Source: Candidatus Shapirobacteria bacterium (GTDB lineage: Bacteria; Patescibacteriota; Microgenomatia; UBA12405; BS750m-G30). From it: a stretch of DNA of 64,000 nucleotides. The stretch lies in assembly GCA_043817235.1 (NCBI GenBank), contig JBDRHA010000006.1:10041-74040 (forward strand), read 5' to 3'. Of this stretch, positions 1-64,000 are shown one piece after another; the first letter of the stretch is position 1, and the number at the start of each line of letters is the position of its first letter. Made by a program: the position numbers and the translations under genes. Under the pieces are notes generated by a model. It saw only the letters and a list, made by a program, of their open reading frames with translations. It had not been told where the DNA came from and did not search any database.

Positions 1-3
1 GCG

Positions 4-429
4 ATGATTGCCATAGGAGCGCTGGTTCTTTTTTTGCTTTTGCTTTTTGCCAATCAGGTTGTGCCGCGGGTGCTTTTGTATTTAACCCAGGCCACAAATT
101 CGCCGGGCCAGTATTCATTAGCTAATTCTTATGTTTTTGGCTCACCCTTAGTAGCCGCGGCTAATGGCGAGGATAAAATTAGAGTAACGGCTTTTTTGCT
201 TGACGATAAGGGTCGGGGAGTGGCTGGCTCGCAGATTGACTTAAGGGTAGCGCCAGCAAGCCCGCCTACTGGCGAGGCAAGCCCCCAGATTGAAGCAGTT
301 ACACCCGTGACAGACGAATTTGGCCGGGCAGTTTTTGAGATATTTTCCTCTAGCAAGGGCCAGTTTGTGGTATCAGCTCAAGTCGGCGGGTTGGATTTTC
401 CTCAAACGACCACGCTGACTTTTAGGTAA
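4..429 (+). CDS. C-terminal fragment of a secreted protein with a bacterial Ig-like (Big_1/invasin-like) domain; 5' end lies outside the window
   Basis: ORF open from the window edge. The pattern GEDKIRVTAFLLDDKGRGVAGSQIDLRV...TDEFGRAVFEIFSS...VSAQVGG resembles Big_1 beta-sandwich repeats. Assigned from memory of that family, not from a search. Confidence 0.35.
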   Translation: MIAIGALVLFLLLLFANQVVPRVLLYLTQATNSPGQYSLANSYVFGSPLVAAANGEDKIRVTAFLLDDKGRGVAGSQIDLRVAPASPPTGEASPQIEAVTPVTDEFGRAVFEIFSSSKGQFVVSAQVGGLDFPQTTTLTFR

Positions 430-435
430 AAGCCA

Positions 436-766
436 CAGCGCCATTACGAAGGGCGTGTCGTCCCCGCGAAAGCGGGATTTCTTGTCATCCTCGCGAAGGC
501 GGGGATCTATAAAAATATTAATATAGATTCCCGATCAAGTTGGGAATGACACTGTAAATAGTCATCCTGAGCGCAGCCCCGCGAGTCGCGGGGCGCAGCC
601 GAAGGATCTTTTAATTCCGAAGATCTCTCGGCTACGCTCGAGATGACATTGTTTCTGGCAATGGCATTTGGTTGACTTGTCTTTTTGCAGGGGTTTGATT
701 TATCAAGCCCAAAGTTTAATTTCCCCACACACCCGGTGTGGTTCGGGTCACACCGGGTGTGTGTAA
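436..766. repeat. MITE-like palindromic repeat cluster (TGTCAT... family), ending with the hairpin CACACCCGGTGTG-GTTCGGGT-CACACCGGGTGTGTG
   Basis: Direct reading. gtcatcctcgcgaaggcggggatc and gtcatcctgagcgcagccccgcgagtcgcggggcgcagccgaaggatc are units that recur throughout the window. The palindrome is ccccgcgagtcgcgggg. Confidence 0.8.
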
Positions 767-769
767 GCA

Positions 770-1642
770 TTATTCGAATTTAGCAGTTTGCTTTGCTCGT
801 CTGCTAGAATATTTACGCCTAATTAGCAAATAGATGATAAGAGCGATAGCAGATAATAGCAAGATAGTGATAAAGAACGGGTGGTTAATTAGCCACCATT
901 GCCAAAAAGAAAGAGCCGCAAACTGAATAGTATTGCTTTTGGGCGACGGATTTTCTCCTAGTTGAGTTTTGGTGGCGCCCACGTAAAGTTTCCAAACTGA
1001 GGGTTTATCTGTGGGTAAATTAAATGAGAAATCGCCGCGACTGTCGCTCTTTATTTCTAAATTTGGCCCTTCGCGAGCTAGTATCGGGCGACTGAAAAGA
1101 CGGCCCAGAATACTCCAAAAATATATTTTATTATCCTCAAAAAGAAAAACGCGCACTTCGGAACTGGGAACAGTGGCGCCTTCGGCACTGTTTTCTTCGC
1201 CTAGCCAATAAACTCCTTTTTCTATGCTGATAGTGGGCGGCAAAATAATGCCGGAAATACTGGTGTAAGTTTCGGCGGCCGGAGGAGAGAAGCAGACAGG
1301 CGCGGAAGAACGGTTTTGGGTATCAATGGCCGTAAAGCAAAAATCGCCGCTGTAAAGAGGCATGAGCGCGTTATAAAAGTGGAAAATACCTTGGTCGTCG
1401 GCAATAGTTTCTAAGTTTACGTTGCCCTGGGAGGAAGAGAACTCAACTCGGGCAAAAGCCGAAGTTAAGCCCTCAATGTCAAATAAACAGCCGCCGACGC
1501 GAGCCGATACCTTAGTGGTGAACTCCGGAGGGATTTTAATTCGGTTGACGGTTGTTTCCTGTTCTAAGATGACAGCCTTAACAGAGGAGCAGCAAAGGAG
1601 AAAGAAAGCAAAGAAAAAAATCATTGGGGCAGTTTTTTTCAT
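770..1642 (-). CDS. hypothetical secreted protein with N-terminal signal peptide and C-terminal transmembrane anchor
   Basis: N-terminus MKKTAPMIFFFAFFLLCCSSVKA is a signal peptide. The C-terminal hydrophobic stretch PFFITILLLSAIALIIYLLI is followed by RRKYSSRRAK. Last gene of the minus-strand operon 770-7800. Confidence 0.5.
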   Translation of the reverse strand: MKKTAPMIFFFAFFLLCCSSVKAVILEQETTVNRIKIPPEFTTKVSARVGGCLFDIEGLTSAFARVEFSSSQGNVNLETIADDQGIFHFYNALMPLYSGDFCFTAIDTQNRSSAPVCFSPPAAETYTSISGIILPPTISIEKGVYWLGEENSAEGATVPSSEVRVFLFEDNKIYFWSILGRLFSRPILAREGPNLEIKSDSRGDFSFNLPTDKPSVWKLYVGATKTQLGENPSPKSNTIQFAALSFWQWWLINHPFFITILLLSAIALIIYLLIRRKYSSRRAKQTAKFE

Positions 1643-1667
1643 GAAATCATGATAGCATGAACTTCAA

Positions 1668-2002
1668 TTGCGAGCGCTTTGTCATTCCGAGCGACCCCGC
1701 AGCTGCGGGAGAGTCGAGGAATCTTTGGAAACTAACCGACCTTTTTTCTGGCTCAAAAGATCTCTCGACTGCGCTCGAGATGACAGACTCACTATCAACC
1801 CCGCGCAGGCGGAATTTCTTGTCATCCCCGCGAAGGCCGAGAGCCCTGGTCATCCTGAGCGTAGCCGAAGGATCTTTCTTGTTTTGCTTAATTCCCCAAA
1901 AGATTCCTCGACTGCGCCCCGCGACTTGCGGGGCTGCGCTCGGAATGACACTGGTAGCGGGGGCTCGCGATGACATGTTTCGCACACCCCTGGTGTGTGT
2001 TT
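1668..2002. repeat. MITE-like palindromic repeat cluster, several nested or tandem units in both orientations
   Basis: Contains tgtcattccgagcgaccccgcagctgcgggagagtcgaggaatcttt, gtcatcctgagcgtagccgaaggatc and cgcgacttgcggggctgcgctcggaatgacac. Ends with the cacacccctggtgtgtg hairpin. Confidence 0.8.
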
Positions 2003-2057
2003 CTTTTTGGGCGTGATAAATCACGCCTCCTGCAAACTGCAGTTTCGAATTTGGAAA

Positions 2058-3008
2058 TTAGGATTTTGCTTCCGCTTTAAGTTCTTTTGGTTTCTTGAAG
2101 TAGATGATCAAAAGCACGATTAAGACAATGATAAGCAGGGCAATAGTCATCGCTCTCCAGGGAATAATCCAGAAAAAAGTGGTAGCTATTAAGGTTTTGC
2201 CCTGATTGCCGTAGCCTGCTTCCAGCTGAACTTTATACTTGCCAAACCCCCATTTTTGGTTCCAAATATTTTCAAAAGCGCGAATGGTCGTGGGGAAAAT
2301 ATTTTGCTCTTCTAATTTTAAGGTTTGATTATGCTGTCCTAGCCAATTGGTGATTTTAATACTGCCCATCGGCCGGATATGAATGTCGGAAAGGTTATAA
2401 ATTTCTGTGTCAATGTTTACTGGGCCGTATTCTTGGAATTTAGGAGTAGAGAATAAGCTTACCCGGGCATCTTCTTTAGTGTCGCCGGCAATTGTTAAGT
2501 AAATTAAAGAGCCGACGTTGGGCTCAATCGAGGAAACACTTTCATTAGCTTCCAAAGATTCGCCTGCAGGGGCGTAAAAAATAACGGCGTAATGGCCGCC
2601 GGGAGCCGCATCTTCCGGAACTACAGCCACAAAATCAAGCACTTTAGTTTCTCCGGGGTTAAGCAAAAATTTTTGGGGAGAAACGGTAATCCATAGCGAA
2701 GCGGCATACTGGTCGGCAAGCCCTTCTTCTACCGGAAGGGGAGTGCCTTCTTTATCGTTAACTATAAAGTCCTGAATTTTAAGCTCGATGCCGAGCTGAG
2801 AATCACCTTCGTTTCTCACTTTTAGCTGGTCAACCACCACATCGCCGGGATTAGCGGAAATTTCTAATCGAGGCGGAATGGCCGTGAGCTTAATTAATTG
2901 CGCGGCACCAGCCTGAGAAGGCTGGAGTAGCAAGTAGAAAGTAGCAAGTAGTAAAGGCAATAAAGCAAAAGAGCCTATTTTGACAATTTTTTTCTTTTTT
3001 ATTTTCAT
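2058..3008 (-). CDS. surface-anchored protein B1: signal peptide, beta-sandwich-like ectodomain, C-terminal TM anchor. Paralog of the 4461-5471 gene.
   Basis: N-terminal MKIKKKKIVKIGSFALLPLLLATFYLLLQPSQA. C-terminal WIIPWRAMTIALLIIVLIVLLIIYFKKPKELK. Architecture is reminiscent of DUF916-type cell-surface proteins (analogy only). Confidence 0.55.
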   Translation of the reverse strand: MKIKKKKIVKIGSFALLPLLLATFYLLLQPSQAGAAQLIKLTAIPPRLEISANPGDVVVDQLKVRNEGDSQLGIELKIQDFIVNDKEGTPLPVEEGLADQYAASLWITVSPQKFLLNPGETKVLDFVAVVPEDAAPGGHYAVIFYAPAGESLEANESVSSIEPNVGSLIYLTIAGDTKEDARVSLFSTPKFQEYGPVNIDTEIYNLSDIHIRPMGSIKITNWLGQHNQTLKLEEQNIFPTTIRAFENIWNQKWGFGKYKVQLEAGYGNQGKTLIATTFFWIIPWRAMTIALLIIVLIVLLIIYFKKPKELKAEAKS

Positions 3009-3037
3009 ACTGTATACTTTCTACTCACTACTAGCTA

Positions 3038-4450
3038 CTAAAAGGTCGCCGTCGCCCGATATGTAATCGCGTTCCAATAATCGCCGGCTTGCTGGGTAGA
3101 AGAAACAATTGCTCGGTAGCAAACATAAGCATTTTCATTATCGGCCACTGTACCAGAATAGAAAATAGTTTGGTGAGCTTGAGTAGCGGATGCGTCTGCA
3201 AATTGTTTGGCGCAAAAAACGCCGTCGCAATCGTCGTCAGTAGAGGTATATTCAAAAGCTGCAGTATTCGCATCCACGTTTTCCAGGGAGTAGCCAAATC
3301 CCTTAGTATCAGTGCTTACCCATTCATCGGTTTGGGTGTGAGAAGCAGTGGTATTGTCTCCGGGCGTATCTGGAATTTCCGGAGCGGTAGCTCCTACCAT
3401 TGTTAGCTGATTATTTTCTAGAGCAGTGACAGCATAGCCGCCGTCAGCATTAGTGGAAACGGTCAAGTTTTGAGCCAGGTCAGCAAAAGAGCCGATAGAC
3501 AAAGAGCCAAAGGGTACAGTAGTTGCTGTAGAGGTAACATCAAGTGCATTGCCGCAGGCGGTTTCGCCGATAGCTATTCCGGCAATAGAAAAAGAAATAG
3601 TCGGATCAACTGTAGCAGTGACTCGCACTGACTCAATAACGGCAACTTTGGTAGTGGTGGAATCAATCGCTGTGTAGTTGGCATCAAGATTATCAACAAT
3701 AATACTGTAAGTATCGGCAGTTCCTGCAGTGTGGCCGGTAGTGGCCGAAGGATTAATTATTTCAGCAGCGCTGCCTACAACAAAAGTCATAGATCGGCCC
3801 GGGTCGCCTGGGCCGGAATAGCGGCATTCAAAGCAATGGTAGCCGGATGCACATCCTGATCCGGCGGAAGCGGTGGCCGTGCCGGTAACAAAGTCATAGT
3901 AGCTGGCCACATCATTCGGGCAGGTGACATCTGTGCCGGAAACTGAATTAAAATCCCAGCCTTCGTTATCAGGATGGCCGTCGTTGGGAGTAGTGGAATC
4001 GGCTTTAATCCGTACTTTAATGGCACCATTGGGGATAGCAGAAGTGGTTGTAAAAGTAATAGTGTGAGTGCCGGTCCGGTCAATGACAAATTCATCATTA
4101 GCATCATCGTCCGCCGCGTTTAAAGCGGAAGTAACGGCAAATTCGTCACTATCTATAACATAGTCAACAGTATAAGTATTGCTGGTAGCAGTGTAAACAA
4201 CTGTGTCTCCGGTAAAAATGTTGGCGGTGGTGGTGGAGGGAGTGCCGGCGCCAGCCATTTTAATAATCGTCGTGCCAGCGGTTAACTGCTCATTATTTTT
4301 GCCATGAAAAGAAAGGCGGGAGGTTTCTAAAGTATCGGCAATTGAAGTTAGGTTCGCGGATTCTAAAGAAAAAGGAAAAACAAAGCTCAGGCTAATAATT
4401 AGAATAAAATAACTTAAAACCCTAATTATTTTTTTGCTATTTTTCTTCAT
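3038..4450 (-). CDS. secreted Thr/Ser-rich protein A1: signal peptide plus C-terminal domain shared with the 6299-7072 protein
   Basis: Signal peptide MKKNSKKIIRVLSYFILIISLSFVFPFSLES. The C-terminus KQFADASATQAHQTIFYSG...AGDYWNAITYRATATF aligns with RQFADQEGAESAQIVMSS...AGNYENAITYIAVPGY of the 6299-7072 ORF. Confidence 0.55.
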   Translation of the reverse strand: MKKNSKKIIRVLSYFILIISLSFVFPFSLESANLTSIADTLETSRLSFHGKNNEQLTAGTTIIKMAGAGTPSTTTANIFTGDTVVYTATSNTYTVDYVIDSDEFAVTSALNAADDDANDEFVIDRTGTHTITFTTTSAIPNGAIKVRIKADSTTPNDGHPDNEGWDFNSVSGTDVTCPNDVASYYDFVTGTATASAGSGCASGYHCFECRYSGPGDPGRSMTFVVGSAAEIINPSATTGHTAGTADTYSIIVDNLDANYTAIDSTTTKVAVIESVRVTATVDPTISFSIAGIAIGETACGNALDVTSTATTVPFGSLSIGSFADLAQNLTVSTNADGGYAVTALENNQLTMVGATAPEIPDTPGDNTTASHTQTDEWVSTDTKGFGYSLENVDANTAAFEYTSTDDDCDGVFCAKQFADASATQAHQTIFYSGTVADNENAYVCYRAIVSSTQQAGDYWNAITYRATATF

Positions 4451-4460
4451 AACTGGTTTG

Positions 4461-4721
4461 CTAAATTTCTTTATTAATATTTTTACCTAATTTTAATTTC
4501 CTTGTCAATGGGTAGTATTTAAGCAAAACAGCGATTAGAAAGGCGATAATCAAAGCCGTTATAAGTCTAATAGGAACAATCCAAAACCTCGTAGCGAATT
4601 TAATTATAGGGCTATTTCCATTGGGCGCCAGACTTAATTCTGCCAAGTAAGGGCCGGGAAAGAAAGAAGAAAAGGCGCAGTCTTTTTCCTGGCAGGTGAG
4701 CAGGCGCCCGGAAAAAGACAA
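4461..4721 (-). pseudogene. C-terminal TM-anchor segment of surface protein B2, separated from its body (4746-5471) by an in-frame TAA
   Basis: Same frame as the 4746-6299 ORF; the stop is the reverse complement of tta at 4746-4748. ATRFWIVPIRLITALIIAFLIAVLL parallels TTFFWIIPWRAMTIALLIIVLIVLL of B1 (2058-3008). Confidence 0.4.
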
Positions 4722-4745
4722 AACATTATCTGGCCTTAATTCTAT

Positions 4746-5471
4746 TTATTTAATTTTTTTGCCAAAGATATTATAGATCTCTATTTTCCCGGCGCTTTTA
4801 AAAAAATTTTCTCCTAAATTAGCGGCCTTAATCGTGAATTTTATTTCCTGACCTAAATCAGCCAATTTAGGTTGGCTGAAAAACTCGCTTATTTCTCCTT
4901 TGGCTTCCAGATCAGCGGTTTGGGAAACTGTAATTAAAATATTACTGCCGATCTGGCCGGCCAAGCCGGGCTGCGCCTGCTGCTCGGAGAAGCTCACTTC
5001 AGGGATTTGCTGAATAAAAAACGTCGCATAATAATCTTTTTGGGGAAGATCCAAAGGCGCAGTAATTTTCAAAACCAGCTGCTGGCTTTGGTTAGGCTCC
5101 AGAACAAAAGTATCGCCCAAATTTATATTAGCGTTATTAAGTTTAAACTCGGGAAGACCCGTAAAAATATCCGGTTCTTGATATGTAATTTGGCCCTCCT
5201 TCGCCAAGGCTTCGGAGGGTAGAAAAAACCTAATTTCAGTTTGTAAATAGAGCAGGGAAGTGCCTAGGTTTTTTACCTCATAAGCTTGGGTGATGCTTTT
5301 TCCCGGCTGCAAGACAACTTCCAAAAGAGGAGGGGAAAGGGAGAGGGAGAAGCTCTGACCAGCGGCGAGGCAAGCCCTGTTTCCCCTGGCCGCTATAAAG
5401 GATATAACGGTTATAACGATTATAATTTTTATAGCGGCCAACAGGAAAAAAAGGACCAAGAGAGCAAGAGA
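4746..5471 (-). CDS. surface protein B2 ectodomain, paralog of 2058-3008. It has no start codon of its own and is read through in frame from the upstream four-helix-bundle ORF.
   Basis: Signal-peptide-like LALLVLFFLLAAIKIIIVITVISFIAA, then LLEVVLQPGKSITQAYEVKNLG..., comparable to LIKLTAIPPRLEISANPGDVVVDQLKVRNEG of B1. The ORF caller fuses it to 5520-6299. Confidence 0.45.
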   Translation of the reverse strand, partial: SLALLVLFFLLAAIKIIIVITVISFIAARGNRACLAAGQSFSLSLSPPLLEVVLQPGKSITQAYEVKNLGTSLLYLQTEIRFFLPSEALAKEGQITYQEPDIFTGLPEFKLNNANINLGDTFVLEPNQSQQLVLKITAPLDLPQKDYYATFFIQQIPEVSFSEQQAQPGLAGQIGSNILITVSQTADLEAKGEISEFFSQPKLADLGQEIKFTIKAANLGENFFKSAGKIEIYNIFGKKIK

Positions 5472-5519
5472 GGCGGTGCCCGCCTCTCGGCGGTAATTTA
5501 GCCGCTTTTTGAGGAGGTT

Positions 5520-6020
5520 TTCTCGAAAACCCCCATTTTTAACAAAGTCCTCCTCCAGCCAGCGCAGTTTTTGGTCTAAAAGCTGGTTTGTCTGGTTAAT
5601 TAGGCAGATCATGGTGTTGGCTGCGGTTTCTCCGCTGCTCTGGTATTTTTTATAATCGTTATAATTTTTATAACGCTTATATACCAAAGCTCTAACAGCT
5701 TTGGCGCTCGGATCGTCTTTAGCCCAAATTTTCAGCTTTTTTTGACGCAAAAAGTCTTGGTAGTCGTTGAGAAGCTCTTCTAAAGAAGCGCGGGCAACGG
5801 CTAAGAGATTGAGTTTGAGCGCACTACTTTTTTGCAAGTATCCTTCGGCGATGTTCTGTTTGCCGGAGCGTGCGGCCTGAATAAGCTGATCGCTTTGCCG
5901 TGAGAAGTTCTTATAACTTTTATGACGGTTATAATTTTTATAAGGGCCAGAAAAACATTTATCTATGTATTTCTCGCAAAACTCCACCGTAAAATCGTGG
6001 ATTATTTCTGCCTGCTGGAA
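5520..6020 (-). CDS. four-helix-bundle protein (TIGR02436-like; the 23S rRNA intervening-sequence protein family). N-terminus unresolved; the upstream part of the ORF, to 6299, is MITE-derived.
   Basis: SDQLIQAARSGKQNIAEGYLQKSSALKLNLLAVARASLEELLNDYQDFL matches the family hallmark Q..R.a.Si..NIAEG...s.......l.iA.gSl.El (from memory). Tyr/Asn-rich 9-bp repeats lie at both ends. Confidence 0.5.
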
Positions 6021-6039
6021 AAATGGAAGAGAGCGATAC

Positions 6040-6250
6040 CCTCCTTCGCTAAAGCTACGGCGGGCAGGCCCTCCTTCGCGGGCAAGCCCTCCTCTGTCAT
6101 TGCGAGGAGTCCCGATGCTTCTTTTAGTCACCGGGACGACGTGGCAATCCCGTTTTGAGATTGCTTCAGTTTCGTTCGCAATGACATTTTTGTTAACCCC
6201 TGTTGCTGCGGTGTGGTTCGGGTCACGCCCGGTGTGTGATTTATCTTCTT
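6040..6250. repeat. MITE-like repeat cluster embedded in frame in the 5' part of the 4746-6299 ORF
   Basis: tgtcattgcgaggagtcccgatgc ... gtggcaatcccgtttt ... gttcgcaatgacattt, plus the ggtgtggttcgggtcacgcccggtgtgtg hairpin. Confidence 0.75.
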
Positions 6251-6298
6251 TCTGGTCCCTATAACGATTATAATGGTTATAACTGTTATATCCCGTCA

Positions 6299-7072
6299 TC
6301 AGTACCCCGGAACAGCAATATAAGTAATGGCATTTTCATAGTTTCCGGCGGCCTGGGATCCGCTGATATTAACTTTATAAGTAACTGTTGCGGTTGAGGA
6401 GGAAGTGACGGCATCAGAGCTCATCACGATTTGAGCACTTTCCGCGCCTTCTTGGTCAGCAAACTGGCGAAAAAAAGTAGAATCTTCAAAATCTTCCGGA
6501 ATATCATCGCCGCTGATTTTAAAGCCAAAGCCGTAAATAGAATCATTTATCCAGGGATCAGCGTCTGTTTCATCGCAAGAAAGTGTGTCACAAGTAGTAT
6601 CAACTATATCATTGGCTTGCTCAGAGCGGAGCGGATGGTTTTCAAAAGCCAGAACTTGGTACCCGCCGGCGCCACCAGCCGATACATTTAAAGTATTGGT
6701 GTCTGTCGAGGGGGTGCCGGGGACTAGTGAGCCAAAAGCAATGCTTAAATCGGAAATTGTAAAAGTAAAGGGAATAATAGAATGAATATACTGGAACCCG
6801 GCTCTCAGCCAATAGCCGTCGGACTGATAATCGCCGGGGGCAATCTGGCCAATAGTGTCGGTTAGGTTATAGCTGTCGGAGGATTTTTCTCCGCCGCCGA
6901 TGTTCACGTTTCCGCCCTGAATTTTATAGCTATCGGAATCCATATTGGCCGCGTTCACCCTCCGATTCGGAAGGCTCACCCTCCGGATTGGAGGGCTGGC
7001 TGCTATAAAAGATATAATCATTATAATAGTTATAATTTTTATAGCGGCCAACAAGAAATGAAGGCGGGTCAC
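6299..7072 (-). CDS. secreted protein A2, a shorter paralog of A1 (3038-4450)
   Basis: N-terminal MTRLHFLLAAIKIITIIMIISFIAA is encoded by the 57-bp repeat at 7002-7058. The C-terminal domain aligns with the A1 C-terminus. Confidence 0.5.
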   Translation of the reverse strand: MTRLHFLLAAIKIITIIMIISFIAASPPIRRVSLPNRRVNAANMDSDSYKIQGGNVNIGGGEKSSDSYNLTDTIGQIAPGDYQSDGYWLRAGFQYIHSIIPFTFTISDLSIAFGSLVPGTPSTDTNTLNVSAGGAGGYQVLAFENHPLRSEQANDIVDTTCDTLSCDETDADPWINDSIYGFGFKISGDDIPEDFEDSTFFRQFADQEGAESAQIVMSSDAVTSSSTATVTYKVNISGSQAAGNYENAITYIAVPGY

Positions 7073-7800
7073 GCCTCATCTCCCTCCAAATCAACCAATC
7101 TTTGCAGTTTATTAGCTCCCCTTAGCAGATATTTAGTTCGTTTGCGAATTTTCTTTAAATGATCTTTTTGAGTATAAGATAGCTGATTTAAAGCAATAAG
7201 CATTTGGGAAACCCGATCCAAAATTTCTTCCAGTCCTGGCTTGAGCTTTAAAGTGAGCCAAAACAAAGTATTAGCTTCCTGATTTTCCAAATGCTTTTCT
7301 CCGGAAAGCCATTTTTGCATGTAAAGCTTAGTTCTTTTGTCAGCGCTTAAATTGCGCAAATAAAGCTGGCCAAAATATAAAGCTAAGGGAGTGATTAGGA
7401 ATAAAGATAGCAGAGCGGCAATTTCCTGGCTGTTTTGAACGGTGGGTGTTAAAAAAACCAAGAGAATAAAAGCTAAAGTGATAGTAATTGGTGGCTCAAA
7501 AAGAAAAGAGAGCCCAAAAAGAAGAAAGTATATTAAGAAAAAAAGCGGGGAGCTTGCCCCGCCGGTGGCAAAAACCAGCAAAAGGATAACAATCGTTAAA
7601 ATTAAAGCATCTATTGTTTTATGAGTAAGATTTTGTTCTTGGCAAAAGAGCTTGTGTTTTAAAAACCAGATAATGACTAAGCCGGCAATAAGCTGAAGAT
7701 TGTAAAAAGAAAGAATTGGGTGCTGGGTCCAAACATAGGTAGTAACCACGGCCAAGAATAAATAAACAAGATGGAGAAAGAATTTGACCGAAATAATCAT
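7069..7800 (-). CDS. hypothetical polytopic membrane protein, first gene of the minus-strand surface-protein operon
   Basis: About 5 hydrophobic helices in the first 150 aa, followed by a charged coiled-coil-like C-terminus. The 4-nt overlap (ATGA) with the next gene suggests translational coupling. Confidence 0.45.
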   Translation of the reverse strand: MIISVKFFLHLVYLFLAVVTTYVWTQHPILSFYNLQLIAGLVIIWFLKHKLFCQEQNLTHKTIDALILTIVILLLVFATGGASSPLFFLIYFLLFGLSFLFEPPITITLAFILLVFLTPTVQNSQEIAALLSLFLITPLALYFGQLYLRNLSADKRTKLYMQKWLSGEKHLENQEANTLFWLTLKLKPGLEEILDRVSQMLIALNQLSYTQKDHLKKIRKRTKYLLRGANKLQRLVDLEGDEA

Positions 7801-7918
7801 AAATTAATTTAAGCAAGATTAGCAAAGAATTGCAAACTTTGCACACCCCGGGGGTGGGTTAGGTAGACACCTCGGGTGCGGTTGAAAGTTTTTTTCTTTT
7901 TCTTCATAATCTTTTTTA

Positions 7919-8530
7919 ATGGCTGAGTGGTCAAAAGAAAGCATAATTAAAGCAATTTATCACTATTCTCCTCAAGCTGTAATAATTCTGGGAATACTTT
8001 TGGCGGCGGCCGGCGCAGCTTACGTTTTTCTTCCTTCCTCGTCTTCCTCCCAAGTAGAAATAATTAAAGCTGACGAGCAAGAGGAAACCGGAGTGCTAAT
8101 TGCAGATATCTCCGGAGCCGTTATTCAGCCCGGCGTTTACACTCTTTCGGCCGGCTCGCGCTTAAATGATCTTCTGATTGCCGCGGGCGGTTTAAGCATT
8201 GAAGCAGATCGGGACTGGGTGGAGAAAAATATTAATCGAGCCGCACCATTAATAGATGGAGCAAAAATTTATATTCCTAAAATAGGGGAGGAGGTGGGTC
8301 CGCCAGCTGGCGGAGTGGCGGGGCAGAGCACTTCGGGGCTAATAAACTTAAATCAAGCAGACTTAGCTTTATTAGAAACTTTGCCGGGGATTGGGCCGGC
8401 CACGGCTCAAAAAATTTTGGATTATAGAAAAGAAATCGGCTCTTTTTCTGCTCCCGAAGAATTAATGAGCGTTTCCGGAATTGGGCCAAAGACCTATGAG
8501 CAATTAAAAGACCTGATTTCCGTCTACTAG
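7919..8530 (+). CDS. comEA: competence protein ComEA (SLBB domain plus tandem helix-hairpin-helix DNA-binding domain)
   Basis: LINLNQADLALLETLPGIGPATAQKILDYRKEIGSFSAPEELMSVSGIGPKTYEQL is the classic ComEA HhH pair. There is an N-terminal TM. Confidence 0.85.
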   Translation: MAEWSKESIIKAIYHYSPQAVIILGILLAAAGAAYVFLPSSSSSQVEIIKADEQEETGVLIADISGAVIQPGVYTLSAGSRLNDLLIAAGGLSIEADRDWVEKNINRAAPLIDGAKIYIPKIGEEVGPPAGGVAGQSTSGLINLNQADLALLETLPGIGPATAQKILDYRKEIGSFSAPEELMSVSGIGPKTYEQLKDLISVY

Positions 8531-9699
8531 TGAGAAAAGCTTTTCTTTACTTTTTTATTTTTCTTCTTGCTTTTCGTATTTTTGGCTATTATTTTTCTTT
8601 AGCTTCCGGCTATCAGGCGGGGGATCAGGTGCTAATTCATGCTTGCCTGGATACTCAGCCGAAAATAACAAGCCGCAATCAGATTTTTTCTTTAAGCAAA
8701 CTAAGAATAATAACGTCGCAAAATGAGCAGATAAATTTTGGCGATTGTTTGCAAATTAAAGGCAAAGTGGGAGAAAAGGGCTTTTTGGTTGATCCGGAAA
8801 TTGAGTTTTGGGAGCCAGGTCTAGCAAAAGACTGGCTTAACGGCCTAAAGAAGTTCGGGTTTTGGCTTCAGCAAAAAGCCAAAAGCCATTACAATCATTA
8901 TTTGCCTGAGCCTGTTTCTTCTTTGCTTTCCGGCATTGTTTTGGGAGCCAAATCTAATTTGCCCGTTAATTTTTACCAGAAACTGCAAAATACGGGGACA
9001 TTGCATATCGTGGTTGCCAGCGGTTATAACCTTACTGTTATAAGCCAATATCCGGCTGATTTTTTAGCCTGGTTTACGGGCCGCAAGGCCGCTTTAGTCC
9101 TTGGTGGGGCATTGGTCTGGCTTTATGTATTGGTTGCTGGTTTTCAGCCGCCTATAATTAGAGCGGCATTAATCATTAGCTTAGTTTATCTAGCCCGGTA
9201 TTTAGGTAGGAAATTCGATGTTTGGCGTGGGTTTTGGTTAGTAATAGGCTTGATGCTTATTTTTTCGCCCAGCCTTATAGCAAGTATTTCTTTTCAGTTG
9301 AGCGTTTCGGCGATGTTTGGCTTGCTGTATTTTGAAGATAAGTTCCAAAGATTGAGAAATATTAGGTTCGTTGGCAAAGCGTTAGCCGAATCGCTAAGCG
9401 CTCAATTAATGGTTTTGCCGATTATAGGCTTTCATTTTGGAACTGTTTCCTGGGCTTCGCCATTAATAAATATGCTGGTATTGCCTTTTGTGCCGCTTTT
9501 GATGACATTGGGTCTAATATCTTTGGGAGCAAGACCTTTTTTATATCTTGTTTATCCGGCGGGTTATTTATTAGAGAAAATAATTAATTTTTTTGGCCGA
9601 TTCTCTTTTTTGCAAATTTCTTTTTCCTTTTCTTGGTTTTTGGTAATAATTTATTATTTGATTTTGTTTTATATTTTTGGATGGAGAAAAAAAGACTAG
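8530..9699 (+). CDS. comEC: ComEC/Rec2 DNA-uptake channel, N-terminal membrane part (DUF4131 plus competence domain)
   Basis: Polytopic membrane protein directly after comEA. Continues into the MBL-domain ORF in another frame. Confidence 0.75.
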   Translation: MRKAFLYFFIFLLAFRIFGYYFSLASGYQAGDQVLIHACLDTQPKITSRNQIFSLSKLRIITSQNEQINFGDCLQIKGKVGEKGFLVDPEIEFWEPGLAKDWLNGLKKFGFWLQQKAKSHYNHYLPEPVSSLLSGIVLGAKSNLPVNFYQKLQNTGTLHIVVASGYNLTVISQYPADFLAWFTGRKAALVLGGALVWLYVLVAGFQPPIIRAALIISLVYLARYLGRKFDVWRGFWLVIGLMLIFSPSLIASISFQLSVSAMFGLLYFEDKFQRLRNIRFVGKALAESLSAQLMVLPIIGFHFGTVSWASPLINMLVLPFVPLLMTLGLISLGARPFLYLVYPAGYLLEKIINFFGRFSFLQISFSFSWFLVIIYYLILFYIFGWRKKD

Positions 9700-10571
9700 T
9701 TGTTTTTTTACTGCTGGGGTTAATTATTTTATTTTGCCTCCAAAGGCCGGATAAGAATTTTCATGTTGTTTTTTGTGATGTGGGAGAAGGGGACGCGATT
9801 TTATTGATCCAAAAGAATAATCAGATTTTAGTAGACGGTGGACCGGGTTCTTCTGTTTTGAAGTGTTTGAGTAATAATGTCCCTTTTTGGGATCGGAAGC
9901 TAGAAGCAGTTCTCTTAACCCATCCGGACGCTGATCATTATTCCGGCTTAATTGAAGTTTTAAAAAGATACAAAATAGAAAATTTTTTTGCTCCGCCTTT
10001 AGGTCAAAAAAACGATCTGTCTTTTAAAAAACTTATTTCTTTGTTAATTGATCAAAAAATTACTCCACAAGCTTTAACTCAAGGAGATAAAATTAGAGTT
10101 GGTTTGATTGATTTTGATATTTTTTGGCCGACTAAAAATAAACTAAAAGAACTAGAGACATTTCAAGATATCTCTAGTTTTCAAAACGGCTTTTGGTTAA
10201 TAAGTGAGAGCTTGGTTAACAATAATGAGTTTTCTTTGGTTGCTCGAGCTACTTTCGACCAATTTGATCTATTGTTAACCGGTGACTTGCCAAGTAACTT
10301 AAGCCAAACTTTAGCCTGGCAAAATAAACTGCCCCAAGTAGAGATATTAAAGGCCAGCCATCATGGATCGGGAGCAGATAACCCGGATGAGCTCTATGAT
10401 AAGACTAACCCCAAGCTGGTGGCTATCAGTGTGGGCGAAAATAATTATGGTCACCCAGGTAAAGAGCTTTTGGAAAAACTCAAAAAACTGAATATTCCCG
10501 CCAAAAGAACCGATGAAAAAGGGGACATTGAGATTATTTCGGACGGAAAGTCTTGGTGGGTGGCCGACTAG
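9633..10571 (+). CDS. comEC: ComEC C-terminal metallo-beta-lactamase domain, either frameshifted relative to 8530-9699 or a genuinely separate polypeptide
   Basis: HVVFCDVGEGDAILLIQ...VDGGPG...LLTHPDADHYSGL...LKASHHGS are MBL motifs typical of the ComEC C-terminus. 67-nt overlap with the preceding ORF in a different frame. Confidence 0.75.
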   Translation: MVFGNNLLFDFVLYFWMEKKRLVVFLLLGLIILFCLQRPDKNFHVVFCDVGEGDAILLIQKNNQILVDGGPGSSVLKCLSNNVPFWDRKLEAVLLTHPDADHYSGLIEVLKRYKIENFFAPPLGQKNDLSFKKLISLLIDQKITPQALTQGDKIRVGLIDFDIFWPTKNKLKELETFQDISSFQNGFWLISESLVNNNEFSLVARATFDQFDLLLTGDLPSNLSQTLAWQNKLPQVEILKASHHGSGADNPDELYDKTNPKLVAISVGENNYGHPGKELLEKLKKLNIPAKRTDEKGDIEIISDGKSWWVAD

Positions 10572-10852
10572 CAAAAAATCACACACTCGGTGTGAATTCG
10601 AACCACACCGGGCGTGTGGGAAGCGGGGTGTCGTCGCGAGAGGTGTTCAGTGTCATTGCGGGGCTCGCAATGACAGTCCAAATAGTCATCCCGAGCGCAG
10701 TCGAGGGATCTTTTGAACCAGAAAAAAGGTCGGTTAGTTTCCAAAGATTCCTCGGCTACGCCCCGCAGTTGCGGGGCTGCGCTCGGAATGACACTGAAAA
10801 CAGATTCCCGATCAGGTTGAGAATGACAAAGGAGGTCAGAGTGAGGCTGTAA
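10572..10852. repeat. MITE-like palindromic repeat cluster
   Basis: cacactcggtgtgaattcgaaccacaccgggcgtgtg hairpin, gtcattgcggggctcgcaatgaca, gtcatcccgagcgcagtcgagggatctttt and cgccccgcagttgcggggctgcgctcggaatgacac. Confidence 0.8.
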
Positions 10853-10905
10853 TGACAAAAACCCTGACAATAACATTTCGATTTTAAGACCTTATTTGTC
10901 AAAAT

Positions 10906-11166
10906 ATGCTATATTCAATCATGGTTTATCTTTGGGATTATGATTTAAAAAAGCTAAAGAAAAACAAGAGCGAGCGGGCGAAAATTTTTCTTTTGGAAAG
11001 AATGATAAATTATGGCCCTGGCAAAGAAAAAATAGACTTAAAAGAAGTGAAAAAATATTGGGATAAACTCAATTTGTTTAAACTGCAAAGACGTTTATTT
11101 GAACTATTAATATGGGGAAAATATCAATCCTCACCCCGGACCAAAAAGCCTTTCTGGCGGGGTTGA
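10906..11166 (+). CDS. hypothetical small protein upstream of, and overlapping, the AbiEii-like gene. Possible cognate antitoxin or a fragment.
   Basis: Position only; no recognisable motif. Confidence 0.2.
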   Translation: MLYSIMVYLWDYDLKKLKKNKSERAKIFLLERMINYGPGKEKIDLKEVKKYWDKLNLFKLQRRLFELLIWGKYQSSPRTKKPFWRG

Positions 11167-11768
11167 AGAAAAATCATTATTTTTGCGATAATTTTTACTT
11201 TACTGGAGGCACTGCTTTGGCTGAGTATTATCTTAGCCATCGTTTATCAGAGGATTTAGACTTTTTTTCCGACAAAAGATTTGACAATCATAGGGTGTTG
11301 GGTGGAATAAGAGACTTAAGCAAACTTCTTAATTTTAGCTTTAATTCCCATTTTGCGGAGCCTGCTTACAGTTTTTTTCTCAAGTTTTCTTCTCATTCTC
11401 CAACGAAAATTGACTTTGGTTTTTTCCCTTATCCTAGGTTGGGAAAGAGATTGAAGAAGCAGGGAATTTTGATTGATAGTCAGCTGGATATTGCTGTTAA
11501 TAAATTAATGACTATCTCCCAAAGAACGGATATCAAAGATTTTGTTGATCTTTACTTTTTGCTTGATAAATATTCTTTTTGGGATTTGTTTAGGGGAGTG
11601 GAGGCAAAATTTAAGCAAGAACTTAACCCTTTAATTATTGCTTCTGATTTCTTAAAAATTGAAGAGTTTAATTTCTTGCCGAAAATGATTAGATCTCTCG
11701 AGTTAGAAGATCTGAAAATTTTTTATCGCAAATTAGCAAAAAGATTGGGGAAAAAGAGTTTGCAATAG
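11112..11768 (+). CDS. AbiEii/DUF1814-family nucleotidyltransferase (type IV TA / abortive-infection toxin family)
   Basis: FTGGTALAEYYLSHRLSEDLDFF matches the GGTAL...R.S.DiD nucleotidyltransferase core of the AbiEii family (from memory). Confidence 0.55.
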   Translation: MGKISILTPDQKAFLAGLKKNHYFCDNFYFTGGTALAEYYLSHRLSEDLDFFSDKRFDNHRVLGGIRDLSKLLNFSFNSHFAEPAYSFFLKFSSHSPTKIDFGFFPYPRLGKRLKKQGILIDSQLDIAVNKLMTISQRTDIKDFVDLYFLLDKYSFWDLFRGVEAKFKQELNPLIIASDFLKIEEFNFLPKMIRSLELEDLKIFYRKLAKRLGKKSLQ

Positions 11769-12030
11769 CTTGAGCAAGAGATTCAAGATCACTCCGAACG
11801 TCCACGCTTTCTGGAGCACAAACAAATTCAATATTTTGGGCAGGGTCGTAATTATGATGAAGCTGGTCAGCTAGCATCACTCCGCGGGCGCGGTTGAGCA
11901 GACGCTCTGCATAGCCAAGATCGGCAGTTTCTAGGCCAGGCAGCACTGAATAAATTAAAGCCTCTTTTGCCGCTGCGGGTCGGACTGGGTAGGAGCGAAT
12001 AGAAATAATGTCTTTTCTTTCTGGGGTCAT
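11689..12030 (-). CDS. hypothetical protein; overlaps the AbiEii gene 3' end by 80 nt on the opposite strand
   Basis: 113-aa ORF with ordinary composition and no recognised motif; may be spurious. Confidence 0.2.
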   Translation of the reverse strand: MTPERKDIISIRSYPVRPAAAKEALIYSVLPGLETADLGYAERLLNRARGVMLADQLHHNYDPAQNIEFVCAPESVDVRSDLESLAQAIANSFSPIFLLICDKKFSDLLTREI

Positions 12031-12051
12031 GAATGATTATAGCAATGGGTG

Positions 12052-12345
12052 AGTGTCATTGTGAAGGGCGTTGCCATCCCCGCGAAGGCGGGGTTCTCGT
12101 TATTCCCGCGCAGGCCGAGAGTCTCTGTCATCCCTGCGCAGGCGGGGATCTATGAAATAATCATATAGATTCCCGATCAGGTCGGGAATGACAAAGAGGA
12201 TGTCATCCCGAGCGCAGTCGAGGGATCTTTTGAACCAGAAAAAAGGTCGGTTAGTTTCCAAAGATTCCTCGGCTGCGCCCCGCGATTCGCGGGGCTGCGC
12301 TCGGAATGACACTGAAAACAGATTCCCAATCAGGTTGAGAACGAT
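12052..12345. repeat. MITE-like palindromic repeat cluster
   Basis: gccatccccgcgaaggcggggttc, gtcatccctgcgcaggcggggatc, gtcatcccgagcgcagtcgagggatctttt and cgccccgcgattcgcggggctgcgctcggaatgacac. Confidence 0.8.
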
Positions 12346-12376
12346 ATTATTGGCGTAAATTTGCTATTATTTTCCT

Positions 12377-13420
12377 ATGTCCGAAGCAGGTGAGAGCAGT
12401 AACTTTTCTACGAAAATAAGCCGACGCAAATTTTTGGCAGGGGTGGGGGCAACGGCTGGAGTAGCCATGATCGATTCTTTAACCAATCAACGATTTAGCA
12501 AAGCAGCCGGGAGTAAAGTGGCTGGAGCCCTTGAAGTTTCGCGCTCTTTGAGAGAATCAGCGGCTGATTATCGTCTTGACGAAGTAAGCATATCCCAGCA
12601 AGAGGAAGTATTATCCGAGCCAAGCTTTCAAATTGAGCGCTTATTAGTAAAAGTAAAAGGGGAAAATCGGGACTTTGAAGCGGTTTTGGCGACTTTTAAT
12701 CCGCAAGCCCAAGCAAGCATCGAAAAAACAGAAGATTTTCGCCGCGAGAGCTTATTGGCCGCCAAGCAGCCGCGGCTTGTCGGCCCGGTGGGCTATTTAC
12801 AGGGTGATTATCATCGGGATGCCGTAGTTTCGGAGCAAGAAAGAAGAGTGAGTTTAAAGTTAGCTGGTCGAGATTCAAGAGGAGAAAATTATGGAGAAAA
12901 TGAAATTGTGGATCGATTCCCAGGTTTGAGGCCCGAAATTAATTCTGCTTCTGGGGGTTTAATTATTGACCAGCAGGGAAAAGTTAGACTAGGCAATAAA
13001 AAAGAACTGATCCAAGCTCAAAGTGAAGGAAGACCATTTTTGCAAATGGTTTATTACCTTGATAATCAAAATCAAGAACAGGTTTTAAGCCAAAAATGGC
13101 ATCACTTTGGCAAAGAACTGGAAATAGGCAATACTAGCTATTTTTTTGGTGCATATGTTGAGTATGTGAAAGAGGGCGCTTGGCGTAGTGGTTATGTTGT
13201 CTTTGATAAAGACATGGTTCCGATTAGACATTTAGTGAAGCTAGTGGAAGGGTTGTCAGAAACTAGTGACTTTCGCTTAGCCCTGGCTGACGCTGGCAAC
13301 GGCTCTTCTTTATTAGTTAGCAGTGATAAGCTGGAGGAATCTAAGGCGGCTTATGGCGTCAATGAATTTAATACTCATTATTCCCCTTTAGGGGTAGTTA
13401 TTGAAGGAGGTGAGAGCTAG
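12377..13420 (+). CDS. secreted protein with twin-arginine (Tat) signal peptide; mature domain unknown
   Basis: N-terminus ...KISRRKFLAGVGATAGVAMIDSL fits the S/T-R-R-x-F-L-K Tat motif followed by a hydrophobic h-region. Confidence 0.55.
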   Translation: MSEAGESSNFSTKISRRKFLAGVGATAGVAMIDSLTNQRFSKAAGSKVAGALEVSRSLRESAADYRLDEVSISQQEEVLSEPSFQIERLLVKVKGENRDFEAVLATFNPQAQASIEKTEDFRRESLLAAKQPRLVGPVGYLQGDYHRDAVVSEQERRVSLKLAGRDSRGENYGENEIVDRFPGLRPEINSASGGLIIDQQGKVRLGNKKELIQAQSEGRPFLQMVYYLDNQNQEQVLSQKWHHFGKELEIGNTSYFFGAYVEYVKEGAWRSGYVVFDKDMVPIRHLVKLVEGLSETSDFRLALADAGNGSSLLVSSDKLEESKAAYGVNEFNTHYSPLGVVIEGGES

Positions 13421-13722
13421 TGAAAGGTTTTCTGGAATTTGTAAGAAAGCAGGGTGTGGTGGGCCTGGCTGTTGGTTTTATTTTAGGCGGCTCGGTTAAA
13501 GAGGTTGTTTCCGCTTTAATTGAAGATATTATTAATCCTGTTTTAGGAGTTTTGCTGGGTTCTACCAAAGGATTAGCTAGTGCCAGTTTAAAGCTTGGGC
13601 CGTTGGAGCTTTTGTGGGGGCATTTTGTTTCTGTTTTAATTGACTTTTTGGTAGTCGCTTTTGTAGTTTATTTTGGAATTAAGGGTTTGGGGTTAGAAAA
13701 GCTGGATAAAAAGAAGAAATAA
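13420..13722 (+). CDS. mscL: large-conductance mechanosensitive channel MscL
   Basis: MKGFLEFVRKQGVVGLAVGFILGGSVKEVVSALIEDIINPVLG...VLIDFLVVAFVVYFGIK is the canonical MscL TM1/TM2. GTG start overlaps the upstream stop. Confidence 0.85.
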   Translation: MKGFLEFVRKQGVVGLAVGFILGGSVKEVVSALIEDIINPVLGVLLGSTKGLASASLKLGPLELLWGHFVSVLIDFLVVAFVVYFGIKGLGLEKLDKKKK

Positions 13723-13766
13723 TTTGAATTTAGGCTTGCTGGCTGATAAAATCAATGGTCTTTTTC

Positions 13767-13840
13767 GCGCCCGTAGCTCAGTTTGGCAGAGCACCTGCCT
13801 TTTAAGCAGTGGGTCGGGGGTTCGAATCCCTCCGGGCGCA
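13767..13840 (+). tRNA. tRNA-Lys (anticodon TTT)
   Basis: Manual cloverleaf: acceptor GCGCCCG/CGGGCGC, D arm GCTC-AGTTTGGCA-GAGC, anticodon loop CTTTTAA, T arm GGGGG-TTCGAAT-CCCTC. No CCA encoded. Confidence 0.8.
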
Positions 13841-13935
13841 CTAAGTTTGCCCCTAATTATTATATAGGACTTTTGGTCATTGACAATATAGGATACTGGT
13901 TATTATTCGTTTCTTAGTGATATACTTTAATCAAA

Positions 13936-16641
13936 ATGACTAAACGAGATTTTAAAAAGCAGGAAAATAAGTGGCAAGTTGTTTGGGAAAAACAGGGCTG
14001 GTATCGGGCTAAGGATTTTGAAAAAAGGAAAAAGAAAAAATATGTTTTAGTTGAGTTTCCTTATCCTTCCGGCGAGGGTTTGCATATCGGCCATGCCTTT
14101 TCTATGACTGGCGCAGATATTTACGCTCGCTTTTGCCGGATGAGTGGTTTTAATGTTCTTTTTCCCATGGGTTGGGATGCTTTTGGCTTGCCTACGGAAA
14201 ATTACGCCATTAAAACCGGCATTTCGCCCCAAAAAGCGACCAAAAAAAACACTGATAATTTTCGGCGGCAGATGAAAAAGCTGGCTTTTTCTTTTGACTG
14301 GAGCCGGGAAATCAATACCACTGATCCGGATTATTATCGCTGGACGCAGTGGATTTTTATTCAGCTTTTTAAAAAAGGTTTGGCCTATAAAGAAGAAAAG
14401 CCAATAAATTGGTGTCCTTCCTGTCGAATTGGGCTGGCCAACGAGGAAGTGATTGACAGCAAGTGCGAGCGATGTGGGGCACAAACTCTTAAAAAGAATA
14501 TTAACCAGTGGATTGTTAAAATCACTGATTATGCTGAGCGCTTAATTTCCGGGCTGGAAGAAACTACTTTTGTTTCTAAAGTAAAAGCGGCTCAAATTAA
14601 CTGGATTGGCAGGAGTGAGGGGGCAAGGGTGAAGTTTAAACTTTCTCAAGACTCGGTCTCAATTTTGCGGTGCTCATCCCGCAGTGGCGGGACTCCTAAA
14701 ATTGAAACCTCGTCAGCTTTCTTGGAGGTTTTTACTACCCGTCCTGATACTTTATGGGGAGCGACTTTTATGGTGCTTTCTCCCGAGCACCGCCTTGTGG
14801 CGGAAATTCTAAATTCTAAATCCGAAGCTCCTGCCTCGCCGGCAGGCGGGCCAAATAAATCAAAAATTTCAAATTCTAATATTGAAGAAATTAAGAAATA
14901 TGTTAATCGGGCGAGGAGAAAGACAGATTTAGAAAGAGCCGAGCTGGAAAAAGAGAAAACCGGGGTCTTTACCGGGATTTATGCCCTAAATCCAGCGAAT
15001 AACGAAAAAATTCCGGTTTGGGTATCGGATTTTGTTTTAAGCACTTATGGTACCGGGGCGATTATGGCCGTGCCCGCTCATGACCAGCGGGATTTTGCTT
15101 TTGCTAAAAAATATAATCTGCCGATTATTCCGGTCATCAAGCCGCCGAAAAAATGGGACTTTGGTAAAGAGCCTTATGTGGATGTGGATCGGGGGGCAAT
15201 GATTAATTCCGGCCCGATTAATGGATTGGCACCGAAAGAGGCGATTAAAAAGACTTTAAATATACTAGAAAAAAAAGAAGCAGGGAAAAAAGCAATTGAT
15301 TATCACTTGCGCGATTGGATTTTTTCCCGCCAGCATTATTGGGGAGAGCCAATACCCATGACTTATTGCGCCAGATGCGGTTGGCAGCCGGTTAAAGAAT
15401 CGGATTTGCCGGTGGAATTGCCAAAGGTAAAAAAATATGAGCCGACTAAAACCGGAGAATCGCCTTTGGCCAATATTAGGGATTGGGTTAATGTTACGTG
15501 CCCAGTTTGTGGAGGTAAAGCTGAGCGGGAAACCGACACCATGCCTAATTGGGCCGGTTCAGATTGGTACTACCTCGCCTATTGCTTCGCAGGCAAACTC
15601 GGAAATTACAAATTACAAATTCCAAAGACCAAACAAATTACAAATTCCAATAACCAAAAACTAAAAAGTTTGGATACTTGTAATTTGGAGCTTGGAAATT
15701 CTCAAAATATTTTTGAGTCTTCAAAAGATGTTTTGAGCCATTGGCTGCCGGTGGATGTTTATGTGGGCGGAGACGAACATAATACTTTGCACCTGCTTTA
15801 TTCCCGGTTTATTTACCAGTTTTTGCGGGATCTGGGAGTAGTGCCCAAATCTATTCCCGAGCCTTATTATTGGCGGCTTTCCCATGGAGTAATTTTAGGG
15901 GCAGACGGGAGTCGTATGAGCAAATCGCGGGGCAACATAGTGGAGCCGGACAAGCTTTGGGAAAAATACGGCGTGGATGCTTTGCGCACTTATATGATGT
16001 TCATGGGCCCGTTTGAGGGAACGATTGTTTGGAATGATAATGCTTTAAAAGGGGTGGTGCGTTTTTTGGATAGATTTTATGATTTCGTAATAACTCCCGA
16101 GGTAGGCCTTGATTCCTCGAGAGCTGCTTCGAGTCCCGGAACTCCCGAGGTAGGCCTTGATTCCTCGGGAGTTGAGGTTGTTGCAATAAATAAGCTTGTT
16201 AATAAAGTTTCTCGTGACTTGTCTAGTTTTCAGTTTAATACGGCAATAGCGGCGATGATGGAATGGCTTAATCAGGCTGAAAAAGAGGCTTGGCAATTAA
16301 AAGACGAAGAAAAAAGAATTTTAATTCAGTTGATTGCACCGTTTGCTCCATATACGTCTGAAGATCTTTGGGAAAATTTGGGAGGAAAAGGGAGTGTGCA
16401 TTGGAGCAAATGGCCAGAAGTGGAAAAAAAGGCTCTTCGAGAAGAAGAGGTGGTTATTGCTGTTCAAGTTAATGGGAAGTTGAGAGCAACAATACAGCTT
16501 AAAACTAAAAGCTTAAAGCTTAAAGCCAGAATAGAAGAAAAAGCAAAGAAAGAAGAAAAAGTCGCAAAATACTTAAAAGGCAAGAAAATAATCAAAACTA
16601 TTTACATCCCGGGAAGATTAATTAACTTTGTGGTAAAGTAA
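13936..16641 (+). CDS. leuS: leucyl-tRNA synthetase
   Basis: HIGH motif PYPSGEGLHIGHAF; KMSKS motif SRMSKSRGN; TTRPDT editing-domain motif. Carries low-complexity and palindromic in-frame insertions (see findings). Confidence 0.95.
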   Translation: MTKRDFKKQENKWQVVWEKQGWYRAKDFEKRKKKKYVLVEFPYPSGEGLHIGHAFSMTGADIYARFCRMSGFNVLFPMGWDAFGLPTENYAIKTGISPQKATKKNTDNFRRQMKKLAFSFDWSREINTTDPDYYRWTQWIFIQLFKKGLAYKEEKPINWCPSCRIGLANEEVIDSKCERCGAQTLKKNINQWIVKITDYAERLISGLEETTFVSKVKAAQINWIGRSEGARVKFKLSQDSVSILRCSSRSGGTPKIETSSAFLEVFTTRPDTLWGATFMVLSPEHRLVAEILNSKSEAPASPAGGPNKSKISNSNIEEIKKYVNRARRKTDLERAELEKEKTGVFTGIYALNPANNEKIPVWVSDFVLSTYGTGAIMAVPAHDQRDFAFAKKYNLPIIPVIKPPKKWDFGKEPYVDVDRGAMINSGPINGLAPKEAIKKTLNILEKKEAGKKAIDYHLRDWIFSRQHYWGEPIPMTYCARCGWQPVKESDLPVELPKVKKYEPTKTGESPLANIRDWVNVTCPVCGGKAERETDTMPNWAGSDWYYLAYCFAGKLGNYKLQIPKTKQITNSNNQKLKSLDTCNLELGNSQNIFESSKDVLSHWLPVDVYVGGDEHNTLHLLYSRFIYQFLRDLGVVPKSIPEPYYWRLSHGVILGADGSRMSKSRGNIVEPDKLWEKYGVDALRTYMMFMGPFEGTIVWNDNALKGVVRFLDRFYDFVITPEVGLDSSRAASSPGTPEVGLDSSGVEVVAINKLVNKVSRDLSSFQFNTAIAAMMEWLNQAEKEAWQLKDEEKRILIQLIAPFAPYTSEDLWENLGGKGSVHWSKWPEVEKKALREEEVVIAVQVNGKLRATIQLKTKSLKLKARIEEKAKKEEKVAKYLKGKKIIKTIYIPGRLINFVVK

Positions 16642-16642
16642 G

Positions 16643-16753
16643 TTATTTCTTCTTGTTAGAATTCTTTTTGATCAGGCTGGCAATTGCGCTTAGAATCGCC
16701 GCAATTCCCAAGACTTTAAGAATTCCCGAACAGCATTTTTTCTTTTTCGCCAT
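16643..16753 (-). CDS. possible 36-aa small hydrophobic peptide (MAKKKKCCSGILKVLGIAAILSAIASLIKKNSNKKK)
   Basis: Found by manual reverse-strand reading; ATG at 16751-16753, TAA at 16643-16645. Single TM-like helix with charged ends. Below the ORF-track cutoff. Confidence 0.2.
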   Translation of the reverse strand: MAKKKKCCSGILKVLGIAAILSAIASLIKKNSNKKK

Positions 16754-16778
16754 TTATATTTTTTAAACTAATAATAGA

Positions 16779-16801
16779 TTGTCATTGCGTTCGCAATGAC
16801 A
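16779..16801. repeat. minimal MITE terminus palindrome TGTCATTGCG-TT-CGCAATGACA
   Basis: Perfect 10-bp inverted repeat. These are the same termini as the larger elements, with nothing between them. Confidence 0.8.
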
Positions 16802-16863
16802 ATAATTTCATGATATCAAAAAGAAAAGAGAACGGACTGCCACAAAACTATTTTAACATATTC

Positions 16864-16893
16864 TTGACAAGAATGAATGTGCGATTGTACAAT
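16864..16893 (+). promoter_or_regulatory. sigma-70-like promoter for the RHH-VapC module: TTGACA, 18-nt spacer, TACAAT
   Basis: TTGACA at 16864-16869 and TACAAT at 16888-16893. GGAGG at 16901-16905 lies 6 nt before the ATG at 16912. Confidence 0.55.
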
Positions 16894-16911
16894 GGTATCG
16901 GAGGATAAGAA

Positions 16912-17178
16912 ATGAATTATGTAGCAACCAATATCCGTTTTCCGGAAGAGGACTGGAAGTATTTTAAAATCAAGGCCTTGGAGGCTAGGAAAAGTTTGGC
17001 TGCTTGGATCAGAGATTCTTTAAGAGAAAAAGAGGGCTTAACTAAAAAAACTGTCAAAAGCCAAGAGAAAGATTCTTTTTGGGAATTTCCTGAACTTTTG
17101 AAAAAGAATAAAATTAGAGATAAGGCGCCCAAAAATCTTTCTTTAAATCTTGATCAATATCTTTATGGCCAAGAATAA
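16912..17178 (+). CDS. vapB: ribbon-helix-helix (CopG-like) antitoxin, partner of the downstream PIN toxin
   Basis: NIRFPEEDWKYFKIKALEARKSLAAWIRDSL follows the beta-strand-then-helix pattern of RHH antitoxins. Overlaps the PIN gene start. Confidence 0.55.
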   Translation: MNYVATNIRFPEEDWKYFKIKALEARKSLAAWIRDSLREKEGLTKKTVKSQEKDSFWEFPELLKKNKIRDKAPKNLSLNLDQYLYGQE

Positions 17179-17581
17179 GGTATATATTGACACTTCCGCT
17201 TTAGTGGCTTACTTAAGGCCAGCTGATAGCTGTCACAAGAAAGCCGTTAAGGTTTGGGAAAGATTAAGAAAAGACCAGCCAAATCTAATTCTCACTAATT
17301 ATATTCTGGCTGAATTTTTCACTGTAATTAGACAAAGAATTGGAATAAAGGCGGCGGTAAAAGCAGGCGAGATAATAAAAAGGTCTTCGTATTTTAAGAT
17401 AATTTGGGCAGATCAAGTATTAGATGAGGAAGCTTGGAAAATTTTTAAAAAAAACACCCAAAAAAATATTAGTTTTGTTGACTGTGTTTCTATAGCGGTA
17501 ATCGAGAAGTTGAAAATTAATGCCGTTTTTGGTTTTGATAAACATCTTGTTAAGGCCGGAGTTAAATTGATAGAAAACTAA
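17150..17581 (+). CDS. vapC: PIN-domain ribonuclease toxin VapC
   Basis: KVYIDTSALVAYL...LTNYILAEFFTV...FVDCVSIAVIEKL...FGFDKHL carries the PIN acidic residues in canonical positions. Confidence 0.75.
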   Translation: MINIFMAKNKVYIDTSALVAYLRPADSCHKKAVKVWERLRKDQPNLILTNYILAEFFTVIRQRIGIKAAVKAGEIIKRSSYFKIIWADQVLDEEAWKIFKKNTQKNISFVDCVSIAVIEKLKINAVFGFDKHLVKAGVKLIEN

Positions 17582-17596
17582 TCAGCAATTTAAAGC

Positions 17597-17645
17597 AGAG
17601 ATTGCCACGCCCCCCGATGTAGCGTCGGGGGACTCGCAATGACAC
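17597..17645. repeat. MITE fragment (ttgccacgccccccgatgtagcgtcgggggactcgcaatgaca)
   Basis: Same right end as the elements at 20084-20222 and 53583-53662. Confidence 0.7.
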
Positions 17646-17963
17646 ATTCATCGTTCCAAAAAGAAAAGAGAACCGACTGCCACAAGGCTATTTTAACATT
17701 CTTTCACCCTTGATATAATTTTATTTTGCGAGCGGGAAAACCTCGGAGCTTGCTCCGTGGATGAAAGCTATAATCCTCGCAAAGCGAGCAAAAGAAGAAA
17801 CTGCGCAAGCTTGCTGCGCAGAGGCTTCATTTTTTATGTTAACTTTAAAATTAGTTGAAAGGAAATAAAATTATGGAAACCATCACTACTCTAAAAATTA
17901 TTTCTTCTTATATTTCGTATTTAGAAACATTTTCTTCGCCGCTTTTTCTTAACTAGCAAGAAT

Positions 17964-18161
17964 TTGGAATTGAAAGAGATTAATCAAGAAATAGCCGATT
18001 GGGCGGCAATGCTCAGAAGAAATTATCACATCGCTACTCCTGATACTCTTCAGATAGCGACGGCAGCAGTCAGTAAAGCAAAACTATTTGTCTCTAACGA
18101 CAAAAACTGTCAGAAAATCAAAGAAATAAAAGTATTGGTTTTAAAAGACTATTTGGATTAA
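17964..18161 (+). pseudogene. C-terminal remnant of a PIN-domain (VapC) gene
   Basis: ATPDTLQIATAAVSKAKLFVSNDKN resembles the PIN C-terminus (D...IAATA...LVT.D). The upstream N-terminal part and the antitoxin are not intact. The 5' flank duplicates 16786-16866. Confidence 0.4.
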
Positions 18162-18235
18162 AAAACAGCAAGAGGCTGAATGCTGGGACATCTTATAGCT
18201 TGAAAAATTAAAAAAGAAATGATAAAAATATAGTA

Positions 18236-18547
18236 ATGGAAAAAGAAGCAGGAGTTCTATTAAGCGAGGCTGTTAACAGTTTGCCGGAAGATAGCCGCTG
18301 GAAAGGTCGTTTTGAAAAATGGGGGGCGCAGTTTCCGGAGGCTACCATATCAGAATTAACTTTAAGTGATATCCGGAAAGGCGCTAATCCTAAGAAGGGT
18401 GAAGTTTTTCGGGAAGTGGCTAATGGCGAAGGAAAAGGAAGCACCCATGAATCGGTGGCAAGCTTAAGTTTGAAAGCAGATCATAAATATGGGTTACCCA
18501 AGTCCCACAGAGCTAAAACTAGCCGAAGTGTTCGACGCAGGTGGTGA
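18236..18547 (+). CDS. hypothetical protein
   Basis: ORF only. Confidence 0.25.
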   Translation: MEKEAGVLLSEAVNSLPEDSRWKGRFEKWGAQFPEATISELTLSDIRKGANPKKGEVFREVANGEGKGSTHESVASLSLKADHKYGLPKSHRAKTSRSVRRRW

Positions 18548-18627
18548 TTCTTAAAGTGCCGAAATAATCTTTTCGACTTATTCTGCCACTTGACAGATTC
18601 TTTCTTTGGTAATAAAATATTACCAGT

Positions 18628-18927
18628 ATGAAAGTCGGAGTTATTACCACTGCTAATGATAAAGGTCAGGTAGTTATCCCCAAATATATGAGGGAAAAAT
18701 TAGGTATTAACAAAAAGGTGCCTCTAAACTTTGTTTTAAGAGGGGAAGGTATTTATATTTATCCGGTAGACGAGGTCTTAGTTTCTAGTAAAAATAGTTC
18801 TTCCTCTTATTTAGAAATGCTGAAATTAACCCAGGGAGGCTGGTCTAGTGAAAATTGGGAATCTATCAGAAAAAGTAGAGAGAGAATAGAAAAAAAAGCA
18901 TCTGAGCAAAGAAGAAAAAGATGGTAG
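18628..18927 (+). CDS. vapB: AbrB/MazE/SpoVT-type antitoxin
   Basis: TANDKGQVVIPKYMREKLGINKKVPLNFVLRGEGIYIYPVDEV is the swapped-hairpin AbrB-fold signature. Overlaps the downstream PIN gene (ATGGTAG). Confidence 0.7.
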   Translation: MKVGVITTANDKGQVVIPKYMREKLGINKKVPLNFVLRGEGIYIYPVDEVLVSSKNSSSSYLEMLKLTQGGWSSENWESIRKSRERIEKKASEQRRKRW

Positions 18928-19307
18928 TAATCGACACGAGTATTGTTATAGATCATCTTCGACAGAAAACTAAAATTAGATCTTATTTAGTAAAACTCGT
19001 CGAAAAACATCCTAAAAACGAACTAGCAATATCAGTTCTGAGTGTTCAAGAGCTATATGAAGGCAGGAGCACGAGGGATGTAAATCAGGAAAAAATACTT
19101 TTGGCGACAATAAGTCCCTTAAGAATCTTGCCCTATAATTATGAAACAGCTAAAATGGCGGGAGAAATAGCGCGTGACTTGGCGGAAACGATTCAATTTG
19201 CAGATGCGGCAATTGCGGCGACAGCCATCGTTAACGGTGGGCAATTAGCCACTTTAAATAAGAAAGATTTTCAGAAAATACGAGATTTAGATTTTTTTAA
19301 TTTTTAA
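18921..19307 (+). CDS. vapC: PIN-domain toxin VapC
   Basis: MVVIDTSIVIDHL...SVQELYEG...FADAAIAATAIVNGGQLATLNKKDFQKI. Confidence 0.75.
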   Translation: MVVIDTSIVIDHLRQKTKIRSYLVKLVEKHPKNELAISVLSVQELYEGRSTRDVNQEKILLATISPLRILPYNYETAKMAGEIARDLAETIQFADAAIAATAIVNGGQLATLNKKDFQKIRDLDFFNF

Positions 19308-22300
19308 ACTTTCAGCTTTTTGGATTTTTTGCCCTCCGGTTTTGAGCAAAATCTCTTTTTCAAACTCCTTTGGCCAGGAAGGAGCAAAAATAATTATTTT
19401 ATCGGTTAATTCTAAATTTTCTTTTCTTCGCAGCGTCTGGACTTCTCTAATTAAATCGCGCGCTTTACCCTCTTTTTTTAATTCTGGGGTTAATTTTGTA
19501 TTGAGCTTTATGCTTTTAGCTAATTTTATTTTTTTAATATTCAGCTCATCTAAAAGAAGATAGTCGATATTTAGCTTCTTAAAAAAGGAAGCGTTTGGCG
19601 AATACAAGGCGGAAAGCGGTTGCTTGACGGCAATATTTTTTGCTTTGCGCAAGGCATGACCTTCGGTAACTTCGTTTCTTAATTGAGCCATTGCTTTTTC
19701 TAAATCCAAATTTAAATATTTCTTTTCTATTTTTGGCCAAGACTGGAGATGAATGGAGTCTTTAACTTTTAATTTATTTTTATTTCCCTGAAGGTTCTGC
19801 CAGACGGTTTCCGGCAAAAAAGGAATAAAGATACCCAAAAGCAAGGAAAGCTGCTCCAGGCAATGATAGAGGGTGCTAAAACAAGCTTCGCGGTCCCTCG
19901 TGTTTTGGCTGTTGGGCGAGAGCCGCTCGCGGGAGCGGCGCACATACCAAAGGGAAAGATCTTCTATAAAGTTTTCTAAGCTTTTTAAGGCGTTTTGATG
20001 ACGAAAACGATTCAGTTCGCCTTGGGCCTCTTTTTTGGTGTTTTCCAGCCGAGAGAGAATCCAAGCGTCAAGCGGGCTAGTGTCATTGCGAGGAGTCGCT
20101 GAGGAGGCGTGGAAATCCAGTTTCCGTGTCATTGCGAGGATCGGAGCGACGTGGCAATCTTTCCAACGGGATCGCCACGCCCCCGACGTCACGTCGTGGG
20201 ACTCGCGATGACAAGGACACCAGCCATTTAAATTCGCATAAGTAGCTAAAAAGCGAAAAGAGTTCCAATAAAGGAAAATAAATCTTCGCCTGATTTCATC
20301 GGCAATAGAATAGCCAAAATTAAGGCCAAGATGGGGCCTTTGCCGGCAGTATAGCCAGCGCATCGTGTCTACTCCCATTTTTTCGACAGCCTCATCATAA
20401 GGAATGCCGTTTTTCTTGGTCTTGCTCATTCGCTCGCCTTTTTCGTCGCGCACTTCGCCGTGGTTAAGAACACTCTTGTATGGAGCCATATTTTCAAAAA
20501 TTACTCCGTAAACGAGCATCGAATAAAACCAGAGCCGGATTTGCTCAATCATTTCCAAAACTAAGTCAGCCGGGAACCACTTTTGCCAGTATTTTTTGTC
20601 TTCAAAATATTTTAAGGTAGAAAAAGGAACGACGCCTGCGTCCAGCCAGCAATCGCCCACGTCCAAAATTCGGTTTACGGGCTTACCGCACTGGGGGCAT
20701 TTGATTTTAATTTCATCAACCCAGGGTCGGTGCAAAGAGGGGAGTTTGTCGACTAAATTTTGGTTTACTGCCAATTTTTTTAGTTCTTTTTTAGAGCCGA
20801 TTACGGTTAGTTTTTTGCACTTAAGGCATTCATAAAAAGGCAAAGATAAGCCGTAAAAGCGCTTGCGGCTGATCATCCAGTCTCCCATATTATTGAGCCA
20901 GCCCTGCATTCTTTTTCCGGCAAATTTCGGAATCCAGTTGGCCGTGGCCGCGGCCTTTTTTAGCTCGGGCTTGATTTTGGTGCAATTAATAAACCAATTT
21001 TCTTCTAAGCGAAATAAAGTTTTTGCGCCGCACCGCCAGCAGTGGGGGTAAGAATGGGTAATGGTTTCCGTTTTATAAAGTAGATTTTTGTCTTTTAAAT
21101 AGTTAATTACTTCTTTTCCCACTTCGTGGGCGTATTTATTAGTTAAACTACCGTAGCCCGGGCCAAATTGGCCGGCTTCCGTTAAAGGAGAAAGAGCGGG
21201 TGCGCCCAAGCTTTTTCCCAGGAGAAAATCGTCTTCTCCACAGCCCGGAGCAATATGAACGATTCCGGTTCCTTCATCTGGATTAGCCAGCTTCCATTTT
21301 ACGACAGAATGCTTAATATTTTTTTGAGCGGGAATATCATAAAGCGATTCGTATTCTTGACCTAATAAATCTTTGGCGGCAACGGAGATTTGGTTTTTCA
21401 AGCCCAAGCGGTCGGCCGACTCTTTAGCCAAATACCAGTATTCGACTCCGCTGTCATCCCGAGCGTAGTCGAGGGATCTTCTTTTTTTTGTCATTGCGAG
21501 CGTAGCGAAGCAATCCCGAGTGGAATCTGTAATTTCAACGGGATCGCCATGTCCCGCAGCTGCGGGACTCGCGATGACACGATTCTTCGCGACGACACGG
21601 ACTTTCACATACTCATATTCTGGATTGATCGCCAAAAGGACGTTAGCAGATAAAGTCCAGGGGGTTGTAGTCCAGGCTAAGAAATACTCATTCTTTTTAT
21701 TTTTTAAAGGGAATTTAACATGAACGGAAAAATCTTGAATATCTTTATAGCCTTCGGCCTGTTCATGGCGGGATAAACCGGTTTCGCACCTCGGGCACCA
21801 GGTGGTGGCGGATTTTGCCTTATAAAGTAATTCTTTTTGGCGGCAGATTTGCAAAAATTTCCAAATATATAAATTATTAGTTTCCGAATAAGTATAATAG
21901 GAATTATCCCAATCCATAAAATAGCCCAAGCGCTTGGACTGCTCGGCTTGCAAGGCAGCATAAGTTTTGACCCGGTCTTGGCATGATTGGGTAAATTTAG
22001 CTAAACCATATTTTTCAATATCTTTTTTGGAATTAAAGCCTAAGGCTTTTTCCACCTCTACTTCAACCCAAAGTCCCTGGCAGTCAAACCCGTTTTGAAA
22101 TCTTTGCTGATAGCCTTGGGCGTTTTTGTATTTTTGATAAAGGTCTTTTAAGGTTCGGCCCCAGGCATGGTGCGCACCCATGGGGTTATTGGCAGTAATT
22201 GGGCCGTCAATAAAAGAAAAGCGCTTTTTAGAATTTTTATTTTTGGCTAAATATTTTTCAAGCAAGCCGTTTTTTTCCCAAAACTTAAGAATCTTTTTTT

Positions 22301-22370
22301 CGTTTTGAACAAAATCAAATTGAGCTTCGGGTAAAGCAAAATAATTTTCTTTCTTTTTCTTAGTTTTCAT
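19287..22370 (-). CDS. ileS: isoleucyl-tRNA synthetase carrying two in-frame MITE insertions
   Basis: HxGH-type motif NPMGAHHAWG; KMSKS-like ERMSKTKKNG; Zn-finger-like WCPRCETGL; CP1 editing region. The ORF is continuous across repeats at 20084-20222 and 21437-21600. Confidence 0.95.
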   Translation of the reverse strand: MKTKKKKENYFALPEAQFDFVQNEKKILKFWEKNGLLEKYLAKNKNSKKRFSFIDGPITANNPMGAHHAWGRTLKDLYQKYKNAQGYQQRFQNGFDCQGLWVEVEVEKALGFNSKKDIEKYGLAKFTQSCQDRVKTYAALQAEQSKRLGYFMDWDNSYYTYSETNNLYIWKFLQICRQKELLYKAKSATTWCPRCETGLSRHEQAEGYKDIQDFSVHVKFPLKNKKNEYFLAWTTTPWTLSANVLLAINPEYEYVKVRVVAKNRVIASPAAAGHGDPVEITDSTRDCFATLAMTKKRRSLDYARDDSGVEYWYLAKESADRLGLKNQISVAAKDLLGQEYESLYDIPAQKNIKHSVVKWKLANPDEGTGIVHIAPGCGEDDFLLGKSLGAPALSPLTEAGQFGPGYGSLTNKYAHEVGKEVINYLKDKNLLYKTETITHSYPHCWRCGAKTLFRLEENWFINCTKIKPELKKAAATANWIPKFAGKRMQGWLNNMGDWMISRKRFYGLSLPFYECLKCKKLTVIGSKKELKKLAVNQNLVDKLPSLHRPWVDEIKIKCPQCGKPVNRILDVGDCWLDAGVVPFSTLKYFEDKKYWQKWFPADLVLEMIEQIRLWFYSMLVYGVIFENMAPYKSVLNHGEVRDEKGERMSKTKKNGIPYDEAVEKMGVDTMRWLYCRQRPHLGLNFGYSIADEIRRRFIFLYWNSFRFLATYANLNGWCPCHRESHDVTSGAWRSRWKDCHVAPILAMTRKLDFHASSATPRNDTSPLDAWILSRLENTKKEAQGELNRFRHQNALKSLENFIEDLSLWYVRRSRERLSPNSQNTRDREACFSTLYHCLEQLSLLLGIFIPFLPETVWQNLQGNKNKLKVKDSIHLQSWPKIEKKYLNLDLEKAMAQLRNEVTEGHALRKAKNIAVKQPLSALYSPNASFFKKLNIDYLLLDELNIKKIKLAKSIKLNTKLTPELKKEGKARDLIREVQTLRRKENLELTDKIIIFAPSWPKEFEKEILLKTGGQKIQKAESLKIKKI
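20084..20222. repeat. MITE pair inserted in frame in ileS (encodes ...CPCHRESHDVTSGAWRSRWKDCHVAPILAMTRKLDFHASSATPRNDTSPLDA...)
   Basis: gtcattgcgaggagtcgc ... gtcattgcgaggatcggagcgacgtggcaatcttt ... cgtgggactcgcgatgaca. The host frame is not broken. Confidence 0.85.
21437..21600. repeat. MITE pair inserted in frame in ileS (encodes ...ASPAAAGHGDPVEITDSTRDCFATLAMTKKRRSLDYARDDSG...)
   Basis: gtcatcccgagcgtagtcgagggatc, gtcattgcgagcgtagcgaagcaatcc and cccgcagctgcgggactcgcgatgaca. Confidence 0.85.
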
Positions 22371-22493
22371 CCTCCTTATTTTACCCCAATTTCCTTAAAA
22401 AATCTGCCGATATTCAACCTCGGGAGTTGATTACCCTTGCAACATCGGGAATCTGAAAAAAGTTGAACACAGGGCGCGTGCGAGTCAAATATT

Positions 22494-24947
22494 TTGCTAT
22501 ACTGGAATTTAATGAAGCGTTTAGGCTTAACTGCTTACCAAGTGGATCAGGCTAGACAAAAGCATGGCTCCAATGTTTTGCCGGAAGAAAAAAGAAAATC
22601 AGCTTGGCGCCTAGTCTTTAGTCAGCTCCAAAACCCTCTAATTTATATTTTGATTTTTGCCAATTTAGTCACTTTAGCTTTAGGCGACTATTCCGACTCC
22701 TTGGTTATTTTTTTGGCGGTAGCAGTTAATACTTTTTTGGGATTTTGGCAAGAAAAAAAAGTTGATCAGGCTCTATCGGCCTTGAAAAAGGCGATTCCTT
22801 TTAAGGTTGTAGCGATAAGGGACCGGAAAGAAGAGGAGATTGAGGCCAAGGACTTGGTTCCGGGAGATTTGGTTAAATTATCCGCCGGCCAGAAAATTCC
22901 GGCGGACGGAAGGCTGCTGGAAAGCCACGATTTGGCAATTAATGAAGCGGTTTTGACCGGGGAATCTCATCCAGTGCGCAAAAAGGCCAGCAGTAAAAAA
23001 AGCCGAGAACATGCTGTTTATTCCGGCACGGTAGTTGTCGGCGGCAGTGGTCTATTTGAAGTGACCAAGATTGGGTTAAGCACTAAAATTGGCCAAATTG
23101 CCCAAACTTTACAGCACACTGCGCAAGAACCTACCCCGCTGCAGCAGCAATTGACCAAATTAGCTAAAACTTTAGCTATAGTCGTTGGCGTCTTGTGTTT
23201 GTTGATTTTTGTTTGGGAAGTTTTGGAGGGAGGAGAGGTGGCGGAGATGTTTGAGCTAGCGGTGGCTATTGCTGTTTCGGCTATTCCTGAGGGCTTGATT
23301 ATTTCTTTGACGGTAATTTTGGCCATTGGGATGCAGAAGATATTTCAAAATAACGCTTTAGTGCGCCGTTTGGTTTCTGCCGAAACCTTAGGGGCGACCA
23401 GTGTTCTTTGTGTTGACAAAACAGGAACAATTACTTTAGGCGAAGTGCAATTAGTGGACTTAAAGGCCGACAAAAAGCGAGCGGCCTTGCGAGCGGCGGT
23501 TTTAGGAGCGGATTTATCTTCGGCGGAGGGCTTAGGAATTTGGGAATTTGCTAAAGAGAAAAAAGTTTTTGACCCCCAAAGAATAAAAGAAGCGGTCAAA
23601 AAAATTTATTTTGCCCCTTTTTCTTTTAAAAAAAAGCTTACCTACGCGATATATGAAGAAAAAGAGAGGAAATTTTGCTATACCGTTGGTGCACCGGAGG
23701 TATTATTGCGCTCCTGCTGTTCAGCCGATCAAAAAAAGTGGTTAAAGTTAATTGATCGCTATTCTGCTCAGGGCTATCGTTTATTAGGCATAGCTGTTTC
23801 GCAAAAAAAGGGCAAAGCGCGAAAAATAGCTGATTTTGGCTGTTTTCAATTTTTGGGCTTACTCAAATTGGAAGACCCGCCTCGGAGGCGGGTGAAAAAA
23901 ACTCTCCAAGAGTGTAGGCAAGCCGGACTGAAAATAAAAATTATTACCGGTGATTATTTGGCCACGGCTCGCGCTCTTTTGGAAAAAATTGGGATTGAGC
24001 TTAAAGCGGGAGAGTATTTGGAAGGCGAAGAACTAAAAGCTTTAAGCGAAGCGCAAAAGAAAGAAAGGATAAGCAAAACTGTTTTATTTGCCCGCACCGA
24101 TCCTTTTCAAAAGTTAGAAATTGTTCAGTCTTTAAAAGAGAGCGGGGAAGTAGTAGCGATGACTGGAGACGGAGTGAATGATGCTCTGGCCTTGAAAAAA
24201 GCGGACATTGGTGTTGTGGTGGCAGAAGGTACTCAGGTAGCTAAAGAAACAGCGGATATGGTTTTGCTGGACAATAATCTGTCCACAATTGTTCAGGCGA
24301 TTGCCCAGGGCCGAGTGATCTTTCAAAATATTCGTAAAGTAACGGTTTATTTGCTTGCCGATAGCTTTACGGAAGTAGTTTTAGTTATTGGTGCGCTGAT
24401 TTTAAGACTGCCCTTGCCCTTGCTGCCGGTGCAAATTCTTTGGGTCAATCTCATTGCCGATTCCTTTCCTTCTTTTGCTCTGGCTTTTGAAAAAGAAGAT
24501 GGCTGGTTGATGAAACAGCCGCCCCGTCGAAAAGATCAGCCGATTTTAGACAAAGAGGCCAAAATAATTATTTTTATTATTGGCTTGGTCACTGATCTAA
24601 TTTTATTAGGTTTCTTTTGGTATTTTAATCGCTCTAGTCTAGATATTCATTATATCCGCTCTTTTATCTTTGCCGCTTTATCAACAGACTCTCTTTTATA
24701 CGTATTTGCCTGCAAAACATTTGCCAAAAGCATCTGGCATACTCGGGTTTTGGACAATAAGTATTTGAATCTTTCGGTTCTTTTAGGTTTTGTTATGTTA
24801 ATCGTTACTTTTGTTTTTCCGCCTTTGGCTCGGCTCTTTGAGCTAACCCCTTTGGGTTGGGACAGCGTCCTCTTAATCGCCGTTTTAGCCGTAGTGGAAA
24901 TCGGCTTGATTGAGTTTGTCAAATTGTTTTTTCTTATTGACAAATAG
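22494..24947 (+). CDS. P-type cation-transporting ATPase (type II-like, HAD superfamily). The true start is probably the ATG at 22512.
   Basis: DKTGTIT phosphorylation motif (LCVDKTGTITLG), GDGVNDALALKKADIGV hinge motif, TGES-like TGESHPV, N-terminal cation-ATPase domain, 8-10 TM helices. Confidence 0.9.
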   Translation: MLYWNLMKRLGLTAYQVDQARQKHGSNVLPEEKRKSAWRLVFSQLQNPLIYILIFANLVTLALGDYSDSLVIFLAVAVNTFLGFWQEKKVDQALSALKKAIPFKVVAIRDRKEEEIEAKDLVPGDLVKLSAGQKIPADGRLLESHDLAINEAVLTGESHPVRKKASSKKSREHAVYSGTVVVGGSGLFEVTKIGLSTKIGQIAQTLQHTAQEPTPLQQQLTKLAKTLAIVVGVLCLLIFVWEVLEGGEVAEMFELAVAIAVSAIPEGLIISLTVILAIGMQKIFQNNALVRRLVSAETLGATSVLCVDKTGTITLGEVQLVDLKADKKRAALRAAVLGADLSSAEGLGIWEFAKEKKVFDPQRIKEAVKKIYFAPFSFKKKLTYAIYEEKERKFCYTVGAPEVLLRSCCSADQKKWLKLIDRYSAQGYRLLGIAVSQKKGKARKIADFGCFQFLGLLKLEDPPRRRVKKTLQECRQAGLKIKIITGDYLATARALLEKIGIELKAGEYLEGEELKALSEAQKKERISKTVLFARTDPFQKLEIVQSLKESGEVVAMTGDGVNDALALKKADIGVVVAEGTQVAKETADMVLLDNNLSTIVQAIAQGRVIFQNIRKVTVYLLADSFTEVVLVIGALILRLPLPLLPVQILWVNLIADSFPSFALAFEKEDGWLMKQPPRRKDQPILDKEAKIIIFIIGLVTDLILLGFFWYFNRSSLDIHYIRSFIFAALSTDSLLYVFACKTFAKSIWHTRVLDNKYLNLSVLLGFVMLIVTFVFPPLARLFELTPLGWDSVLLIAVLAVVEIGLIEFVKLFFLIDK

Positions 24948-24964
24948 GCAATTAGCGTAATAAA

Positions 24965-26536
24965 TTGGGAAAAGTGAAAAAATTAAAAGATCGTCTTTCT
25001 TTAAAAAGCTGGCTGCTGGTTTTTTTAGGACTAGCTCTTTTTGTAACGGTTTTGCAGATAAATGAAAGTCGGGAACCGCGCGGCGGGGCTCAAGCAGGAG
25101 AGAAGAAAATTGAAGTTGCTTTTTATAATTGCTCTGCTCATGCTTTGATCGTTGGTGAAGAATGCTATCTTTCCGCTTTAGTTCGGGATGAGAATAACCG
25201 ATCTTTGTTTGATGGATATCGCTACGATTGGAGCATTTCTTCAGATGGCTCTTTAGGGGAGCTTATTTTTGGCACTGACAAAATCGCGACTTTAAAAGTG
25301 CGAGAAGCAGGAAAGGGTGATTTAGTGGTGCGGGCGATCTCTGTGAGTACGGGAGAAATTATCACGAGAAGTATTGCTATTACCGCTTTAAATGAGCCTT
25401 TGGAGAGCGATTGCCAAAGAAGAGGGAGCAAAATTTCTGTTACGCCCTTGGGTGGCGAGGGGAAGTGCCATGATGTTCAGCAGGCGATAGATGTCGCTCA
25501 AAGCGGGGATGAGATTTGGTTATCGCCGGGAACATACCAAGTTAAAAGTAAAAACTGTTTTTCACTTCCGTATTCCTCCGAAGGTGGCCCAACATGCGGT
25601 CTAGAGATTAACGGAAAAAATAATCTTAGAGTCTTGTCGTCCTATGGTTCGTCTATTCTGGAATTTCAAGGCAGTGAGCATGGTTTGGTTCTTTCCTCTG
25701 TTAGTAATATTACCCTTAGAGGGTTATCGTTTCAAAAACAAGCGAATAATGCAATATATATTGTTAATAGTAATAATATTCATTTAGAAGAATTATCTTA
25801 CAATCAGTTTAATGGCAATTTAATTCTGGCGGAAGATTCTGATGGTCTGATGATTGCCCGAAATGTTTTTTATAACTATGATGGCCAGGACCAAGTTGAT
25901 TCTTTAGTTTTTTCACATATTCAAGGAGTGATTAGCAATAGCGTGTTTACTGGTGCTAACATTTTAGTCCGGGTAGATTCTGACTCAGATTTACAGGTTT
26001 TGCATAATACTTTTAACCAGAACAGAGCGGCTAGAATTATTCTTGGCGACAATGGGGTAAATAAAGTAGCTTTTAAGAATAATCTCGTCTTGGAAAGTGA
26101 GGGAGAGATGGTAGTTGGATCGCAAGGCGAAGTTGAGGCTGATTATAACTCTTTTTGGAATGTTCATGGGTCAGTTCAAGGGCTGATTAATTTAGGGATG
26201 CACAATATGTACACCGAGCCCAAAATTGATAGTAGAAATTTATGTCTCATGCCCGGGTCGCCCCTAATTGGTGCTGGAGAAAATGGTGGTAATATTGGAG
26301 CTTATTCTGAATGTAGATACCGAGGTTTTTGCTCTTGCTCGTTTGATTTAGGAGTAATTTATAAATCAAAAGGTGACGCCAATTGTGATAACAGGACTGA
26401 CCAAATCGATTACAATGCTTGGTTTGATAGCTTTATTAGAGGAAGTACTAAGTACGGCTTAGAGGCCGATTTAAACTGCAGTGGCAAAGTGAGCATTGAT
26501 GACTATGAGGTCTGGCGGCGATTTTTTATGTGGTGA
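24965..26536 (+). CDS. secreted right-handed parallel beta-helix protein (pectate-lyase fold-like) with a C-terminal dockerin-like double Ca-binding repeat
   Basis: N-terminal TM/signal. Repetitive N.....G.l. beta-helix rungs (NNIHLEELSYNQF...; ISNSVFTGANILVRV...; LHNTFNQNRAARIIL). C-terminal DANCDNRTDQIDYNAW and DLNCSGKVSIDDYEVW resemble dockerin type-I repeats. Confidence 0.55.
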   Translation: MGKVKKLKDRLSLKSWLLVFLGLALFVTVLQINESREPRGGAQAGEKKIEVAFYNCSAHALIVGEECYLSALVRDENNRSLFDGYRYDWSISSDGSLGELIFGTDKIATLKVREAGKGDLVVRAISVSTGEIITRSIAITALNEPLESDCQRRGSKISVTPLGGEGKCHDVQQAIDVAQSGDEIWLSPGTYQVKSKNCFSLPYSSEGGPTCGLEINGKNNLRVLSSYGSSILEFQGSEHGLVLSSVSNITLRGLSFQKQANNAIYIVNSNNIHLEELSYNQFNGNLILAEDSDGLMIARNVFYNYDGQDQVDSLVFSHIQGVISNSVFTGANILVRVDSDSDLQVLHNTFNQNRAARIILGDNGVNKVAFKNNLVLESEGEMVVGSQGEVEADYNSFWNVHGSVQGLINLGMHNMYTEPKIDSRNLCLMPGSPLIGAGENGGNIGAYSECRYRGFCSCSFDLGVIYKSKGDANCDNRTDQIDYNAWFDSFIRGSTKYGLEADLNCSGKVSIDDYEVWRRFFMW

Positions 26537-26553
26537 ATTTATAGAGGTCGGAA

Positions 26554-27072
26554 CTAGGGCGAGGTTATTTCTCGTGGTGGAAGAACGCGCTCTCTGATTG
26601 TATAAATCGTATTTGCTAGGGTTTCATGTCTTTCTTTTTTGGTTTCGTATTCTTGCTCGTAAACAATAGCTAAAAGAACAGATGCTCGATGCAGGGGGTA
26701 ATTTAGTGCTTTTAGGCTGGGGACACAATCTATTAGCCCTTGGGCGCTTTTCCTATAAAAGTCAGTAACCTGTTGAAAAGTTGAACCAGCTTTTTCTGCC
26801 AAGCTGCTTATTGGATGAAACCAGCTCATCCTTAGAACTTCTCCGGCTGCTTGGCGAAAAGGCCCGCTTATTTGAGCATCTTTTTCTTTCATTCTTCGGG
26901 CGGAAAATAAATATTGAAGAAGGCAAGATTCCACTCCGTTTAACTGCAATCTTTGCGCTATTCGGGCGGCTTGAAAGAAAGTGCCAGTTTCTTTGTCTTG
27001 CCCGTTGCGGACCAGTCTAAAAAATAATGATTGTTCTTGTTCAAAACCAGGAGGAGCAAATTCAGGCCTCAT
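26554..27072 (-). CDS. hypothetical protein
   Basis: 172-aa ORF with no recognised motifs. Confidence 0.35.
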   Translation of the reverse strand: MRPEFAPPGFEQEQSLFFRLVRNGQDKETGTFFQAARIAQRLQLNGVESCLLQYLFSARRMKEKDAQISGPFRQAAGEVLRMSWFHPISSLAEKAGSTFQQVTDFYRKSAQGLIDCVPSLKALNYPLHRASVLLAIVYEQEYETKKERHETLANTIYTIRERVLPPREITSP

Positions 27073-27230
27073 AATAACCTATATTATACCAGCCTCTTTC
27101 TTGTTTATCCAGAAAAAAGTTTATAGAATAATAGAAGACTAGGAGTGGAAGAACAAGAGAAAGAGAAGAAGAAAGAGGAAAATTAGAATTATTTCGGCTC
27201 GGAGTATGAGTCGAAAAGAAAGGGGTATTT

Positions 27231-27521
27231 ATGAATAAAGATAAAAAGGTAAGATTAGTGCCTAAATTTAAAAATGAGGCGCAAGAGCGAAAATTTTGGG
27301 CTAATCATGATTTAGCTGATTATCTTGAACAGTTCCAGTCAGTTAATCTTGATTTATCAGAGTTAAGACCGTCTACTAAGCCAATTACCATCAGGTTGCC
27401 CGTTTCTCTAATTTCAGCTTTAAAAGGGTTAGCTCACAAAAGAGACGTTCCTTACCAATCTTTACTGAAAATATTTTTAGCCGAAAGAGTGGAAAAAGAA
27501 ATTAAAAATATCCATGCTTGA
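27231..27521 (+). CDS. BrnA/COG3514-like antitoxin (ribbon-helix-helix family)
   Basis: KNEAQERKFWANHDLADYLE...KPITIRLPVSLISALKGLAHKRDVPYQSLLKIFLAERVEKE matches the BrnA-family pattern E.eF.E.HD...KR.TIRLP..ll..lK..A...G.pYQ.Lik.flae (from memory). Confidence 0.5.
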   Translation: MNKDKKVRLVPKFKNEAQERKFWANHDLADYLEQFQSVNLDLSELRPSTKPITIRLPVSLISALKGLAHKRDVPYQSLLKIFLAERVEKEIKNIHA

Positions 27522-27780
27522 ACGGGAAGAGCTAACCGAACCCAGAGAAATAGAATTAGTGGAGCTAGCGGATGATCAAAAAGTAACTTGGTATACTCCT
27601 GATTTGGGAGGAGTGGAAATTGAAGTTAAAGGAAAGTTTATTAAAAGGGCAGCCGAGGTGCTAGAAGAATACGGCCGAGAAATAAAATTGACAGTCATTG
27701 GGGCGACAGTATTAGCTATGGTTGTGGCTATTGTTCGCAAAAAGCGAAGCAAAGCAATTCCAGAAGCTGAACTTCCTTAG
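27514..27780 (+). CDS. small protein with a C-terminal TM helix, translationally coupled to the BrnA-like gene (ATGCTTGA overlap)
   Basis: ...EIKLTVIGATVLAMVVAIVRKKRSK is a single hydrophobic helix followed by a basic patch. Confidence 0.35.
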   Translation: MLEREELTEPREIELVELADDQKVTWYTPDLGGVEIEVKGKFIKRAAEVLEEYGREIKLTVIGATVLAMVVAIVRKKRSKAIPEAELP

Positions 27781-27795
27781 TGTATAATCAGAAAA

Positions 27796-28362
27796 ATGAA
27801 GAGGAGAAATAGACAAAGATGCCTTATTTTAATAGACGGCAGCAATTTCTACTTTAAGCTCAAAGAAATAAAACTTCAAAATCTTCTTGAATTTGATTTT
27901 TATAGATTTTCTGAAATGCTAGCAAGAAGGAAAGGGGAAGTAGCTCAGGCTACATATTATGTTGGCAGAATTCGCACAGATGGAACGGCAAAAACAAAAC
28001 GTTTGTTTAATGACCAAAGAAAGCTTTTGGCCCACTTAAAAAAATGTAAATTTTCCTACTCTCTTGGATATTTGATGAAAACAGATGGAAAATACCACGA
28101 AAAAGGAGTGGATGTTAATATTGCCGTAGATATACTGGTCTCGACGTATGAAAATTTGAGTGATAGGATAATTGTTGTTTCGTCAGATACGGATTTATTA
28201 CCAGCAATCCAAAAGGCAAAGGAAAAAGGTAAAATTGTGGAATATATTGGTTTTTCTCACCGGCCGAGTGTTGCTATGGTAGCTACTTGTTCTGTTTCTC
28301 GTCTTTTAGGGAGAGAAGATCTTGAAAAATTTACCAAAAGAAGAAACAAAAAAAGCCTGTGA
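27796..28362 (+). CDS. NYN-domain (LabA-like, PIN-related) putative ribonuclease
   Basis: CLILIDGSNFYFKLKE...VDVNIAVDIL...IIVVSSDTDLLPAIQKAKEKGKIVEYIGF are the conserved acidic residues of the NYN/LabA family. Confidence 0.65.
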   Translation: MKRRNRQRCLILIDGSNFYFKLKEIKLQNLLEFDFYRFSEMLARRKGEVAQATYYVGRIRTDGTAKTKRLFNDQRKLLAHLKKCKFSYSLGYLMKTDGKYHEKGVDVNIAVDILVSTYENLSDRIIVVSSDTDLLPAIQKAKEKGKIVEYIGFSHRPSVAMVATCSVSRLLGREDLEKFTKRRNKKSL

Positions 28363-28441
28363 AGACCTTGCGGCGTCACAGGCGGTTTTAGTAATTGAAT
28401 ATATCATGAAAAAAGCTTATTTGTCAATGAATATAAAATAA

Positions 28442-29692
28442 TTGTCGCATATAATTAAAAAAATGAAAGTTGAGCAATTTAGTTTAAAAAACGGCCTGAA
28501 TGTTTTTTTAGTTCCCCAAAAAGAAGCGACTTCAGTAGCTGTCCAATTATTAGTTGCGGCTGGTTCGAAAAACGAAAAAAAAGGCAATTACGGTTTGGCT
28601 CATTTTTTGGAGCATATGGCTTTTAAGGGTACTAAAAAATGGCCGACGGCTAAAATTTTGGCTAAAATTTTGGACAGTTCCGGAGCAGTTTATAATGCTT
28701 CCACTGGTAAGGAAGGGACTGATTACTGGATTAGAGTTACTCCCAAAAAGCTGGATCTGGCTTTGGAAATCATCTCCCAGATGCTTATTCATGCTTTGCT
28801 TCCCTCTCCCGAGCTTGAAGTGGAGCGGGGAGTAATTATTGAGGAAATGAATATGTATCAAGATCAGCCGCGGGATCTGGTGGGCGATTATTTTGAAGAA
28901 CAGCTTTTCGGAAAAAACGCTTTGGGTCGGGCGATTATTGGCAAAAAGAAGGACATTTTAAGGGTAAAAGCCCAGGACTTTTTGGATTTTAAAAAGCAGT
29001 GGTATTTGGGCTCTAATATGAGCTTGGCTGTAGTGGGCGCTATTCCTGATTTAAAAAAAGTCAGGCAGAATATCAAAAAATTGTACGACGTAATCGAAAA
29101 AGGAGAAGTAGAAAGACTAGAAATAGGGGCAGAGTCCAAAAAAGAAGAAATCTTTTGGCAAAAAAAGAAAGCAGAGCAAACGCATTTTGTTTTAGGCTTT
29201 CCTGGAGTAACAGTTACAGACGAGCGCAAATGGGCTTTAGAGATACTGATGGCTATTTTGGGCCAGGGCATGAGCTCTCGGCTTTGGGAGGAAGTTCGAG
29301 AGAAAAGGGGACTGGCTTATTATGTTTATTCTTTTTACGGAAATATGGAAACAACGGGGTGTTTTGGTGCGGCCGCAGGCGTAAAGAATCAATCCTCAAA
29401 GCTGGCTATTGAGCTGGTGAAAGATGAGTTTGTAAAGCTTACGAAAAATTTAACTAAAGAAGAGGTTACGCGGGCCAAAACAATGTCGAATGGGCAGTTT
29501 TTAATTTCTGTTGAAAGTCCTTTAAAAGTGGCAATGCTCTTAAACGGCCATTGGCTGAATGTGGGGAAAGTGATGACTCCGGAAGATCTTATTAAAAGAT
29601 CAAATAAAGTTACTTTTGATGAGGTGAGAAAAGTGGCTAAAGAGCTTATTGATCTTTCTGATCTTCGAGGAGCGGTGATTGGCCCTCGTTGA
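28442..29692 (+). CDS. M16-family zinc peptidase (pitrilysin/insulinase-like)
   Basis: Inverted zincin motif GLAHFLEHMAFKGT (HxxEH) with downstream Glu. About 410 aa, typical of single-chain M16B. Confidence 0.85.
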   Translation: MSHIIKKMKVEQFSLKNGLNVFLVPQKEATSVAVQLLVAAGSKNEKKGNYGLAHFLEHMAFKGTKKWPTAKILAKILDSSGAVYNASTGKEGTDYWIRVTPKKLDLALEIISQMLIHALLPSPELEVERGVIIEEMNMYQDQPRDLVGDYFEEQLFGKNALGRAIIGKKKDILRVKAQDFLDFKKQWYLGSNMSLAVVGAIPDLKKVRQNIKKLYDVIEKGEVERLEIGAESKKEEIFWQKKKAEQTHFVLGFPGVTVTDERKWALEILMAILGQGMSSRLWEEVREKRGLAYYVYSFYGNMETTGCFGAAAGVKNQSSKLAIELVKDEFVKLTKNLTKEEVTRAKTMSNGQFLISVESPLKVAMLLNGHWLNVGKVMTPEDLIKRSNKVTFDEVRKVAKELIDLSDLRGAVIGPR

Positions 29693-29852
29693 GGTAAATA
29701 ATCCTTCCTTGTTTAATAGCAATAGCTTCGGCCAAATTGTGCTCGTGAGGATTTTTTCCTTCAATTATATCTTGCACTCCCGCCAGTTCTTTGCAAGGAT
29801 TTAAGCGCACAGCACGACCTCTCCAGTTTAAGGGAATATGTTCAGCGGACAT
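29646..29852 (-). CDS. hypothetical small protein
   Basis: 68-aa ORF overlapping the 3' end of the M16 gene on the other strand. Weak call. Confidence 0.2.
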   Translation of the reverse strand: MSAEHIPLNWRGRAVRLNPCKELAGVQDIIEGKNPHEHNLAEAIAIKQGRIIYLNEGQSPLLEDQKDQ

Positions 29853-30198
29853 GATTGGTTTTGATTACTTTAATAAACCAGTAAAATAAATAGCTAAGAG
29901 CGAAAAGCGAAAAACTTAAAGCCAGAGAATCTAAATATTTTAGACCCGATCCCAGAATACTGGGCAGGGGGATATTAAAAAAATATTTTAAAACTAAATA
30001 AATTGCGCTAAATGAAAAAGCAAAAATCAGCGGGCCGCTTAAAGCGAATACTATTAAACTTATTTGGGAAAAATCTTTTTTATTAAAAATCCTATTTAAG
30101 GTTAAAAAGGGATGAAATATTAGTCCCAAAAGATTAACCAAAAGCAGATAAATCTCTTTAATAAAAATTAAAAAGCTTAATTTAATTATTCTCCCCAT
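29842..30198 (-). CDS. small polytopic membrane protein immediately downstream of the ECF sigma factor; possible anti-sigma factor
   Basis: 3-4 hydrophobic helices. Gene order sigma then membrane protein on the same strand with a 9-nt gap. Confidence 0.35.
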   Translation of the reverse strand: MGRIIKLSFLIFIKEIYLLLVNLLGLIFHPFLTLNRIFNKKDFSQISLIVFALSGPLIFAFSFSAIYLVLKYFFNIPLPSILGSGLKYLDSLALSFSLFALSYLFYWFIKVIKTNHVR

Positions 30199-30206
30199 CT
30201 ACTAAT

Positions 30207-30752
30207 TTAGTCGTTAGTTTTAAGCAATATCCTTCGCAACAAGCGGCGGGCGCGGGACAAGGCGGACTCAACGGCTTTGGGAGAAGTGGCTAATTTTACG
30301 GCAATTTCTTTAATTGAATATTCTTTAAAATATTTTAATCTAATTAGCTTTTGGTAGCGTTTAGGCAGGCGTTCTAATATCTTTATTATTTCTTGTTTAA
30401 GCTCGCTTTTTAAGGCCTCTTCTTCCGGCGTTAGTGCTTTGCTTGCCAATACTTCTAAAAAAGGAAAATGGGAAAAAAGAATGGTTTTAATTCTTTTTTT
30501 TCGATAATAGTCGGCAATTTCGTGCTTGGCAATGCTAATTAAAAAAGTAGAAAGTGAACATTGAAATTGAAAATTAGATAAAGAATTATGAGCGGCCCAA
30601 AAAGTGTCCTGAACTATTTCTTCGGCGTCTTTCGGATTATCGATTCGGCCAAGAACATAGTTAGTTACTTTTTTTTCAAATTTTTGATAAAAAATTATGC
30701 TTGCGCCGGGCTTTTTTTGAAGAATTTGATTAATTAGTTTTTTTTCGATCAC
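30207..30752 (-). CDS. ECF-type RNA polymerase sigma-70 family factor
   Basis: Region-2-like DAEEIVQDTFWAAHNSLSNF and region-4 HTH YSIKEIAVKLATSPKAVESALSRARRLL. Confidence 0.7.
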   Translation of the reverse strand: MIEKKLINQILQKKPGASIIFYQKFEKKVTNYVLGRIDNPKDAEEIVQDTFWAAHNSLSNFQFQCSLSTFLISIAKHEIADYYRKKRIKTILFSHFPFLEVLASKALTPEEEALKSELKQEIIKILERLPKRYQKLIRLKYFKEYSIKEIAVKLATSPKAVESALSRARRLLRRILLKTND

Positions 30753-30778
30753 TATTTTATATTATAATAGCTTTAACA

Positions 30779-31348
30779 GTGAAAAATAAAAAAGCTTATT
30801 GGCAGCAGAGTGTAGTATTAATCAAGCCCGATGGGGTAGCCAGAGGGCTAATTGGCGAGATAATCTCTCGGTTTGAAAAAGTGGGCTTGAAAATGACTGC
30901 TTGCAAGTTAGTGGTGATTCCTCGGGAAATAGCTTTTAAACATTATGGCTATAATGATGAGTGGTTTGAGAATGTGGGAAAAAAAGTAATGGAATTTTAT
31001 AAAGAGCACGGAAAAGATCCCAACGAAGAGCTGGGAACCATGAAGTCTAAAGAGATTGGCAAAATGGTTCAGGAGTGGAACGTGAATTACTTAACTTACG
31101 GTCCGGTTTTGGCTATGATTTGGGAAGGCCAGCACGCCATAGAAGTAATAAGAAAGATTGTTGGCTCCACGTATCCAAATCAGTCAGCTCCGGGAACCAT
31201 AAGAGGAGATTACGCTTTTGACTCGCCCTTAATTTCGAATTCGGAAAAAAGATCAGTTTTTAACTTGATTCATGCTTCAGGAAAAGAAGAAGAGGCAAAA
31301 TTGGAGATTGAGCTTTGGTTTAAAAAGGAAGAGATTTGTAGGTATTAA
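30779..31348 (+). CDS. ndk: nucleoside diphosphate kinase (long form with insertion); GTG start
   Basis: QQSVVLIKPDGVARGLIGEIISRFEKVGLKMTACKL and NLIHASGKEEEAKLEIELWF are NDK signatures including the catalytic His region. Confidence 0.9.
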   Translation: MKNKKAYWQQSVVLIKPDGVARGLIGEIISRFEKVGLKMTACKLVVIPREIAFKHYGYNDEWFENVGKKVMEFYKEHGKDPNEELGTMKSKEIGKMVQEWNVNYLTYGPVLAMIWEGQHAIEVIRKIVGSTYPNQSAPGTIRGDYAFDSPLISNSEKRSVFNLIHASGKEEEAKLEIELWFKKEEICRY

Positions 31349-31474
31349 GATTGTCAACCTCGGGGGTTAATTGCCCTTGCAACATCGGGAGAACCCCCAG
31401 TCTTGCGCTTACCTGCCCGCCATCCGGCCTAAGCCGTCAGGCGCTGGCAGGCGGGGGATGCGCTCTTTTCCTTG

Positions 31475-31546
31475 TGCCCCCGAAAGGAATCGAACCTTTA
31501 TCTGTCGCTTAGGAGGCAACTGCTCTATCCATTAAGCTACGGGAGC
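31475..31546 (-). tRNA. tRNA-Arg (anticodon CCT)
   Basis: Reverse complement folds as GCTCCCG-TA-GCTT-AATGGAT-AGAGC-A-GTTGC-CTCCTAA-GCGAC-AGATA-AAAGG-TTCGATT-CCTTT-CGGGGGC-A. Confidence 0.8.
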
Positions 31547-31573
31547 GATAGGCCTATTATTATAGCTCAAAAA

Positions 31574-32869
31574 TCACCTGATGGTGACACCGTAGAGATT
31601 GGGAGGCAGGTGAGGATGCAGACTAGTTAAGACAATAAGTTTATTGCCGTCAGGTGAGGGGAAGGCATACCCATTTTCAAAAGGCCCGGCAAAGACCGTA
31701 ATTTTGTTGGTGGCTTCTGCTTCAATTACTTTAACCTGATTATCTTCTAAAAAGAGCAAGTGATTATTGGTGCTTAGCCAGTAAACAGGAGATTGGGTTT
31801 GGGCCAAGTACCGGATTAGCAGATTTTCTTTGTTTTCTAAATTCTCTAAATTAATTCCTATTTTGTTTGCCTCGCCCATAAAGAAGTTAGTGTCGTCTTC
31901 CAGCTGGTAAATATAAACTCTTCCTCTTTTAATTTCTCTTTCTTCTGCTTGGGTGGAGCGGGCTGGCGGATGGACAATTAAGTTATTAGGAATACTGGCG
32001 TCTTGGCTGGCAAGATAATAAAGTCTTTTTTGGTTTGGTGAAAAAGTGATTAATTGGGCGGAATTGCTGGCAACTTCGGCGAGCTCAGGAGGCAGTTTTT
32101 CTAAATTTCTACCAAGCTGCTGATCAAGCTCGTCCTGCCAGGTGCTTAAAGTAAAGTTTAATTGCAACACTTCGTTTCTAAGCTCATCTTGGCCGGTAAG
32201 CCCATCACTAGGGAGGCGGTAAACAGAGGAAGGATTGTCTAGCGGGCCAAAAATAGCCAAAACCTGGGTGGAATCCGGGCTCCAGACTAAAACAGCTTTT
32301 GACCAGTCTAAAAAGTTTACCGGAGCCACCAGCTGGCGAGTATTGTTTCTGAATAAACCCAAGCCGCTTTCATCAATGCGGGAAACCCATAAACCGTTTT
32401 TGGTTTCCGCCGAAGCGCTGGCTACGGCATAAACAATTTTTAGGCCATCCGGAGAAAGAGTCGGATTAGCCGCGCCGGTATTGGTAAGAGTGGTTAAATC
32501 AGGGGCGGAGCGGAAAAGATAGGCGTCGGTTTGGAAAACCACCTCTTTTTTGATAGTTGCATTTTTCTCCCAAGGAAGATAGCCGTCTTTGACCAGTTTT
32601 ATTTGGTATTCGCCGGGGTTCAGGTTAATCGTATCATCCGTTGCCGTTACTAGTTTATCGTCTATATAAACTAAGGCTCCTTTAGGAAGAGAAGTAGCGG
32701 CCAGTAATCCGGTGGGCAAAAAGCCGCCGTTTTTTATATCGGGCCGATAACCCCTAATGAAAAAAGAAATAAGGGTAGTGCCGATTAAAACAAAGGTCAA
32801 AACTCCGGCAATAACGAAGGCGGGTTTAAATTGCTTAAGCTTCATTGTGAATTGGGTATATGATAACAA
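31574..32869 (-). CDS. membrane-anchored protein with a PEGA domain followed by a TolB-like beta-propeller
   Basis: N-terminal TM; GALVYIDDKLVTATDDTINLNPGEYQIKLVKDGYLPWEKNATI is PEGA-like; repeated SPDG../FSPN... blades (SPDGLKIVYAV, WSPDSTQVLAIF, FSPNQKRLYYLAS, PSPDGNKLIVLTS). Confidence 0.6.
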   Translation of the reverse strand: MLSYTQFTMKLKQFKPAFVIAGVLTFVLIGTTLISFFIRGYRPDIKNGGFLPTGLLAATSLPKGALVYIDDKLVTATDDTINLNPGEYQIKLVKDGYLPWEKNATIKKEVVFQTDAYLFRSAPDLTTLTNTGAANPTLSPDGLKIVYAVASASAETKNGLWVSRIDESGLGLFRNNTRQLVAPVNFLDWSKAVLVWSPDSTQVLAIFGPLDNPSSVYRLPSDGLTGQDELRNEVLQLNFTLSTWQDELDQQLGRNLEKLPPELAEVASNSAQLITFSPNQKRLYYLASQDASIPNNLIVHPPARSTQAEEREIKRGRVYIYQLEDDTNFFMGEANKIGINLENLENKENLLIRYLAQTQSPVYWLSTNNHLLFLEDNQVKVIEAEATNKITVFAGPFENGYAFPSPDGNKLIVLTSLHPHLPPNLYGVTIR

Positions 32870-32892
32870 ATTTAAGGACTAAATTCTTTAGG

Positions 32893-33068
32893 AGATCCTT
32901 CGGCTACGCTCAGGATGACGAAGAGAGTGTCATTGCGAGAGCTTTGACTTGCACACACCCGGTGTGGTTCGGGTCACACCGGGTGTGTGGCGATCCCGTT
33001 GAGATTGCCATGTCAGTCGCCCCGTAGCTGCAAGGCTCCTTCCTCGCAATGACAGGGAGTTGTTGGTA
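32893..33068. repeat. MITE-like repeat cluster with the cacacccggtgtggttcgggtcacaccgggtgtgtg hairpin
   Basis: ccttcggctacgctcaggatgac; a full element tgtcattgcgagagc...ttcctcgcaatgaca with the hairpin nested inside. Confidence 0.8.
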
Positions 33069-33121
33069 TAATGATTTTAGTTCAAAATTAACACTATCCA
33101 ATATAATCATAGTATATCAAA

Positions 33122-34132
33122 ATGGCATTAAGTAAGCAGTTAGCGATCGACTTAGGCACGGCTAATTGTTTGGTCTGGGAAATTGGCAAGGGGTTGGTAA
33201 TCAACGAGCCGACGGTCGTGGCTGTTACTCTGGAAGAAAGAAAAGTTTTGGCCGTAGGCAAGGAGGCAAAAGAAATGCTGGGCCGCACTCCTGAATACAT
33301 TGAGGTAGCTCGGCCAATGCGCGAGGGAGTAATTGCTGATTACCAAGTAACCGAGTCTATGCTTCGCTGGTTTATTCGCCAAACCGGAACTGGCATATTG
33401 AGTTTTTTTAAGCCGGAAGTGATGGTTTGCGTGCCTACAGGAGTGACCCAAGTAGAGCAAAGAGCGGTTTTGGATGCGGCTTTAAGCGCCGGGGCCCGGG
33501 TGGCTTATTTAATTGACTCGCCCTTGGCGGCGGCAATTGGAGCTGGTATTCCTATCAGTTTGGCGGCCGGCAATATGATTGTGGATATTGGTGGCGGAGC
33601 GTGTGAAGCGGCAGTAATCGCCTTAGGAGGAGTAGTGGTTCATAAAAGTGTTCGGGTGGCGGGCAATAAACTGGATGAGGCCATTATTAATTGGCTGAAA
33701 AAAAATCATAATATTGTTGTTGGCGATCAAACGGCCGAGCAAATAAAAATCGAAATTGGTACAGCTCTGCCCAGTAAAAGCAAAGAAAAGAAGATGGCTA
33801 TCCGCGGGCGGGATTCGGTCTCCGGCTTGCCGCGAAAAGTTGACTTGGCTTCTGTTCAAGTTAATGAGGCTATAAATGAGCCCTTAGCAGAGATTTTAAG
33901 TGCTGTTCGCGGGGTTTTAGAAAAGACGCCGCCAGAGTTGGTTGCTGATATTGTAGATAAAGGGATTATTCTTTCCGGCGGAACAGCACTATTAAATAAC
34001 CTAGATAAATTTTTAACAAGACAGATAGGAGTTTCTTTTCATGTGGCTCAAGAGCCGCTTCTTTGCACTGTTAAGGGAACGGCTATTGCTTTAGAGAACC
34101 TAGAAGAGTACAAGAGCTCTTTAAGATTTTAA
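33122..34132 (+). CDS. mreB: rod-shape-determining actin homolog MreB
   Basis: LAIDLGTANCLVWEIGKGLVINEPTVVAV phosphate-1 motif; DIGGGACEAAVIALGG phosphate-2; about 336 aa. Confidence 0.95.
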   Translation: MALSKQLAIDLGTANCLVWEIGKGLVINEPTVVAVTLEERKVLAVGKEAKEMLGRTPEYIEVARPMREGVIADYQVTESMLRWFIRQTGTGILSFFKPEVMVCVPTGVTQVEQRAVLDAALSAGARVAYLIDSPLAAAIGAGIPISLAAGNMIVDIGGGACEAAVIALGGVVVHKSVRVAGNKLDEAIINWLKKNHNIVVGDQTAEQIKIEIGTALPSKSKEKKMAIRGRDSVSGLPRKVDLASVQVNEAINEPLAEILSAVRGVLEKTPPELVADIVDKGIILSGGTALLNNLDKFLTRQIGVSFHVAQEPLLCTVKGTAIALENLEEYKSSLRF

Positions 34133-35601
34133 ATCCTATATAGATAAGAGTGCTAAAAGTATATTATATGCATTTTGAATATTAATAACCTCTTATAGTA
34201 TAAAGATAATTAATTTAAAACATTATTTAAGAATAATAAAGAGTATTAGTAGATTATTTACATCTTTATGAATAATATAAAAATAATTTAGAGCAAAATA
34301 TTTATACTAAAAAGGAAAAATATTGTTTCAGGCCTGAAGATATTCATATCTTATAGAAAAGATAGCGAAAAACTATGTTAAGAAGAATAATATTATTAGC
34401 ATAATTAGATTATTATAGGAAAGATTAAGAGAATTTTAGTTAATTTATTAAAGTATTAATAAAATATATCTCTTGAAAAAAGTTAAAATAATTAAAAAAT
34501 TATCAAAATAATTTAGTAGACCTAGAGAAAGTATAAATAAGGATGCGAAAATAGTGAAAAGATTATCGTTAATTAGAAAAATCTTATCTTAAAGACAAAA
34601 AAATGACCCAGAAAGGCCATTCTCTTGGGTTAGAATACTCGTAAAGAATGGGTAAAAAACTATATTTTATTCCTTTAGCAAAGCATACAAAGCTCTGATA
34701 AGTTCACCTGCGTTCTAATATTATATTTCCTATCTATAGGGATTTTATTGTAAATAGTCTTGTTTCGTGCCTGAGCGGGAAGACGCTGGGTTTTCATAAG
34801 AAAGAAGAATCAAAAAACCAAAAAGAATAGTTAGTTCTTTTAAAAGATTTAATGCGGAAAATATTTTTGCTTTTTTTTAGCACACGGCCAGGAAAGCAAA
34901 AAATATTCGGTATATGGCTTATTATGGCCCACTAGAGCGGTGCTGAGCAGCTTTGAGCTTCTTTGACTACTTGAGTAGAGGTAATTTCCTTAAGTTAACA
35001 ACTCTAAAATAATCTTGAGGGCTTAGCAAGAAAAGCAGTTCTTTGATAAATTTCAGGATAAAAGCATAATTGGAGGTGAGAAATAAGTGGTGAATAGATA
35101 GTGGATAGGGATAAATATCTGAAGTTTTTTTTGCCTTACCCCAGGCGTATTTTTTTGGTGATTCAGGAGAGATTTAAGAGTGATGTAGGGTGTGATTAAG
35201 ATGTAGGCAAAAGAGCCGCTGAATTTCTTTGTTGCCTTGAAAAATACAGAAAAAGCCCTTTTTTTCCATTGATAGTTTTTTATATCTTTTAATTATCAGT
35301 ATAGTCTTTTAATAGCCAAAGATAGGGGGAGTTATATTAGCAATTTCAACTTTTCACGAAGCATGCACTCGGGGTTAGGATAAATAAAATATTATCGCAG
35401 GTTATCCGATTGTGTAGCAGTGTATGCCTAAATATGTAAAATAGATTGTGAAAATAGACTAAAATATTTTTCGCAAAATAATTATTAAATCAACCATGCT
35501 TTTAAAAACTAGTTCTTGACATGCTAACAGATGATTTGTTATTGTTGTTTTAATAAAGACATTCATTGTTATAAATAATAGTAGAAAATTAAAAGAAGAA
35601 A

Positions 35602-35817
35602 ATGACGCAAGAAAAAAAAGAAATTTCTCTAGAAAATCTTCCTGATTTATTGACTGTTAGAGAAGTGGCGGAATTGCTCCGAGTTTCTCCCTTAACAGTA
35701 AAGCGCTGGGGGAATAGAGGAAAGTTAGTGCCGATCCGAATAAATGCTCGAGGCGACAGGCGATACCGCAAGGAGCAGGTTTTATATTTACTAGGAATGT
35801 ATCAAAAAGAAGAATAG
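35602..35817 (+). CDS. excisionase/MerR-superfamily HTH DNA-binding protein (Xis/AlpA-like)
   Basis: LLTVREVAELLRVSPLTVKRWGNRGKLVPIRINARGDRRYRKEQV matches the excisionase-family DNA-binding domain pattern (TIGR01764-like, from memory). Confidence 0.5.
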   Translation: MTQEKKEISLENLPDLLTVREVAELLRVSPLTVKRWGNRGKLVPIRINARGDRRYRKEQVLYLLGMYQKEE

Positions 35818-35859
35818 TTTATTAGTTGCCAAATAAATAAAAAAGGACTAAATTAGTTT

Positions 35860-36813
35860 ATGGGCAAAATCCAAATAATTTCTGGAAGTGCCCATCCCAG
35901 GCTCGCTCGCCAAATTTGCTCCTATTTAAAAATAAAGTTAACTCCTGTACAAATTGAACATTTCGCTGATGGCGAAATTTACGTTAAGATCAAAAATAAG
36001 GTGCGAGGCGATGATGTGTTTATCATTCAAAGCATGGCGCCGCCAATCAATGACCACTTAATGGAGCTTTTGATTATGATTGATGCTTTAAAAAGAGCTT
36101 CGGCCGATAGGATTAATGTGGTTTGCCCTTATTTATGCTACTCTCGACAAGAGAGGAAGGCCAGCTCGCGGGAACCGATTAGTGCCAAGCTCGTGGCCGA
36201 TTTAATTACCAAAGCCGGCGCAACCCGCCTGCTGACAGTGGACTTGCATGCGGACGCAATTCAGGGTTTTTATGATATTCCCGTAGATCACTTTGTTGGA
36301 TACCCAAAGTTTGTCGAGTATTTGGAAAAAAAGAAATATAAAGATTTAGTAGTAGTTTCGCCGGACGTGGGGGGAATGAAAAGAGGAAGAGCAATGGCCA
36401 AACTGTTAAATGTCCCTTTGGCGGTAATTGATAAAAGGCGGCCGCGAAAGAATAGGGCCGAGGTGTTGGCGATTATCGGCGAAATTAAAAACAAAACGTG
36501 CATAGTGCTAGACGATATAATTGATACTGCGGGCACGATTAGTAACGTGACTCAGGTTTTAAAAGATCGGGGAGCCAAAGAAGTAATTATTTGTGCCACT
36601 CATGCCCTTTTTTCCGGTGAAGCTTGCAAGAAAATTAATGGCTGTCCGGCTTCCAAAGTCCTGCTTTTAGATACTCTGCCCCTGGCTAAAGAAAAGCAGT
36701 CGGAAAAAGTGGAAATTATTTCTCTGGCTAAGCTTTTTTCCAAGATAATCAGAAGAATTCACTCCGGCCGCTCCTTAGGCGCGCTTTTTGATTGGGAAAG
36801 CAAGATAAAATAA
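35860..36813 (+). CDS. prs: ribose-phosphate pyrophosphokinase (PRPP synthetase)
   Basis: VRGDDVFIIQS; PYLCYSRQERKASSREPISAKLVADLITKAGATRLLTVDLHADAIQGFYDIPVDH; PRPP-binding VVSPDVGGMKRG. Confidence 0.95.
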   Translation: MGKIQIISGSAHPRLARQICSYLKIKLTPVQIEHFADGEIYVKIKNKVRGDDVFIIQSMAPPINDHLMELLIMIDALKRASADRINVVCPYLCYSRQERKASSREPISAKLVADLITKAGATRLLTVDLHADAIQGFYDIPVDHFVGYPKFVEYLEKKKYKDLVVVSPDVGGMKRGRAMAKLLNVPLAVIDKRRPRKNRAEVLAIIGEIKNKTCIVLDDIIDTAGTISNVTQVLKDRGAKEVIICATHALFSGEACKKINGCPASKVLLLDTLPLAKEKQSEKVEIISLAKLFSKIIRRIHSGRSLGALFDWESKIK

Positions 36814-36836
36814 GAATATTAATACACAGACGCAGT

Positions 36837-37068
36837 GTGGGGGTTGATAGTCATCCCGAGTGCATCCCGAGGGATCTTTGGAATTAAGAAATCTCTCCTT
36901 TAACAAGATCCCTCGGGATGCACTCGGGATGACGAGAAACATGTCATTGCGAGCCCCAAAGGGGCGTGGCAATCTTGCTTTCCCAATGGGATTGCCGCGT
37001 CAGTCGCTTCGCTTCCTTCCTGGCAATGACACTCTTTCTGTCATCCTCGTGAAGGCGAAGGATCTATA
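36837..37068. repeat. MITE-like repeat cluster
   Basis: gtcatcccgagtgcatcccgagggatcttt, its inverted partner, and the full element tgtcattgcgagccccaaaggggcgtggcaatcttgc...cctggcaatgaca. Confidence 0.8.
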
Positions 37069-37216
37069 AAAATTGCTCGCACTATATAATATGTTATAGT
37101 ATAGTTATTGGGACTTGAACAATTGCGTTCAACGTCCACAAAGCACGTTTAAATCGAGAGAGACCCCCCCTCTCTCGGTTCTCTACTAAATAGAATATGC
37201 TAATATCTTCTTATCA

Positions 37217-39667
37217 ATGAATTTTCTTTCTTGGCATTATCAAAAGGGAATTGGCTACTATTGGAATCGCTATTTACATGCCTTAGGCTGGATTAAACAT
37301 CAATATTCTTATGTGTTGCTTTTAAAAACCCTTTTTTCTCCTTACAAAAGAATGGTTATGGACGAAAGGGCAGGCTTTAATTTGCAAAAATGGGCGCAAA
37401 ATCTGACCTTTAATTTAATTTCCCGCGGTATTGGCGCTATTGTTCGCTCCCTTTTTCTTATTTCCGGTCTGATCCTTTTAATCTTAGCCTTAATTTTAGG
37501 ATTTTTAGGATTAATTATCTGGACCTTTATTCCTGTTTTTAGTTTGCCTGCTTACTTTTGCCAAAAGAAATCTTATTCTAATTTGCTTTCTAAAATAGCC
37601 AAAAAGATAAACGGTCATCCTCAAGATGCTTTAAAAATAATTTTTTCTAACCCCGCTGGAAAGTTTATTTTAAATAAAAGCGGAATTGAAAATTTGGAAA
37701 ATATCAAGATAAAAGAAAGCCCCGCTTTGCTTGAGGCAAAAACTTGGGAAAAAGCGGTTATTTGGCTTAAGGAAAACACCCAAGACTTAGAGGAAGTTCT
37801 TAGATCAAAAAATCTTGATTTTGAAGATTTGCGCTTAGCCGCCGTTTGGCAGGATCAAAAAATTAAACATTCTTTAGAAAAAGAAGAAGAAAAAAATAAA
37901 TTTGGCCGGCCGGGAATTGGGCTGGAGCTTCTTTTTGGCTTTACCCCCAACTTAGATCAATACACAAAAGACTTAAGCATCAGCCAGCCGTTTTTTCACC
38001 GCCTAATCGGCCGAGACAAGCTAATTGCCGAAATTGAGCGTACGCTAACAAGCGGTAAAAGCGTTTTTTTAATAGGCCAGCCGGGAGTGGGCAAAAAAAC
38101 CAGTGTTTTAGAGTTTGCCAAAAGAGCGGCTAATGGAGATTTGGGCAAGCAAATGGCTTATAGAAGGGTATTGGAGCTAAATTGTGGATTTTTGCTGGCG
38201 GAAAGCGCTGATCTGGATGCCAAAAAGACCAAGCTGAGCAAAATTTTAGCCGAAGCGGCTCGGGCAGGGAATGTTATTCTAGTAATTAGAGATATTCACC
38301 GTTTAACTAATTCGGAGACAGAGGGCCATGATTTTGCCGATATTTTCGCAGAGTATTTAGAGAAAAAAGACTTAAAAATAATGGCGATTCTAAGCTCGAT
38401 TGAGTATGAGCGTTTTGTAGCTCCGGACAGTCGGCTAGCCAAGTTTTTTTCAGCAATTGAAGTGGTTCCTCCTAACTTCCGGCAAGCCTTGCTTATTTTA
38501 ATGATTATTGCTGATGTTATTGAGAAAAGAGAAAAATTAGAGATTAAAATACCGGTTTTGCGTCGAAGCTTGGAGGGGAGCGATCAGTACATAACGGAAA
38601 TTCCTTTTCCGGAAAAAGCGATTGCTTTGCTTGAAGAAGCGGTAGTTTTGGCTGGACAAAGCGGCAAGCAAGAAGTAGTGCCCGAAGACGTAAACACGGT
38701 TTTAGCTCAAAAAACTGGGATTTCTTTTTCTCATCTTACTCAAACCGAAAAAGACCGCCTGCAGAATATTGAAGAAATTATTCATCAGAAATTAATCAAT
38801 CAAAACGGAGCCGTTGACCTGATTGCTAAAAGTTTGCGAGCCAGAAGCGTGGGGGTTAAAGACGAGAAGCGGCCGATCGGCTCTTTTTTGTTTTTGGGGC
38901 CGACCGGAGTAGGAAAAACTCAAACCGCTAAAGTGCTAGCCGAAGTTTATTATGGAAGCGAGAAAAACATTCTTCGCTTTGATATGGCCGAATATTCTGG
39001 AAATAACGGGCTGAATCGGCTTATTGGCTTGGTGGAAAAAAATCAGCCAGGGGCTCTTACAACCGCCATTAAAAATAGTCTGGCAAGTTTGCTGCTTTTG
39101 GATGAAATAGAAAAAGCTCCGCCGGAAATTATTAATCTTTTTTTGGCTCTTTTAGATGAGGGTCAGATTACTGATGCTTGGGGCAAGAAAATAAATTGCC
39201 GGCATTTGTTTGTAATCGCCACCTCTAATGCGGGGAGCGAGTTTATCCGCCAATTGGTTTCAGGAGGAGCAGAAAGAGAAGAACTGCAGTCTCAAGTTTT
39301 GAATTATATTCAAAAAGAAAAATTATTTTCTCCGGAGTTTTTGAACCGATTTGACGGAGTAGTAGTTTATGAACCTTTAGAAAATGAGCATTTAGTAAAA
39401 ATTGCCGGCTTACTGCTTGCTGAACTTCAGGATAAATTGAAAAAAAAGAATATCAATTTAGAGATTGCCTCTCGGGTTTGCGAAAAAATTGCGGTTGATG
39501 GGTATCAGCCAGAGCTGGGCGCTAGGCCGATGCGTCGGATTATTGATCTGGTTTTGGGAGATTTGCTGGGCAAGGCGATTTTAAATGACCAGATCAACAG
39601 CGGGGATAAAATTATGATTATTCCTCAGGAAGGGAAAGACCACTATTCCTGGGAAAAAATAAATTAA
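37217..39667 (+). CDS. ClpA/ClpB-family double AAA+ ATPase with an unusual N-terminal transmembrane region
   Basis: Two hydrophobic helices at aa 70-110. Degenerate D1 Walker A GQPGVGKKT; D2 LFLGPTGVGKTQTAKVLAE...FDMAEYSGNNGLNRLIG. Confidence 0.65.
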   Translation: MNFLSWHYQKGIGYYWNRYLHALGWIKHQYSYVLLLKTLFSPYKRMVMDERAGFNLQKWAQNLTFNLISRGIGAIVRSLFLISGLILLILALILGFLGLIIWTFIPVFSLPAYFCQKKSYSNLLSKIAKKINGHPQDALKIIFSNPAGKFILNKSGIENLENIKIKESPALLEAKTWEKAVIWLKENTQDLEEVLRSKNLDFEDLRLAAVWQDQKIKHSLEKEEEKNKFGRPGIGLELLFGFTPNLDQYTKDLSISQPFFHRLIGRDKLIAEIERTLTSGKSVFLIGQPGVGKKTSVLEFAKRAANGDLGKQMAYRRVLELNCGFLLAESADLDAKKTKLSKILAEAARAGNVILVIRDIHRLTNSETEGHDFADIFAEYLEKKDLKIMAILSSIEYERFVAPDSRLAKFFSAIEVVPPNFRQALLILMIIADVIEKREKLEIKIPVLRRSLEGSDQYITEIPFPEKAIALLEEAVVLAGQSGKQEVVPEDVNTVLAQKTGISFSHLTQTEKDRLQNIEEIIHQKLINQNGAVDLIAKSLRARSVGVKDEKRPIGSFLFLGPTGVGKTQTAKVLAEVYYGSEKNILRFDMAEYSGNNGLNRLIGLVEKNQPGALTTAIKNSLASLLLLDEIEKAPPEIINLFLALLDEGQITDAWGKKINCRHLFVIATSNAGSEFIRQLVSGGAEREELQSQVLNYIQKEKLFSPEFLNRFDGVVVYEPLENEHLVKIAGLLLAELQDKLKKKNINLEIASRVCEKIAVDGYQPELGARPMRRIIDLVLGDLLGKAILNDQINSGDKIMIIPQEGKDHYSWEKIN

Positions 39668-39669
39668 GT

Positions 39670-40320
39670 ATGCTAGTTTTAGGCTTGGGCAATCCGGAAA
39701 AAGAATATCAAGATAATCGCCATAATACGGGCAAGCAGTTTTTAGACTTTTTAGACCAAAATAACGAATTAAATTGGCAAAAAAGAAAAGACTTGCTTTG
39801 TTTTTTGGCCAAGAAAGATGATTTATATTTGGCCAAATCTCTAACTTATATGAATGATTCGGGTCAAGCTGCTCAGGCTTTAGTAAAAAAATTAAAAGTA
39901 AAATTAAATAATTTTTATTTAGCTCATGATGAGCTGGATTTAAAATTAGGGGAGTATAAAATTAGCTTTGGCAAAAGTTCGGCTCTTCATAAAGGAGTTT
40001 TATCAGTAGAGCGGGAGCTAAAAAGTAAAGATTTCTGGCGCGTTAGGATTGGGGTAGATAATCGCGATTCAGAAAACCGGATTGCGGGGGAAAGATATGT
40101 TTTGCAGGATTTTCGATCAGAGGAAGAAAAAAAGCTAAAAAAAGTATTTGAGGAAATCATTGTGTCATTGCGGGGGTATTGTCATCCTGAGCGAAGTCGA
40201 AGGATCTTTCCGAAGATTCCTCGATCCCGCAGCTGCGGGACTCAAGATGACTATTTAAACTGTCATTCCGAGCGCAGCCCCGCTACTGCGGGGCGTAGCC
40301 GAGGGATCTTTGAGAATTAA
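39670..40320 (+). CDS. pth: peptidyl-tRNA hydrolase with about 45-aa C-terminal extension encoded by MITE repeats
   Basis: MLVLGLGNPEKEYQDNRHNTGKQFLD is the Pth N-terminal signature with catalytic His. Residues after about 170 (GYCHPERSRRIFPKIPRSRSCGTQDDYLNCHSERSPATAGRSRGIFEN) are the translation of the repeat units at 40168-40317. Confidence 0.9.
   Translation: MLVLGLGNPEKEYQDNRHNTGKQFLDFLDQNNELNWQKRKDLLCFLAKKDDLYLAKSLTYMNDSGQAAQALVKKLKVKLNNFYLAHDELDLKLGEYKISFGKSSALHKGVLSVERELKSKDFWRVRIGVDNRDSENRIAGERYVLQDFRSEEEKKLKKVFEEIIVSLRGYCHPERSRRIFPKIPRSRSCGTQDDYLNCHSERSPATAGRSRGIFEN
40168..40317. repeat. MITE-like repeats forming the 3' end of pth
   Basis: gtcatcctgagcgaagtcgaaggatcttt, cccgcagctgcgggactcaagatgac and tgtcattccgagcgcagccccgctactgcggggcgtagccgagggatctttg. 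Confidence 0.8.
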
Positions 40321-40353
40321 GTAGGGATTTCCCTCTGGTAAAATTATTATTAA

Positions 40354-40644
40354 ATGCAAAAACAGTTCTTTGTTTATATCTTAAGCAATTTCAAAAGAAA
40401 CGTTCTTTGCATTGGGGTTACCAGTAATTTAAGGAAAAGGGTTTGGGAACACAGGCAAGATTTAGTTCAAGGATTTACCAAAAAATATCAAGTTCATGAC
40501 CTGCTCTATTACGAAGTGTTTACTGATTCTATGCTGGCGATTGCCAGAGAAAAACAGCTAAAAAAATGGAACAGAAGAAAGAAAAATGCCTTAATTGCGA
40601 CGACCAATCCTAAACTTAAAGATCTTTATTCAATAATTTCTTAG
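40354..40644 (+). CDS. GIY-YIG nuclease superfamily protein (UPF0213-like small standalone GIY-YIG)
   Basis: FFVYILSNFKRNVLCIGVTSNLRKRVWEH contains the GIY/YIG motifs and the conserved Arg and Glu. 96 aa. Confidence 0.8.
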   Translation: MQKQFFVYILSNFKRNVLCIGVTSNLRKRVWEHRQDLVQGFTKKYQVHDLLYYEVFTDSMLAIAREKQLKKWNRRKKNALIATTNPKLKDLYSIIS

Positions 40645-40790
40645 ATTGACAAAAGATCTTTCGACTTCGCTCGGGATGACAGGAAACAATGTCATTCCGA
40701 GCATAGTCGAGGAATCTTTGGCGATTAAGCGAAGTATTTTTCTGATTTACGAAAGATCCTTCGGCTACGCTCAGGATGACTTATGGATCA
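40641..40790. repeat. MITE-like repeat cluster
   Basis: ctttcgacttcgctcgggatgaca, tgtcattccgagcatagtcgaggaatcttt and ccttcggctacgctcaggatgac. Confidence 0.8.
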
Positions 40791-41783
40791 ACTAACCTGA
40801 TTTTCTGTCTTGTTTGCCAAAAAGGAGCGAATATTTTCATAAGTAGTTTGAATAATGCGTTTTATAGCCTCTTTGCTGTTAAAGGCATTGTGCGGGGTGA
40901 TAATCACGTTCGGCATTTCTCTTAGCAGGTGAACCGCGACTAATTCTTTTAAATCATCATTAGAAATATAGCGAGAAAATAAAGCGGACGGATCATCTAA
41001 AATTTCTTCTTCCTCTAAAACGTCCAAGCCTGCCCCTCTCAAAATCTTTTGTTCTAGAGCCCATAAAATTGCTTCGGTTTCCACGACCGGGCCGCGGGCG
41101 GTGTTGATAAGCAAACTTCCTTTTTTCATTCTTTTAATATTTTGCTTATTTATTAAGTGATGAGTGGCTTTACAGTAGGGAACATGCAAGGAGATAATAT
41201 CTGACTCTTTTAAGCACAGCTCAAGGGGAACACGCTGATAGCCAAGCTTTTTTTCCAGTTTGGGGTGGCCCTCGTTGGTTACTCCCAGGACTTTCATCTC
41301 AAAGGCCTTGGCATAGCGCGTCATCCATTGGCCAATCTTTCCAACGCCTACCACTCCCAATATTTTCCCTTTTAAGTCAAAGCCGGTTAAGCCATTAGGT
41401 GAAAACCCACCTTGCCTGACTCTTTCCGAGCCTTCCACGATACGGCGGGATAAGGCCAAAATTAAAGCAAAAGTATGCTCGGCGACCGTATTTTCGCCAT
41501 AAGAAGGAACGTTGCAAACTATGATTTTGTTTTTTTGGCAATATTCAAGGTCAATATGATCAAATCCGGTGGAACGGGTAGCAATCATTTTTAAAGCGGG
41601 TAGTTTTTTTAAGATTTTGGCCGATAGATCAGAGTAAATAAAAGTGGAAATAATTTCATACTCGGCTGCGGTTTTTAAATCTTCTTCTACTTCAGAAGGA
41701 TAAATATCTGCTTTTAGCTTTTTGGCAAAAGAAGGCAAAACCTCTTTTTCCCATTCTTTTAATTCAAAAAAGGCAATTTTCAT
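40788..41783 (-). CDS. D-isomer-specific 2-hydroxyacid dehydrogenase (NAD-binding Rossmann enzyme)
   Basis: GKILGVVGVGKIGQWMTRYAKAFEMKVLG dinucleotide-binding motif; catalytic R/E/H context (NTARGPVVETEAIL...PHNA). Confidence 0.8.
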   Translation of the reverse strand: MKIAFFELKEWEKEVLPSFAKKLKADIYPSEVEEDLKTAAEYEIISTFIYSDLSAKILKKLPALKMIATRSTGFDHIDLEYCQKNKIIVCNVPSYGENTVAEHTFALILALSRRIVEGSERVRQGGFSPNGLTGFDLKGKILGVVGVGKIGQWMTRYAKAFEMKVLGVTNEGHPKLEKKLGYQRVPLELCLKESDIISLHVPYCKATHHLINKQNIKRMKKGSLLINTARGPVVETEAILWALEQKILRGAGLDVLEEEEILDDPSALFSRYISNDDLKELVAVHLLREMPNVIITPHNAFNSKEAIKRIIQTTYENIRSFLANKTENQVS

Positions 41784-41788
41784 ATTTT

Positions 41789-43261
41789 TTAAGGACAGCT
41801 GGCAGTGGAGCCATTATCGCATATTTCCGGGCCGTAAAGAAGACCGGTGGCAGGGTTGTATGCCTGAGCACAGTATTGATAAGTTGTCCCACATTCTAAA
41901 TAGGCTTGGGCTGTCACAAAGGGGACAGCCATACTGGTGTAGGCAGATAAAATATCTGTCCAGCCAGACGGGTTACGGTAAAGATGAATTTCGTGACCGG
42001 TTGGGCAGTCGGTCACGATTGTCACAATTTGGATTTGGCTGGCGTATTTTTGATCGCTGGCGGCAATCGATAGGAGCCTGCACTCGCCCTGAAGCTGAGG
42101 GGTGGGCAAGGATGTGGGAGTAGCGATCACTCGGGGGCCCAAACTATTGGCTGCCTGGTCAAAGTCGCCAATAAAAGACCAGAAATTAAACATTTCTTTG
42201 CCTTGATAAATAATTCCGTTATTTTTCCCGGGAAGATTTTGCATCCACCAGACATAATAAGCTACCTCCGTGCAAGTGGAGTCAGTGAAAGTGTTGCTGC
42301 AGCTCTTGCACCCAAAGTACTTTCCCCAAGTCTGACAATTAAGATTTTTTTGCGCCCCGCCCTCCGGCTTCCAGTTTTCGCAGTCAGAAAGAATGATTTG
42401 ATAATTTTGGTAATCATATTCTTTTAAAGAATTTGGGGGGTTATGGGTGTTTCCGCAATGTCTTTGGGTGCCTACCCATTCCGGCTTTTGAGGACAGCAG
42501 GAATATTTTACTCCGGCAAACTTATCAGAAAACAAAGATTTATCTACCCATTCTGAAATTGCCTCTAGGTGATGCATATGATTGTGCAAAGGAAATCTTT
42601 CCAAATAAGGCTCATTGGCGTAAGCGGGAAGGGTATAGTTATAAACTGTGTAAGTGTTTTGGCAGCGAGGATAGCTTAATCCGGAAGCTTTAATAGTTGC
42701 CAAAGACCCGACCTGAAAAGACTCAATCGGGTGAACCTGGTCATTATGGGGCATCCAGATCCAAATTTCTTTAATTCCTTTGTTGTCTACATAATCGCAG
42801 ATATTAAAGCCCAATTCGGTGAAGATAGCCTGGTGATCCGCCGGCCGGCTCTTGCCCTCACCTGCCTGGCGGGGGACAGATTGGCTGAAATTTTTTCTTT
42901 CAACGAAAGTATAATGCAAAGAAGAGGAGGCATTGGCGTTACGATAGCCATGATAGATGCTTCCTTTTTCCAAGGCGGCGGCAATTTTATTTTCTACTCC
43001 CTGTAATAAGGATTTGGCAGTTGCCACCGAATACTTAGCTCTAGTTTCCGGGTCCAGCTGGCCGTTCTTATCAGCGTCGGTTAAAAAGCGTAAAACTAAA
43101 ACGGGAATTTTGTACTCATAATTCGGTTCTTGAAGATTGGGCCGAAAATTGCGGTCAGGCGGGGGAGAGAAGCTCTTGCTATACTGAGCAAAAGAAAAAG
43201 AAAAAATACCCAAACTGACGGCCGCCAAAAAAAAGATTAGATACCCCAGTTTCTTACTCAC
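41789..43261 (-). CDS. hypothetical secreted Cys-rich protein with signal peptide
   Basis: N-terminus MSKKLGYLIFFLAAVSLGIFSFSFA; 20 or more Cys residues. Confidence 0.45.
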   Translation of the reverse strand: MSKKLGYLIFFLAAVSLGIFSFSFAQYSKSFSPPPDRNFRPNLQEPNYEYKIPVLVLRFLTDADKNGQLDPETRAKYSVATAKSLLQGVENKIAAALEKGSIYHGYRNANASSSLHYTFVERKNFSQSVPRQAGEGKSRPADHQAIFTELGFNICDYVDNKGIKEIWIWMPHNDQVHPIESFQVGSLATIKASGLSYPRCQNTYTVYNYTLPAYANEPYLERFPLHNHMHHLEAISEWVDKSLFSDKFAGVKYSCCPQKPEWVGTQRHCGNTHNPPNSLKEYDYQNYQIILSDCENWKPEGGAQKNLNCQTWGKYFGCKSCSNTFTDSTCTEVAYYVWWMQNLPGKNNGIIYQGKEMFNFWSFIGDFDQAANSLGPRVIATPTSLPTPQLQGECRLLSIAASDQKYASQIQIVTIVTDCPTGHEIHLYRNPSGWTDILSAYTSMAVPFVTAQAYLECGTTYQYCAQAYNPATGLLYGPEICDNGSTASCP

Positions 43262-43307
43262 AATATTTTGATTATATTGAGATTTATCTAAATAGTAAAG
43301 TTCTAGC

Positions 43308-43560
43308 TAGTCATTCCGAGCTTCGAGACCAGTGTCATTGCGAGTCCCGATGGTTCTGTTAGCCATCGGGGCGCGGCAATCCCGCTGGGATTACGGGTTA
43401 CGCACGGGATCGTTCCGCTACGCTCAGGATGGCGATTTAAACTGTCATTCCGAGCGCAGCCCCGCAGTAGCGGGGCGCAGTCGAGGAATCTTTGGCAATT
43501 AAGCGAAGTATTTCTCTGATTTACGAAAGACCCTTCGGCTACGCTCAGGATGACGATCTC
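43308..43560. repeat. MITE-like repeat cluster
   Basis: gtcattccgagcttcgagacc, tgtcattgcgagtcccgatggttc...ggcgcggcaatcccgctgggatta, tgtcattccgagcgcagccccgcagtagcggggcgcagtcgaggaatcttt and ccttcggctacgctcaggatgacga. Confidence 0.8.
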
Positions 43561-43562
43561 TT

Positions 43563-45347
43563 TTACCAGCTTCCTCCGCCGCCGCCGCCAAAGCCGCCAC
43601 CGGAAGAGCCGCCGCCGCTAAAGCCTGATCCTCCGGACCAAGAGGAGCGGCCGGACCAAGATTGACTGGGTGAAGAAACTAGATTGGCGCTGGCTTGCCG
43701 GGAAAAACGATTAAAGTCAGCGTTAAAAGTACTCACGGCAAAGCCATTTAAATAAGAAGGCGGAGGAACTTCAAGTTTGGCCATATCGGAAGTTAATTTG
43801 GTGACTACGCTTAAGCAAATGGCCAAAGGCAGCATTTCCTCTAAAAATAAATGCTTTTCGCTAATTTCTTCCCGCCACTTTCCTTTGCCCAAATAGTACC
43901 GCAAGCCCGTGATTTGGCGAAAAAGCGAATGGCCCCAGGCCGTGCGGCGGGGCATGTTTTTGCCAAATAAAATCGCCGGGAGAATACCAGCGATTAATAA
44001 TAATATAGGGCCAGGGTTGGCGGTTAAACTAACAAAAGAAATAATCGGGCCAAAAACTGCCCCTGCCAAAACAAAGTAAATAATCAGCCACTTGAGGCGG
44101 ACTTTTTCCGGGTTGCCGGAAAAAATATTTTCTTGGGCTAGATATTCATAAAGCTTTTTCTTAAAAAGATTTAAAGAAGAGTAGAATTTATTTTTTAGTT
44201 CAGAAAGCTTAATTTCGCCGTCTTTAGCTTTGCTAAATATTTCTTGATATAAATATTTTTGGTAGCTTTTTAAGCTTTTCGTGTCTTTTTGTTTTTTAAT
44301 AAATAAATAGTCTGTTTTTTGGCCAATTAGCCTCTTTTTCTTTATTTTCTTAATTTCTAAAAAACCTAAACGGGCAAGCTCAATAATTTCAGCTACCACA
44401 TCTTGAATATCTACCTTTTCGTCTAAAATAGTGCCTACCTCGGCCGGGGTAAGGTTATCAATCGGGTGGTAAACCAAGGGCAGGTGCTCCCGAGCAAAAA
44501 CAGAAACAGTTTTTGTTTTTTGATTTTCTGGCTGGTAATAAACATTGCCAGAAACAAAGCGCAGATCCCGGCCCTTTTTATACCAGAAGAAAAATATTAT
44601 GGCCAGCGGAAGCAGCGCTAAAGGATAGCCCCAATTAGCAGCCAAAAAACTAATACTTCTTTCTAAAATCCCCGGAAAAATTAAATTATTTTCGGGTTCT
44701 AAGCCGACGACAATCGTAAAATCATCTCCCCAAGATAGGGGAGAGACAGCCGAAAATTCGGCAGAATTTTCGGTTTGATTAATTAGTTTTCCGTTAAAAC
44801 TTTCGGTTTTTGCTATTTTGCCATAAGGCGAAGTAATAATAGCCTTAGCTTGTTTAATAGTTGTATCCCACTCTGATCCAGTCACGTTCCAATAAAGTTC
44901 CGGCATACCCTCCGATTCGGAGGGCGAGTAAACTAAAAGAATATTTTTCATCTGATATTTAATAATATAAATATGTTCTCCTATAATGGTTTTACCAGGA
45001 TCGCCGATTTGGATTTTAATACTCTGATTTAGCCGGGAGGTTTGATACTGATAAGGCTGGCTCATTTCGTTTTCGATTGAGAGAATTTTAAGTTGAGCAT
45101 TAATCGTTCGGCCGTGGGCAGTGTATATCGTGGGAATAATTCGGAAGATTCCGTGTTTATTAATATTAAAATTAACCAAAATAGTTTCGGCGACTGTTAA
45201 AGAGGTATCCTGATTAATCGTAATTTCACTTTTAAAGTCTTCGATAATATAGTCAGAAGAAGTAGCCAAAGCAGGGGAGAGGAAAGCAAAAAACAAGAAA
45301 ATAGCTAAGCTGATTAAAAGCTTTTTCATGGTTAATAATGATAGCAT
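43563..45347 (-). CDS. DUF2207-family membrane protein with Gly-rich C-terminal tail
   Basis: Signal peptide, large ectodomain, TM helices around aa 230-250 and 420-470, and the tail GGSGFSGGGSSGGGFGGGGGGSW characteristic of DUF2207 proteins. Confidence 0.6.
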   Translation of the reverse strand: MLSLLTMKKLLISLAIFLFFAFLSPALATSSDYIIEDFKSEITINQDTSLTVAETILVNFNINKHGIFRIIPTIYTAHGRTINAQLKILSIENEMSQPYQYQTSRLNQSIKIQIGDPGKTIIGEHIYIIKYQMKNILLVYSPSESEGMPELYWNVTGSEWDTTIKQAKAIITSPYGKIAKTESFNGKLINQTENSAEFSAVSPLSWGDDFTIVVGLEPENNLIFPGILERSISFLAANWGYPLALLPLAIIFFFWYKKGRDLRFVSGNVYYQPENQKTKTVSVFAREHLPLVYHPIDNLTPAEVGTILDEKVDIQDVVAEIIELARLGFLEIKKIKKKRLIGQKTDYLFIKKQKDTKSLKSYQKYLYQEIFSKAKDGEIKLSELKNKFYSSLNLFKKKLYEYLAQENIFSGNPEKVRLKWLIIYFVLAGAVFGPIISFVSLTANPGPILLLIAGILPAILFGKNMPRRTAWGHSLFRQITGLRYYLGKGKWREEISEKHLFLEEMLPLAICLSVVTKLTSDMAKLEVPPPSYLNGFAVSTFNADFNRFSRQASANLVSSPSQSWSGRSSWSGGSGFSGGGSSGGGFGGGGGGSW

Positions 45348-45600
45348 GAAATTCCCAGAGTCATTCCGAGCGAAGTCCCGAGTACTCGGGACGAAGTCGA
45401 GGAATCTTTAGGAGTAAAAAGATCCTTCGGCTGCGCCCCGTGAATCGCGGGGCTGCGCTCAGGATGACAGGAAACAATGTCATTGCGAGCCCCGCAGCTG
45501 CGGGGGAAGTAATCCCAGGCGGAATATGCAATCCCGTTGGATAGATTGCTTCGTTAGTCACTAGCGTTTCTTCCTCGCAATGACAAAGGAGGTTGAGATT
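45348..45600. repeat. MITE-like repeat cluster including a full 113-bp element with perfect 12-bp TIRs (45476-45590)
   Basis: tgtcattgcgagccccgcagctgcggggg ... ttcctcgcaatgaca; also gtcattccgagcgaagtcccgagtactcgggacgaagtcgaggaatcttt. Confidence 0.85.
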
Positions 45601-45665
45601 TTCCTAAAAATATGATATTATAGGCTGTTTTCACCAAACAGAGCCAGCAATCGCGCTGACTTGCT

Positions 45666-46067
45666 TTGGTTGAAAAGCACATTAAAAGCCAGCAGTGGAC
45701 AAAACTGAAAGGAGACGCAATGAAGGGCTTGGCGATCGTCGTTCTTTTCTTGGTTTCTCTTTGTCTCCTTGTCGAGACACCTACAGTTTCTCCGACTCCA
45801 GTTTTCCGGATCGGGGATTCGGTGGAGGTGGAGGGCATCGGCCTTCCTGACCCCGATTGCGCCGGCCTTTGGGGCGGCTGGAGGCAGTTCACGAGGGTAA
45901 GTTTCCTCGAAAAATGCTCTCAGCTTACTCCTGCAGGTCCGGCTTTCGGGATTGTCCGAGACGACGAAAGCGGAAGTTACCAGAACGGTGACTACGTTTT
46001 TGTCTGTTTATATTATGAACAGGGATGCGCCTGGTTCAGCCAGGTTTATCCCGTCGCCGGGGACTGA
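45666..46067 (+). CDS. hypothetical small secreted protein (likely start at the internal MKGLAIVV...)
   Basis: The hydrophobic signal MKGLAIVVLFLVSLCLLV is followed by a Cys-containing domain. Confidence 0.35.
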   Translation: MVEKHIKSQQWTKLKGDAMKGLAIVVLFLVSLCLLVETPTVSPTPVFRIGDSVEVEGIGLPDPDCAGLWGGWRQFTRVSFLEKCSQLTPAGPAFGIVRDDESGSYQNGDYVFVCLYYEQGCAWFSQVYPVAGD

Positions 46068-46170
46068 ATTTTCACTCGAGAGAGAGCCAACTGTGTCCAT
46101 CTGGACACAAAAAATCCCACTGCTGGCTTCTCTCTTTTAAAAAAATTATTATTTTTGTTATAATTCAAAC

Positions 46171-46788
46171 ATGAGCGAGCAAGAAACCAGAGAACATAAA
46201 GAGATTGAAAGCACTACCGATCTTGGTGAGTTTGTCAATCGCTTTTATGAGAGCAAGGTGTTTAAAGATGGATTTTATAATTCGCTGTCCCGAACAAATA
46301 TTGAAGGCTACTCTCAATATCGAGAAGTTGTTTTAAGCAGAGTTGCGTCTTTAGACGAGAAAGTGGATGAAAAAGAAGTTTTTGATACTTTTTTAGAAAC
46401 GGACCAAGCTAAGCAGCTTTTGCTGGCTTTTGCTCAAAATGATTTGAAATTTGAGTATGATCCTGATCAATGCACTCCTAAGGTCAAAACAGCTTTTACG
46501 ACCTATCAAAACGCTATTAGGGCAATGGAGTCATCAAGATATAAGGCATTAGCTTCGGACGCTCTATGCGGAGGTGCAGATTCAAAAGAGAGAATCGAAG
46601 AAGCAGACCAGCTTCGCCAGCACCGACATAATCGACTAGCCACTGCTTTGCAGGAATCAGGAATCGTTGCCAGCTATCGAATGGCAAGGACTTTAGCCAG
46701 AATAATGATGGTCTCTATCGACATGGACACTTTTGATTCTATCCAGGCTGACGAAAAAATAAGATTTAAGATATTAGCTGGCCTTTAA
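46171..46788 (+). CDS. hypothetical protein
   Basis: 205-aa ORF with no recognised motif. Confidence 0.35.
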   Translation: MSEQETREHKEIESTTDLGEFVNRFYESKVFKDGFYNSLSRTNIEGYSQYREVVLSRVASLDEKVDEKEVFDTFLETDQAKQLLLAFAQNDLKFEYDPDQCTPKVKTAFTTYQNAIRAMESSRYKALASDALCGGADSKERIEEADQLRQHRHNRLATALQESGIVASYRMARTLARIMMVSIDMDTFDSIQADEKIRFKILAGL

Positions 46789-46789
46789 C

Positions 46790-47233
46790 TTATTTCAATT
46801 CTACTTTCGCTCCGGCTTCACCTAATTTTTTCTGCGCTTCTTCGGCCTGATCTTTTTTCACATCTACCAAAACTTCTGCCGGAAGTTTTTCCGTCATGTC
46901 TTTAGCTTCTTTTAAGCCCAAATCCGGCTTAATTTCCCGTAAAGCTTTAATGACATTAATTTTATTAGCTCCGGTTTCAGTCAAAACTACAGTAAACTGA
47001 GTTTTTTCTTCAGCGGGAGCGCCGCCGGCATCTTGCCCGCCTGCCGATGAGGCAGCCACTGGAGCCGCGGCCATGGCTTGCACCCCGAATTTTTCTTCCA
47101 AGCCTTTGACCAGATCAGATAATTCCAGAACAGATAATTCTCCGATTTGATCTAAAATTTTGGATAATTTTGGATCTAGGTTAACAGAAATTTTTTCCTC
47201 TTGTTTTTCTTCTTTCTTTTTTTCTTTTGCCAT
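46790..47233 (-). CDS. rplL: 50S ribosomal protein L7/L12
   Basis: N-terminal dimerisation helix and C-terminal domain [54 protein letters not shown]. Confidence 0.95.
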
Positions 47234-47754
47234 TAATTTTCACCTCCTTTATCTTTTTCTAGTGCTTTTAATACTAAAAGCAGTTTTTGCTGATTATAAT
47301 TTAAAGAGTAAGCTAAGCGAGAAAGGGGATTGGCTAGCCCGCCGACAAACCTAGAAAGCAAGACCTCTTTTCCGGGCAAGCTAATTAATTTTTCTAACTC
47401 TGTCAAAGTTAATAACTTCCCCTGAAAAACCCCGAGTTTAAATTCCGGTTTTTCGTACTGTTTTCTGGTTTCCTCAATTTGCTTTAAAGGAGCAATTTCA
47501 TCCTCGTTGGCCACTACTAGGGCGGTGGGGCCGGTTAGTTTTTCGGAAAGCTCAATTCCCAAAGCTTTTAGGGCAAACATTATTAAAGTATTTTTGGCAA
47601 CCAGCATTATTCCGCCATTTTCACCAATAGCTATTCTTAAAGCACGGACTTGTTCGGCTGATAAGCCCTGATAATCAATTAAAGCACTGCTTTTACTGCC
47701 TTCGATTAAAGCTTTTAAGTTTTCTACCTCGTAAATTTTAGCTTGGTTGACCAT
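47233..47754 (-). CDS. rplJ: 50S ribosomal protein L10
   Basis: [40 protein letters not shown]... with immediate rplL downstream (ATGA overlap). Confidence 0.95.
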
Positions 47755-47778
47755 TTTTAAAATCCTAATTAATTACCT

Positions 47779-47878
47779 TGTCATTCCCGATTCTGATCGG
47801 GAATTCTCTGTCATCCTGAGCGTAGCCGAAGGATCTATTGCTTCCAAAGATTCCTCGGTTGCACTCGGAATGACCTTT
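47779..47878. repeat. MITE-like repeats inside the rplJ leader
   Basis: tgtcattcccgattctgatcgggaattc, tgtcatcctgagcgtagccgaaggatctat and ctcggttgcactcggaatgac. Confidence 0.75.
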
Positions 47879-47892
47879 TAGTAACGTGCACA

Positions 47893-47925
47893 AAAAAAGC
47901 CTCGAATCCGAGGCTGCTTTAAGCT
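47893..47925 (-). terminator. Rho-independent terminator/attenuator hairpin in the rplJ leader (minus strand reads GCCTCGGATTCGAGGC followed by TTTTTTT)
   Basis: Perfect 6-bp stem GCCTCG/CGAGGC with a 4-nt loop and a 7-T run on the minus strand. Lies between the inferred rplJ promoter and the rplJ start. Confidence 0.55.
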
Positions 47926-48014
47926 TTAAGTTTTTGGCTTTAAGCTAATTACCGCCTCGGTAAGATTTTTAAGTCCCGCAGCTGCGGGAGACTTACTGTC
48001 TTGGGCTAGACTTA

Positions 48015-48043
48015 TATTACCAGATTATCCTTTCTTGTCAAGC
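48015..48043 (-). promoter_or_regulatory. candidate sigma-70 promoter for rplJL: TTGACA, 16-nt spacer, TAATAT on the minus strand
   Basis: Reverse complement of 48038-48043 is TTGACA; reverse complement of 48015-48020 is TAATAT. Confidence 0.45.
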
Positions 48044-48050
48044 TAGATTT

Positions 48051-48080
48051 TGACATATCCCTCTTTCTTATGCTATTATA
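48051..48080 (+). promoter_or_regulatory. candidate divergent sigma-70 promoter (TTGACA, 18-nt spacer, TATTAT) driving a ~200-nt structured leader upstream of 48285
   Basis: TTGACA at 48051-48056; TATTAT at 48075-48080. Confidence 0.45.
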
Positions 48081-48284
48081 CACTTCGTTGACAGATCGTA
48101 GGGAGACCCCTTTGCTCTCAACCGCGAGAGCAGAAAGAAGGGCGCTTCCTTTCAATCATGACCGGGGAAGCGAGAAAAAGAGAGAAGGCAACGATGCCTC
48201 TCAACAAACTTTTTCCTGCTTCCCCCGGTCGACAATACTTCCTTTATTATTGACTTCTTTCCCTTACTTTGCTAATTTTTAGTT

Positions 48285-48539
48285 ATGCAAGAAAGCGGAT
48301 CTTCTTTAGAAAACCAAGTTCAAGAACTTAATCAATACCTTAAGGTTTTAATTAAAAGAAAGTCTCCGGCTTATTTATTTTTATCCGGAGCCCTGCATTC
48401 TTTAGGTTCTGTTTTTGGTACCGTGGTGGTTTTAGGTATTTTAGGATTTTTAGCTTCGCAAGTTTTTCGGAATTTTGACTTTACCAAAATAACTGCCGAT
48501 TGGGTAAGCAATATCTTAAAAACAGTCAATGAGCATTAA
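48285..48539 (+). CDS. hypothetical small membrane protein
   Basis: Central hydrophobic span FLSGALHSLGSVFGTVVVLGILGFLASQVF. Confidence 0.35.
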   Translation: MQESGSSLENQVQELNQYLKVLIKRKSPAYLFLSGALHSLGSVFGTVVVLGILGFLASQVFRNFDFTKITADWVSNILKTVNEH

Positions 48540-48921
48540 TCCTTATGTAAAAAAAGTTGAAAAGCCCTGGGGTTATGAGCTAATTCTAACCCAGCCTGAC
48601 CTTCCTTATACCGGAAAAATTCTCCACATTAATCAAAAAGAACGTTTTAGTTTGCAGTATCATGAGCAAAAACAAGAAACTTTATGTTTGCTTAAAGGAG
48701 AAGCAAAATTATATTTAGAGGATGAAAAAGGGGAGCTTTTAGAGTTAGAGATGGAGCCACTAAAAGGATACTTAATTGCTCCTTATCAACAGCATCGAGT
48801 AGAGGGGATTACTGATTGCGACATCCTAGAAGCCTCTACTTCGGAAAAAGGAAATACGATTAGAGTGAAAGATGATTATCAGCGGGGAGTAGAGACTGAG
48901 GAGGAGAGAAGCCGGCGATGA
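48529..48921 (+). CDS. cupin-domain protein (mannose-6-phosphate-isomerase-type small cupin)
   Basis: EKPWGYELIL...GKILHINQKERFSLQYHEQKQETLCLLKGEAKLYL fits cupin motif 1 G(X)5HXH-like with the WG.E prefix typical of type-II PMI/GMP cupins. Confidence 0.65.
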   Translation: MSINPYVKKVEKPWGYELILTQPDLPYTGKILHINQKERFSLQYHEQKQETLCLLKGEAKLYLEDEKGELLELEMEPLKGYLIAPYQQHRVEGITDCDILEASTSEKGNTIRVKDDYQRGVETEEERSRR

Positions 48922-49691
48922 AACCAATAACAAATTTATCTAACAAGAACATCGCTCCCTTAAAATTACTGTGTTTTGACTGCGACGGGGTAACGGTGCC
49001 GGAGGGAACCAAGATTTCTGAAAGCAGGGGTCGGTTAGTCGTGGAAACAAAATTAATTGAAGATCGTTTAGTGCAAAAACTAAATAAACTTAAAAGTAAA
49101 TATTATTTGGTTTTTTCTTCCGGCCGAAGCCTTCTTTATTTAACTAGGATGTTTGAACCGGTTTTGGGTAAAAAAGTAATTTTGCAGGCAGAAGTGGGTT
49201 TATTTACACTTTTAAACGGCGAAGTTTTACAGCTTGATCCGTTAAGCGAAGAACAACTAGGGTTATTGACTAAAATCAGGAGAAGAATCAGGGCGGAGGC
49301 GAAGAATAACTCGGATATTTTGGGGTTTGAGCCTAAGCAATTTTTAGCAACCGTGCATTGTAAAAAAGAATTGCCAGTAATCGAGGAAATTGTCAGACAA
49401 GAAGCTCAAGGGGAAGATTTATATTGTTTGTGGAGCGGGGAAGCTTATGATATTAACTTTGCTCATCTAAATAAGGGCAGGGGATTAGAAAAATTATGTG
49501 CTAAGCTAGGAGTAAAAAGAGAGGAAGCACTTGCTATTGGCAATGATCCTAATGATCGGGAAATGGTTGAGTGGGCAGGCATTGGCGTTACTTCCAATAA
49601 AGAGACAATGAGTTCGGCTGATTATTATACTTTAGGCAAACAGGAGCTGGGCGGGGAGGAATTAATAGATAGGATTTTGGAGTTAGTTTAA
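48918..49691 (+). CDS. HAD-superfamily hydrolase, Cof/IIB subfamily-like (sugar-phosphate phosphatase)
   Basis: Motif I LLCFDCDGVTVPEG (DxDGT) and motif IV GNDPNDREMVEWAGIGV. Confidence 0.7.
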   Translation: MKPITNLSNKNIAPLKLLCFDCDGVTVPEGTKISESRGRLVVETKLIEDRLVQKLNKLKSKYYLVFSSGRSLLYLTRMFEPVLGKKVILQAEVGLFTLLNGEVLQLDPLSEEQLGLLTKIRRRIRAEAKNNSDILGFEPKQFLATVHCKKELPVIEEIVRQEAQGEDLYCLWSGEAYDINFAHLNKGRGLEKLCAKLGVKREEALAIGNDPNDREMVEWAGIGVTSNKETMSSADYYTLGKQELGGEELIDRILELV

Positions 49692-50699
49692 AAAATTTTG
49701 GAAAAATTCCAAATCTCTTTGCACTACCAGGTCCCAATCTGGCTCTAAATTGTGATCGGAGCGAGGATAATAAAAGTAATTTACCTCTTTATTCAAGCTA
49801 TTAAGCTCCTTAATTAACTTCTCCTGCCATTCGGCCGGCACTAAATAGTCTGCTCCTCCTTGATGAATTAACAAAGGCGCTTTTATTTTTCCATAATAGC
49901 TGGTAGTGGAATACTTTTGAGGGTCATAGCTTTTAGTAAAATTATTTATTGCTTCTAAGACCTTTTGGGAGTCAGGGGTTAAATTATCTTGATCAATATA
50001 ATTGATAATGCATTCCGGAAAACTTTCGGTAACTGGAGCCCAAAGACTGGTCGGGTAAGCAAATTGGCTAATCTCCAAAACCGATAAGGCAATTTGGCCG
50101 CCATTGCTATGGGCCCAAAGAAATATTTGATCAGGATTGGCTTCGGGTAAAGTTTTAACTGAAGCGATTAGATTTAAAACCGTAATTGGCCGTTTAAAAC
50201 GATTGAGAAGAACGTCGGTTGTTTCCGGGTCAGAGCCGCCAAAGCCCAAAAAATCAGGGGCTAGGGTAATAAACCCGTTTTCTGCCAATGCCCCGGCCGC
50301 TTTCCGAGTGCCTAATCCTGTAAAATATATTTCTTTATCTGCATAGCCTCGGAGCATAATTACTGCCGGAAGTTTGCCTGCTTTTTGGGGCAAATTTAGC
50401 TGGCCTGTTACTTTTTGGCCGTCGGGCAAATAAGAAAAAAGATAACTGGTGAAATTTTCTTCTTTGCTGATTTCCTTTTCGATTTTAATTTCGCTTCCGG
50501 CGTATTCTCTTTCGCCTAAAGCTTCAAAACTATAGGGAGCATAAACGCCATTATTTTTATTTTTTTCCGGCTCTTCGGTTCTACTGACTCTACTGACCAA
50601 GGGAGAGAGGATAAAGATGCCCTGGGGCTTGAATAGGTCGTAAGCCAAGATTCCTGCGCCTAAAACCAGAATCAACCAGCCAATTCTTTTGAAAGACAT
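49683..50699 (-). CDS. alpha/beta-hydrolase (dienelactone-hydrolase/peptidase S9-like) with N-terminal TM anchor
   Basis: Nucleophile elbow LWAHSNGGQIAL (GxSxG-like) and downstream Asp/His (GGADYLVP...DHNLEP). Confidence 0.65.
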   Translation of the reverse strand: MSFKRIGWLILVLGAGILAYDLFKPQGIFILSPLVSRVSRTEEPEKNKNNGVYAPYSFEALGEREYAGSEIKIEKEISKEENFTSYLFSYLPDGQKVTGQLNLPQKAGKLPAVIMLRGYADKEIYFTGLGTRKAAGALAENGFITLAPDFLGFGGSDPETTDVLLNRFKRPITVLNLIASVKTLPEANPDQIFLWAHSNGGQIALSVLEISQFAYPTSLWAPVTESFPECIINYIDQDNLTPDSQKVLEAINNFTKSYDPQKYSTTSYYGKIKAPLLIHQGGADYLVPAEWQEKLIKELNSLNKEVNYFYYPRSDHNLEPDWDLVVQRDLEFFQNFLN

Positions 50700-50750
50700 A
50701 GGATATTATATAAATTTCTAAACCCCAATGCTTTGTGATATAATTCTTCC

Positions 50751-50933
50751 ATGCCTAAAGGGGTAAACTTTTTTAGTGAAGTTTTTGAACAGTTAAAGCA
50801 AGTAACTTGGCCGGATAAAGAAACCTTGACAACTTTGACTGTTGTCGTTATTGTAGTTTCGGCGGCAGTGGCTGTATACTTAGGCGCTTTGGATGTTTTC
50901 TTTACCCGGGCAGTAGGAATTTTAGTTAAATAA
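50751..50933 (+). CDS. secE: preprotein translocase subunit SecE
   Basis: 60-aa protein: FFSEVFEQLKQVTWPDKETLTTLTVVVIVVSAAVAVYLGALDVFF is the SecE amphipathic helix plus TM. Immediately precedes nusG. Confidence 0.85.
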   Translation: MPKGVNFFSEVFEQLKQVTWPDKETLTTLTVVVIVVSAAVAVYLGALDVFFTRAVGILVK

Positions 50934-50944
50934 TTTTTTTAAAG

Positions 50945-51559
50945 ATGGCTGTTAAAAATAAAAAAGAGAAGAAAAAAGGCAGTAGGATTAAAAAAAGCGA
51001 ATATCGCTTTAAAATTAGCGAAAAGCCTGCTTCCTGCCGAGCGCTGTGGTTTGTCATTCATACTTATTCCGGCCATGAGCATCGGGTAGTGGAAGCATTA
51101 AAACAACGGACAGCGAGCATGGGATTGGAGGACCGGGTTTTTGAGGCAGTTGTTCCCTTGCAAACAAAATTTATTATCAGAAGGGGCCAAAAGGTAAAGG
51201 CCAAGGAAAAAGTATTTCCCGGCTATATCCTGGTGAAAATGATTTTAGATGATAATTCTTGGATTGTGGTAAAAACTACCCCCGGTGTGACTGGTTTTGT
51301 CGGCGGCGAGGAAAAACCCTTGCCTATTCCCAGCTTGGAAGTGGAAAAGATTTTGGAGACCGTAGAAAAAGAAAAACCGCAGTATAAAGCAAAATTCAGC
51401 GTAGGCGAGGCAGTAAAAGTTACCGATGGGCCCTTCGCCGATTCTTTGGGTACCATAGAGTCAATAGACCGAAAACGAGGCAAGCTAAGGGTCTTAATTT
51501 CCATTTTTGGCCGGGAAACGCCGGTAGAACTGGACTTTTTACAAATAAGTAAAATATAA
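50945..51559 (+). CDS. nusG: transcription termination/antitermination factor NusG, with a Lys-rich N-terminal extension
   Basis: NGN domain WFVIHTYSGHEHRVVEALKQ and KOW domain FSVGEAVKVTDGPFADSLGTIESID. Confidence 0.95.
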   Translation: MAVKNKKEKKKGSRIKKSEYRFKISEKPASCRALWFVIHTYSGHEHRVVEALKQRTASMGLEDRVFEAVVPLQTKFIIRRGQKVKAKEKVFPGYILVKMILDDNSWIVVKTTPGVTGFVGGEEKPLPIPSLEVEKILETVEKEKPQYKAKFSVGEAVKVTDGPFADSLGTIESIDRKRGKLRVLISIFGRETPVELDFLQISKI

Positions 51560-51560
51560 A

Positions 51561-51989
51561 ATGGCTAAAAAAGTAAAAGCAATTGTCAAGCTAAACTTGC
51601 CAGCTGGAGAAGCAACGGCCGGTCCTCCGGCCGGGCCCATCTTAGGCCAGCATGGGGTCGCAATTATGGATTTCATTAATCAATATAATGCGGCTACCAA
51701 AGAACAAAAAGGCAATATTATTCCGGCTGTTTTGACCATTTACGAAGACCGGAGTTTTAGTTTTGTTACCAAGCTTCCGCCGGTAGCGGATTTGATTAAA
51801 AAGAAATTAGGAATAGAAAAGGGCGCGAAGGAAACCAAAAGAGAGAAAATAGGCAACTTGAATAAAGTGGACTTGGAAGAAATTGCCCGGCAAAAAATAA
51901 AAGATTTAAATACCAAGAGCCTTGAATCAGCGGTTAAAATAGTTCAGGGAACAGCTAAAAGCATGGGCGTGGAGGTGGATAATGGCTAA
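51561..51989 (+). CDS. rplK: 50S ribosomal protein L11
   Basis: AKKVKAIVKLNLPAGEATAGPPAGPILGQHGVAIMDF. Confidence 0.95.
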   Translation: MAKKVKAIVKLNLPAGEATAGPPAGPILGQHGVAIMDFINQYNAATKEQKGNIIPAVLTIYEDRSFSFVTKLPPVADLIKKKLGIEKGAKETKREKIGNLNKVDLEEIARQKIKDLNTKSLESAVKIVQGTAKSMGVEVDNG

Positions 51990-52746
51990 ATCAGCAAAAG
52001 AAAAAGCTCAAAAAAAACAAGAAAAAAAGGCGGCAGAAATAAAGGTTACCGGCTTGAAAGGTGGAGAGCGGGTAAAGGTAGTCGAGGGTGAGAATATTCA
52101 GGCGCCCAAAATTGAGCAAGAGGAAGAGAAAGCTGAAACCAAATCTAAGAAAGGAAAGAAAAAAAGCCGCGGCAAGCTTTACAAAGAAGTCTTGGCTAAA
52201 GTGGATAAAAATAAGCTTTATTCTTTAAAAGAAGCAATTAAATTAACTAAAGACACTTCAATTTCAAAGTTTGTCGGAAATTTGGAAGCACACTTAGTAG
52301 TTGATAAGATTGGCGACTTTGGTGAACTGAAGCTGCCTCATTTTCAGGCTAAAGAAAAGAAAATTGCTTTGGTGGATGCCAAGACCATAACTAAGATTAA
52401 AGAAAGTAAAATTGATTTTGATGTTCTTTTGGCTTCTCCGGCGGAAATGAAAATTTTGGTGCCTTTGGCTAGAATATTGGGCCCCAAGGGCTTAATGCCT
52501 AATCCGAAAAACGGCACTTTGGTAAAAGACCCCGCAAAAGCAGTTAAAAACTGGGGCCAAAAGGGAATAGACTTAAAAACTGAAAAAAAGGCGCCAGTTG
52601 TTCATTCTGTTTTGGGAAAACTTGATCAAAAAGACGAGGAGCTTATCGCCAATGTAGAAGAACTAATCAGAGCAATTGGCCGGGACAAAATTAAAAAAAT
52701 TACCTTAACCTCTACCATGGGCCCAGGAATAAAAACGGCTCCCTAA
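51982..52746 (+). CDS. rplA: 50S ribosomal protein L1, with a ~60-aa Lys/Glu-rich N-terminal extension
   Basis: Core KLYSLKEAIKLTKD...; GPKGLMPNPKNGTLV; C-terminal L1 fold. The extension MAKSAKEKAQKKQEKKAAEIKV...KKGKKKSRGK precedes the canonical start region. Confidence 0.9.
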   Translation: MAKSAKEKAQKKQEKKAAEIKVTGLKGGERVKVVEGENIQAPKIEQEEEKAETKSKKGKKKSRGKLYKEVLAKVDKNKLYSLKEAIKLTKDTSISKFVGNLEAHLVVDKIGDFGELKLPHFQAKEKKIALVDAKTITKIKESKIDFDVLLASPAEMKILVPLARILGPKGLMPNPKNGTLVKDPAKAVKNWGQKGIDLKTEKKAPVVHSVLGKLDQKDEELIANVEELIRAIGRDKIKKITLTSTMGPGIKTAP

Positions 52747-53414
52747 TGGAAAAAAATCTAAAAAGTTTTTTAAATCAGTATTTTGCTCTTGAAATAATCC
52801 CCGGCAAAAAAATTCGTATTCCTTATTGGCGCAATAAATTTCCCCCTTGGGGCGGAAGAATTCAGGGGCCATATGGGGGCAAGGGAATGCCGGCTCAAAT
52901 CAAAAGAATTACCCTGAAAAAAGCCAAGCAGGCCAGGATTAATTTGACGGATTTAAATTCCGATCAAATTCGTAACTTTATGAAGCAGAAAAAGATTGGG
53001 GTTGAATGTTCCGGCTTTACTTTTCAAGTTCTAAATTTTTTAAAACCGGGGTTTTACAAGCACTTGAAAAAAGCGCCGGGAATAAGCCCTAATCCGATCA
53101 GGAGATTTAATGCGGCTGCTCTCACTTCAGCAGAAAACAGCCGCCCAATAAAAAAAGTAAAAGAAATTCAAGTAGGAGATTTAATCGCCGCCAGCTTTGA
53201 GAAGAACATTATTGATCATGTTTTAATAATTGTTGATATTTCTAAAAAGGAAATTATTTATGCTCATTCTTCCAGTCAAACCCCCACTTCCGGCCCGCAT
53301 CTGGGCAAGCTAAAGATAGCCAACCCGAGCGCCAGCCCCCAAGAGCTTAAATTTGTCGAAAAAACCAAGAGGCCTTTGAAGATTTTAGGAATAAGAAGGA
53401 TCGAGGGGCAGTAA
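52746..53414 (+). CDS. hypothetical protein, possibly NlpC/P60-like papain-fold hydrolase; overlaps rplA stop (ATGA)
   Basis: Candidate catalytic Cys in ECSGFTFQVLNFL and His in NIIDHVLIIVDISKKEIIYAHSS. Assignment is tentative. Confidence 0.35.
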   Translation: MEKNLKSFLNQYFALEIIPGKKIRIPYWRNKFPPWGGRIQGPYGGKGMPAQIKRITLKKAKQARINLTDLNSDQIRNFMKQKKIGVECSGFTFQVLNFLKPGFYKHLKKAPGISPNPIRRFNAAALTSAENSRPIKKVKEIQVGDLIAASFEKNIIDHVLIIVDISKKEIIYAHSSSQTPTSGPHLGKLKIANPSASPQELKFVEKTKRPLKILGIRRIEGQ

Positions 53415-53457
53415 AAGCTAAAGGAGGTCTTTGTCGTTCCCGACTTAATCGGGTTTC

Positions 53458-53662
53458 CCTTGTCATTCCGAGCGCAGCCCCGCCGTTGCGGGGCGTAGTC
53501 GAGGAATCTTTTGGGGAATTAACCAAACACCGCTTGGACAAGAAAGATCCCTCGACTGCGCTCGGGATGACCATTTGAACTGTCATTGCGTGGCAATCTT
53601 GCTTTTCCGACGGGATCGCTGCGCCCCCGACGTGACGTCGGGGGACTCGCGATGACATTTAA
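53458..53662. repeat. MITE-like repeat cluster
   Basis: tgtcattccgagcgcagccccgccgttgcggggcgtagtcgaggaatctttt, ccctcgactgcgctcgggatgac and the full element tgtcattgcgtggcaatcttgc...gggactcgcgatgaca. Confidence 0.8.
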
Positions 53663-53743
53663 GAAATTTTAACCCTATTTTATCTACGATCGTGAAGAAA
53701 ATGAGGGAGATTATTAAAATCAAAGCCAAATTATTCTGAAAGT

Positions 53744-56215
53744 TTGATATACTGGAAAAAAGTGAAGTTTATAATAAATAAAGAAATATTTAATCGTTGG
53801 CCTGGTTTAAAAATAGGTGTAATTGTCGGTTTAGAAATTGATAATATCAAGGCCAGAAGAAAAAGCCTTGACTTGTTAAGACAAGAAGAGCAAAAACAAA
53901 GAAATAGTTATTCTTTGGAAGACTTAGAAGAGAAAAAAGTTCTTCAAGCCTGGCGCCAGACATATCAGGATTTTGGGGCAAGCTCCAAAAAGTATAGTTC
54001 TTCAATAGAAGCTTTACTAAAAAGAGTTCTTTCAGGCAGTGTTCTTCCAGATATTAATCCCTTGGTAAACTTTTATAATTATCTTTCTTTAAAATACTGC
54101 CTTCCTTTGGGAGGAGAAGACTTAGACAAAATTAAAGGAGATATTTCTCTTGCCTTTGCCGTTGGCGAGGAAAAAGGGCAATATATTGGTTCTGATAAGA
54201 TTGAGGCTGCTCTTCCCGGAGAAGTAATTTATAAAGATGAATTAGGATTTATTTGCCGCCGTTTTAACTGGAGGGAAGCAGATCGGACTAAGTTTACGAC
54301 TCAAACTAAAAATGCAATCTTGATTGCCGAGTACTTACCCGAGGGCGAGTTTTCCCTATTTGATCAAGCAGGAGAAGAATTGGCCAAGATAGTTGAGGAG
54401 GAGCTGGGTGGAAAGACTTTAAAAATTATTTTAGATAAAAAAAATCCCGGTTTTGAGTTTAAGTTTTCTTCGAAAGCGAGCTTGAGAGCAGAAAAAGAAA
54501 AAGTAATTTATACTCCATCGGCGGGGTGGATGGTCGAGGAGAAACTAAAAATCTTGCTTGCCAAAGCAGTAAAAGATATTTGGGGCAAGAAAATTAGTAA
54601 AAAAGAAATTAATATTGAGCACCCGACGATAGCTAATCACGGCGACCTTTCGTCTAATTTAGCTTTAATTTTAGCCAAAGAACTTAAAAAATCTTCCCAA
54701 GAGCTTGGCCAGGAGCTTCTTTCCTATTTTAATAAACAAGAAATTTCCATGATAGAAAAAATTGAATTTGCTTCACCAGGATTTTTAAATTTTTGGTTGA
54801 CTCCCCGATATCTGACTTCCGAAGCAAAAAAAATTTCTAACCAAAAGAGCTTTGAGAAAGAAATGCGGGAACTTGGCAAGGGCAGGACTGTAGTGATTGA
54901 TTATTCGGCCCCGAATATTGCTAAAGCTTTTGGCATTGGCCATTTGCGCTCGACGAACATTGGCCAGGCAATTTACAATCTTTATTCTTTTCTAGGCTGG
55001 AAAACAATTGGCGACAATCACTTGGGCGATTGGGGAACGCAATTTGGCAAGCTGATTGTCGCGATTCAAAAGTGGTGGAGAAAAGATTTGAACAAATTGA
55101 CAATCAATGATTTAGAAAAGCTTTATGTCAAATTCCACAAAAAAGAGAAGCAAGACAAAAGATTAGAAAAGGAAGGCCGGCTTTGGTTTAAGAAATTAGA
55201 AAAGGGGAACAGAGAGGCCAAAAAAATCTGGCAATGCTGTGTAAATATTTCTTTAAAAGAATTTGACCGTGTTTATCAGCTGCTGGAAATAAAGATTGAT
55301 TATGCGTATGGCGAGGCTTTTTATCATTTTAAAGGCTGGATGGAGAAAGTAGAAAAAGATTTGGGGAAAAATAATCTTTTGGAAAAAAGCCAAGGAGCAA
55401 CAGTAATAAAGATTCCCGGTTTTAAAGTGCCTGGGATGATGATTAAATCAGATGGAGCAACTACTTATTTACTGCGAGATATGGCGACCCTGTTTTTTAG
55501 GAAAAAGACTTGGAATCCGGATTTAATTATTTACGAGGTAGGGGCGGATCAAAAATTTCACTTTCGCCAACTTTTCGCCGCCGCTCAAAAGGCCGGTTAC
55601 TTTCAAAAAGAGCAATTAATTCACGTTGCCCATGGTTTAATCCGCTGGAAGCATGCCAAGTTTTCAACACGCAAGGGAGATACGATCCATTTAGAGGATA
55701 TTATAAAAGAGGGGATTAAAAAAGCCGGAAAGCTGGCTGAAAAAAAAGACCGAAAGATTGCCCAAGCAGTAGGGATTGGGGCAATTAAATTTAATGATTT
55801 AAAGCAAGAGCCGGAAAAAGATATTATTTTTGACTGGGATAAACTATTAGCTCTCAATGGCTACAGCGCGCCCTACTTGCAGTATACTTATGCTCGCTGT
55901 GCTTCAGTAGAAAAAAGGGCAGGCAGTAGTAAGCTTACGGTTCAAAGCCAAAAGCTGAATGCCGAAGAAATTAATTTGCTAAGAATTTTTTACCAGTTTC
56001 CCGAAGTGATTTTGGCAGGGGCGAACTTTTTTGCTCCGCACCTGCTGGCCCAGTATTTGTTTAAGCTTGCCCAAAGCTTTAATTTGTTTTACCAAAAAAA
56101 TAGAATTATAGAAGAAGAACCAAATTATTTTAGATTATTTTTAACCAAGACTACCGGGCAAATCTTAAAAACAGGCTTGAGAATTTTGGGTATTCCGGTT
56201 TTAGAAAGGATGTAA
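53744..56215 (+). CDS. argS: arginyl-tRNA synthetase fused to a ~280-aa N-terminal extra domain (B3/4-like)
   Basis: From about residue 290: HPTIANHGDLSSNLALILAK (N-terminal Arg-RS add-1 domain); SAPNIAKAFGIGHLRSTNIGQAIYNLYSFLGWKTIGDNHLGDWGTQFGKL (class I HIGH region); C-terminal DALR anticodon-binding region. Total 823 aa versus about 550-600 for typical bacteria. Confidence 0.9.
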   Translation: MIYWKKVKFIINKEIFNRWPGLKIGVIVGLEIDNIKARRKSLDLLRQEEQKQRNSYSLEDLEEKKVLQAWRQTYQDFGASSKKYSSSIEALLKRVLSGSVLPDINPLVNFYNYLSLKYCLPLGGEDLDKIKGDISLAFAVGEEKGQYIGSDKIEAALPGEVIYKDELGFICRRFNWREADRTKFTTQTKNAILIAEYLPEGEFSLFDQAGEELAKIVEEELGGKTLKIILDKKNPGFEFKFSSKASLRAEKEKVIYTPSAGWMVEEKLKILLAKAVKDIWGKKISKKEINIEHPTIANHGDLSSNLALILAKELKKSSQELGQELLSYFNKQEISMIEKIEFASPGFLNFWLTPRYLTSEAKKISNQKSFEKEMRELGKGRTVVIDYSAPNIAKAFGIGHLRSTNIGQAIYNLYSFLGWKTIGDNHLGDWGTQFGKLIVAIQKWWRKDLNKLTINDLEKLYVKFHKKEKQDKRLEKEGRLWFKKLEKGNREAKKIWQCCVNISLKEFDRVYQLLEIKIDYAYGEAFYHFKGWMEKVEKDLGKNNLLEKSQGATVIKIPGFKVPGMMIKSDGATTYLLRDMATLFFRKKTWNPDLIIYEVGADQKFHFRQLFAAAQKAGYFQKEQLIHVAHGLIRWKHAKFSTRKGDTIHLEDIIKEGIKKAGKLAEKKDRKIAQAVGIGAIKFNDLKQEPEKDIIFDWDKLLALNGYSAPYLQYTYARCASVEKRAGSSKLTVQSQKLNAEEINLLRIFYQFPEVILAGANFFAPHLLAQYLFKLAQSFNLFYQKNRIIEEEPNYFRLFLTKTTGQILKTGLRILGIPVLERM

Positions 56216-56217
56216 AA

Positions 56218-56778
56218 ATGCCGACTAGAGCCGAAAGTAACATAACAAGGACAGAAGAAAAAATTAGCAGGGAAGCCAACTACTTTTTTCGTTTAACTGG
56301 ATCAGAGACGGCCTGTTTTTTACTTGCTTGCGCTAGAGCCTTGGAAGGAAAAAAAAGATTTTGTTTTAATCTTTATTTTTACCCAACCGGCAATGCAAAG
56401 GTAGGGGTTGACAGTGCCGATTTAGCGCGAGAAGGTTTGCGTTGTTGGCGAGATTCCGGATTATCCGAACTTTCAGCGAGCTTTTATGCTAAAAGCTATC
56501 AGCTTTTGTATTGTTTCGCCCAGGTAGTTGCTTCTGGCGAAAAAGTCAGAACATTGACTTCAGGGGATGAAATTACTTTAGAAGTGCTAACCGAAACATA
56601 TCCGGAGCAGAATTTGGCAGGTTTGTTTCGCGGCCTACATTCCGGCAGCAGACATTTAATTGATTCTCAGCCAGAGTTATGCTCAACAAGAGTCATCCTG
56701 GTCGATGTTTGGGAAAACAAGTTTTCTGATGGACAAAGGAATGAATTAAGCGGGATGGCGCCGGGTAATTTATTTTAA
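56218..56778 (+). CDS. hypothetical protein
   Basis: 186-aa ORF 2 nt after the argS stop. Confidence 0.35.
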   Translation: MPTRAESNITRTEEKISREANYFFRLTGSETACFLLACARALEGKKRFCFNLYFYPTGNAKVGVDSADLAREGLRCWRDSGLSELSASFYAKSYQLLYCFAQVVASGEKVRTLTSGDEITLEVLTETYPEQNLAGLFRGLHSGSRHLIDSQPELCSTRVILVDVWENKFSDGQRNELSGMAPGNLF

Positions 56779-57021
56779 CCGTGCAAATAATTCAGAATCT
56801 CTAGTGGTGATAGGTAAGAGGGTAAAAAACATTTTGCGACGTGGAAGTGGTGAAATTACCCCTGGTTTTTAATTCTTTCCTATAGATTAGTGGTTTTTAT
56901 TCTGCTGATAAATTTTGATACATTAATTGCTACTTGACACTTTTCCGTGGTTGTTTTTTACTAAGAAGCTTTCTTTATCTGCCCGATAAGTTTTTAGTGA
57001 GTTTAATATTGTATTAAATCT

Positions 57022-59097
57022 ATGTTCCGCGCCAAAAAAGAAATTAAAATTAAAAAAATCAAAAAAAGGAGTGGAAAAATTGTCCGCTTCGCGCCTTCTA
57101 AGATTGAGCGAGCAATTCATCAGGCTTTTAAAGCTGCTGGCGAGGGTGATAGAAAAAAAGCTAAGCTGCTAACCCAAAAGGTAATCAAAGAACTGGAAAA
57201 ACGCTTTAATTCTACTATTGTTCCTGAGGTGGAACAGGTGCAGGATATTATTGAAGGAATTTTCCAAAGACATAATCTGGAAAAGACGCTTAAGGCTTTT
57301 ACTTTATATCGGGAATTGCACCGCAAACTGCGGGATATTTCATCATTAGTGGACTCCGATGAGCTAATTGAGAAATATTTAGATCATAGCGATTGGCGAG
57401 TAAAAGAAAATGCCAACATGACCTACTCTCTTCAGGGATTAAATAATCATGTGGCAAGCATAATTTCTTCTAACTTCTGGCTGAATAAAATTTATTCTCG
57501 GGATATTCGAAAAGCTCACGCCCAAGCTGATATTCATATTCATGACTTAGCTTCACTTTCTCCTTACTGCACTGGTTGGGATTTAAAAGACCTGCTTATT
57601 AAGGGGTTTGGGGGAGTGCCCGGCAAAGTAAACAGCAAGCCGGCCAAACACTTTGGTGCGGCTTTGGGTCAGCTAGTTAACTTTTTCTACACCATCCAAG
57701 GAGAAGTGGCGGGAGCGGTTGCTGTTTCTAACTTTGATACTTATCTGGCTCCTTTTATTCGCCTTGATAAGCTTAAATATTCCGAAGTTAAGCAGGCAAT
57801 GCAGGAATTTCTTTTTAATATGAATGTGCCTACTCGGGTTGGTTTTCAAAGTCCTTTTACTAATGTTACCTTGGATTTAAGACCGACTAAAACAGTTGGA
57901 GAGGAGGCAGTTATCATCGGCGGTAAGCCGACTAAACACAAATATAAAGAATTTCAAAAAGAAATTGACATCTTTAATCAGGCATTTGCTGAAGTAATGA
58001 TGGAAGGAGACGCGCAAGGCCGGGTTTTTACTTTTCCCATTCCCACTTATTCTATTACCAAGGACTTTGATTGGGATAACCCGAAGCTGGAGCCGGTTTG
58101 GGAGATGACCCGAAGGTATGGCGTGCCCTATTTTTCTAACTTTGTCAATTCGAGCATGGATCCGGATGACGTTAGAAGTATGTGTTGTCGGTTGCGGCTA
58201 GACAATCGGGTTTTAAGAAAACGCGGCGGTCTTTTTGCCGCCAACCCGTTGACAGGCTCTTTGGGAGTAGTGACGATTAATTTATCGCGCATTGGCTACC
58301 TAGCTAAAAAAAGAGGAGGCAGTGAAAAAGACAAAAAAAATCAATTTTTGAAAATCTTAAGACAGATGATGGATCTAGCCAAAGACTCTTTGGTTACCAA
58401 AAGAGAAATGGTAGAGCAATTTACTAAACAGGGTCTTTATCCTTACTGTCGGTTTTACTTGGCTGATATTTATGAGCGCAATAATGTTTATTGGAAAAAC
58501 CACTTTAATACGATTGGTCTAAATGGGATGAATGAAGCCTTGATTAATTTATTGGGAGCATCTATCGCCGATTTTCAAGGAAAGGAATTTGCTTTAGAAA
58601 TAATGAGGTTTATGCAAGATAGAATTTTGGATTATCAAAAAGATACTGGAGAAATGTTTAATTTAGAGGCCACCCCGGCTGAAGGAACAAGCTACCGCTT
58701 TGCTCAAATTGATAAAGCTAAATATCCTAAAATCAAAGCGGCTAACGAGAAAGATGTTCAGAATAAAAATATTCCTCCTTTTTATACAAACTCTACCCAT
58801 CTACCGGTGGATTATACGGATGATATTTTTGAAGCTCTAGATCATCAAGACGATCTTCAGTGCATGTATACCGGCGGAACGGTTTTGCATGGCTTTTTGG
58901 GAGAGAGTCTGCCCGACACAGGGAGTGTCAAAAGTTTGGTAAAGAAAATAGCCCAGAACTATAAACTTCCTTATTTTACCCTTACTCCTACTTTTTCAAT
59001 TTGTCCTACCCATGGTTATCTTAAGGGGGAGTGGAAGTATTGTCCTAAATGCGATGAAGAAATTGGTTATTCTAAAAAAAAGAAAGGAGGTAAATAA
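57022..59097 (+). CDS. nrdD: anaerobic ribonucleoside-triphosphate reductase (class III) catalytic subunit, lacking the glycyl-radical tail
   Basis: N-terminal ATP-cone (KIKKRSGKIVRFAPSKIERAIHQAFKAAG); large barrel domain; C-terminal Zn-ribbon-like CPTH...CPKC. The ORF ends before any RVxGY glycyl-radical motif. Confidence 0.85.
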   Translation: MFRAKKEIKIKKIKKRSGKIVRFAPSKIERAIHQAFKAAGEGDRKKAKLLTQKVIKELEKRFNSTIVPEVEQVQDIIEGIFQRHNLEKTLKAFTLYRELHRKLRDISSLVDSDELIEKYLDHSDWRVKENANMTYSLQGLNNHVASIISSNFWLNKIYSRDIRKAHAQADIHIHDLASLSPYCTGWDLKDLLIKGFGGVPGKVNSKPAKHFGAALGQLVNFFYTIQGEVAGAVAVSNFDTYLAPFIRLDKLKYSEVKQAMQEFLFNMNVPTRVGFQSPFTNVTLDLRPTKTVGEEAVIIGGKPTKHKYKEFQKEIDIFNQAFAEVMMEGDAQGRVFTFPIPTYSITKDFDWDNPKLEPVWEMTRRYGVPYFSNFVNSSMDPDDVRSMCCRLRLDNRVLRKRGGLFAANPLTGSLGVVTINLSRIGYLAKKRGGSEKDKKNQFLKILRQMMDLAKDSLVTKREMVEQFTKQGLYPYCRFYLADIYERNNVYWKNHFNTIGLNGMNEALINLLGASIADFQGKEFALEIMRFMQDRILDYQKDTGEMFNLEATPAEGTSYRFAQIDKAKYPKIKAANEKDVQNKNIPPFYTNSTHLPVDYTDDIFEALDHQDDLQCMYTGGTVLHGFLGESLPDTGSVKSLVKKIAQNYKLPYFTLTPTFSICPTHGYLKGEWKYCPKCDEEIGYSKKKKGGK

Positions 59098-59237
59098 TGA
59101 AAAAAATAAAGAAAAAGGAAAGAACTAAATGCGAAATTTTCTCTCGGATTGTTGGCTATTTACGCCCCATTTCTCAGTGGAATGCCGGAAAAGAAGCAGA
59201 GTATAATAAAAGAGTGACCTATACTATGGCGAAATGA
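59097..59237 (+). CDS. 46-aa ORF encoding the NrdD C-terminal glycyl-radical motif (MKKIKKKERTKCEIFSRIVGYLRPISQWNAGKEAEYNKRVTYTMAK)
   Basis: SRIVGYLRP..WN.GK..E...R matches the class III RNR glycyl-radical tail (RVCGY...W..GK..E). The ATG overlaps the nrdD TAA (TAATG) in the -1 frame. AAAGGAGG lies 7 nt upstream. The stop overlaps the nrdG start. Confidence 0.55.
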   Translation: MKKIKKKERTKCEIFSRIVGYLRPISQWNAGKEAEYNKRVTYTMAK

Positions 59238-59926
59238 AATTAGCGGGCCTGCAAAAAACTACTTTAATTGATTTTCCGGGAATAATTGCCTGTAGCGTTT
59301 TTACCCTAGGATGTAATTTTCGGTGTCCTTTTTGTCATAATAAACAGCTAGTTGACCCAAGTTTTTTTTCTGAATTAAAAATAATCAGCCTTGGCGACTT
59401 CTTTTCTTTTTTAGCAAAAAGAAAAAATATTTTAGATGGAGTTTGTATTACTGGCGGCGAACCTACTCTACATAAGGACCTGGTTTCCTTTATCAGCCGA
59501 ATTAAAGATTTGGGATTTAAAATAAAACTGGATACTAACGGAAGCAACCCAGTAGCAGTAAGTAAGCTTATTAAAAATAATTTGGTTGATTTTTTCGCTC
59601 TTGACTTCAAAACTAGCTGGGAAAACTATCCAAAATTAACTGGCTTTAAAAATACAGAAAAAATTAAAGAATCAATTAGATTAATATTAAAAGCTAAAAA
59701 AAAGCTGCAGATAAGAACAACTCTTGTGCCCAAAATTCATAACCAGAAAGTCTTGCTTGCCATGGCCAAAGAGCTAAAAGAATTTGAGGGCAAATTTACT
59801 TGGAAATGGCAGGACTTTCGGCCGAGAAATACACTTGAGCCTCGATTTAGTAAGCTAAAATCTTATTCGGGTAAAGAAATTAAGGAGTTAACTTTTGCTT
59901 GTCAAAAGATTATTCCGGTCGGGTAA
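59234..59926 (+). CDS. nrdG: anaerobic ribonucleotide reductase activating protein (radical SAM)
   Basis: CNFRCPFCHN is the CxxxCxxC radical-SAM cluster motif. Located immediately after nrdD. Confidence 0.85.
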   Translation: MKLAGLQKTTLIDFPGIIACSVFTLGCNFRCPFCHNKQLVDPSFFSELKIISLGDFFSFLAKRKNILDGVCITGGEPTLHKDLVSFISRIKDLGFKIKLDTNGSNPVAVSKLIKNNLVDFFALDFKTSWENYPKLTGFKNTEKIKESIRLILKAKKKLQIRTTLVPKIHNQKVLLAMAKELKEFEGKFTWKWQDFRPRNTLEPRFSKLKSYSGKEIKELTFACQKIIPVG

Positions 59927-60599
59927 AAAGGCCGAGAATTTTTTTCTTGAACTCCGATCCGTATTCCTTATAAAAGTGATAGGCGGAAGGAAGAAGAGAG
60001 ACAAATATTACTGCCAAAACAAGATAGTGAAAGTATTTATCCGCTCCGGGGAAATATGTGCCAATTAAATAGCCCCCAAAACCCATTGTCAAAACCCATA
60101 AGATTCCGCCGATAACATTAAAAGAGACAAAGCGATCATAGTGCATCTGAGCTACTCCGGCCATAATCGGCACAAAGGTGCGAATAATCGGCATAAATCG
60201 GGCAATGACTATTGCTTTTCCGCCATGAAGTCTATAAAAATCTTCTGCTTTTTCTAAGTGCTTTTTTTTAAAAATTAAAGATTCTTTTTTTTCAAAAAGG
60301 CGGCGGCCCCATTTGTGGCCAATCCAGTAGCCGGCTGTATCGCCGCCAATAGCGCCGATAATTGATAAAATTACCAAGTAATAAATATTTAAATATCCAC
60401 GGGAAGCAAGCAAGCCAGCGGTTAAAAGTAGACTGTCACCCGGGAAAAAGAAACCAAAAAGTAATCCGGATTCGGCAAAAACAATACCAAATATTCCGAC
60501 GTAACCTACAGTTCTGATTAAGCCCTCAATGTCCCAGTGCATGCTTTGAATTGTAATCAAGTTAATAAAATATGTCAATAAATAGCAAGACGAGGTCAT
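59910..60599 (-). CDS. DedA/SNARE-associated (TVP38/TMEM64) family membrane protein
   Basis: FFPGDSLLLTAGLLASRGYLN...GAIGGDTAGYWIGHKWGRRLF is the DedA signature. Confidence 0.8.
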   Translation of the reverse strand: MTSSCYLLTYFINLITIQSMHWDIEGLIRTVGYVGIFGIVFAESGLLFGFFFPGDSLLLTAGLLASRGYLNIYYLVILSIIGAIGGDTAGYWIGHKWGRRLFEKKESLIFKKKHLEKAEDFYRLHGGKAIVIARFMPIIRTFVPIMAGVAQMHYDRFVSFNVIGGILWVLTMGFGGYLIGTYFPGADKYFHYLVLAVIFVSLLPSAYHFYKEYGSEFKKKILGLFTRPE

Positions 60600-60670
60600 T
60601 GCGAGGCAGGAATGAAATGACTAACGAAGTAATCTCCCAACGGGGTTGCTTCACTTGCGTTCGCAATGAC
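60595..60670. repeat. single 76-bp MITE with 10-bp perfect TIRs GTCATTGCGA...TCGCAATGAC
   Basis: gtcattgcgaggcaggaatgaaatgactaacgaagtaatctcccaacggggttgcttcacttgcgttcgcaatgac. Confidence 0.85.
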
Positions 60671-60903
60671 AAAGCGGTTGTCTTTTGGCCTTAATCTGTT
60701 AAAATAGCAAACAATGGCAAAAAAGGGGAATAGGCTAATTCTTGGTTTAGTTTGTTCGGTGTGCAATAGTTTTAATTACATTACCGAGCGTAACAAAATT
60801 AATACCACCGAAAAGCTGAAAATAAGCAAGTACTGCAGAAAGTGCAAAAAGCGGACCGAGCACAAAGAAACGCAGAAATTAAAATAGCTTTAAGTTAACT
60901 TGC

Positions 60904-60977
60904 GGGCCCGTGGCTCAGTTGGCTAGAGCGCCTCGATGGCATCGAGGAGGCCGCCGGTTCAAGTCCGGCCGGGTCCA
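60904..60977 (+). tRNA. tRNA-Ala (anticodon GGC) with G3:U70 identity pair
   Basis: GGGCCCG-TG-GCTC-AGTTGGCTA-GAGC-G-CCTCG-ATGGCAT-CGAGG-AGGCC-GCCGG-TTCAAGT-CCGGC-CGGGTCC-A. Confidence 0.8.
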
Positions 60978-62081
60978 CTAATAATATTTTTTTGCCCAAG
61001 TTTGAACTTCTCTAAATTTATTTTCCTCTATGCTTTTTCTAATCCAGGCCATTAAGCGCATGTAAAAAGTTAGATTATGAATAGTTAATAAACGAGAGGC
61101 GAGCGGCTCTTTGACTCGCAGTAAGTGATGCAAATAAGAGCGGGTATAGGTTTGGCAGGTCAAACAGGGGCAATTTTTATCCAGGGAAGCTTGATCTAAT
61201 CTGTATTGACTCTTTTTTAGATTTAGTTTGCCAGAAAAAGTATAAATAGTGCCATGGCGGGCGTTGCGAGTGGGAATTACGCAGTCAAATAAATCCCAGC
61301 CCATGCTGACGGCTTGAACAATTTGTTTTGGCGGCCCGCCGCCCATTAAATAGCGCAAGCGATTGTTAGGAATAAGTGAAGCAGTGTAAGCTAGAATCTC
61401 GTTATTTTCCGGCGGGCCGCCAAACCCATATCCCGGAAAACAAGAAATTGCTTCCAGCTCTTGAAAATTAATTTTCCGCAGTTTTTTGTTATTTGCTCCC
61501 TGAATAATAGACAGCAGCATTTTATTTTTGCTATTTTTTGATTTTTGAAAAGCTTCTAAGCTTTCTTTAGCCCATTTAGTTGTTAGCTTTACTGACAATT
61601 TGTTGTCTTTTTTGCTGCCTTTGGGAGCAATGGGGTAATCTAGACACATTAAAATATCTGCGCCCAAATTAAGCTGGATTTTAATAGATTCGGCTGGCGT
61701 AAAAAAGTGTTTGGCTCCGGTCAGATGGTCGCGAAATTCCACGCCCATATTTCCGACTCGGCCCATCTTTTTTTGGTAAACCAAAGAGAAAACCTGCCAG
61801 CCGCCGCTGTCGGTAAGCAATGGCCTTGGCCAACCCATAAACTTTTTTAAGCCGCCGGCTTTTTTAATAACTTCAAATCCTGGCCGTAGCCAGAGGTGGT
61901 AGCTATTGCCTAAAATCATTTGCAAGCAGATTTCTTTTAAATCTAAAGCGGATAAGTGCTTAACCGCGCCGTAAGTGGCATCAGGAATAAAGCAGGGAGT
62001 AAAAACTTTTCCCGAAGGGGTATTAATAACCCCAGTTCTGGCTTGGGTTTTGCTGTCGCTTTTCAGAACAGAAAATTTCAT
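60978..62081 (-). CDS. tgt: queuine tRNA-ribosyltransferase
   Basis: MKFSVLKSDSKTQARTGVINTPSGKVFTPCFIPDATYGAVKHL; Zn site CPCLTCQTYTRSYLHHL. The stop abuts the tRNA-Ala 3' end. Confidence 0.95.
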   Translation of the reverse strand: MKFSVLKSDSKTQARTGVINTPSGKVFTPCFIPDATYGAVKHLSALDLKEICLQMILGNSYHLWLRPGFEVIKKAGGLKKFMGWPRPLLTDSGGWQVFSLVYQKKMGRVGNMGVEFRDHLTGAKHFFTPAESIKIQLNLGADILMCLDYPIAPKGSKKDNKLSVKLTTKWAKESLEAFQKSKNSKNKMLLSIIQGANNKKLRKINFQELEAISCFPGYGFGGPPENNEILAYTASLIPNNRLRYLMGGGPPKQIVQAVSMGWDLFDCVIPTRNARHGTIYTFSGKLNLKKSQYRLDQASLDKNCPCLTCQTYTRSYLHHLLRVKEPLASRLLTIHNLTFYMRLMAWIRKSIEENKFREVQTWAKKYY

Positions 62082-62102
62082 GCTCCTATTTTAGCAATAC
62101 TT

Positions 62103-62290
62103 GCCCAACTAGTCATTCCGAGCGAGTCAAGATAGAAAGATCCTTCGGCTATGCTCAGGATGACTATTTAATCTGTCATTCCGAGCGAAGCCCCGCGATT
62201 CGCGGGGCGCAGTCGAGGAATCTTCGGAAAAATCCTTCGATCCCGCCGGTGCGGGGCTCGCAATGACAATAGGTGCGGTATTATTGAGTT
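62103..62290. repeat. MITE-like repeat cluster
   Basis: gtcattccgagcgagtcaagatagaaagatccttcggctatgctcaggatgac, tgtcattccgagcgaagccccgcgattcgcggggcgcagtcgaggaatctt and gatcccgccggtgcggggctcgcaatgaca. Confidence 0.8.
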
Positions 62291-62325
62291 TAAGCGGGGG
62301 AGTAGGATAAAATATAGTAGTCTTT

Positions 62326-62396
62326 TAGGCCCGTGGTGAAATGGCTATCATCAACGTCTCCAACCCCGCAGCTGCGGGGCGAGTCCTGGAAGGGCC
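62326..62396 (+). pseudogene. disrupted copy of tRNA-Trp: the first 38 nt are identical to the intact gene, then a MITE-core palindrome CCCCGCAGCTGCGGGG replaces the middle
   Basis: aggcccgtggtgaaatggctatcatcaacgtctccaa is identical to 62665-62701. It is followed by ccccgcagctgcggggcgagtcctggaagggcc, which keeps only T-loop/acceptor-like remnants. Confidence 0.55.
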
Positions 62397-62408
62397 TTTT
62401 AGATTAAA

Positions 62409-62666
62409 ATGTTTTACGTTTATGTCTTGTTGAGTATAAAAGACAAGAATATTTATACTGGGCTTACCTCTAATTTGCTGGCTAGACTAACCGAACATAA
62501 AGAAGGTTTAGTGAGGTCAACCAGAAGCAGAAGACCGGTAAAATTGATATACTATGAGGCTTATTTATCTAAGGTAGACGCTTTACGCAGAGAAAAATAT
62601 TTAAAATTGGGCGGCAAAGCCAAGACGACTTTAAAAAAACAAATACAAGAATCTTTATTATTTTAG
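62409..62666 (+). CDS. GIY-YIG nuclease superfamily protein (second copy; 85 aa)
   Basis: MFYVYVLLSIKDKNIYTGLTSNLLARLTEHKEG...KLIYYEAYLSKVDALRREKYLK. The TAG stop overlaps the 5' end of tRNA-Trp. Confidence 0.8.
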   Translation: MFYVYVLLSIKDKNIYTGLTSNLLARLTEHKEGLVRSTRSRRPVKLIYYEAYLSKVDALRREKYLKLGGKAKTTLKKQIQESLLF

Positions 62667-62736
62667 GCCCGTGGTGAAATGGCTATCATCAACGTCTCCA
62701 AAACGTTGGTTTCAGGTTCGAGTCCTGACGGGCCTG
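62665..62736 (+). tRNA. tRNA-Trp (anticodon CCA)
   Basis: AGGCCCG-TG-GTGA-AATGGCTA-TCAT-C-AACGT-CTCCAAA-ACGTT-GGTT-TCAGG-TTCGAGT-CCTGA-CGGGCCT-G. Good acceptor, anticodon and T arms. Confidence 0.75.
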
Positions 62737-62764
62737 CCGCGATTTTGAATGCTATAATTATTCT

Positions 62765-63229
62765 ATGGATGTAAAGATTAAGAAGGCTCGGACAAAAGAT
62801 TGGAAAGTGATTCAAAAACTCAATAATCAAGTTTATCTTAATGATAAAAAGAACGATGACGACCTTGATTTAACCCAGCCTTTTACCGAAAAAGGAATAA
62901 AATATTACAAAGATTTGGCTGAGGGCAAATATGGACATTGTTTGATTGCTTTTTTAGATAATAAGCCGGTTGGCTATATCGCTTTGGCCAAGAAGAGTTT
63001 CAGTTATCGGAAAAGCAAGTACGTAGAGGTTGAAAACATGGGAGTTGATCCTGAGTATCGTTCTAAAGGAATAGGGAAGAAATTGATGGATGCAGGAAGC
63101 AAGTGGGCCAAAAGCACGGGGGCAGCCAAAATGTGGGTGGTTGCTTACTGGGGGAACAAGGAGGCAATTAAGTTCTATAAAAAGAATGGTTTTTATGAGT
63201 CGGGTTTAGAGTTGGATAAAAAGCTATAG
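62765..63229 (+). CDS. GNAT-family N-acetyltransferase
   Basis: VENMGVDPEYRSKGIGKKLMDAGSKWAKSTGAAKMWV carries the acetyl-CoA-binding motif A (Q/RxxGxG/A). Confidence 0.8.
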   Translation: MDVKIKKARTKDWKVIQKLNNQVYLNDKKNDDDLDLTQPFTEKGIKYYKDLAEGKYGHCLIAFLDNKPVGYIALAKKSFSYRKSKYVEVENMGVDPEYRSKGIGKKLMDAGSKWAKSTGAAKMWVVAYWGNKEAIKFYKKNGFYESGLELDKKL

Positions 63230-63302
63230 TCTTTTTCTTAAAATAGGTTCTAACTCAAGTCCCTGCCAATCCGGCGGGCAAGTACCGGAATCTGCTGCTG
63301 TT

Positions 63303-63785
63303 TCATTCTATGGGGGAGAGGGCGAAAACATGGACGAAAACTAGTTCCCCTTGGTAAAAAATGCTTTCTTTTCCTGTGGTGACTGGAATATCATCTTCTC
63401 TGTCCATTATTTGGTATTCATATTGCCAATCTCCTTCTGATTCTGGCCCGAAGTCCTCGTAAAGTCGTATTTCGTCTCCGTTTTTAGTGATTTGTCCTTT
63501 AAGAAAGGCTATTACCTCTTTTTTAGTTAGTCCTAGCGACTCCAATATTTCTTCTGAAACAGTTCCTCCAGCGTAAACTCTGGTAAATCTTTTTCCATCT
63601 ACCTCAACTATTTCTTGTCCACCGCCTACCCTGTTTGCTAGCCACTCGTCGTGGTAAACATTGCCTTCTTCGGTTTCATAATGGCTTGATTCTAGCTCAA
63701 AAGGTCCTCTTTGAACATTTTCTCTAACTGTTTTGCCACCAAAACCTTCTTCTAGTCCTTTAGAGAGTAAAGCTTCTGTATTCAT
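63303..63785 (-). CDS. hypothetical protein
   Basis: 160-aa acidic ORF with no recognised motifs. Confidence 0.35.
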   Translation of the reverse strand: MNTEALLSKGLEEGFGGKTVRENVQRGPFELESSHYETEEGNVYHDEWLANRVGGGQEIVEVDGKRFTRVYAGGTVSEEILESLGLTKKEVIAFLKGQITKNGDEIRLYEDFGPESEGDWQYEYQIMDREDDIPVTTGKESIFYQGELVFVHVFALSPIE

Positions 63786-64000
63786 ACTCTTATTATATCA
63801 ATTGTTGAGTAGAGACTTACCCAAAACACAGGATTTAGGCTCAAAACAGGTTCTAGCATAGTAGTTCGGTAAACTCACTATAAATCCACAAGGGCCTGCT
63901 GCGTGTTTTCAGATGATATACTTTATTTATGAGAAGACCTATTAGGGTAGTGGGGATAATTATTAATAAAAATGGAATCCTTTTAATCCACAGAAAGAAG

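Follow-up and report, generated by a model that had tools for sequence, protein, structure and literature searches.

The leuS gene of a Candidatus Shapirobacteria MAG, a member of the CPR with a tiny genome of 41% GC, carries four short segments within its coding sequence, and the question raised by this locus is where such additions come from and how the encoded leucyl-tRNA synthetase (LeuRS) accommodates them. We examined the gene within a 64-kb stretch of the MAG, referred to here as the window, and compared it with LeuRS genes of other lineages. The analysis makes it probable that the inserts are palindromic selfish DNA that the protein tolerates in permissive loops.

The leuS coding sequence (13936..16641, plus strand) is an intact ORF encoding a 901-residue LeuRS, which matched T. 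thermophilus LeuRS (1h3n) with an E value of 3e-197. The product contains the Pfam domains PF00133, PF13603, and PF08264. Both the HIGH motif (residues 50-53) and the KMSKS-type motif RMSKS (residues 660-664) are intact, the editing motifs TTRPDT/AHD are undamaged, and the catalytic and editing motif columns are invariant in the LeuRS alignment. The features expected of a bacterial LeuRS, a class Ia enzyme with CP1 editing, anticodon-binding, and C-terminal domains, a T-rich region, and a conserved Asp, are all present, while a counterpart of the leucine-specific domain of T. thermophilus (approximately residues 582-636) is missing. Each of the four inserts keeps the reading frame and is free of stops in the frame used. 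When positions 13500-17000 were scanned with Rfam, the upstream tRNA was the sole match, and together with terminator and promoter scans of the same interval this revealed no Rfam family or terminator-like site within the inserts.

The AlphaFold model of the protein has a mean pLDDT of 84.6 and superposes on solved bacterial LeuRS structures with TM scores of 0.77 to 0.84. The four inserts are the main low-confidence stretches of this otherwise confident model. Residues with pLDDT below 50 were confined to 250-258, 560-588 (in insert 3), 724-726 and 730-743 (both in insert 4), plus three residues at 540-542, and the blocks around 291-310, in the region of insert 2, had values of 54 to 67. The inserts are modeled as low-pLDDT coil between confident secondary-structure elements, so that a surface location and compatibility with the fold are predicted for them.

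An earlier note on this DNA had described the segments as in-frame insertions, and comparison with reference LeuRS sequences supported in-frame, lineage-variable additions. Against T. thermophilus LeuRS all four remain unaligned or fall in gaps, and their occupancy among 119 homologs is low. We then compared the gene by codon alignment with its closest relatives, L001, L003, and L004, at 68 to 71% identity. None of the three has insert 1 or insert 2. Insert 3 is present, in diverged form, only in the closest homolog, L001, and the insert-4 hairpin occurs once in L001 and is missing from L003 and L004. Codon alignment with orthologs lacking the inserts revealed no recognizable target-site duplications, the boundaries being blurred by divergence at 68 to 71% identity.

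Insert 1 (14650..14714, plus strand), identified by inverted-repeat search, DNA folding, homolog alignment, and pLDDT, is a nested palindrome whose product, approximately residues 241-260, lies where the CP1 editing domain begins. Its outer arms (14650-14666 and 14698-14714) are AT-rich and enclose the GC core TCCCGCAGTGGCGGGA at 14677-14692. The core letters reported before, tcccgcagtggcgggactc, are found at 14677-14695 and do encode the peptide LSQDSVSILRCSSRSGGTPKIETSS. The DNA fold of the insert had a z of -3.2, with 0 of 200 shuffles as good, and the core by itself also gave -3.2. A search of the window with the core pattern TCCCGCAGNNGCGGGA returned nine strand-hits at five loci, insert 1 and four others, versus 0.01 expected. 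Among these loci, the core palindrome TCCCGCAGCTGCGGGA stands alone at 47974..47989 (no strand assigned), where it has AT-rich flanks and matches insert 1 in architecture; further copies at 1695-1710 and 40225-40240 lie inside larger elements of the window, which we term the GTCAT type from their outer arms.

These larger elements are nested-palindrome repeats at about 19 to 27 loci, making up approximately 4% of the window sequence and mostly intergenic, with conserved outer arms of the form GTCATYSYGAG...CTCRSRATGAC. A GIY-YIG ORF adjoins a cluster of them. Two composite elements of this type are intragenic, lying in frame within ileS (19287..22394, minus strand; element sizes 85-131 nt). 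The first is at 20082..20212 (minus strand), and the corresponding query residues 720-764 are unaligned to IleRS 8c8w; the second is at 21453..21578 (minus strand), with the core TCCCGCAGCTGCGGGA at 21552-21567 and query residues 259-299 unaligned. An nhmmer profile built from 17 window elements recovered approximately 27 element loci in the window and, at E<=10, had no match in leuS (13936-16641). The suggestion that insert 1 contains a decayed MITE core is therefore overstated: only its 16-19-nt core palindrome resembles the window elements, and the profile does not place it among them. We rejected the leuS inserts as MITE members because the profile finds nothing in the gene and the inserts have no GTCAT-type outer arms. 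Shared terminal inverted repeats, by which MITEs are recognized, are present on the ileS elements and not on the leuS inserts, and no transposon terminal inverted repeat of a known type was found on the latter. Among ten large ORFs of the window scanned against Pfam, no transposase or RAYT was identified. The earlier note's suggestion that aminoacyl-tRNA synthetase genes of this genome may be hot spots for in-frame insertions draws here on leuS and ileS of the window and on the LeuRS family.

The core of insert 2 (14827..14853, plus strand; 81% GC) encodes APASPAGGP at residues 298-306 and sits within an older AT-rich low-complexity stretch, with direct repeats on either side, AAATTCTAAATTCTAA (14804-14819) and AAATTTCAAATTCTAA (14864-14879). 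The hairpin claimed here is present as sequence, with cctgcctcgccggcagg and a 6-bp stem CCTGCC/GGCAGG, but its fold does not stand out from shuffled sequence (z -0.9, equaled by 37 of 200 shuffles), and we rejected it as a significant hairpin in its own right. A 21-mer of this insert has three copies in the window versus 0.00 expected, and the two other loci are both coding. One, a 19/21-nt match to the core at 47035..47055 (minus strand), falls in the Ala/Gly-rich hinge of an L7/L12-like ORF (46790..47233, minus strand) in the same reading frame. Because its relatives lie in coding Ala/Ser/Gly-rich linkers, insert 2 may have arisen as a low-complexity, linker-like gain and not as a mobile element.

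Insert 3 (15601..15705, plus strand) is of low complexity and 28% GC and encodes residues 556-590. The repeat described in the earlier note was recovered by TRF as a 25-nt unit in two copies at 92% (15608-15658). The insert also contains a long AT-rich hairpin with arms at 15634-15643 and 15678-15687, pairing CAAATTACAA with TTGTAATTTG, and the fold z was -2.4 overall and -3.7 for the inner part.

Insert 4 (16092..16174, plus strand), in a loop of the anticodon-binding domain, consists of two 34-nt hairpin modules spaced 48 nt apart, each built as AACTCCCGAGG, a 12-nt loop, and then CCTCGGGAGTT. Unit A (16092-16126) has a degenerate right arm, while unit B (16140-16174) has a perfect 11-bp stem (16140-16150 with 16163-16173); the fold z values were -3.9 and -5.9, the latter that of unit B. 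The segment had been described as a perfect, or near-perfect, 48-bp tandem duplication encoding TPEVGLDSS twice. The peptide is indeed encoded twice, once per unit, and the 26-mer quoted as repeated does occur twice, but the perfect repeat extends over only 28 nt (16092-16119 equals 16140-16167), the 48-nt units are identical at only 35 of 48 positions, and TRF did not call the duplication. The hairpin nature of each unit had been overlooked.

Hairpins of the insert-4 family recur in other leuS genes. In L006, two 40-nt copies of identical sequence lie at a distance of 56 codons, L106 has a family hairpin at site 2, and the one in L167 is at site 4 and is read in another frame. Outside leuS, no second full insert-4 hairpin was found in the 64-kb window, where only a 13-nt arm match was detected at 22418-22430 (BLAST E 0.07), which counts against mobility. 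We also searched 933 kb of fetched loci, which say nothing of genome-wide spread because they are mostly leuS loci, with a generic hairpin pattern; of the five hits, four were leuS hairpins described here and the fifth was in L126. The insert-4 region is the fastest-evolving part of leuS in the comparison of the window gene with L001, at 0.47 to 0.58 nucleotide identity versus 0.72 overall. Across the stem, 5 of 11 pairs changed on both sides, with 96% of cells paired, no one-sided changes, and no G-T/G-U intermediates in 55 cells, a count that rests on two to five sequences since no relatives above 71% identity were found in genome and metagenome scans. The 'VSPERCQNDSSEV' palindrome of L165, L166, and L006 was left out of the stem-pair count because its arms are one codon out of register with the window hairpin.

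The same sites are used throughout the LeuRS family. Inserts of at least 8 residues in 160 LeuRS genes cluster at approximately residues 237-261, 293-314, 406-412, 482, 587, and 740, and the window leuS occupies four of these six hot spots. Among unique inserts of these LeuRS genes, which are mostly from the CPR, 28 of 132 had a fold z below -3, versus 4 of 272 same-gene controls (Fisher p 3e-11; Mann-Whitney p 3e-7). This enrichment peaks at sites 1 and 2, where z was below -2 for 11 of 18 and 9 of 18 inserts, respectively. Arms of the GTCAT type were found in frame in 15 inserts at 11 LeuRS loci. The 24 loci labeled non-CPR had only two inserts in total, neither of them palindromic. LeuRS length in the CPR ranges from 800 to more than 1000 residues among close relatives.

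On the reading that we favor, palindromic selfish DNA in permissive loops, the four segments would be short hairpin-forming DNA like that scattered through the host and other CPR genomes, among them GC-rich core palindromes flanked by AT-rich sequence, long hairpins rich in AT, and the 34-nt 'CACCTC..AGG' module. Such pieces would enter leuS by insertion, copying, or local duplication. To survive, a piece would need a length that is a multiple of three, an open frame as used, and a surface loop able to tolerate 9 to 35 extra disordered residues, presumably translated and close to neutral for the enzyme. This filter of frame and loop is proposed as the reason that the same few loops are hit repeatedly across lineages. 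Later duplication of pieces could then have produced insert 4 and the 25-nt repeat of insert 3, and nested insertion of a GC core into older AT-rich tracts could have produced inserts 1 and 2, followed by decay. The palindromy of insert 4 would be upheld at the DNA level, by re-insertion, by gene conversion from other copies, or by intrastrand template switching, rather than by selection on the peptide.

Much of this could in principle come about without any mobile piece, if surface loops had grown by replication slippage and local duplication and the hairpins were incidental to AT-rich repeats and to GC-rich Ala/Gly/Pro/Ser codons. Slippage can account for much of insert 3, with its 25-nt tandem repeat, and it would also be in keeping with insert 4 as a local duplication and with insert 2, which lies between AT-rich direct repeats, has no significant hairpin, and includes a 21-mer that matches, in the same frame, a natural flexible hinge encoded by the L7/L12-like ORF. 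Only 1 of 22 inserts at the hot spot near residue 482 is palindromic, so LeuRS loops do also grow in the ordinary way. As the explanation of the leuS inserts we nonetheless regard it as unlikely. Inverted repeats are not produced by slippage, the GC palindrome of insert 1 is shared with four other window loci, and insert folding strongly exceeds that of composition-matched shuffles and same-gene controls. Moreover, full GTCAT-type elements are found in frame at the same sites of other LeuRS genes and in the ileS of the host, and the pairing of the insert-4 stem is perfect despite five double changes.

The last of these observations, compensatory change in a stem that evolves faster than its gene, could also reflect selection on the hairpins as mRNA or DNA structures, acting for instance in ribosome pausing at domain borders, in mRNA stability or processing, or as protein or replication signals, with the peptide as a passenger. 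Several lineages share a hairpin at one site, and insert 1 is positioned at the border of the catalytic and editing domains; both observations agree with such a role, which we nevertheless consider very unlikely. DNA palindromy fits better than RNA selection because G-T/G-U intermediates are absent from the 55 cells. The two next-closest relatives (L003 and L004) are entirely without these hairpins, hairpin families, positions, and even reading frames vary by lineage, the inserts match no Rfam family or terminator-like site, and the first insert-4 copy is already in decay. Watson-Crick-only compensatory evolution in a presumably translated hairpin would offer a natural case in which DNA-level upkeep can be separated from RNA-level selection.

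We consider it highly improbable that the inserts are adaptive protein additions, such as linkers or new interaction surfaces found specifically in CPR LeuRS. The recurrent use of the same loops would be expected of such additions, and nucleotide identity with L001 is unusually high (0.89 to 0.92) over the right-hand portion of insert 3 and the neighboring 'GNSQNIF' stretch, a motif common to several homologs. Insert peptides, however, show no conservation among close relatives, neither insert 1 nor insert 2 occurs elsewhere, the inserts are predicted to be disordered, and their composition follows the DNA repeat rather than any protein motif. An assembly or binning artefact, whether a chimeric insertion or a false insert-4 duplication, is suggested by the exact LeuRS protein being found on one contig only (P0001; one member, one contig) but is exceedingly improbable, because the four segments are in frame without stops, the perfect repeat in insert 4 spans only 28 nt before its copies diverge and so is probably shorter than typical assembly k-mers, the single insert-4 hairpin and the related version of insert 3 are both seen in L001 (ENA) and in L002 (NCBI), two separately made assemblies of the nearest relative, and analogous inserts occur across dozens of independent assemblies.

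Among known systems, palindromic selfish DNA in leuS most resembles the Rickettsia palindromic elements (RPEs), which are summarized in PMC10969869 (after Ogata et al. 2000) as approximately 100-150 bp, in frame in unrelated housekeeping genes, with conserved peptides thought to be compatible with the protein fold. The likeness lies in palindromic and at least partly repeated DNA in frame in intact housekeeping genes of a reduced-genome bacterium. The leuS pieces are, in contrast, 27-105 nt and heterogeneous, and their CPR/Patescibacteria host and size set them apart from RPE-1 to RPE-10; only the ileS elements are comparable to RPEs in size. The GC clusters of yeast mitochondria include in-frame var1 insertions that cause protein length polymorphism, are otherwise mostly intergenic, and have TSD-like terminal repeats AG/TAG (PMC8811140). 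They too are short GC-rich palindromes with AT-rich flanks in an AT-rich genome, linked to recombination and occasionally found in coding genes, but they are organellar, AG/TAG-type repeats were not seen here, and the base composition of the Shapirobacteria host is less extreme than that of yeast mtDNA. In Magnusiomyces mitochondria, the 'byp' elements (Lang et al. 2014, as described in PMC8811140) are likewise short, GC-cluster-derived inserts within protein-coding genes and are untranslated, with frame not required. Bypassing would be unnecessary for the leuS inserts, unlike these, because all keep the frame and the frame used has no stop.

REP/BIME, ERIC, Correia, and MITE-like repeats resemble the mostly intergenic nested-palindrome repeats of the window with their conserved outer arms, whereas the leuS inserts have no such arms and are missed by the family profile, and a RAYT or parent IS was not identified. 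REPs are extragenic by definition, while intragenic in-frame cases of ERIC are known (PMC10969869); the leuS and ileS copies are intragenic and in this respect unlike REP/BIME. Quasi-palindrome correction through intrastrand template switching turns imperfect inverted repeats into perfect ones (PMC3820800). It predicts two-sided Watson-Crick changes as in the insert-4 stem and could copy neighboring sequence in inverted orientation, which would fit the outer arms that insert 1 has. It is, however, a mechanism rather than an element family, and here a candidate only, since re-insertion or gene conversion would leave the same pattern. Nothing relevant came up in our literature searches for MITE, REP, or palindromic insertions in the CPR/Patescibacteria or for the arm sequences of the elements as text strings.

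If the leuS inserts are palindromic selfish DNA, selfish DNA inside protein-coding genes, so far known mainly from Rickettsia and yeast mitochondria, would extend to the CPR, a very large and poorly understood share of bacterial diversity. Palindromic inserts would offer a concrete reason why CPR LeuRS proteins differ so widely in length, and a sizeable share of lineage-specific LeuRS inserts would be palindromic DNA rather than protein innovation, which bears on annotation, on phylogenetics with aminoacyl-tRNA synthetase markers, and on how 'CPR-specific insertions' are read. The family analysis also provides a usable map of insertion-tolerant loops.

A bolder proposal, which we put forward as conjecture and regard as quite unlikely, is that the small palindromes of the GC-core type and the 34-nt 'CACCTC..AGG / CCT..GAGGTG' hairpin form a distinct class of very small mobile CPR hairpins that repeatedly enter the same loops of essential aminoacyl-tRNA synthetases in any open frame, their palindromy being actively restored at the DNA level. 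If this were true, such tiny hairpins would be a bacterial counterpart of mitochondrial GC clusters and, throughout the radiation, a major unrecognized cause of differences in protein length. In a stronger variant of this conjecture, the hairpins would act in mRNA via pausing or bypass.

The leuS open reading frame (13936..16641, +) encodes a 901-aa leucyl-tRNA synthetase (LeuRS) that matches T. thermophilus LeuRS at an E value of 3e-197 and is 100% identical to an annotated Candidatus Shapirobacteria MAG protein on a 146.7-kb contig. The HIGH, KMSKS-type, and editing-site residues occupy invariant columns in a 95-sequence alignment, and the AlphaFold model (mean pLDDT 84.6, pTM 0.81) can be superposed on solved structures of bacterial LeuRS enzymes (TM scores 0.77-0.84). 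Judging from these invariant motifs and the confident, superposable model, leuS looks functional. The leucine-specific domain is missing from this LeuRS and its clade (window ~15904-15915, aa 657-660), and T. thermophilus LeuRS residues ~582-636 have no counterpart in it. The leuS start is preceded, ~95 nt upstream, by a tRNA gene (13767-13840, +; Rfam RF00005, 69.6 bits). In the closest relative, two GIY-YIG genes are found upstream of leuS in one assembly (L001; 1581-1817 and 2057-2293) and one in the other (L002).

The earlier note had described four in-frame insertions in leuS; the observation is real, with corrections needed, and the interpretation is right in part. The inserts are lineage-specific. 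Relative to T. thermophilus LeuRS, inserts 1 (14650..14714) and 2 (14827..14853) are gaps, insert 3 (15601..15705) separates two blocks that align, and only part of insert 4 (16092..16174) aligns. The four are the sole low-occupancy runs of the window LeuRS in an alignment with 119 homologs, and all are stop-free in the frame used by the window leuS. The three most similar genes (L001/L002, L003, and L004; 68-71% identity, gene order conserved) were compared at the DNA level. In the codon alignment with L001, L003, and L004, inserts 1 and 2 were present in the window only, a diverged version of insert 3 was also found in L001, and the insert-4 hairpin was single in L001 and missing in L003 and L004. 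The LeuRS model has pLDDT values below 50 at residues 250-258, 560-588, 724-726, and 730-743, as well as at the three residues 540-542, and of 54-67 at residues 291-310. Given this low pLDDT at the insert segments, all four are predicted to be disordered loops amid confident elements. Inserts 1 and 2 fall inside the region (query about 225-458) that is spanned by crystal constructs of the isolated CP1 editing domain, insert 3 in the catalytic body, and insert 4 between two anticodon-binding-domain helices.

The string claimed for insert 1, tcccgcagtggcgggactc, is located at 14677-14695, and a larger nested palindrome with AT-rich outer arms of 17 nt surrounds this core at 14650-14714 (fold z -3.2, with 0/200 shuffles equally good). 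The TCCCGCAGNNGCGGGA pattern was found at five window loci (1695, 14677, 21552, 40225, and 47974) versus 0.01 expected; that at 47974 is a standalone hairpin having the insert-1 GC core with AT-rich flanks. At site 1 of L148, another of the fetched leuS loci, TCCGCCAGCTGGCGGA with AT-rich flanks matches the architecture of insert 1. The GC content is 41% for the window, 65% for the insert-1 core, 81% for the insert-2 core, 28% for insert 3, and 59% for insert 4.

Growth of the loop by slippage only is a plausible explanation for insert 3, and perhaps for insert 2. TRF recovered the repeat reported for insert 3 as two copies of a 25-nt unit (92%), and the insert also contains an AT-rich hairpin. 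The right arm of that hairpin and the start of the adjoining GNSQNIF (15664-15714, aa 577-593) have 0.89-0.92 nucleotide identity to L001 (window-L001 mean 0.73), which places them with the best-conserved nucleotide stretches between the two, despite lying within an insert predicted to be disordered. The 6-bp hairpin noted in insert 2 exists, but alone it is not significant (z -0.9). The insert-2 21-mer, CTGCCTCGCCGGCAGGCGGGC, has two more near-copies in the window, with none expected. One, at 47035-47055, matches the GC-rich core at 19/21 nt and lies in the Ala/Gly-rich hinge of an L7/L12-like ORF (46790-47233, -), in the same reading frame (AASSAGGQ versus PASPAGGP in insert 2); the other near-copy is at 260-280 (-). 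The likeness to the hinge could stem from an element common to both, from templated copying, or from convergence at the codon level.

Insert 4 had been called a perfect 48-bp tandem duplication. The quoted 26-mer was found twice, but the perfect repeat covers only 28 nt, its copies being spaced 48 nt apart, and 35/48 positions are identical between the 48-nt units. Both units are hairpins in which a 12-nt loop joins AACTCCCGAGG to CCTCGGGAGTT; the second has a perfect 11-bp stem (z -5.9), and the first has two mismatches in the right arm. Related hairpins occur in L001 at the same site and in the same frame, in L167 at the same site in another reading frame (HLQGG...HLGGE), and in L106 at site 2; an akin 43-nt palindrome encoding VSPERCQNDSSEV is present in L165, L166, and L006. 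When five hairpins of this family were aligned, the 11-bp stem was paired in 96% of cells, with five pairs altered on both sides, zero one-sided changes, and no G-T intermediates. The covariation score was matched by 0/500 shuffles and collapsed once partners were slid. No part of leuS is less conserved between the window and L001 than the insert-4 region (0.47-0.58 identity versus 0.72 overall), yet none of its stem pairs is broken. Because the region is so poorly conserved, yet changes only on both sides of the stem and with no pair broken, and also because G-T intermediates are absent and the hairpin turns up elsewhere in leuS and in a second reading frame, these five sequences tentatively point to renewal of the palindrome at the DNA level. 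Candidate routes are re-insertion, conversion from other copies, and quasi-palindrome template switching (PMC3820800). Two rival explanations of the inserts are a selected RNA or DNA structure and an adaptive peptide; selection at the level of the peptide or the RNA fold fits the insert-4 palindromy less well than does DNA-level renewal.

Nested palindromes of one repeat family, for which no name was found in the literature searched, also occur in the window. Their outer arms are GTCATYSYGAG...CTCRSRATGAC, and within these they have CCCCGC-N4-GCGGGG hairpins as well as a hairpin of the form CGAGGGATC...GATTCCTCG. There are 17 clean copies (53-131 nt), and a profile detected some 27 element loci spread over about 19 regions, mainly intergenic and ~4% of the window, for example at 1681-1949, 10652-10792, 12202-12310, 32882-33053, 36850-37030, 40181-40780, 43310-43554, 45360-45584, 47810-47874, 53462-53656, and 62112-62267. 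The 10-mer GATTCCTCG[AG] forms one arm of the central hairpin in these GTCAT-type elements and is shared with insert 4 (14 occurrences in the window, two within insert 4). With zero matches to the profile in leuS at E<=10, membership of the leuS inserts in this family was ruled out; insert 1 and the elements have just a small GC core in common, and the proposal that it holds a decayed MITE core was not borne out. The leuS inserts also fail as strict MITEs, being without shared terminal repeats, a recognisable target-site duplication, or a known transposase.

Full-length composite GTCAT-type palindromic elements do lie in frame in ileS (19287..22394, -), at 20082-20212 (-) and 21453-21578 (-), where they yield peptides containing ...CFATLAMTKKRRSLDYARDD... 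and ...ILAMTRKLDFHASSATPRND.... Neither stretch aligns with the solved IleRS 8c8w, and therefore the remark that ileS likewise carries in-frame insertions was correct. An element-like palindrome (6096-6185) is contained in a long ORF and putative gene (4746-6335, -), whose only match is a weak, sub-threshold one to the 23S rRNA intervening-sequence protein family, and a small GIY-YIG ORF (62403-62666, +) adjoins the element cluster at 62112-62267.

Across 160 leuS loci, chiefly CPR, inserts 8 aa or longer, counted in non-core columns, cluster at six hot spots, at about window residues 237-261, 293-314, 406-412, 482, 587, and 740, four of which are occupied in the window. To assess hairpin potential, the fold of each insert was scored against dinucleotide shuffles of that insert, and length-matched segments from the same genes served as controls. 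Values of z<-3 were obtained for 28/132 unique inserts versus 4/272 controls (Fisher p 3e-11; Mann-Whitney p 3e-7), the signal being highest at sites 1 and 2, with none at site 482. The 24 loci labelled non-CPR had two inserts, neither palindromic. GTCAT-type arms were in frame in 15 inserts from eleven loci, including L139, L090, L094, L066, L096, and L006. The L006 leuS (CAYSLZ010000004.1), with three such inserts and two identical 40-nt hairpin copies (VSPERCQNDSSEV) 56 codons apart, is the most heavily invaded of the leuS genes inspected. In eight Paceibacteria-type loci (L029, L039, L056, L068, L111, L122, L154, and L158), the LeuRS match extends over 3.8-4.0 kb and is never one ORF, being split or interrupted by something large; in L029 the region consists of ORFs of 496, 275, and 813 aa.

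We propose that short hairpin-forming DNA may enter leuS or be copied there, and that the survivors would be copies keeping the frame, stop-free in the frame used, and within permissive loops, which would give rise to the hot spots. The inserted pieces would later duplicate, take nested inserts, and decay; we infer that they are mobile, translated, and neutral. The last rival is that the inserts are artefacts of assembly. The phenomenon is of a known type, the closest case being the Rickettsia palindromic elements (reviewed in PMC10969869). In-frame GC clusters in var1 of yeast mitochondria come close as well, and a more exotic relation is seen in the translational-bypass byps (both PMC8811140). 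No paper on such elements in CPR/Patescibacteria was found in the literature searched, which is not proof of novelty; interest would be greater if the small hairpins were a distinct mobile class across the radiation.

Elsewhere in the window, the stop-to-stop ORF at 53705-56215 (+) has the ArgRS domains Arg_tRNA_synt_N, tRNA-synt_1d, and DALR, together with an N-terminal B3_4 domain (residues 82-213). B3_4 is normally a domain of the PheRS beta subunit, and the ORF may represent either a fusion or two genes that share one frame.

Follow-up and report, generated by a model that had tools for sequence, protein, structure and literature searches.

In-frame palindromic repeats within protein-coding genes are known from Rickettsia, where they are called RPEs (Ogata et al. 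2000 Science 290:347, via PMC10969869). The CGTC-tagged REP superfamily is said to include R. conorii RPE-4 and RPE-6; in-frame REPs are known in uvrA, dnaE and tRNA-synthetase genes, and a CGTC-1 dimer occupies aa 467-488 of the Erythrobacter litoralis IleRS ELI_13550 (Di Nocera et al. 2013, BMC Genomics 14:522, PMC3733652). In-frame fusions created by intragenic MITEs have been described for ERIC (Delihas 2007) and for Coxiella QMITE1 (PMC5896051).

Here we analyze an isoleucyl-tRNA synthetase gene, ileS, of Candidatus Shapirobacteria, a CPR lineage, that reads through two clusters of palindromic repeats (protein record MFH1601484.1). The host matches the CPR-like lineage proposed in the initial annotation of this DNA, and the parallel drawn there with RPEs is apt. 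The novelty claimed for the locus was overstated, since REPs and RPEs lying in frame in housekeeping genes, including the E. litoralis IleRS, have been published (PMC3733652).

An unbroken ileS frame with two inserts

Within the window, the whole 64-kb stretch of DNA that was analyzed, the 1027-codon IleRS frame continues unbroken through both repeat clusters, and the two insert peptides originally quoted for it are present verbatim. The cluster boundaries first given, 21437-21600 and 20084-20222, were right to within about 16 nt and are refined here to 21453-21596 and 20082-20213. The gene, its inserts and their modules are as follows.

19287-22370, minus strand: ileS, type-2 isoleucyl-tRNA synthetase, 1027 codons, ORF unbroken (ORF list)
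21453-21596, minus strand: insert 1, a 144-nt composite of repeats that occupies codons 259-306 within the CP1/editing domain, VVAKNRVIASPAAAGHGDPVEITDSTRDCFATLAMTKKRRSLDYARDD
21579-21596, minus strand: element head CGTGTCGTCGCGA, probably truncated and duplicated (read off the sequence)
21490-21578, minus strand: full palindromic element of 89 nt, GTCATCGCGAG...CTCGCAATGAC, with TGTC/GACA tag (motif matches)
21481-21489: A-rich spacer of 9 nt between the half element and the full element of insert 1
21453-21480, minus strand: half element AAGATCCCTCGACTACGCTCGGGATGAC, 96% identical over 28 nt to extragenic copies in the window at 10685-10712, 12202-12229 and 53544-53571
20082-20213, minus strand: insert 2, likewise a composite of repeats, occupying codons 720-763 within the linker that precedes the anticodon-binding domain, CHRESHDVTSGAWRSRWKDCHVAPILAMTRKLDFHASSATPRND
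20128-20212, minus strand: full palindromic element of 85 nt, architecture as in 21490-21578
20118-20127: spacer of 10 nt preceding the 3' half element of insert 2
20082-20117, minus strand: 3' half element with CTCGCAATGAC at its end (motif match at 20082-20092)
53581-53657, minus strand: nearest copy of the insert-2 element outside a recognisable gene (comparator, family D16)

Pfam assigns the domains tRNA-synt_1, Anticodon_1 and DUF5915 to the product, and the NCBIfam ileS equivalog TIGR00392 scores 669.8 bits with the inserts in place, above the curated whole-protein cut-off of 621.4 bits. Without both inserts the score rises to 692.3 bits, and a match otherwise divided into three stretches becomes a single one covering profile positions 4-847 of 861. 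The best PDB matches of the ORF are the IleRS entries 8c8w and 1ile, and alignments to PDB IleRS are interrupted exactly at aa 259-299 and 720-764. When 120 sequences were aligned with the query as first row, the invariant columns included query residues H67, H68, W233-T239 (WTTTPWT) and G367/G369/H372; RMSKT lies at aa 647-651. The NCBI record names the protein merely "class I tRNA ligase family protein". This copy is presumably the cell's sole ileS. The two inserts differ in composition from the remaining gene, at 57.5% versus 40.7% GC (54% for insert 1 and 61% for insert 2), and in each of them only two of the six frames are free of stops. An Rfam scan of 19000-22600 returned no family match at E <= 1; with inserts of 131-144 nt and 44-48 aa, assignment to an intron, ribozyme or intein class was rejected.

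A dispersed repeat family

The intergenic DNA of the window is filled with palindromic elements (TGTCATYGCGAG...CTCGCRATGACA), and both clusters consist of these, in agreement with the origin first proposed for them. For the terminal motif GTCATYSYKAG, 0.20 occurrences are expected in the window and 47 were counted, a number that no shuffle reached. Six of the 47 copies lie in ileS, and only nine termini fall within recognisable genes, while ORFs cover about 81% of the window. Window elements have 11-nt termini (GTCATYGCGAG / CTCGCRATGAC) and units of 65-125 nt, and they form 11 head-to-head junctions of the type ATGAC-N9-10-GTCAT.

The insert modules share 90-96% DNA identity with copies outside genes, and both full ileS elements, including that at 21490-21578, align with four such copies in one common architecture. 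For the element at 21490-21578 the predicted fold has two inner hairpins enclosed by a closing stem (-40.2 kcal/mol, z = -4.3); that at 20128-20212 folds with -39.9 kcal/mol (z = -3.2), and its 20160-20212 portion is 91% identical to 53604-53656. At the edge of insert 1, CGTGTCGTCGCGA matches the adjacent CGTGTCATCGCGA at 12 of 13 positions with an offset of 18 nt, suggesting a truncated duplicate of the element head.

Neither single full ileS element (85 and 89 nt) is a multiple of three in length; the insert 1 composite measures 144 nt. Terminus to terminus, the insert 2 repeat covers 20082-20212 (131 nt), and because a repeat span of 131-133 nt is no multiple of three, an accompanying small deletion or truncation must be assumed. 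The two full ileS elements are read in different frames (VIAS versus CHRE); of the frames of full elements located outside ileS, about 40% are open.

Identical termini were found in more than 10 phyla, and the family is not CPR-specific. A terminus-to-terminus element lies in frame in GuaA (locus L047) and in UvrA (locus L056) of other genomes, and pattern matches to the element extend to Rickettsiales and Tisiphia genomes. A literature search on the element termini and characteristic peptides returned only unrelated primer or word matches, and comparison of the 42-aa insert 1 peptide with 5.8 billion proteins yielded no candidate sharing enough 5-mers.

Orthologs and predicted structure

Comparison with the 120 nearest IleRS orthologs upheld the expectation that the inserts would be missing from relatives: the insert 1 columns are filled in none of the 120, and insert 2 is without counterpart in 119 (occupancy 1/120). 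Site 1 has a length of exactly 8 residues in every ortholog versus 56 in the query, and the site 2 loop has 8-19 residues in 119 orthologs versus 49. In the closest ortholog, P0001, the site 2 loop holds a different palindrome, which is 145 bp long and AT-rich. The best ortholog is about 60% identical; neither a close relative of this IleRS nor an empty allele was found. A metagenome scan for close ileS relatives, using a wobble-degenerate pattern for AINPEYEYVKV, gave 0 matches. Exact-protein look-ups of the IleRS and the LeuRS in a gene-position index found neither. P0242 was discarded as a close relative: it is an unrelated 51-aa phage-like representative under which the IleRS is clustered, a database artefact.

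An AF2 model of the IleRS reached a mean pLDDT of 89.5 and a pTM of 0.86, with low confidence only at residues 1-3, 263-305 and 720-765, both internal stretches falling between secondary-structure elements. Insert 1 (pLDDT <50) lies between strands E254-260 and E309-315, at what is predicted to be a beta-hairpin tip in the CP1/editing domain, a location from which an effect on proofreading is possible. Insert 2 (pLDDT 50-55) lies between helices H687-714 and H766-787, in the predicted inter-helix linker from the catalytic body to the anticodon-binding domain. Both inserts map to predicted loops, with placement in a surface loop based on DSSP and pLDDT of the predicted model.

Element class

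The elements were initially called MITEs, and the window elements do have terminal inverted repeats, small size and many copies. We rejected the strict MITE label because the search for target-site duplications was negative: in a set of 129 external elements that share these termini, one case in total of direct flank identity (k = 4-10) turned up, without enrichment, and the ileS junctions show no evident duplication. The flanks of these external elements prolong the palindrome, with Y at -1 and R at +1 (n = 129); position -1 is C in 87 of 129 and T in 34. Of the 53 main window ORFs, 40 were screened with Pfam, and none of these has a transposase domain.

The organisation is REP-like: the elements carry a TGTC/CGTC tag, their stems begin with AT, and spacers of 9-10 nt separate them at head-to-head junctions. 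In the CGTC-tagged superfamily the head tag may also be TGTC or CCTC. Both full ileS elements read TGTCAT...ATGACA, and the head-to-head arrangement without an associated transposase that characterizes REPs is likewise seen (11 junctions; 40 of 53 ORFs screened). The ileS elements depart from the canonical REP stem of 8-9 bp from AT with a 4-5-nt loop: their AT-initiated stem of 8 bp encloses 63-67 nt with two inner hairpins. Canonical REP-type hairpins occur elsewhere in the window, at 483-506, 527-551, 12126-12149, 12169-12193 and 47779-47804 (five versus 0.14 expected). The ileS elements look like enlarged relatives within the CGTC/TGTC-tagged REP superfamily, not canonical REPs. As in RPEs, they sit in frame in a functional gene at positions predicted to be structurally tolerated. 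The description of them as a different element family from RPEs is not supported: their C/TGTC-AT head marks the CGTC-tagged REPs, the superfamily in which PMC3733652 places RPE-4 and RPE-6.

Repeats at other genes

Repeats also border or enter other genes of the window, of which one contributes a coding tail.

40181-40320, plus strand: repeat cluster providing roughly 45 codons at the end of pth, with its stop (39670-40320; Pfam, tail sequence)

The Pfam domain Pept_tRNA_hydro spans aa 2-168 of the 216-residue pth product (NCBI record MFH1601500.1), and the tail reads ...SLRGYCHPERSRRIF...CHSERS...; the C-terminus runs into a repeat cluster over roughly its last 45 aa, as first noted. The four-helix-bundle gene (ORF 4746-6299), originally listed as a parallel case, is less well supported: its TGTCAT-type copy lies near the N-terminus, and because that is upstream of the recognisable domain, the copy may be non-coding. 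Segments of LeuRS were rejected as dispersed repeats, having no further copies in the window; these loops are variable, and in several orthologs their content is repeat-like, a less clean case than IleRS.

Both GIY-YIG genes of the window adjoin repeat clusters. A general association of such genes with the element was discarded, a homologue being detectable at only one of 120 external element loci at the sensitivity used.

Interpretation

We estimate a probability of about 85% that two clusters of the genome's own REP-like palindromic repeats have lodged in ileS and that the ribosome translates them, adding 48 and 44 aa to loops of the protein. The elements would multiply mostly in intergenic DNA, and the survivors in an essential gene would be only those copies that keep the frame, contain no stop and land where the fold accepts extra residues; in IleRS, the beta-hairpin tip of the CP1/editing domain and the linker between catalytic body and anticodon-binding domain may be such tolerant places. 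As a default guess, the elements would be mobilised in trans or move through replication or recombination mediated by their hairpins. Judged from sequence, the segments are probably translated and tolerated, and most likely they represent selfish DNA that the gene tolerates and not a functional module.

It appears quite unlikely that the extra loops, or their mRNA hairpins, have been exapted and now serve IleRS as an interaction surface, through altered editing or by inter-domain translational pausing. An ORF kept open through about 92 added codons, the location of insert 1 in the editing domain, strong RNA folds of -40 kcal/mol per element and the different palindrome in the site 2 loop of the nearest relative would all suit such a role; however, disorder is predicted for the insert peptides (pLDDT 27-55), none of the 120 orthologs conserves them, their DNA is still 90-96% identical to copies outside genes, and the choice of VIAS in one full element versus CHRE in the other argues against a selected peptide. 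Less probable again is a decaying or non-functional paralogue, with an intact ileS elsewhere in the genome. The 1027 codons without a stop, a score beyond the ileS equivalog cut-off even with inserts, the retention of invariant-column residues such as WTTTPWT and the confident AF2 fold outside the inserts all speak against a paralogue, although the visible portion of the genome is 64 kb and the NCBI product name is generic. CPR genomes are small and their aaRS genes usually single copy, which also counts against it.

Removal of the segments before or during translation, whether by intron-like excision, RNA processing or ribosomal bypass, is highly improbable. The elements do form very stable hairpins, and CPR rRNA genes carry intervening sequences; yet the gene region has no Rfam match at E <= 1, 85-144 nt is far below the size of group I or II introns and 44-48 aa below that of inteins, and excision would not maintain two inserts that are both in frame and stop-free when only two of six frames are open, a status seen likewise in GuaA and UvrA of other genomes. 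We give least credence of all to a repeat-induced misassembly that placed intergenic repeats in the ileS of a metagenome-assembled genome. Such a source, rich in dispersed repeats, invites the suspicion, and no second independent assembly of the present ileS was found; but both flanks of each insert continue ileS in frame with perfect ortholog alignment where a misjoin would normally switch locus, two independent sites are involved, and analogous in-frame insertions occur in independent assemblies and in isolate genomes of the literature.

Read as tolerated repeats, the ileS inserts reveal no new mechanism, the phenomenon being already known from Rickettsia RPEs and proteobacterial REPs, and the element termini are common to many phyla. 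They do offer a concrete source for some unexplained lineage-specific insertions in CPR proteins. For annotation, repeat clusters yield spurious ORFs and C-terminal extensions, and ileS itself stands under a generic NCBI name. A broader and rather doubtful proposal is that one TGTC/CGTC-headed palindrome superfamily, spread across more than 10 phyla including ultra-small CPR genomes, repeatedly seeds peptides, together with other palindromic families, in this Shapirobacteria lineage, each time in the same permissive loops of essential enzymes of translation (IleRS and Pth, perhaps LeuRS as well). If true, selfish palindromes would be a systematic source of lineage-specific insertions in CPR proteins. 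The small GIY-YIG nuclease genes beside the window repeat clusters might have some connection with the spread of the palindromes.

Comparison with known systems

Among described systems, ERIC and QMITE1 resemble the window elements as small non-autonomous repeats with inverted termini and open frames that occur inside ORFs. True MITEs, in contrast, are flanked by target-site duplications and derive from a parent IS whose inverted repeats match theirs; for the window elements, no such duplication was found, nor any transposase in the 40 ORFs screened. RPEs share with the ileS inserts a palindromic structure of about 100-150 bp, in-frame positions in unrelated and often essential genes of a small genome, a judged compatibility with the protein fold and the lack of a known transposase; they differ in host phylum and element sequences. 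The two may be related at the superfamily level, given the CGTC tag of RPE-4 and RPE-6 and the pattern matches.

The CGTC-tagged REPs of Di Nocera et al. 2013 (PMC3733652) share with the ileS elements a C/TGTC tag followed by an AT-initiated stem and head-to-head pairing across short spacers. Like the window elements, they are without dedicated transposase or target-site duplication and are mainly intergenic, with occasional in-frame copies in housekeeping genes; their peptides, of V-I-P...G-M-T type, use the same frames as the window's VIAS...LAMT, and the host range overlaps in Bradyrhizobium, sphingomonads, Micavibrio and Rickettsiales. The ileS elements are larger than the REP unit of an 8-9-bp stem and 4-5-nt loop, and each insert combines several elements into 44-48 aa, whereas the E. 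litoralis IleRS REP contributes about 22 aa. The insertion sites in IleRS differ between Shapirobacteria and E. litoralis, and the host here is a CPR bacterium, a group without mention in the parts of that article consulted.

Composite palindromic repeats within ileS

The uninterrupted ileS frame contains two repeat clusters, each built of several modules of the TGTCAT-type element, the window's dispersed palindromic repeat with termini GTCATYGCGAG / CTCGCRATGAC:

19287-22370, minus: ileS (type-2 IleRS), 1027 codons, ORF without interruption
21453-21596, minus: insert 1, codons 259-306, 144 nt
21579-21596, minus: truncated head of insert 1
21490-21578, minus: full element of insert 1, 89 nt
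21453-21480, minus: half element of insert 1, with a 9-nt A-rich spacer between it and the full element
20082-20213, minus: insert 2, codons 720-763
20128-20212, minus: full element of insert 2, 85 nt
20082-20117, minus: 3' half element of insert 2, beyond a 10-nt spacer

The ORF encodes an isoleucyl-tRNA synthetase (IleRS). Pfam recognized tRNA-synt_1 (aa 26-675), Anticodon_1 (aa 768-921) and DUF5915; the whole protein scored 669.8 bits against the ileS equivalog model TIGR00392 (NCBIfam; cut-off 621.4), and the closest solved structures are the type-2 enzymes of P. megaterium (8c8w) and T. thermophilus (1ile). An identical protein at NCBI (MFH1601484.1, from a 146.7-kb contig of a Candidatus Shapirobacteria MAG) is named merely "class I tRNA ligase family protein". 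In the protein collection, IleRS was grouped at '90% identity' beneath an unrelated 51-aa phage-like representative (P0241 / P0242, the latter being the representative, from ENA contig L122), a database clustering artefact that masked the IleRS self-hit in the homology search.

Both insert peptides quoted in the initial annotation are present in the ORF, with boundaries refined here; VRVVAKNR, ARDDSGVEYWYLAK, LNGWCPCHR and PRNDTSPLDAWILSR span the insert junctions in the predicted protein. GC content is 57.5% in the inserts versus 40.7% in the remainder of ileS. The two full elements have a common architecture (TGTCATCGCGAG head, short GC hairpin, GGCGATCCCG/GGGATTGCC-type stem, CTCGCAATGACA tail), can be aligned with four copies outside recognizable genes, and are predicted to fold into two hairpins enclosed by a closing stem (-40.2 kcal/mol, z -4.3, and -39.9 kcal/mol, z -3.2). 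For the terminal motif GTCATYSYKAG, 47 copies were counted in the 64 kb where 0.20 would be expected, 6 of them within ileS. Modules of the inserts match copies that lie outside genes: module 21453-21480 of insert 1 has 96% identity to three further copies, and module 20160-20212 of insert 2 has 91% identity to 53604-53656. The in-frame repeats are real and well beyond chance and, judging by these matches, the inserts are copies of the palindromic repeats dispersed through this genome.

Comparison with orthologues and position in the fold

The initial annotation had expected both segments to be absent from most orthologues, as was the case among the 120 nearest IleRS sequences (Shapirobacteria, Microgenomates, Patescibacteria; 51-63% identity, 903-999 aa). 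Insert 1 is missing from all 120, none of which fills its columns and every one of which has exactly 8 residues at this site versus 56 in the window IleRS; insert 2 is missing from 119 of 120, in which the loop measures 8-19 residues versus 49. Alignment to PDB IleRS structures was interrupted at aa 259-299 and 720-764, and removal of both inserts in silico merged a three-stretch TIGR00392 match into a single one (profile 4-847 of 861; 692.3 bits). On these alignments, both segments are insertions relative to the known orthologues.

In the nearest orthologue (P0001), the loop that takes insert 2 contains a 31-aa insertion private to that protein, where its ileS carries an AT-rich palindrome (locus L001, 10012-10156; 145 bp, 38-nt arms 76% complementary; in-frame translation PQILSSKQAQNPNDKNSKQEGLKHSNLGNSD...). 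This palindrome differs from the TGTCAT-type element, which makes site 2 a recurrently permissive loop. A scan of P0001's whole 15-kb contig found no TGTCAT-type motif, and the TGTCAT expansion therefore appears specific to the window's lineage.

An AF2 model of the window IleRS, built with the 120-sequence alignment (mean pLDDT 89.5, pTM 0.86), was poorly predicted only at residues 1-3, 263-305 and 720-765. Residues 263-305 (pLDDT 27-47) lie in the CP1/editing domain between beta-strands E254-260 and E309-315, ~20 residues past the WTTTPWT motif; residues 720-765 (pLDDT 50-55) separate helix H687-714 from helix H766-787, at the border of the anticodon-binding domain. Mapping onto structure, also proposed in the initial annotation, thus placed both inserts between secondary-structure elements, and DSSP together with pLDDT suggests that the sites are on the protein surface.

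Frame and selection

Only two of six frames are stop-free in each insert; in full elements elsewhere, 34 of 84 are. Lone full elements (85 and 89 nt) have frame-shifting lengths, and the composite insert 1 is exactly 144 nt. Of the 47 termini, only 9 lie within recognizable genes (ileS 6, pth 2, ORF 4746-6299 1), with non-overlapping ORFs making up ~81% of the window. This pattern is as expected if elements were to land anywhere in the genome and genic copies to be purged unless frame-compatible and structurally harmless, and such a selection filter is the favoured explanation. An intron or intein was rejected: the inserts (131-144 nt, 44-48 aa) are too small, and no Rfam family matches the ileS gene. 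We infer that the inserts are translated and neutral, and likewise infer the mechanism by which the elements would be mobile.

Kind of element

A scan of GTDB representative genomes for GTCATYGCGAG-N50-80-CTCGCRATGAC returned at least 120 stretches. Hosts among the matches listed include Bradyrhizobium, sphingomonads, Micavibrio, Rickettsiales and Tisiphia, Coxiellaceae, Mucilaginibacter, Pedobacter, Flavobacterium, Chlorobaculum, Dehalococcoidia, Anaerolineae, Planctomycetota, Microcoleus, Opitutaceae, Omnitrophota, Zixiibacteriota, Gemmatimonadetes, and Patescibacteria and Berkelbacteria. Across the 129 external elements with the same termini among these matches, no target-site duplication was found, and Pfam detected no transposase domain in 40 of the window's 53 main ORFs; the original label "MITE" is therefore unsupported, and "REP/RPE-like palindromic element" is a better description. 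In the 129 listed elements the palindrome is one base longer (position -1: C 87, T 34; +1: G 87, A 37), giving a C/TGTC-AT head, the tag by which Di Nocera et al. 2013 (PMC3733652) define the CGTC REP superfamily. That paper describes a tag often altered to TGTC, AT-initiated 8-9-bp stems with 4-5-nt loops, and mostly head-to-head dimers without a dedicated transposase, in hosts including Bradyrhizobium, sphingomonads, Micavibrio and R. conorii, where RPE-6 is CGTC-1 and RPE-4 is CGTC-4. The window contains five short hairpins of strict CGTC REP form against 0.14 expected, and 11 junctions at which units meet head to head across 9-10-nt spacers. In the ileS units the tag persists, as does a closing stem of 8 bp that starts with AT, but the units are larger and so count as relatives, not as canonical REPs.

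Another palindromic repeat, CACACACCCGGTGTGGTTCGGGTCACACCGGGTGTGTG, occurs in two copies (722-767, 32948-32993), one nested within the TGTCAT-type element 32929-33053.

Other genes and repeats

Further window genes and repeat stretches were as follows:

39670-40320: pth (peptidyl-tRNA hydrolase), 216-aa product, Pfam match aa 2-168 only
40181-40320: TGTCAT-type repeat cluster at the pth 3' end
4746-6299, minus: 517-aa ORF, weak 23S_rRNA_IVP (four-helix-bundle) match aa 134-178, repeats within 5387-7059
13936-16641: leuS, with the stretches 14650-14714, about 14810-14885, 15609-15687, 16092-16173
11112-11768: AbiEii nucleotidyltransferase
17150-17581: PIN domain
18628-19307: AbrB-like/PIN pair, recognized by eye, not Pfam; overlaps the ileS 3' end

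The claim that pth acquired its C-terminus in this way was borne out: the TGTCAT-type cluster supplies the stop codon and roughly the final 45 residues (SLRGYCHPERSRRIF...CHSERS...). NCBI keeps the 216-aa product unchanged (MFH1601500.1). For the "four-helix-bundle gene" (ORF 4746-6299), a TGTCAT-type copy is indeed present (6096-6106), but near the N-terminus, upstream of the recognizable domain, where it may not be coding. This ORF, in which several genes may be fused, also contains repeats of another, AT-rich family (TATAACGGTTATAACGATTATAATTTTTATAGCGGCC), whose in-frame translations are YKNYNRHKSYKNF and YKRYKNYNDYKKY.

Compared with the T. thermophilus enzyme, the window's LeuRS is longer at aa 240-259, about 293-315, 551-599 and about 726-745. 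Inverted repeats in the DNA coincide with three of these extra segments, and one segment contains a REP-like hairpin (TCATCCCGCAGTGGCGGGA); no further copies of the segments were found within the window. In orthologues the same loops vary and have repeat-like content (e.g. QISNFKFQI), and P0122, with 71% identity, shares the aa 551-599 segment.

The three toxin-antitoxin-type loci listed are interspersed with repeat clusters. Small GIY-YIG nuclease genes at 40354-40644 (+; Pfam PF01541, E = 2.7e-13) and 62406-62624 (+) each lie 30-150 nt from clusters; a GIY-YIG homologue was detectable at only 1 of the 120 listed external element loci, L108 of Omnitrophota, where it sits 33 nt away from a terminus, and the association is unproven. 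ArgRS (53744-56215, +; 823 aa) has a B3_4 domain (aa 69-200, PF03483) at its N-terminus, a fusion unusual for ArgRS. In nucleoside diphosphate kinase (30779-31348, +; 189 aa), the match to Pfam NDK is split in two (best stretch aa 94-186, profile 53-135), which suggests an internal extra segment; neither a GC anomaly nor a repeat was seen there.

Comparison with known in-frame repeats

TGTCAT-type elements of the same terminus-to-terminus form also lie in frame in unrelated MAGs:

L047 4466-4543: GMP synthase (GATase domain), PDB alignment interrupted at aa 113-137
L056 2835-2921: UvrA
L108 2024-2099 and 5871-5951: Omnitrophota glycosyltransferase/SGNH-like genes

The literature searched did not mention the element termini or insert peptides, nor link them to CPR. 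A 2024 review (PMC10969869) summarizes the in-frame insertion of RPEs along with other intragenic MITEs, and Di Nocera et al. 2013 (PMC3733652) and its supplement record in-frame REPs in uvrA, uvrB, dnaE, recBCD and tRNA-synthetase genes, clusters encoding 43-82 aa in Thauera and R. conorii, and a CGTC-1 dimer at aa 467-488 of the E. litoralis IleRS ELI_13550 (VTPAEAGVSPGHEQIPASAGMT). The core of the initial interpretation holds, namely that, as for RPEs, selfish palindromic DNA lies in frame within an essential aminoacyl-tRNA synthetase, here in a CPR bacterium. In-frame palindromic repeats in genes, IleRS included, are already known, and the phenomenon itself is not new; new here are the host lineage, the inserts' size and composite make-up, their occurrence as a pair in one gene, a location within the editing domain, and the nearest relative's different palindrome in the insert-2 loop.

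Follow-up and report, generated by a model that had tools for sequence, protein, structure and literature searches.

A short 37-nt intergenic repeat present in two copies in a repeat-rich Shapirobacteria genome

REP and BIME elements of proteobacteria are imperfect palindromes of 20-40 nt. The motif analyzed here, from a 64-kb stretch of a Candidatus Shapirobacteria MAG (the window), resembles them in size class, intergenic location at gene ends, small hairpin, lineage restriction and lack of coding capacity: it is 37 nt long, and both of its copies lie in spacers. It differs in that two copies are seen within 64 kb, a GTAG-type head is lacking, no RAYT transposase is visible, and the palindrome is weak, with a stem of only 5-6 bp that folds no better than shuffled sequence. 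Nor are its copies paired like REPINs; they are direct and 9 kb apart. Direct repeats of a few tens of nucleotides, one of them beside a tRNA gene, also recall the attL/attR sites of tRNA-targeting elements, but the motif does not consist of tRNA sequence, no integrase turned up, and one of the supposed boundaries falls within conserved gene order.

Two further comparisons are instructive. Small H-type pseudoknot riboswitches (preQ1-I and guanidine-III, 34-41 nt) are of similar size, and a stem with loop-to-tail pairing can be drawn for the motif; unlike them, it has no covariance-model match, no conservation, no consistent position ahead of genes and no expression platform after copy 1. The same genome also carries MITE-like GC-rich hairpin repeats (the GTCATYCCGAGCG... 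families), which behave like Rickettsia palindromic elements in that they sit in frame within genes. The motif occupies the same type of spacer and has short words in common with such repeated pieces, ATCGGGAATCTG with family D15 and ACCTCGGGAGTT with a hairpin in leuS, but it was undetected by six family profiles, lacks terminal inverted repeats and, at 37 nt, is not a multiple of three in length.

A compact, sharply bounded repeat in two unlike spacers

The original prediction that a 37-nt motif occurs twice in direct orientation was borne out by pattern search, shuffling and blastn. Pattern search of the plus strand gave exactly two matches: copy 1, TCAACCTCGGGAGTTGATTACCCTTGCAACATCGGGA, at 22414-22450 with no mismatch to the query, and copy 2, TCAACCTCGGGGGTTAATTGCCCTTGCAACATCGGGA, at 31354-31390 with three. 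Copy 2 had been placed correctly, whereas copy 1 had been placed one base off, at 22413-22449, and the 33 identical positions first counted become 34 of 37 on alignment. The differences fall at motif positions 12 (A/G), 16 (G/A) and 20 (A/G). The pattern matched in none of 100 dinucleotide-preserving shuffles, giving a chance expectation of zero. Blastn of the two 1.1-kb neighborhoods returned a single significant match, 37 nt at 91.9% identity (E = 1e-9), with no collinear similarity around it, also with word size 7. In a MAFFT alignment, identity stops abruptly at both ends of the unit, and outside it only GAT at -5 to -3 is common to both copies. The 37-nt repeat is real, compact and sharply bounded.

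Copy 1 lies, as predicted, in the divergent spacer between ileS (19287-22370, minus strand, ATG at 22370) and a P-type ATPase gene (probable ATG at 22514), both recognized by Pfam scan; the start codons of ileS and the ATPase are 44 and 64 nt away, respectively. Putative -10 hexamers, TAAAAT 7 nt before the ileS ATG and TATACT before the ATPase, place copy 1 just upstream of both. Copy 2 lies in a convergent spacer between the 3' ends of ndk, which ends at 31348, and tRNA-Arg(CCT) (31474-31546, minus strand). It starts 5 nt past the ndk stop codon; this position, and the tRNA gene on the opposite strand, had been recognized correctly, but the gap to the tRNA 3' end is 83 nt and not 85.

A Pfam scan of ten ORFs between 19.3 and 30.8 kb identified IleRS, the P-type ATPase, a beta-helix protein, CopG, NYN, an M16 peptidase and an ECF sigma factor, with three ORFs giving no match; Ndk and the PEGA protein were identified separately. 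The gene content originally listed for the segment between the copies stands for the ATPase, the beta-helix protein, the CopG-type antitoxin/NYN module, the M16 peptidase, the ECF sigma factor and ndk, whereas the ORF at 29842-30198, which has no Pfam match, is labeled a putative anti-sigma factor from its position only.

Inside the unit, CAACnTCGGGA occurs twice as a direct repeat, 25 nt apart, and is kept in both copies. In copy 1 the plus-strand half-repeats are CAACCTCGGGA (22415-22425) and, beginning 25 nt later, CAACATCGGGA (22440-22450), which match at 10 of 11 positions; their equivalents in copy 2 are CAACCTCGGGG (31355-31365) and the stretch at 31380-31390. By our own estimate, an internal repeat of this quality within 37 nt has a chance probability of about 0.003. 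Inspection of the 5' part of the unit reveals a short hairpin, TCAAC and GTTGA around CTCGGGA (22414-22430 in copy 1). On this evidence, the unit looks like a duplicated 25-nt piece with a 5-6-bp hairpin. Its ends, TCAACCTCGGGA and CAACATCGGGA, are direct and not inverted repeats, and the flanks (GATAT/ATCTG and GATTG/GAACC) show no target-site duplication. With neither terminal inverted repeats nor target-site duplication, no transposition mechanism can be named.

The copies do not delimit a mobile segment

The two copies bracket 22.45-31.35 kb beside tRNA-Arg, and the original prediction offered attL/attR-like ends of an integrated element as one explanation. Their direct orientation, the proximity of one copy to a tRNA gene and the toxin-antitoxin-like CopG/NYN module inside the segment would all suit such an element. 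However, the gene order M16 peptidase-(ECF sigma/putative anti-sigma)-ndk-tRNA-PEGA-MreB is unbroken over copy 2 in at least eight independent relatives; the order M16-ndk-tRNA-PEGA-MreB is kept across this position in loci L003, L004, L006, L007, L009-L011, L032 and L044. The right-hand repeat therefore lies inside a syntenic block and not at an insertion boundary. Furthermore, an integrase or recombinase domain was found in none of the ten ORFs scanned with Pfam (19.3-30.8 kb), and the motif is not a tRNA 3' end (local alignment of the copies to tRNA-Arg(CCT), p = 0.44 and 0.23 against shuffles). GC content is flat, at 0.39-0.42 between 22 and 32 kb on either side of the repeats, values that also fall in the range of the remaining window, and the cargo would consist of housekeeping genes (ATPase, M16 peptidase, sigma factor, ndk). 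These data contradict the integrated-element explanation, which we consider extremely improbable: the motif copies do not delimit a mobile segment. Separately, a tRNA origin of the motif was considered and rejected, as none of the four tRNAs in the window resembles it significantly; tRNA-model searches of the copy 1 region gave no match at E <= 10.

The GC-rich imperfect hairpin originally noted after copy 2 is present, outside the repeat, at about 31405-31463. Aligned on the minus strand to the interrupted tRNA-Arg of relative L004 with its inner tRNA removed, this sequence scores 44, a value reached by none of 1000 shuffles (mean 15, maximum 25). Judging from this alignment, the hairpin is a relic of a tRNA-Arg(CCT) anticodon arm carrying an insert. 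After it on the plus strand comes UCUUUUCC, and it could act as a terminator for ndk. In the tRNA-Arg locus, an insert lies at anticodon position 35/36, one that relatives retain.

These surroundings bear on another explanation, in which an old duplication or rearrangement of greater extent would have decayed at its flanks and left only the two copies; a spacer moved along with a tRNA-related relic would be an example, and no repeat-specific spreading would be involved. Turnover of tRNA genes in the clade has a hot spot in the ndk-PEGA spacer, copy 2 abuts the interrupted tRNA-Arg relic, and the region from leuS to the M16 peptidase is completely different among relatives, all of which is consistent with such a history. 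Against it, no similarity is left outside the 37 nt, even at word size 7, and unless constraint or a recent event was involved, decay would be unlikely to leave precisely 37 nt that are 92% identical and sharply bounded. We regard an old duplication as distinctly unlikely.

Candidate functions of the unit

Searches of relatives and of public collections turned up no further copy of the repeat. Conservation in relatives, which the original prediction proposed as a check, failed at both orthologous sites: the ndk-tRNA spacers of L001-L007, L009-L011, L032 and L044 lack the motif, as does the region upstream of ileS in L051, the contig with the closest IleRS, and neither nhmmer nor a covariance model found homologs in 51 loci totaling 674 kb. 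The exact pattern TCGGG-N9-CCCTTGCAACATCGGG gave zero matches in a genome collection and a metagenome collection, as did AACCTCGGGNGTTNATTNCCCTTG in the metagenome collection; because these scans demanded identity at 21 fixed positions, copies diverged by more than about 5-10% would escape them. The 17-mer core had one chance match, in a GC-rich viral contig. A phage collection gave no match, a plasmid collection only weak ones (best E = 9), and a generalized hairpin pattern nothing recurrent. The best outside matches of the covariance model (E = 0.1-0.3) were to one GC palindrome in an L051 intergenic spacer. At the copy 2 position of L004, a palindrome, GTCCGATGTTACATCGGAC, has CCGATGTT in common with the motif; with an estimated p of about 0.05-0.1, we did not count it.

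We considered whether the motif could be a small structured RNA transcribed from the minus strand: a leader for ileS in the case of copy 1 and, for copy 2, a trailer on the tRNA-Arg transcript. Two GUUG segments are possible pairing partners of its CAAC, and the resulting hairpin or pseudoknot could affect processing or stability. Minus-strand transcription is plausible for both copies. The minus-strand hairpin UCAACU-CCCGA-GGUUGA has six pairs in copies 1 and 2: of the three differences, two are tolerated there as G-U wobbles (C-G to U-G) but break pairs on the plus strand. But any stem transition yields a wobble on one strand, and two on the same strand are expected by chance with a probability of about 0.25-0.5, so the wobbles do not decide the strand; we dropped this assignment, which comprises two observations and is not significant. 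A marginal covariance-model match in the L051 intergenic spacer (17.9 bits, E about 0.1) includes an A-U to C-G change, but it is a generic GC palindrome that is unrepeated elsewhere. Fold energies are no better than those of shuffles (z = -0.8 and -1.0), Rfam holds no match to the motif at E <= 10, and if ileS is leaderless, given TAAAAT 7 nt before its ATG, copy 1 falls outside the mRNA. Such an RNA seems to us quite doubtful.

Regulatory or terminator RNA in general, another option of the original prediction, finds no support in Rfam, folding, consensus scans, the context of copy 2 or relatives. Rfam searches returned nothing at the gathering threshold; at E <= 10 they gave nothing for copy 1 and, for copy 2, only chance miRNA/snoRNA matches on the neighboring hairpin. 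Across the folds computed, z-scores against shuffled sequence ranged from -1.0 to +0.1. Consensus scans called neither an intrinsic terminator (GC hairpin and U-tract) nor sigma-70 -35/-10 hexamers in the motif at either site. A consistent position and orientation ahead of regulated genes is likewise lacking, copy 2 being between convergent 3' ends. Two specific candidates were rejected along the way: a riboswitch with terminator on the plus strand, as copy 1 has no stable hairpin downstream (-3.8 kcal/mol, z = +1.85), and an ECF-sigma or sigma-70 promoter inside the motif, as no -35/-10 spacing is consistent in both copies.

The internal repeat could instead reflect a DNA site for a sequence-specific protein, with two putative direct 11-bp half-sites (CAACnTCGGGA) spaced by 25 bp. 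Centered about 55 bp upstream of ileS, copy 1 would then act at the divergent ileS/ATPase promoters; copy 2 would serve as an additional or decoy site, or as a roadblock where ndk and tRNA-Arg converge. The improbability of the internal repeat, retained in both copies, the sharp drop in identity outside the unit and the location of copy 1 relative to the putative -10 hexamers, as expected of an activator site or operator, are consistent with this proposal. On the other hand, neither strand of copy 2 shows a promoter-like site, and no gene lies downstream of it; half-sites spaced by 25 bp are not in helical phase, the site has no linked candidate regulator, and relatives with the same genes lack it. 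We therefore rate a protein-binding site as unlikely. Resemblances to Ter, dif, parS and IHF sites were considered but dropped as partial and biologically implausible.

Taken together as a lineage-private functional cis-element, whether a target with tandem half-sites (CAACnTCGGGA twice) for a DNA- or RNA-binding factor or a minimal minus-strand RNA switch with two mutually exclusive CAAC/GUUG pairings, the motif would tie the promoter region of ileS and the ATPase to the junction of ndk and tRNA-Arg. We think it rather improbable that the motif is such an element.

A low-copy repeat among many others

Short GC-rich hairpin repeats abound in this genome: the window holds at least 60 direct-repeat families and 252 inverted pairs, and some of these repeats lie in coding sequence. 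A 48-aa IleRS insertion found only in the window (21453-21596) is the exact site of repeat copies D2 and D3, and leuS contains a 48-nt tandem duplication/hairpin (16090-16185) within a variable linker (TPEVGLDSS twice). The motif and the leuS hairpin share ACCTCGGGAGTT(G)ATTAC (17 of 18 positions; 0 of 300 shuffles) and TTGCAA-N6-CAACTCCCGAGG, their common words being 12-18 nt long. In addition, the last 7 nt of copy 1 and its flank match family D15 over 12 nt in an nhmmer profile search, a match that straddles the copy 1 edge. Profiles of the MITE-like families D1, D2, D3, D8, D10 and D16 (six of the seven families tested with nhmmer) did not match the motif. The original statement that it is unrelated to the MITE family thus holds for whole-unit profiles but not for short words, which it has in common with two other repeated pieces.

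We favor, with about an even chance of being right, a low-copy, lineage-private short repeat without demonstrated function in a repeat-rich Shapirobacteria (CPR) genome. The third repeat family suggested at the outset survives in this form, although 'family' is generous for two visible members: the count of two covers 64 kb of a contig recorded as 146.7 kb and is a minimal basis for speaking of a dispersed repeat. One spacer would have gained a copy of sequence in the other, whether through transposition-like spread, illegitimate recombination or patch gene conversion. Short hairpin-forming repeats are scattered everywhere in this genome, in frame inside ileS and leuS too. The motif would then be neutral, with no sequence-specific cellular function: copy 2 would be a passive passenger in the 3' untranslated region of ndk, and copy 1 another, upstream of the promoters of ileS and the ATPase gene. 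Since the two contexts are so unlike, divergent promoters in one case and convergent 3' ends in the other, passive copies fit better than a shared cis-function. A binding site under constraint could likewise show 92% identity, sharp edges and an internal repeat that both copies retain.

By itself the motif matters little, as one more short repeat in a repeat-saturated CPR genome, and it can be removed from lists of candidate islands and candidate riboswitches. The negative result is informative in that direct repeats beside a tRNA gene do not imply an integrated element here. More is to be learned from the surroundings, namely the in-frame repeats in two aminoacyl-tRNA synthetase genes and the insert of the tRNA-Arg locus, while the motif itself offers a marker for following deletion or gene conversion between its copies in population data.

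A 37-nt repeat in two gene spacers

A pattern search allowing up to three mismatches placed the motif twice in direct orientation, as originally noted, with both copies on the + strand at 22414-22450 (copy 1) and 31354-31390 (copy 2); 100 shuffles gave an expectation of 0 matches. Copy 1 starts one base later than had been noted, and the copies agree at 34 of 37 positions, one more than first counted, leaving three differences. Comparing the 1.1-kb neighbourhoods by MAFFT and by blastn with word size 7 confined the likeness to these 37 nt (E = 1e-9), outside which the copies have in common only a GAT five bases upstream. The pair could be a remnant of an older duplication whose surroundings share nothing beyond those bases, a reading that we consider quite improbable. 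Searching the 64-kb window with nhmmer at relaxed thresholds yielded no third copy. Within the motif, CAACCTCGGGA and CAACATCGGGA form an internal direct repeat, 25 nt apart and retained in both copies; such an arrangement is compatible with a protein-binding site made of tandem half-sites, although we regard this as unlikely.

The genes originally listed around the motif were largely borne out by Pfam. Copy 1 occupies the spacer from which ileS (minus strand, ATG at 22370) and the P-type ATPase gene diverge. Copy 2 starts 5 nt past the ndk stop, and 83 nt separate its end from the 3' end of tRNA-Arg(CCT); because that tRNA gene is on the strand opposite ndk, the copy sits between two convergent gene ends. 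Only 26 nt separate the start codons of ndk and the ECF sigma gene. Hexamers resembling a -10 box occur 7-8 nt ahead of the start codons of ileS (TAAAAT, 22378-22383), ECF sigma (TATAAT, 30758-30763), and the P-type ATPase (TATACT, 22497-22502); for the last of these, ATG at 22514 is preferred over TTG at 22494. Judging by these spacings, the ileS, ATPase, and ECF sigma mRNAs may be leaderless or near-leaderless, in which case copy 1 would stand upstream of both the ileS and ATPase promoters and not in a leader.

Conserved gene order across copy 2

The suggestion that att-like repeats delimit the 9-kb segment conflicts with a conserved gene block that crosses the position of copy 2. Relatives were reached by way of their Ndk homologues, the nearest to be had at 67-76% amino-acid identity (tblastn), and their loci keep the order M16 peptidase-(ECF sigma/putative anti-sigma)-ndk-tRNA(s)-PEGA protein-MreB; copy 2 falls inside this block, not at its edge. 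The content from leuS to the M16 peptidase, where copy 1 lies, is wholly different among relatives. Since this interval is so variable, the 9 kb do not form one unit. No recombinase domain was present in any of 10 ORFs scanned, GC content is uniform across the bracketed segment, and the motif bears no resemblance to tRNA-Arg. On these grounds we rejected the pair as an island boundary; that the motif is an att site is highly improbable.

The ndk-PEGA spacer itself (31349-31573) is a turnover hot spot for tRNA genes. The corresponding spacers of relatives (L009:11341-11547; L010:10661-10868; L032:16246-16441; L044:10565-10860) hold tRNA-Pro(CGG) plus tRNA-Arg(CCT) in the opposite orientation, or tRNA-Pro, tRNA-Ser, and tRNA-Arg(TCT); that of the window holds one tRNA-Arg(CCT) only.

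A relic of an interrupted tRNA-Arg gene beside copy 2

The GC-rich imperfect hairpin beside copy 2 is an object distinct from the motif. Two independent assemblies of one relative (L003:3895-4085; L004:2785-2975) show the tRNA-Arg(CCT) ortholog with a 118-nt insert between anticodon positions 35 and 36, in which GC-rich arms enclose another complete tRNA-Arg(CCT), so that one tRNA is nested in another. Once the insert is taken out in silico, the outer gene is identical to that of the window at 69 of 73 positions and is called tRNA-Arg(cct) by ARAGORN. The insert arms and anticodon-arm flanks of these loci align with the window hairpin and the GCGCATCC and TAAGCG that flank it (score 44 vs a maximum of 25 in 1000 shuffles). 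The hairpin (within 31391-31473), just downstream of the intact tRNA gene, is thus the relic of an interrupted tRNA-Arg gene, of which only arms and anticodon-arm flanks are kept. On the + strand the hairpin is followed by UCUUUUCC, and it may now terminate ndk. For group I introns of Patescibacteria, position 35/36 of tRNA genes was recently reported as the insertion site (PMC13011429); the nested insert uses the same site, but it is too short for such an intron and is preceded by C, not U.

A possible lineage-private repeat among hairpin modules

A small regulatory or terminator RNA had also been proposed, for which Rfam, folding, promoter and terminator scans, and relatives provided no evidence. 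The motif matched no Rfam family even at E <= 10, folded on neither strand more stably than shuffles, and coincided with no promoter or terminator match; no expression-platform hairpin lies downstream of copy 1. None of the relatives examined has it in the ndk-tRNA spacer, and it is likewise missing from the region upstream of ileS on L051, the locus with the closest IleRS (59% identity). Two complementary exact patterns of 21 specified positions each returned 0 matches in genome and metagenome collections, which evidently do not include the source genome. A covariance model of the two copies matched elsewhere only marginally, at a GC palindrome of L051 (E = 0.1-0.3). G-U wobbles preserve a 6-bp minus-strand hairpin at two of the three copy differences, which is weak evidence because any stem transition gives G-U on one strand or the other; we hold a minus-strand RNA element to be rather improbable.

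A divergent spacer of L051 (L051:14780-14835) contains a direct pair of CTCCACCCC(C)GGGG(G)TG units, of which the second lies within a perfect 14-bp palindrome. This layout of hairpin and direct half-repeat is loosely like the 37-nt motif (covariance-model E about 0.1, marginal).

Repeats abound in the window: at least 60 families of direct repeats and 252 inverted pairs, most of them GC-rich hairpin modules. Profiles of six of its repeat families did not detect the motif, and the profile of family D15 gave a 12-nt match only, running from the final 7 nt of copy 1 into the flank. The motif does have words in common with a 48-nt tandem duplication (16090-16185, + strand) inside leuS (13936-16641), namely ACCTCGGGAGTT(G)ATTAC (17/18) and TTGCAA-N6-CAACTCCCGAGG; by our estimate, such sharing has a chance of roughly 1e-3 to 1e-4 at the scale of the window. 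This duplication forms a hairpin with an 11-bp stem, encodes TPEVGLDSS twice, and sits in a variable linker that thereby exceeds the linker of relatives by about 15 aa.

In ileS (19287-22370), an in-frame insertion of 48 aa (21453-21596, minus strand), found only in the window when compared with five of the closest homologues, coincides exactly with copies of the MITE-like families D2 and D3 and recalls Rickettsia palindromic elements inside coding sequence. The protein has 1027 aa vs 903-999 aa in the homologues listed. Another D3 copy (47974-48000) overlaps the ribosomal protein L10 leader (47884-48023, minus strand; RF00557, 47.4 bits vs a gathering score of 44), which a D2 copy (47810-47839) adjoins. 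A further two-copy element of 46 nt, CACACACCCGGTGTGGTTCGGGTCACACCGGGTGTGTG..., occurs inverted at 722-767 and 32948-32993 (83% complementary), one of the copies lying just upstream of the gene for the PEGA protein.

Given the profile misses and the words shared with leuS, the motif is a separate small unit, yet one that seems to draw on a common stock of hairpin words. We give about an even chance to its being a lineage-private, low-copy short repeat without demonstrated function, which one spacer would have received as a copy from the other.
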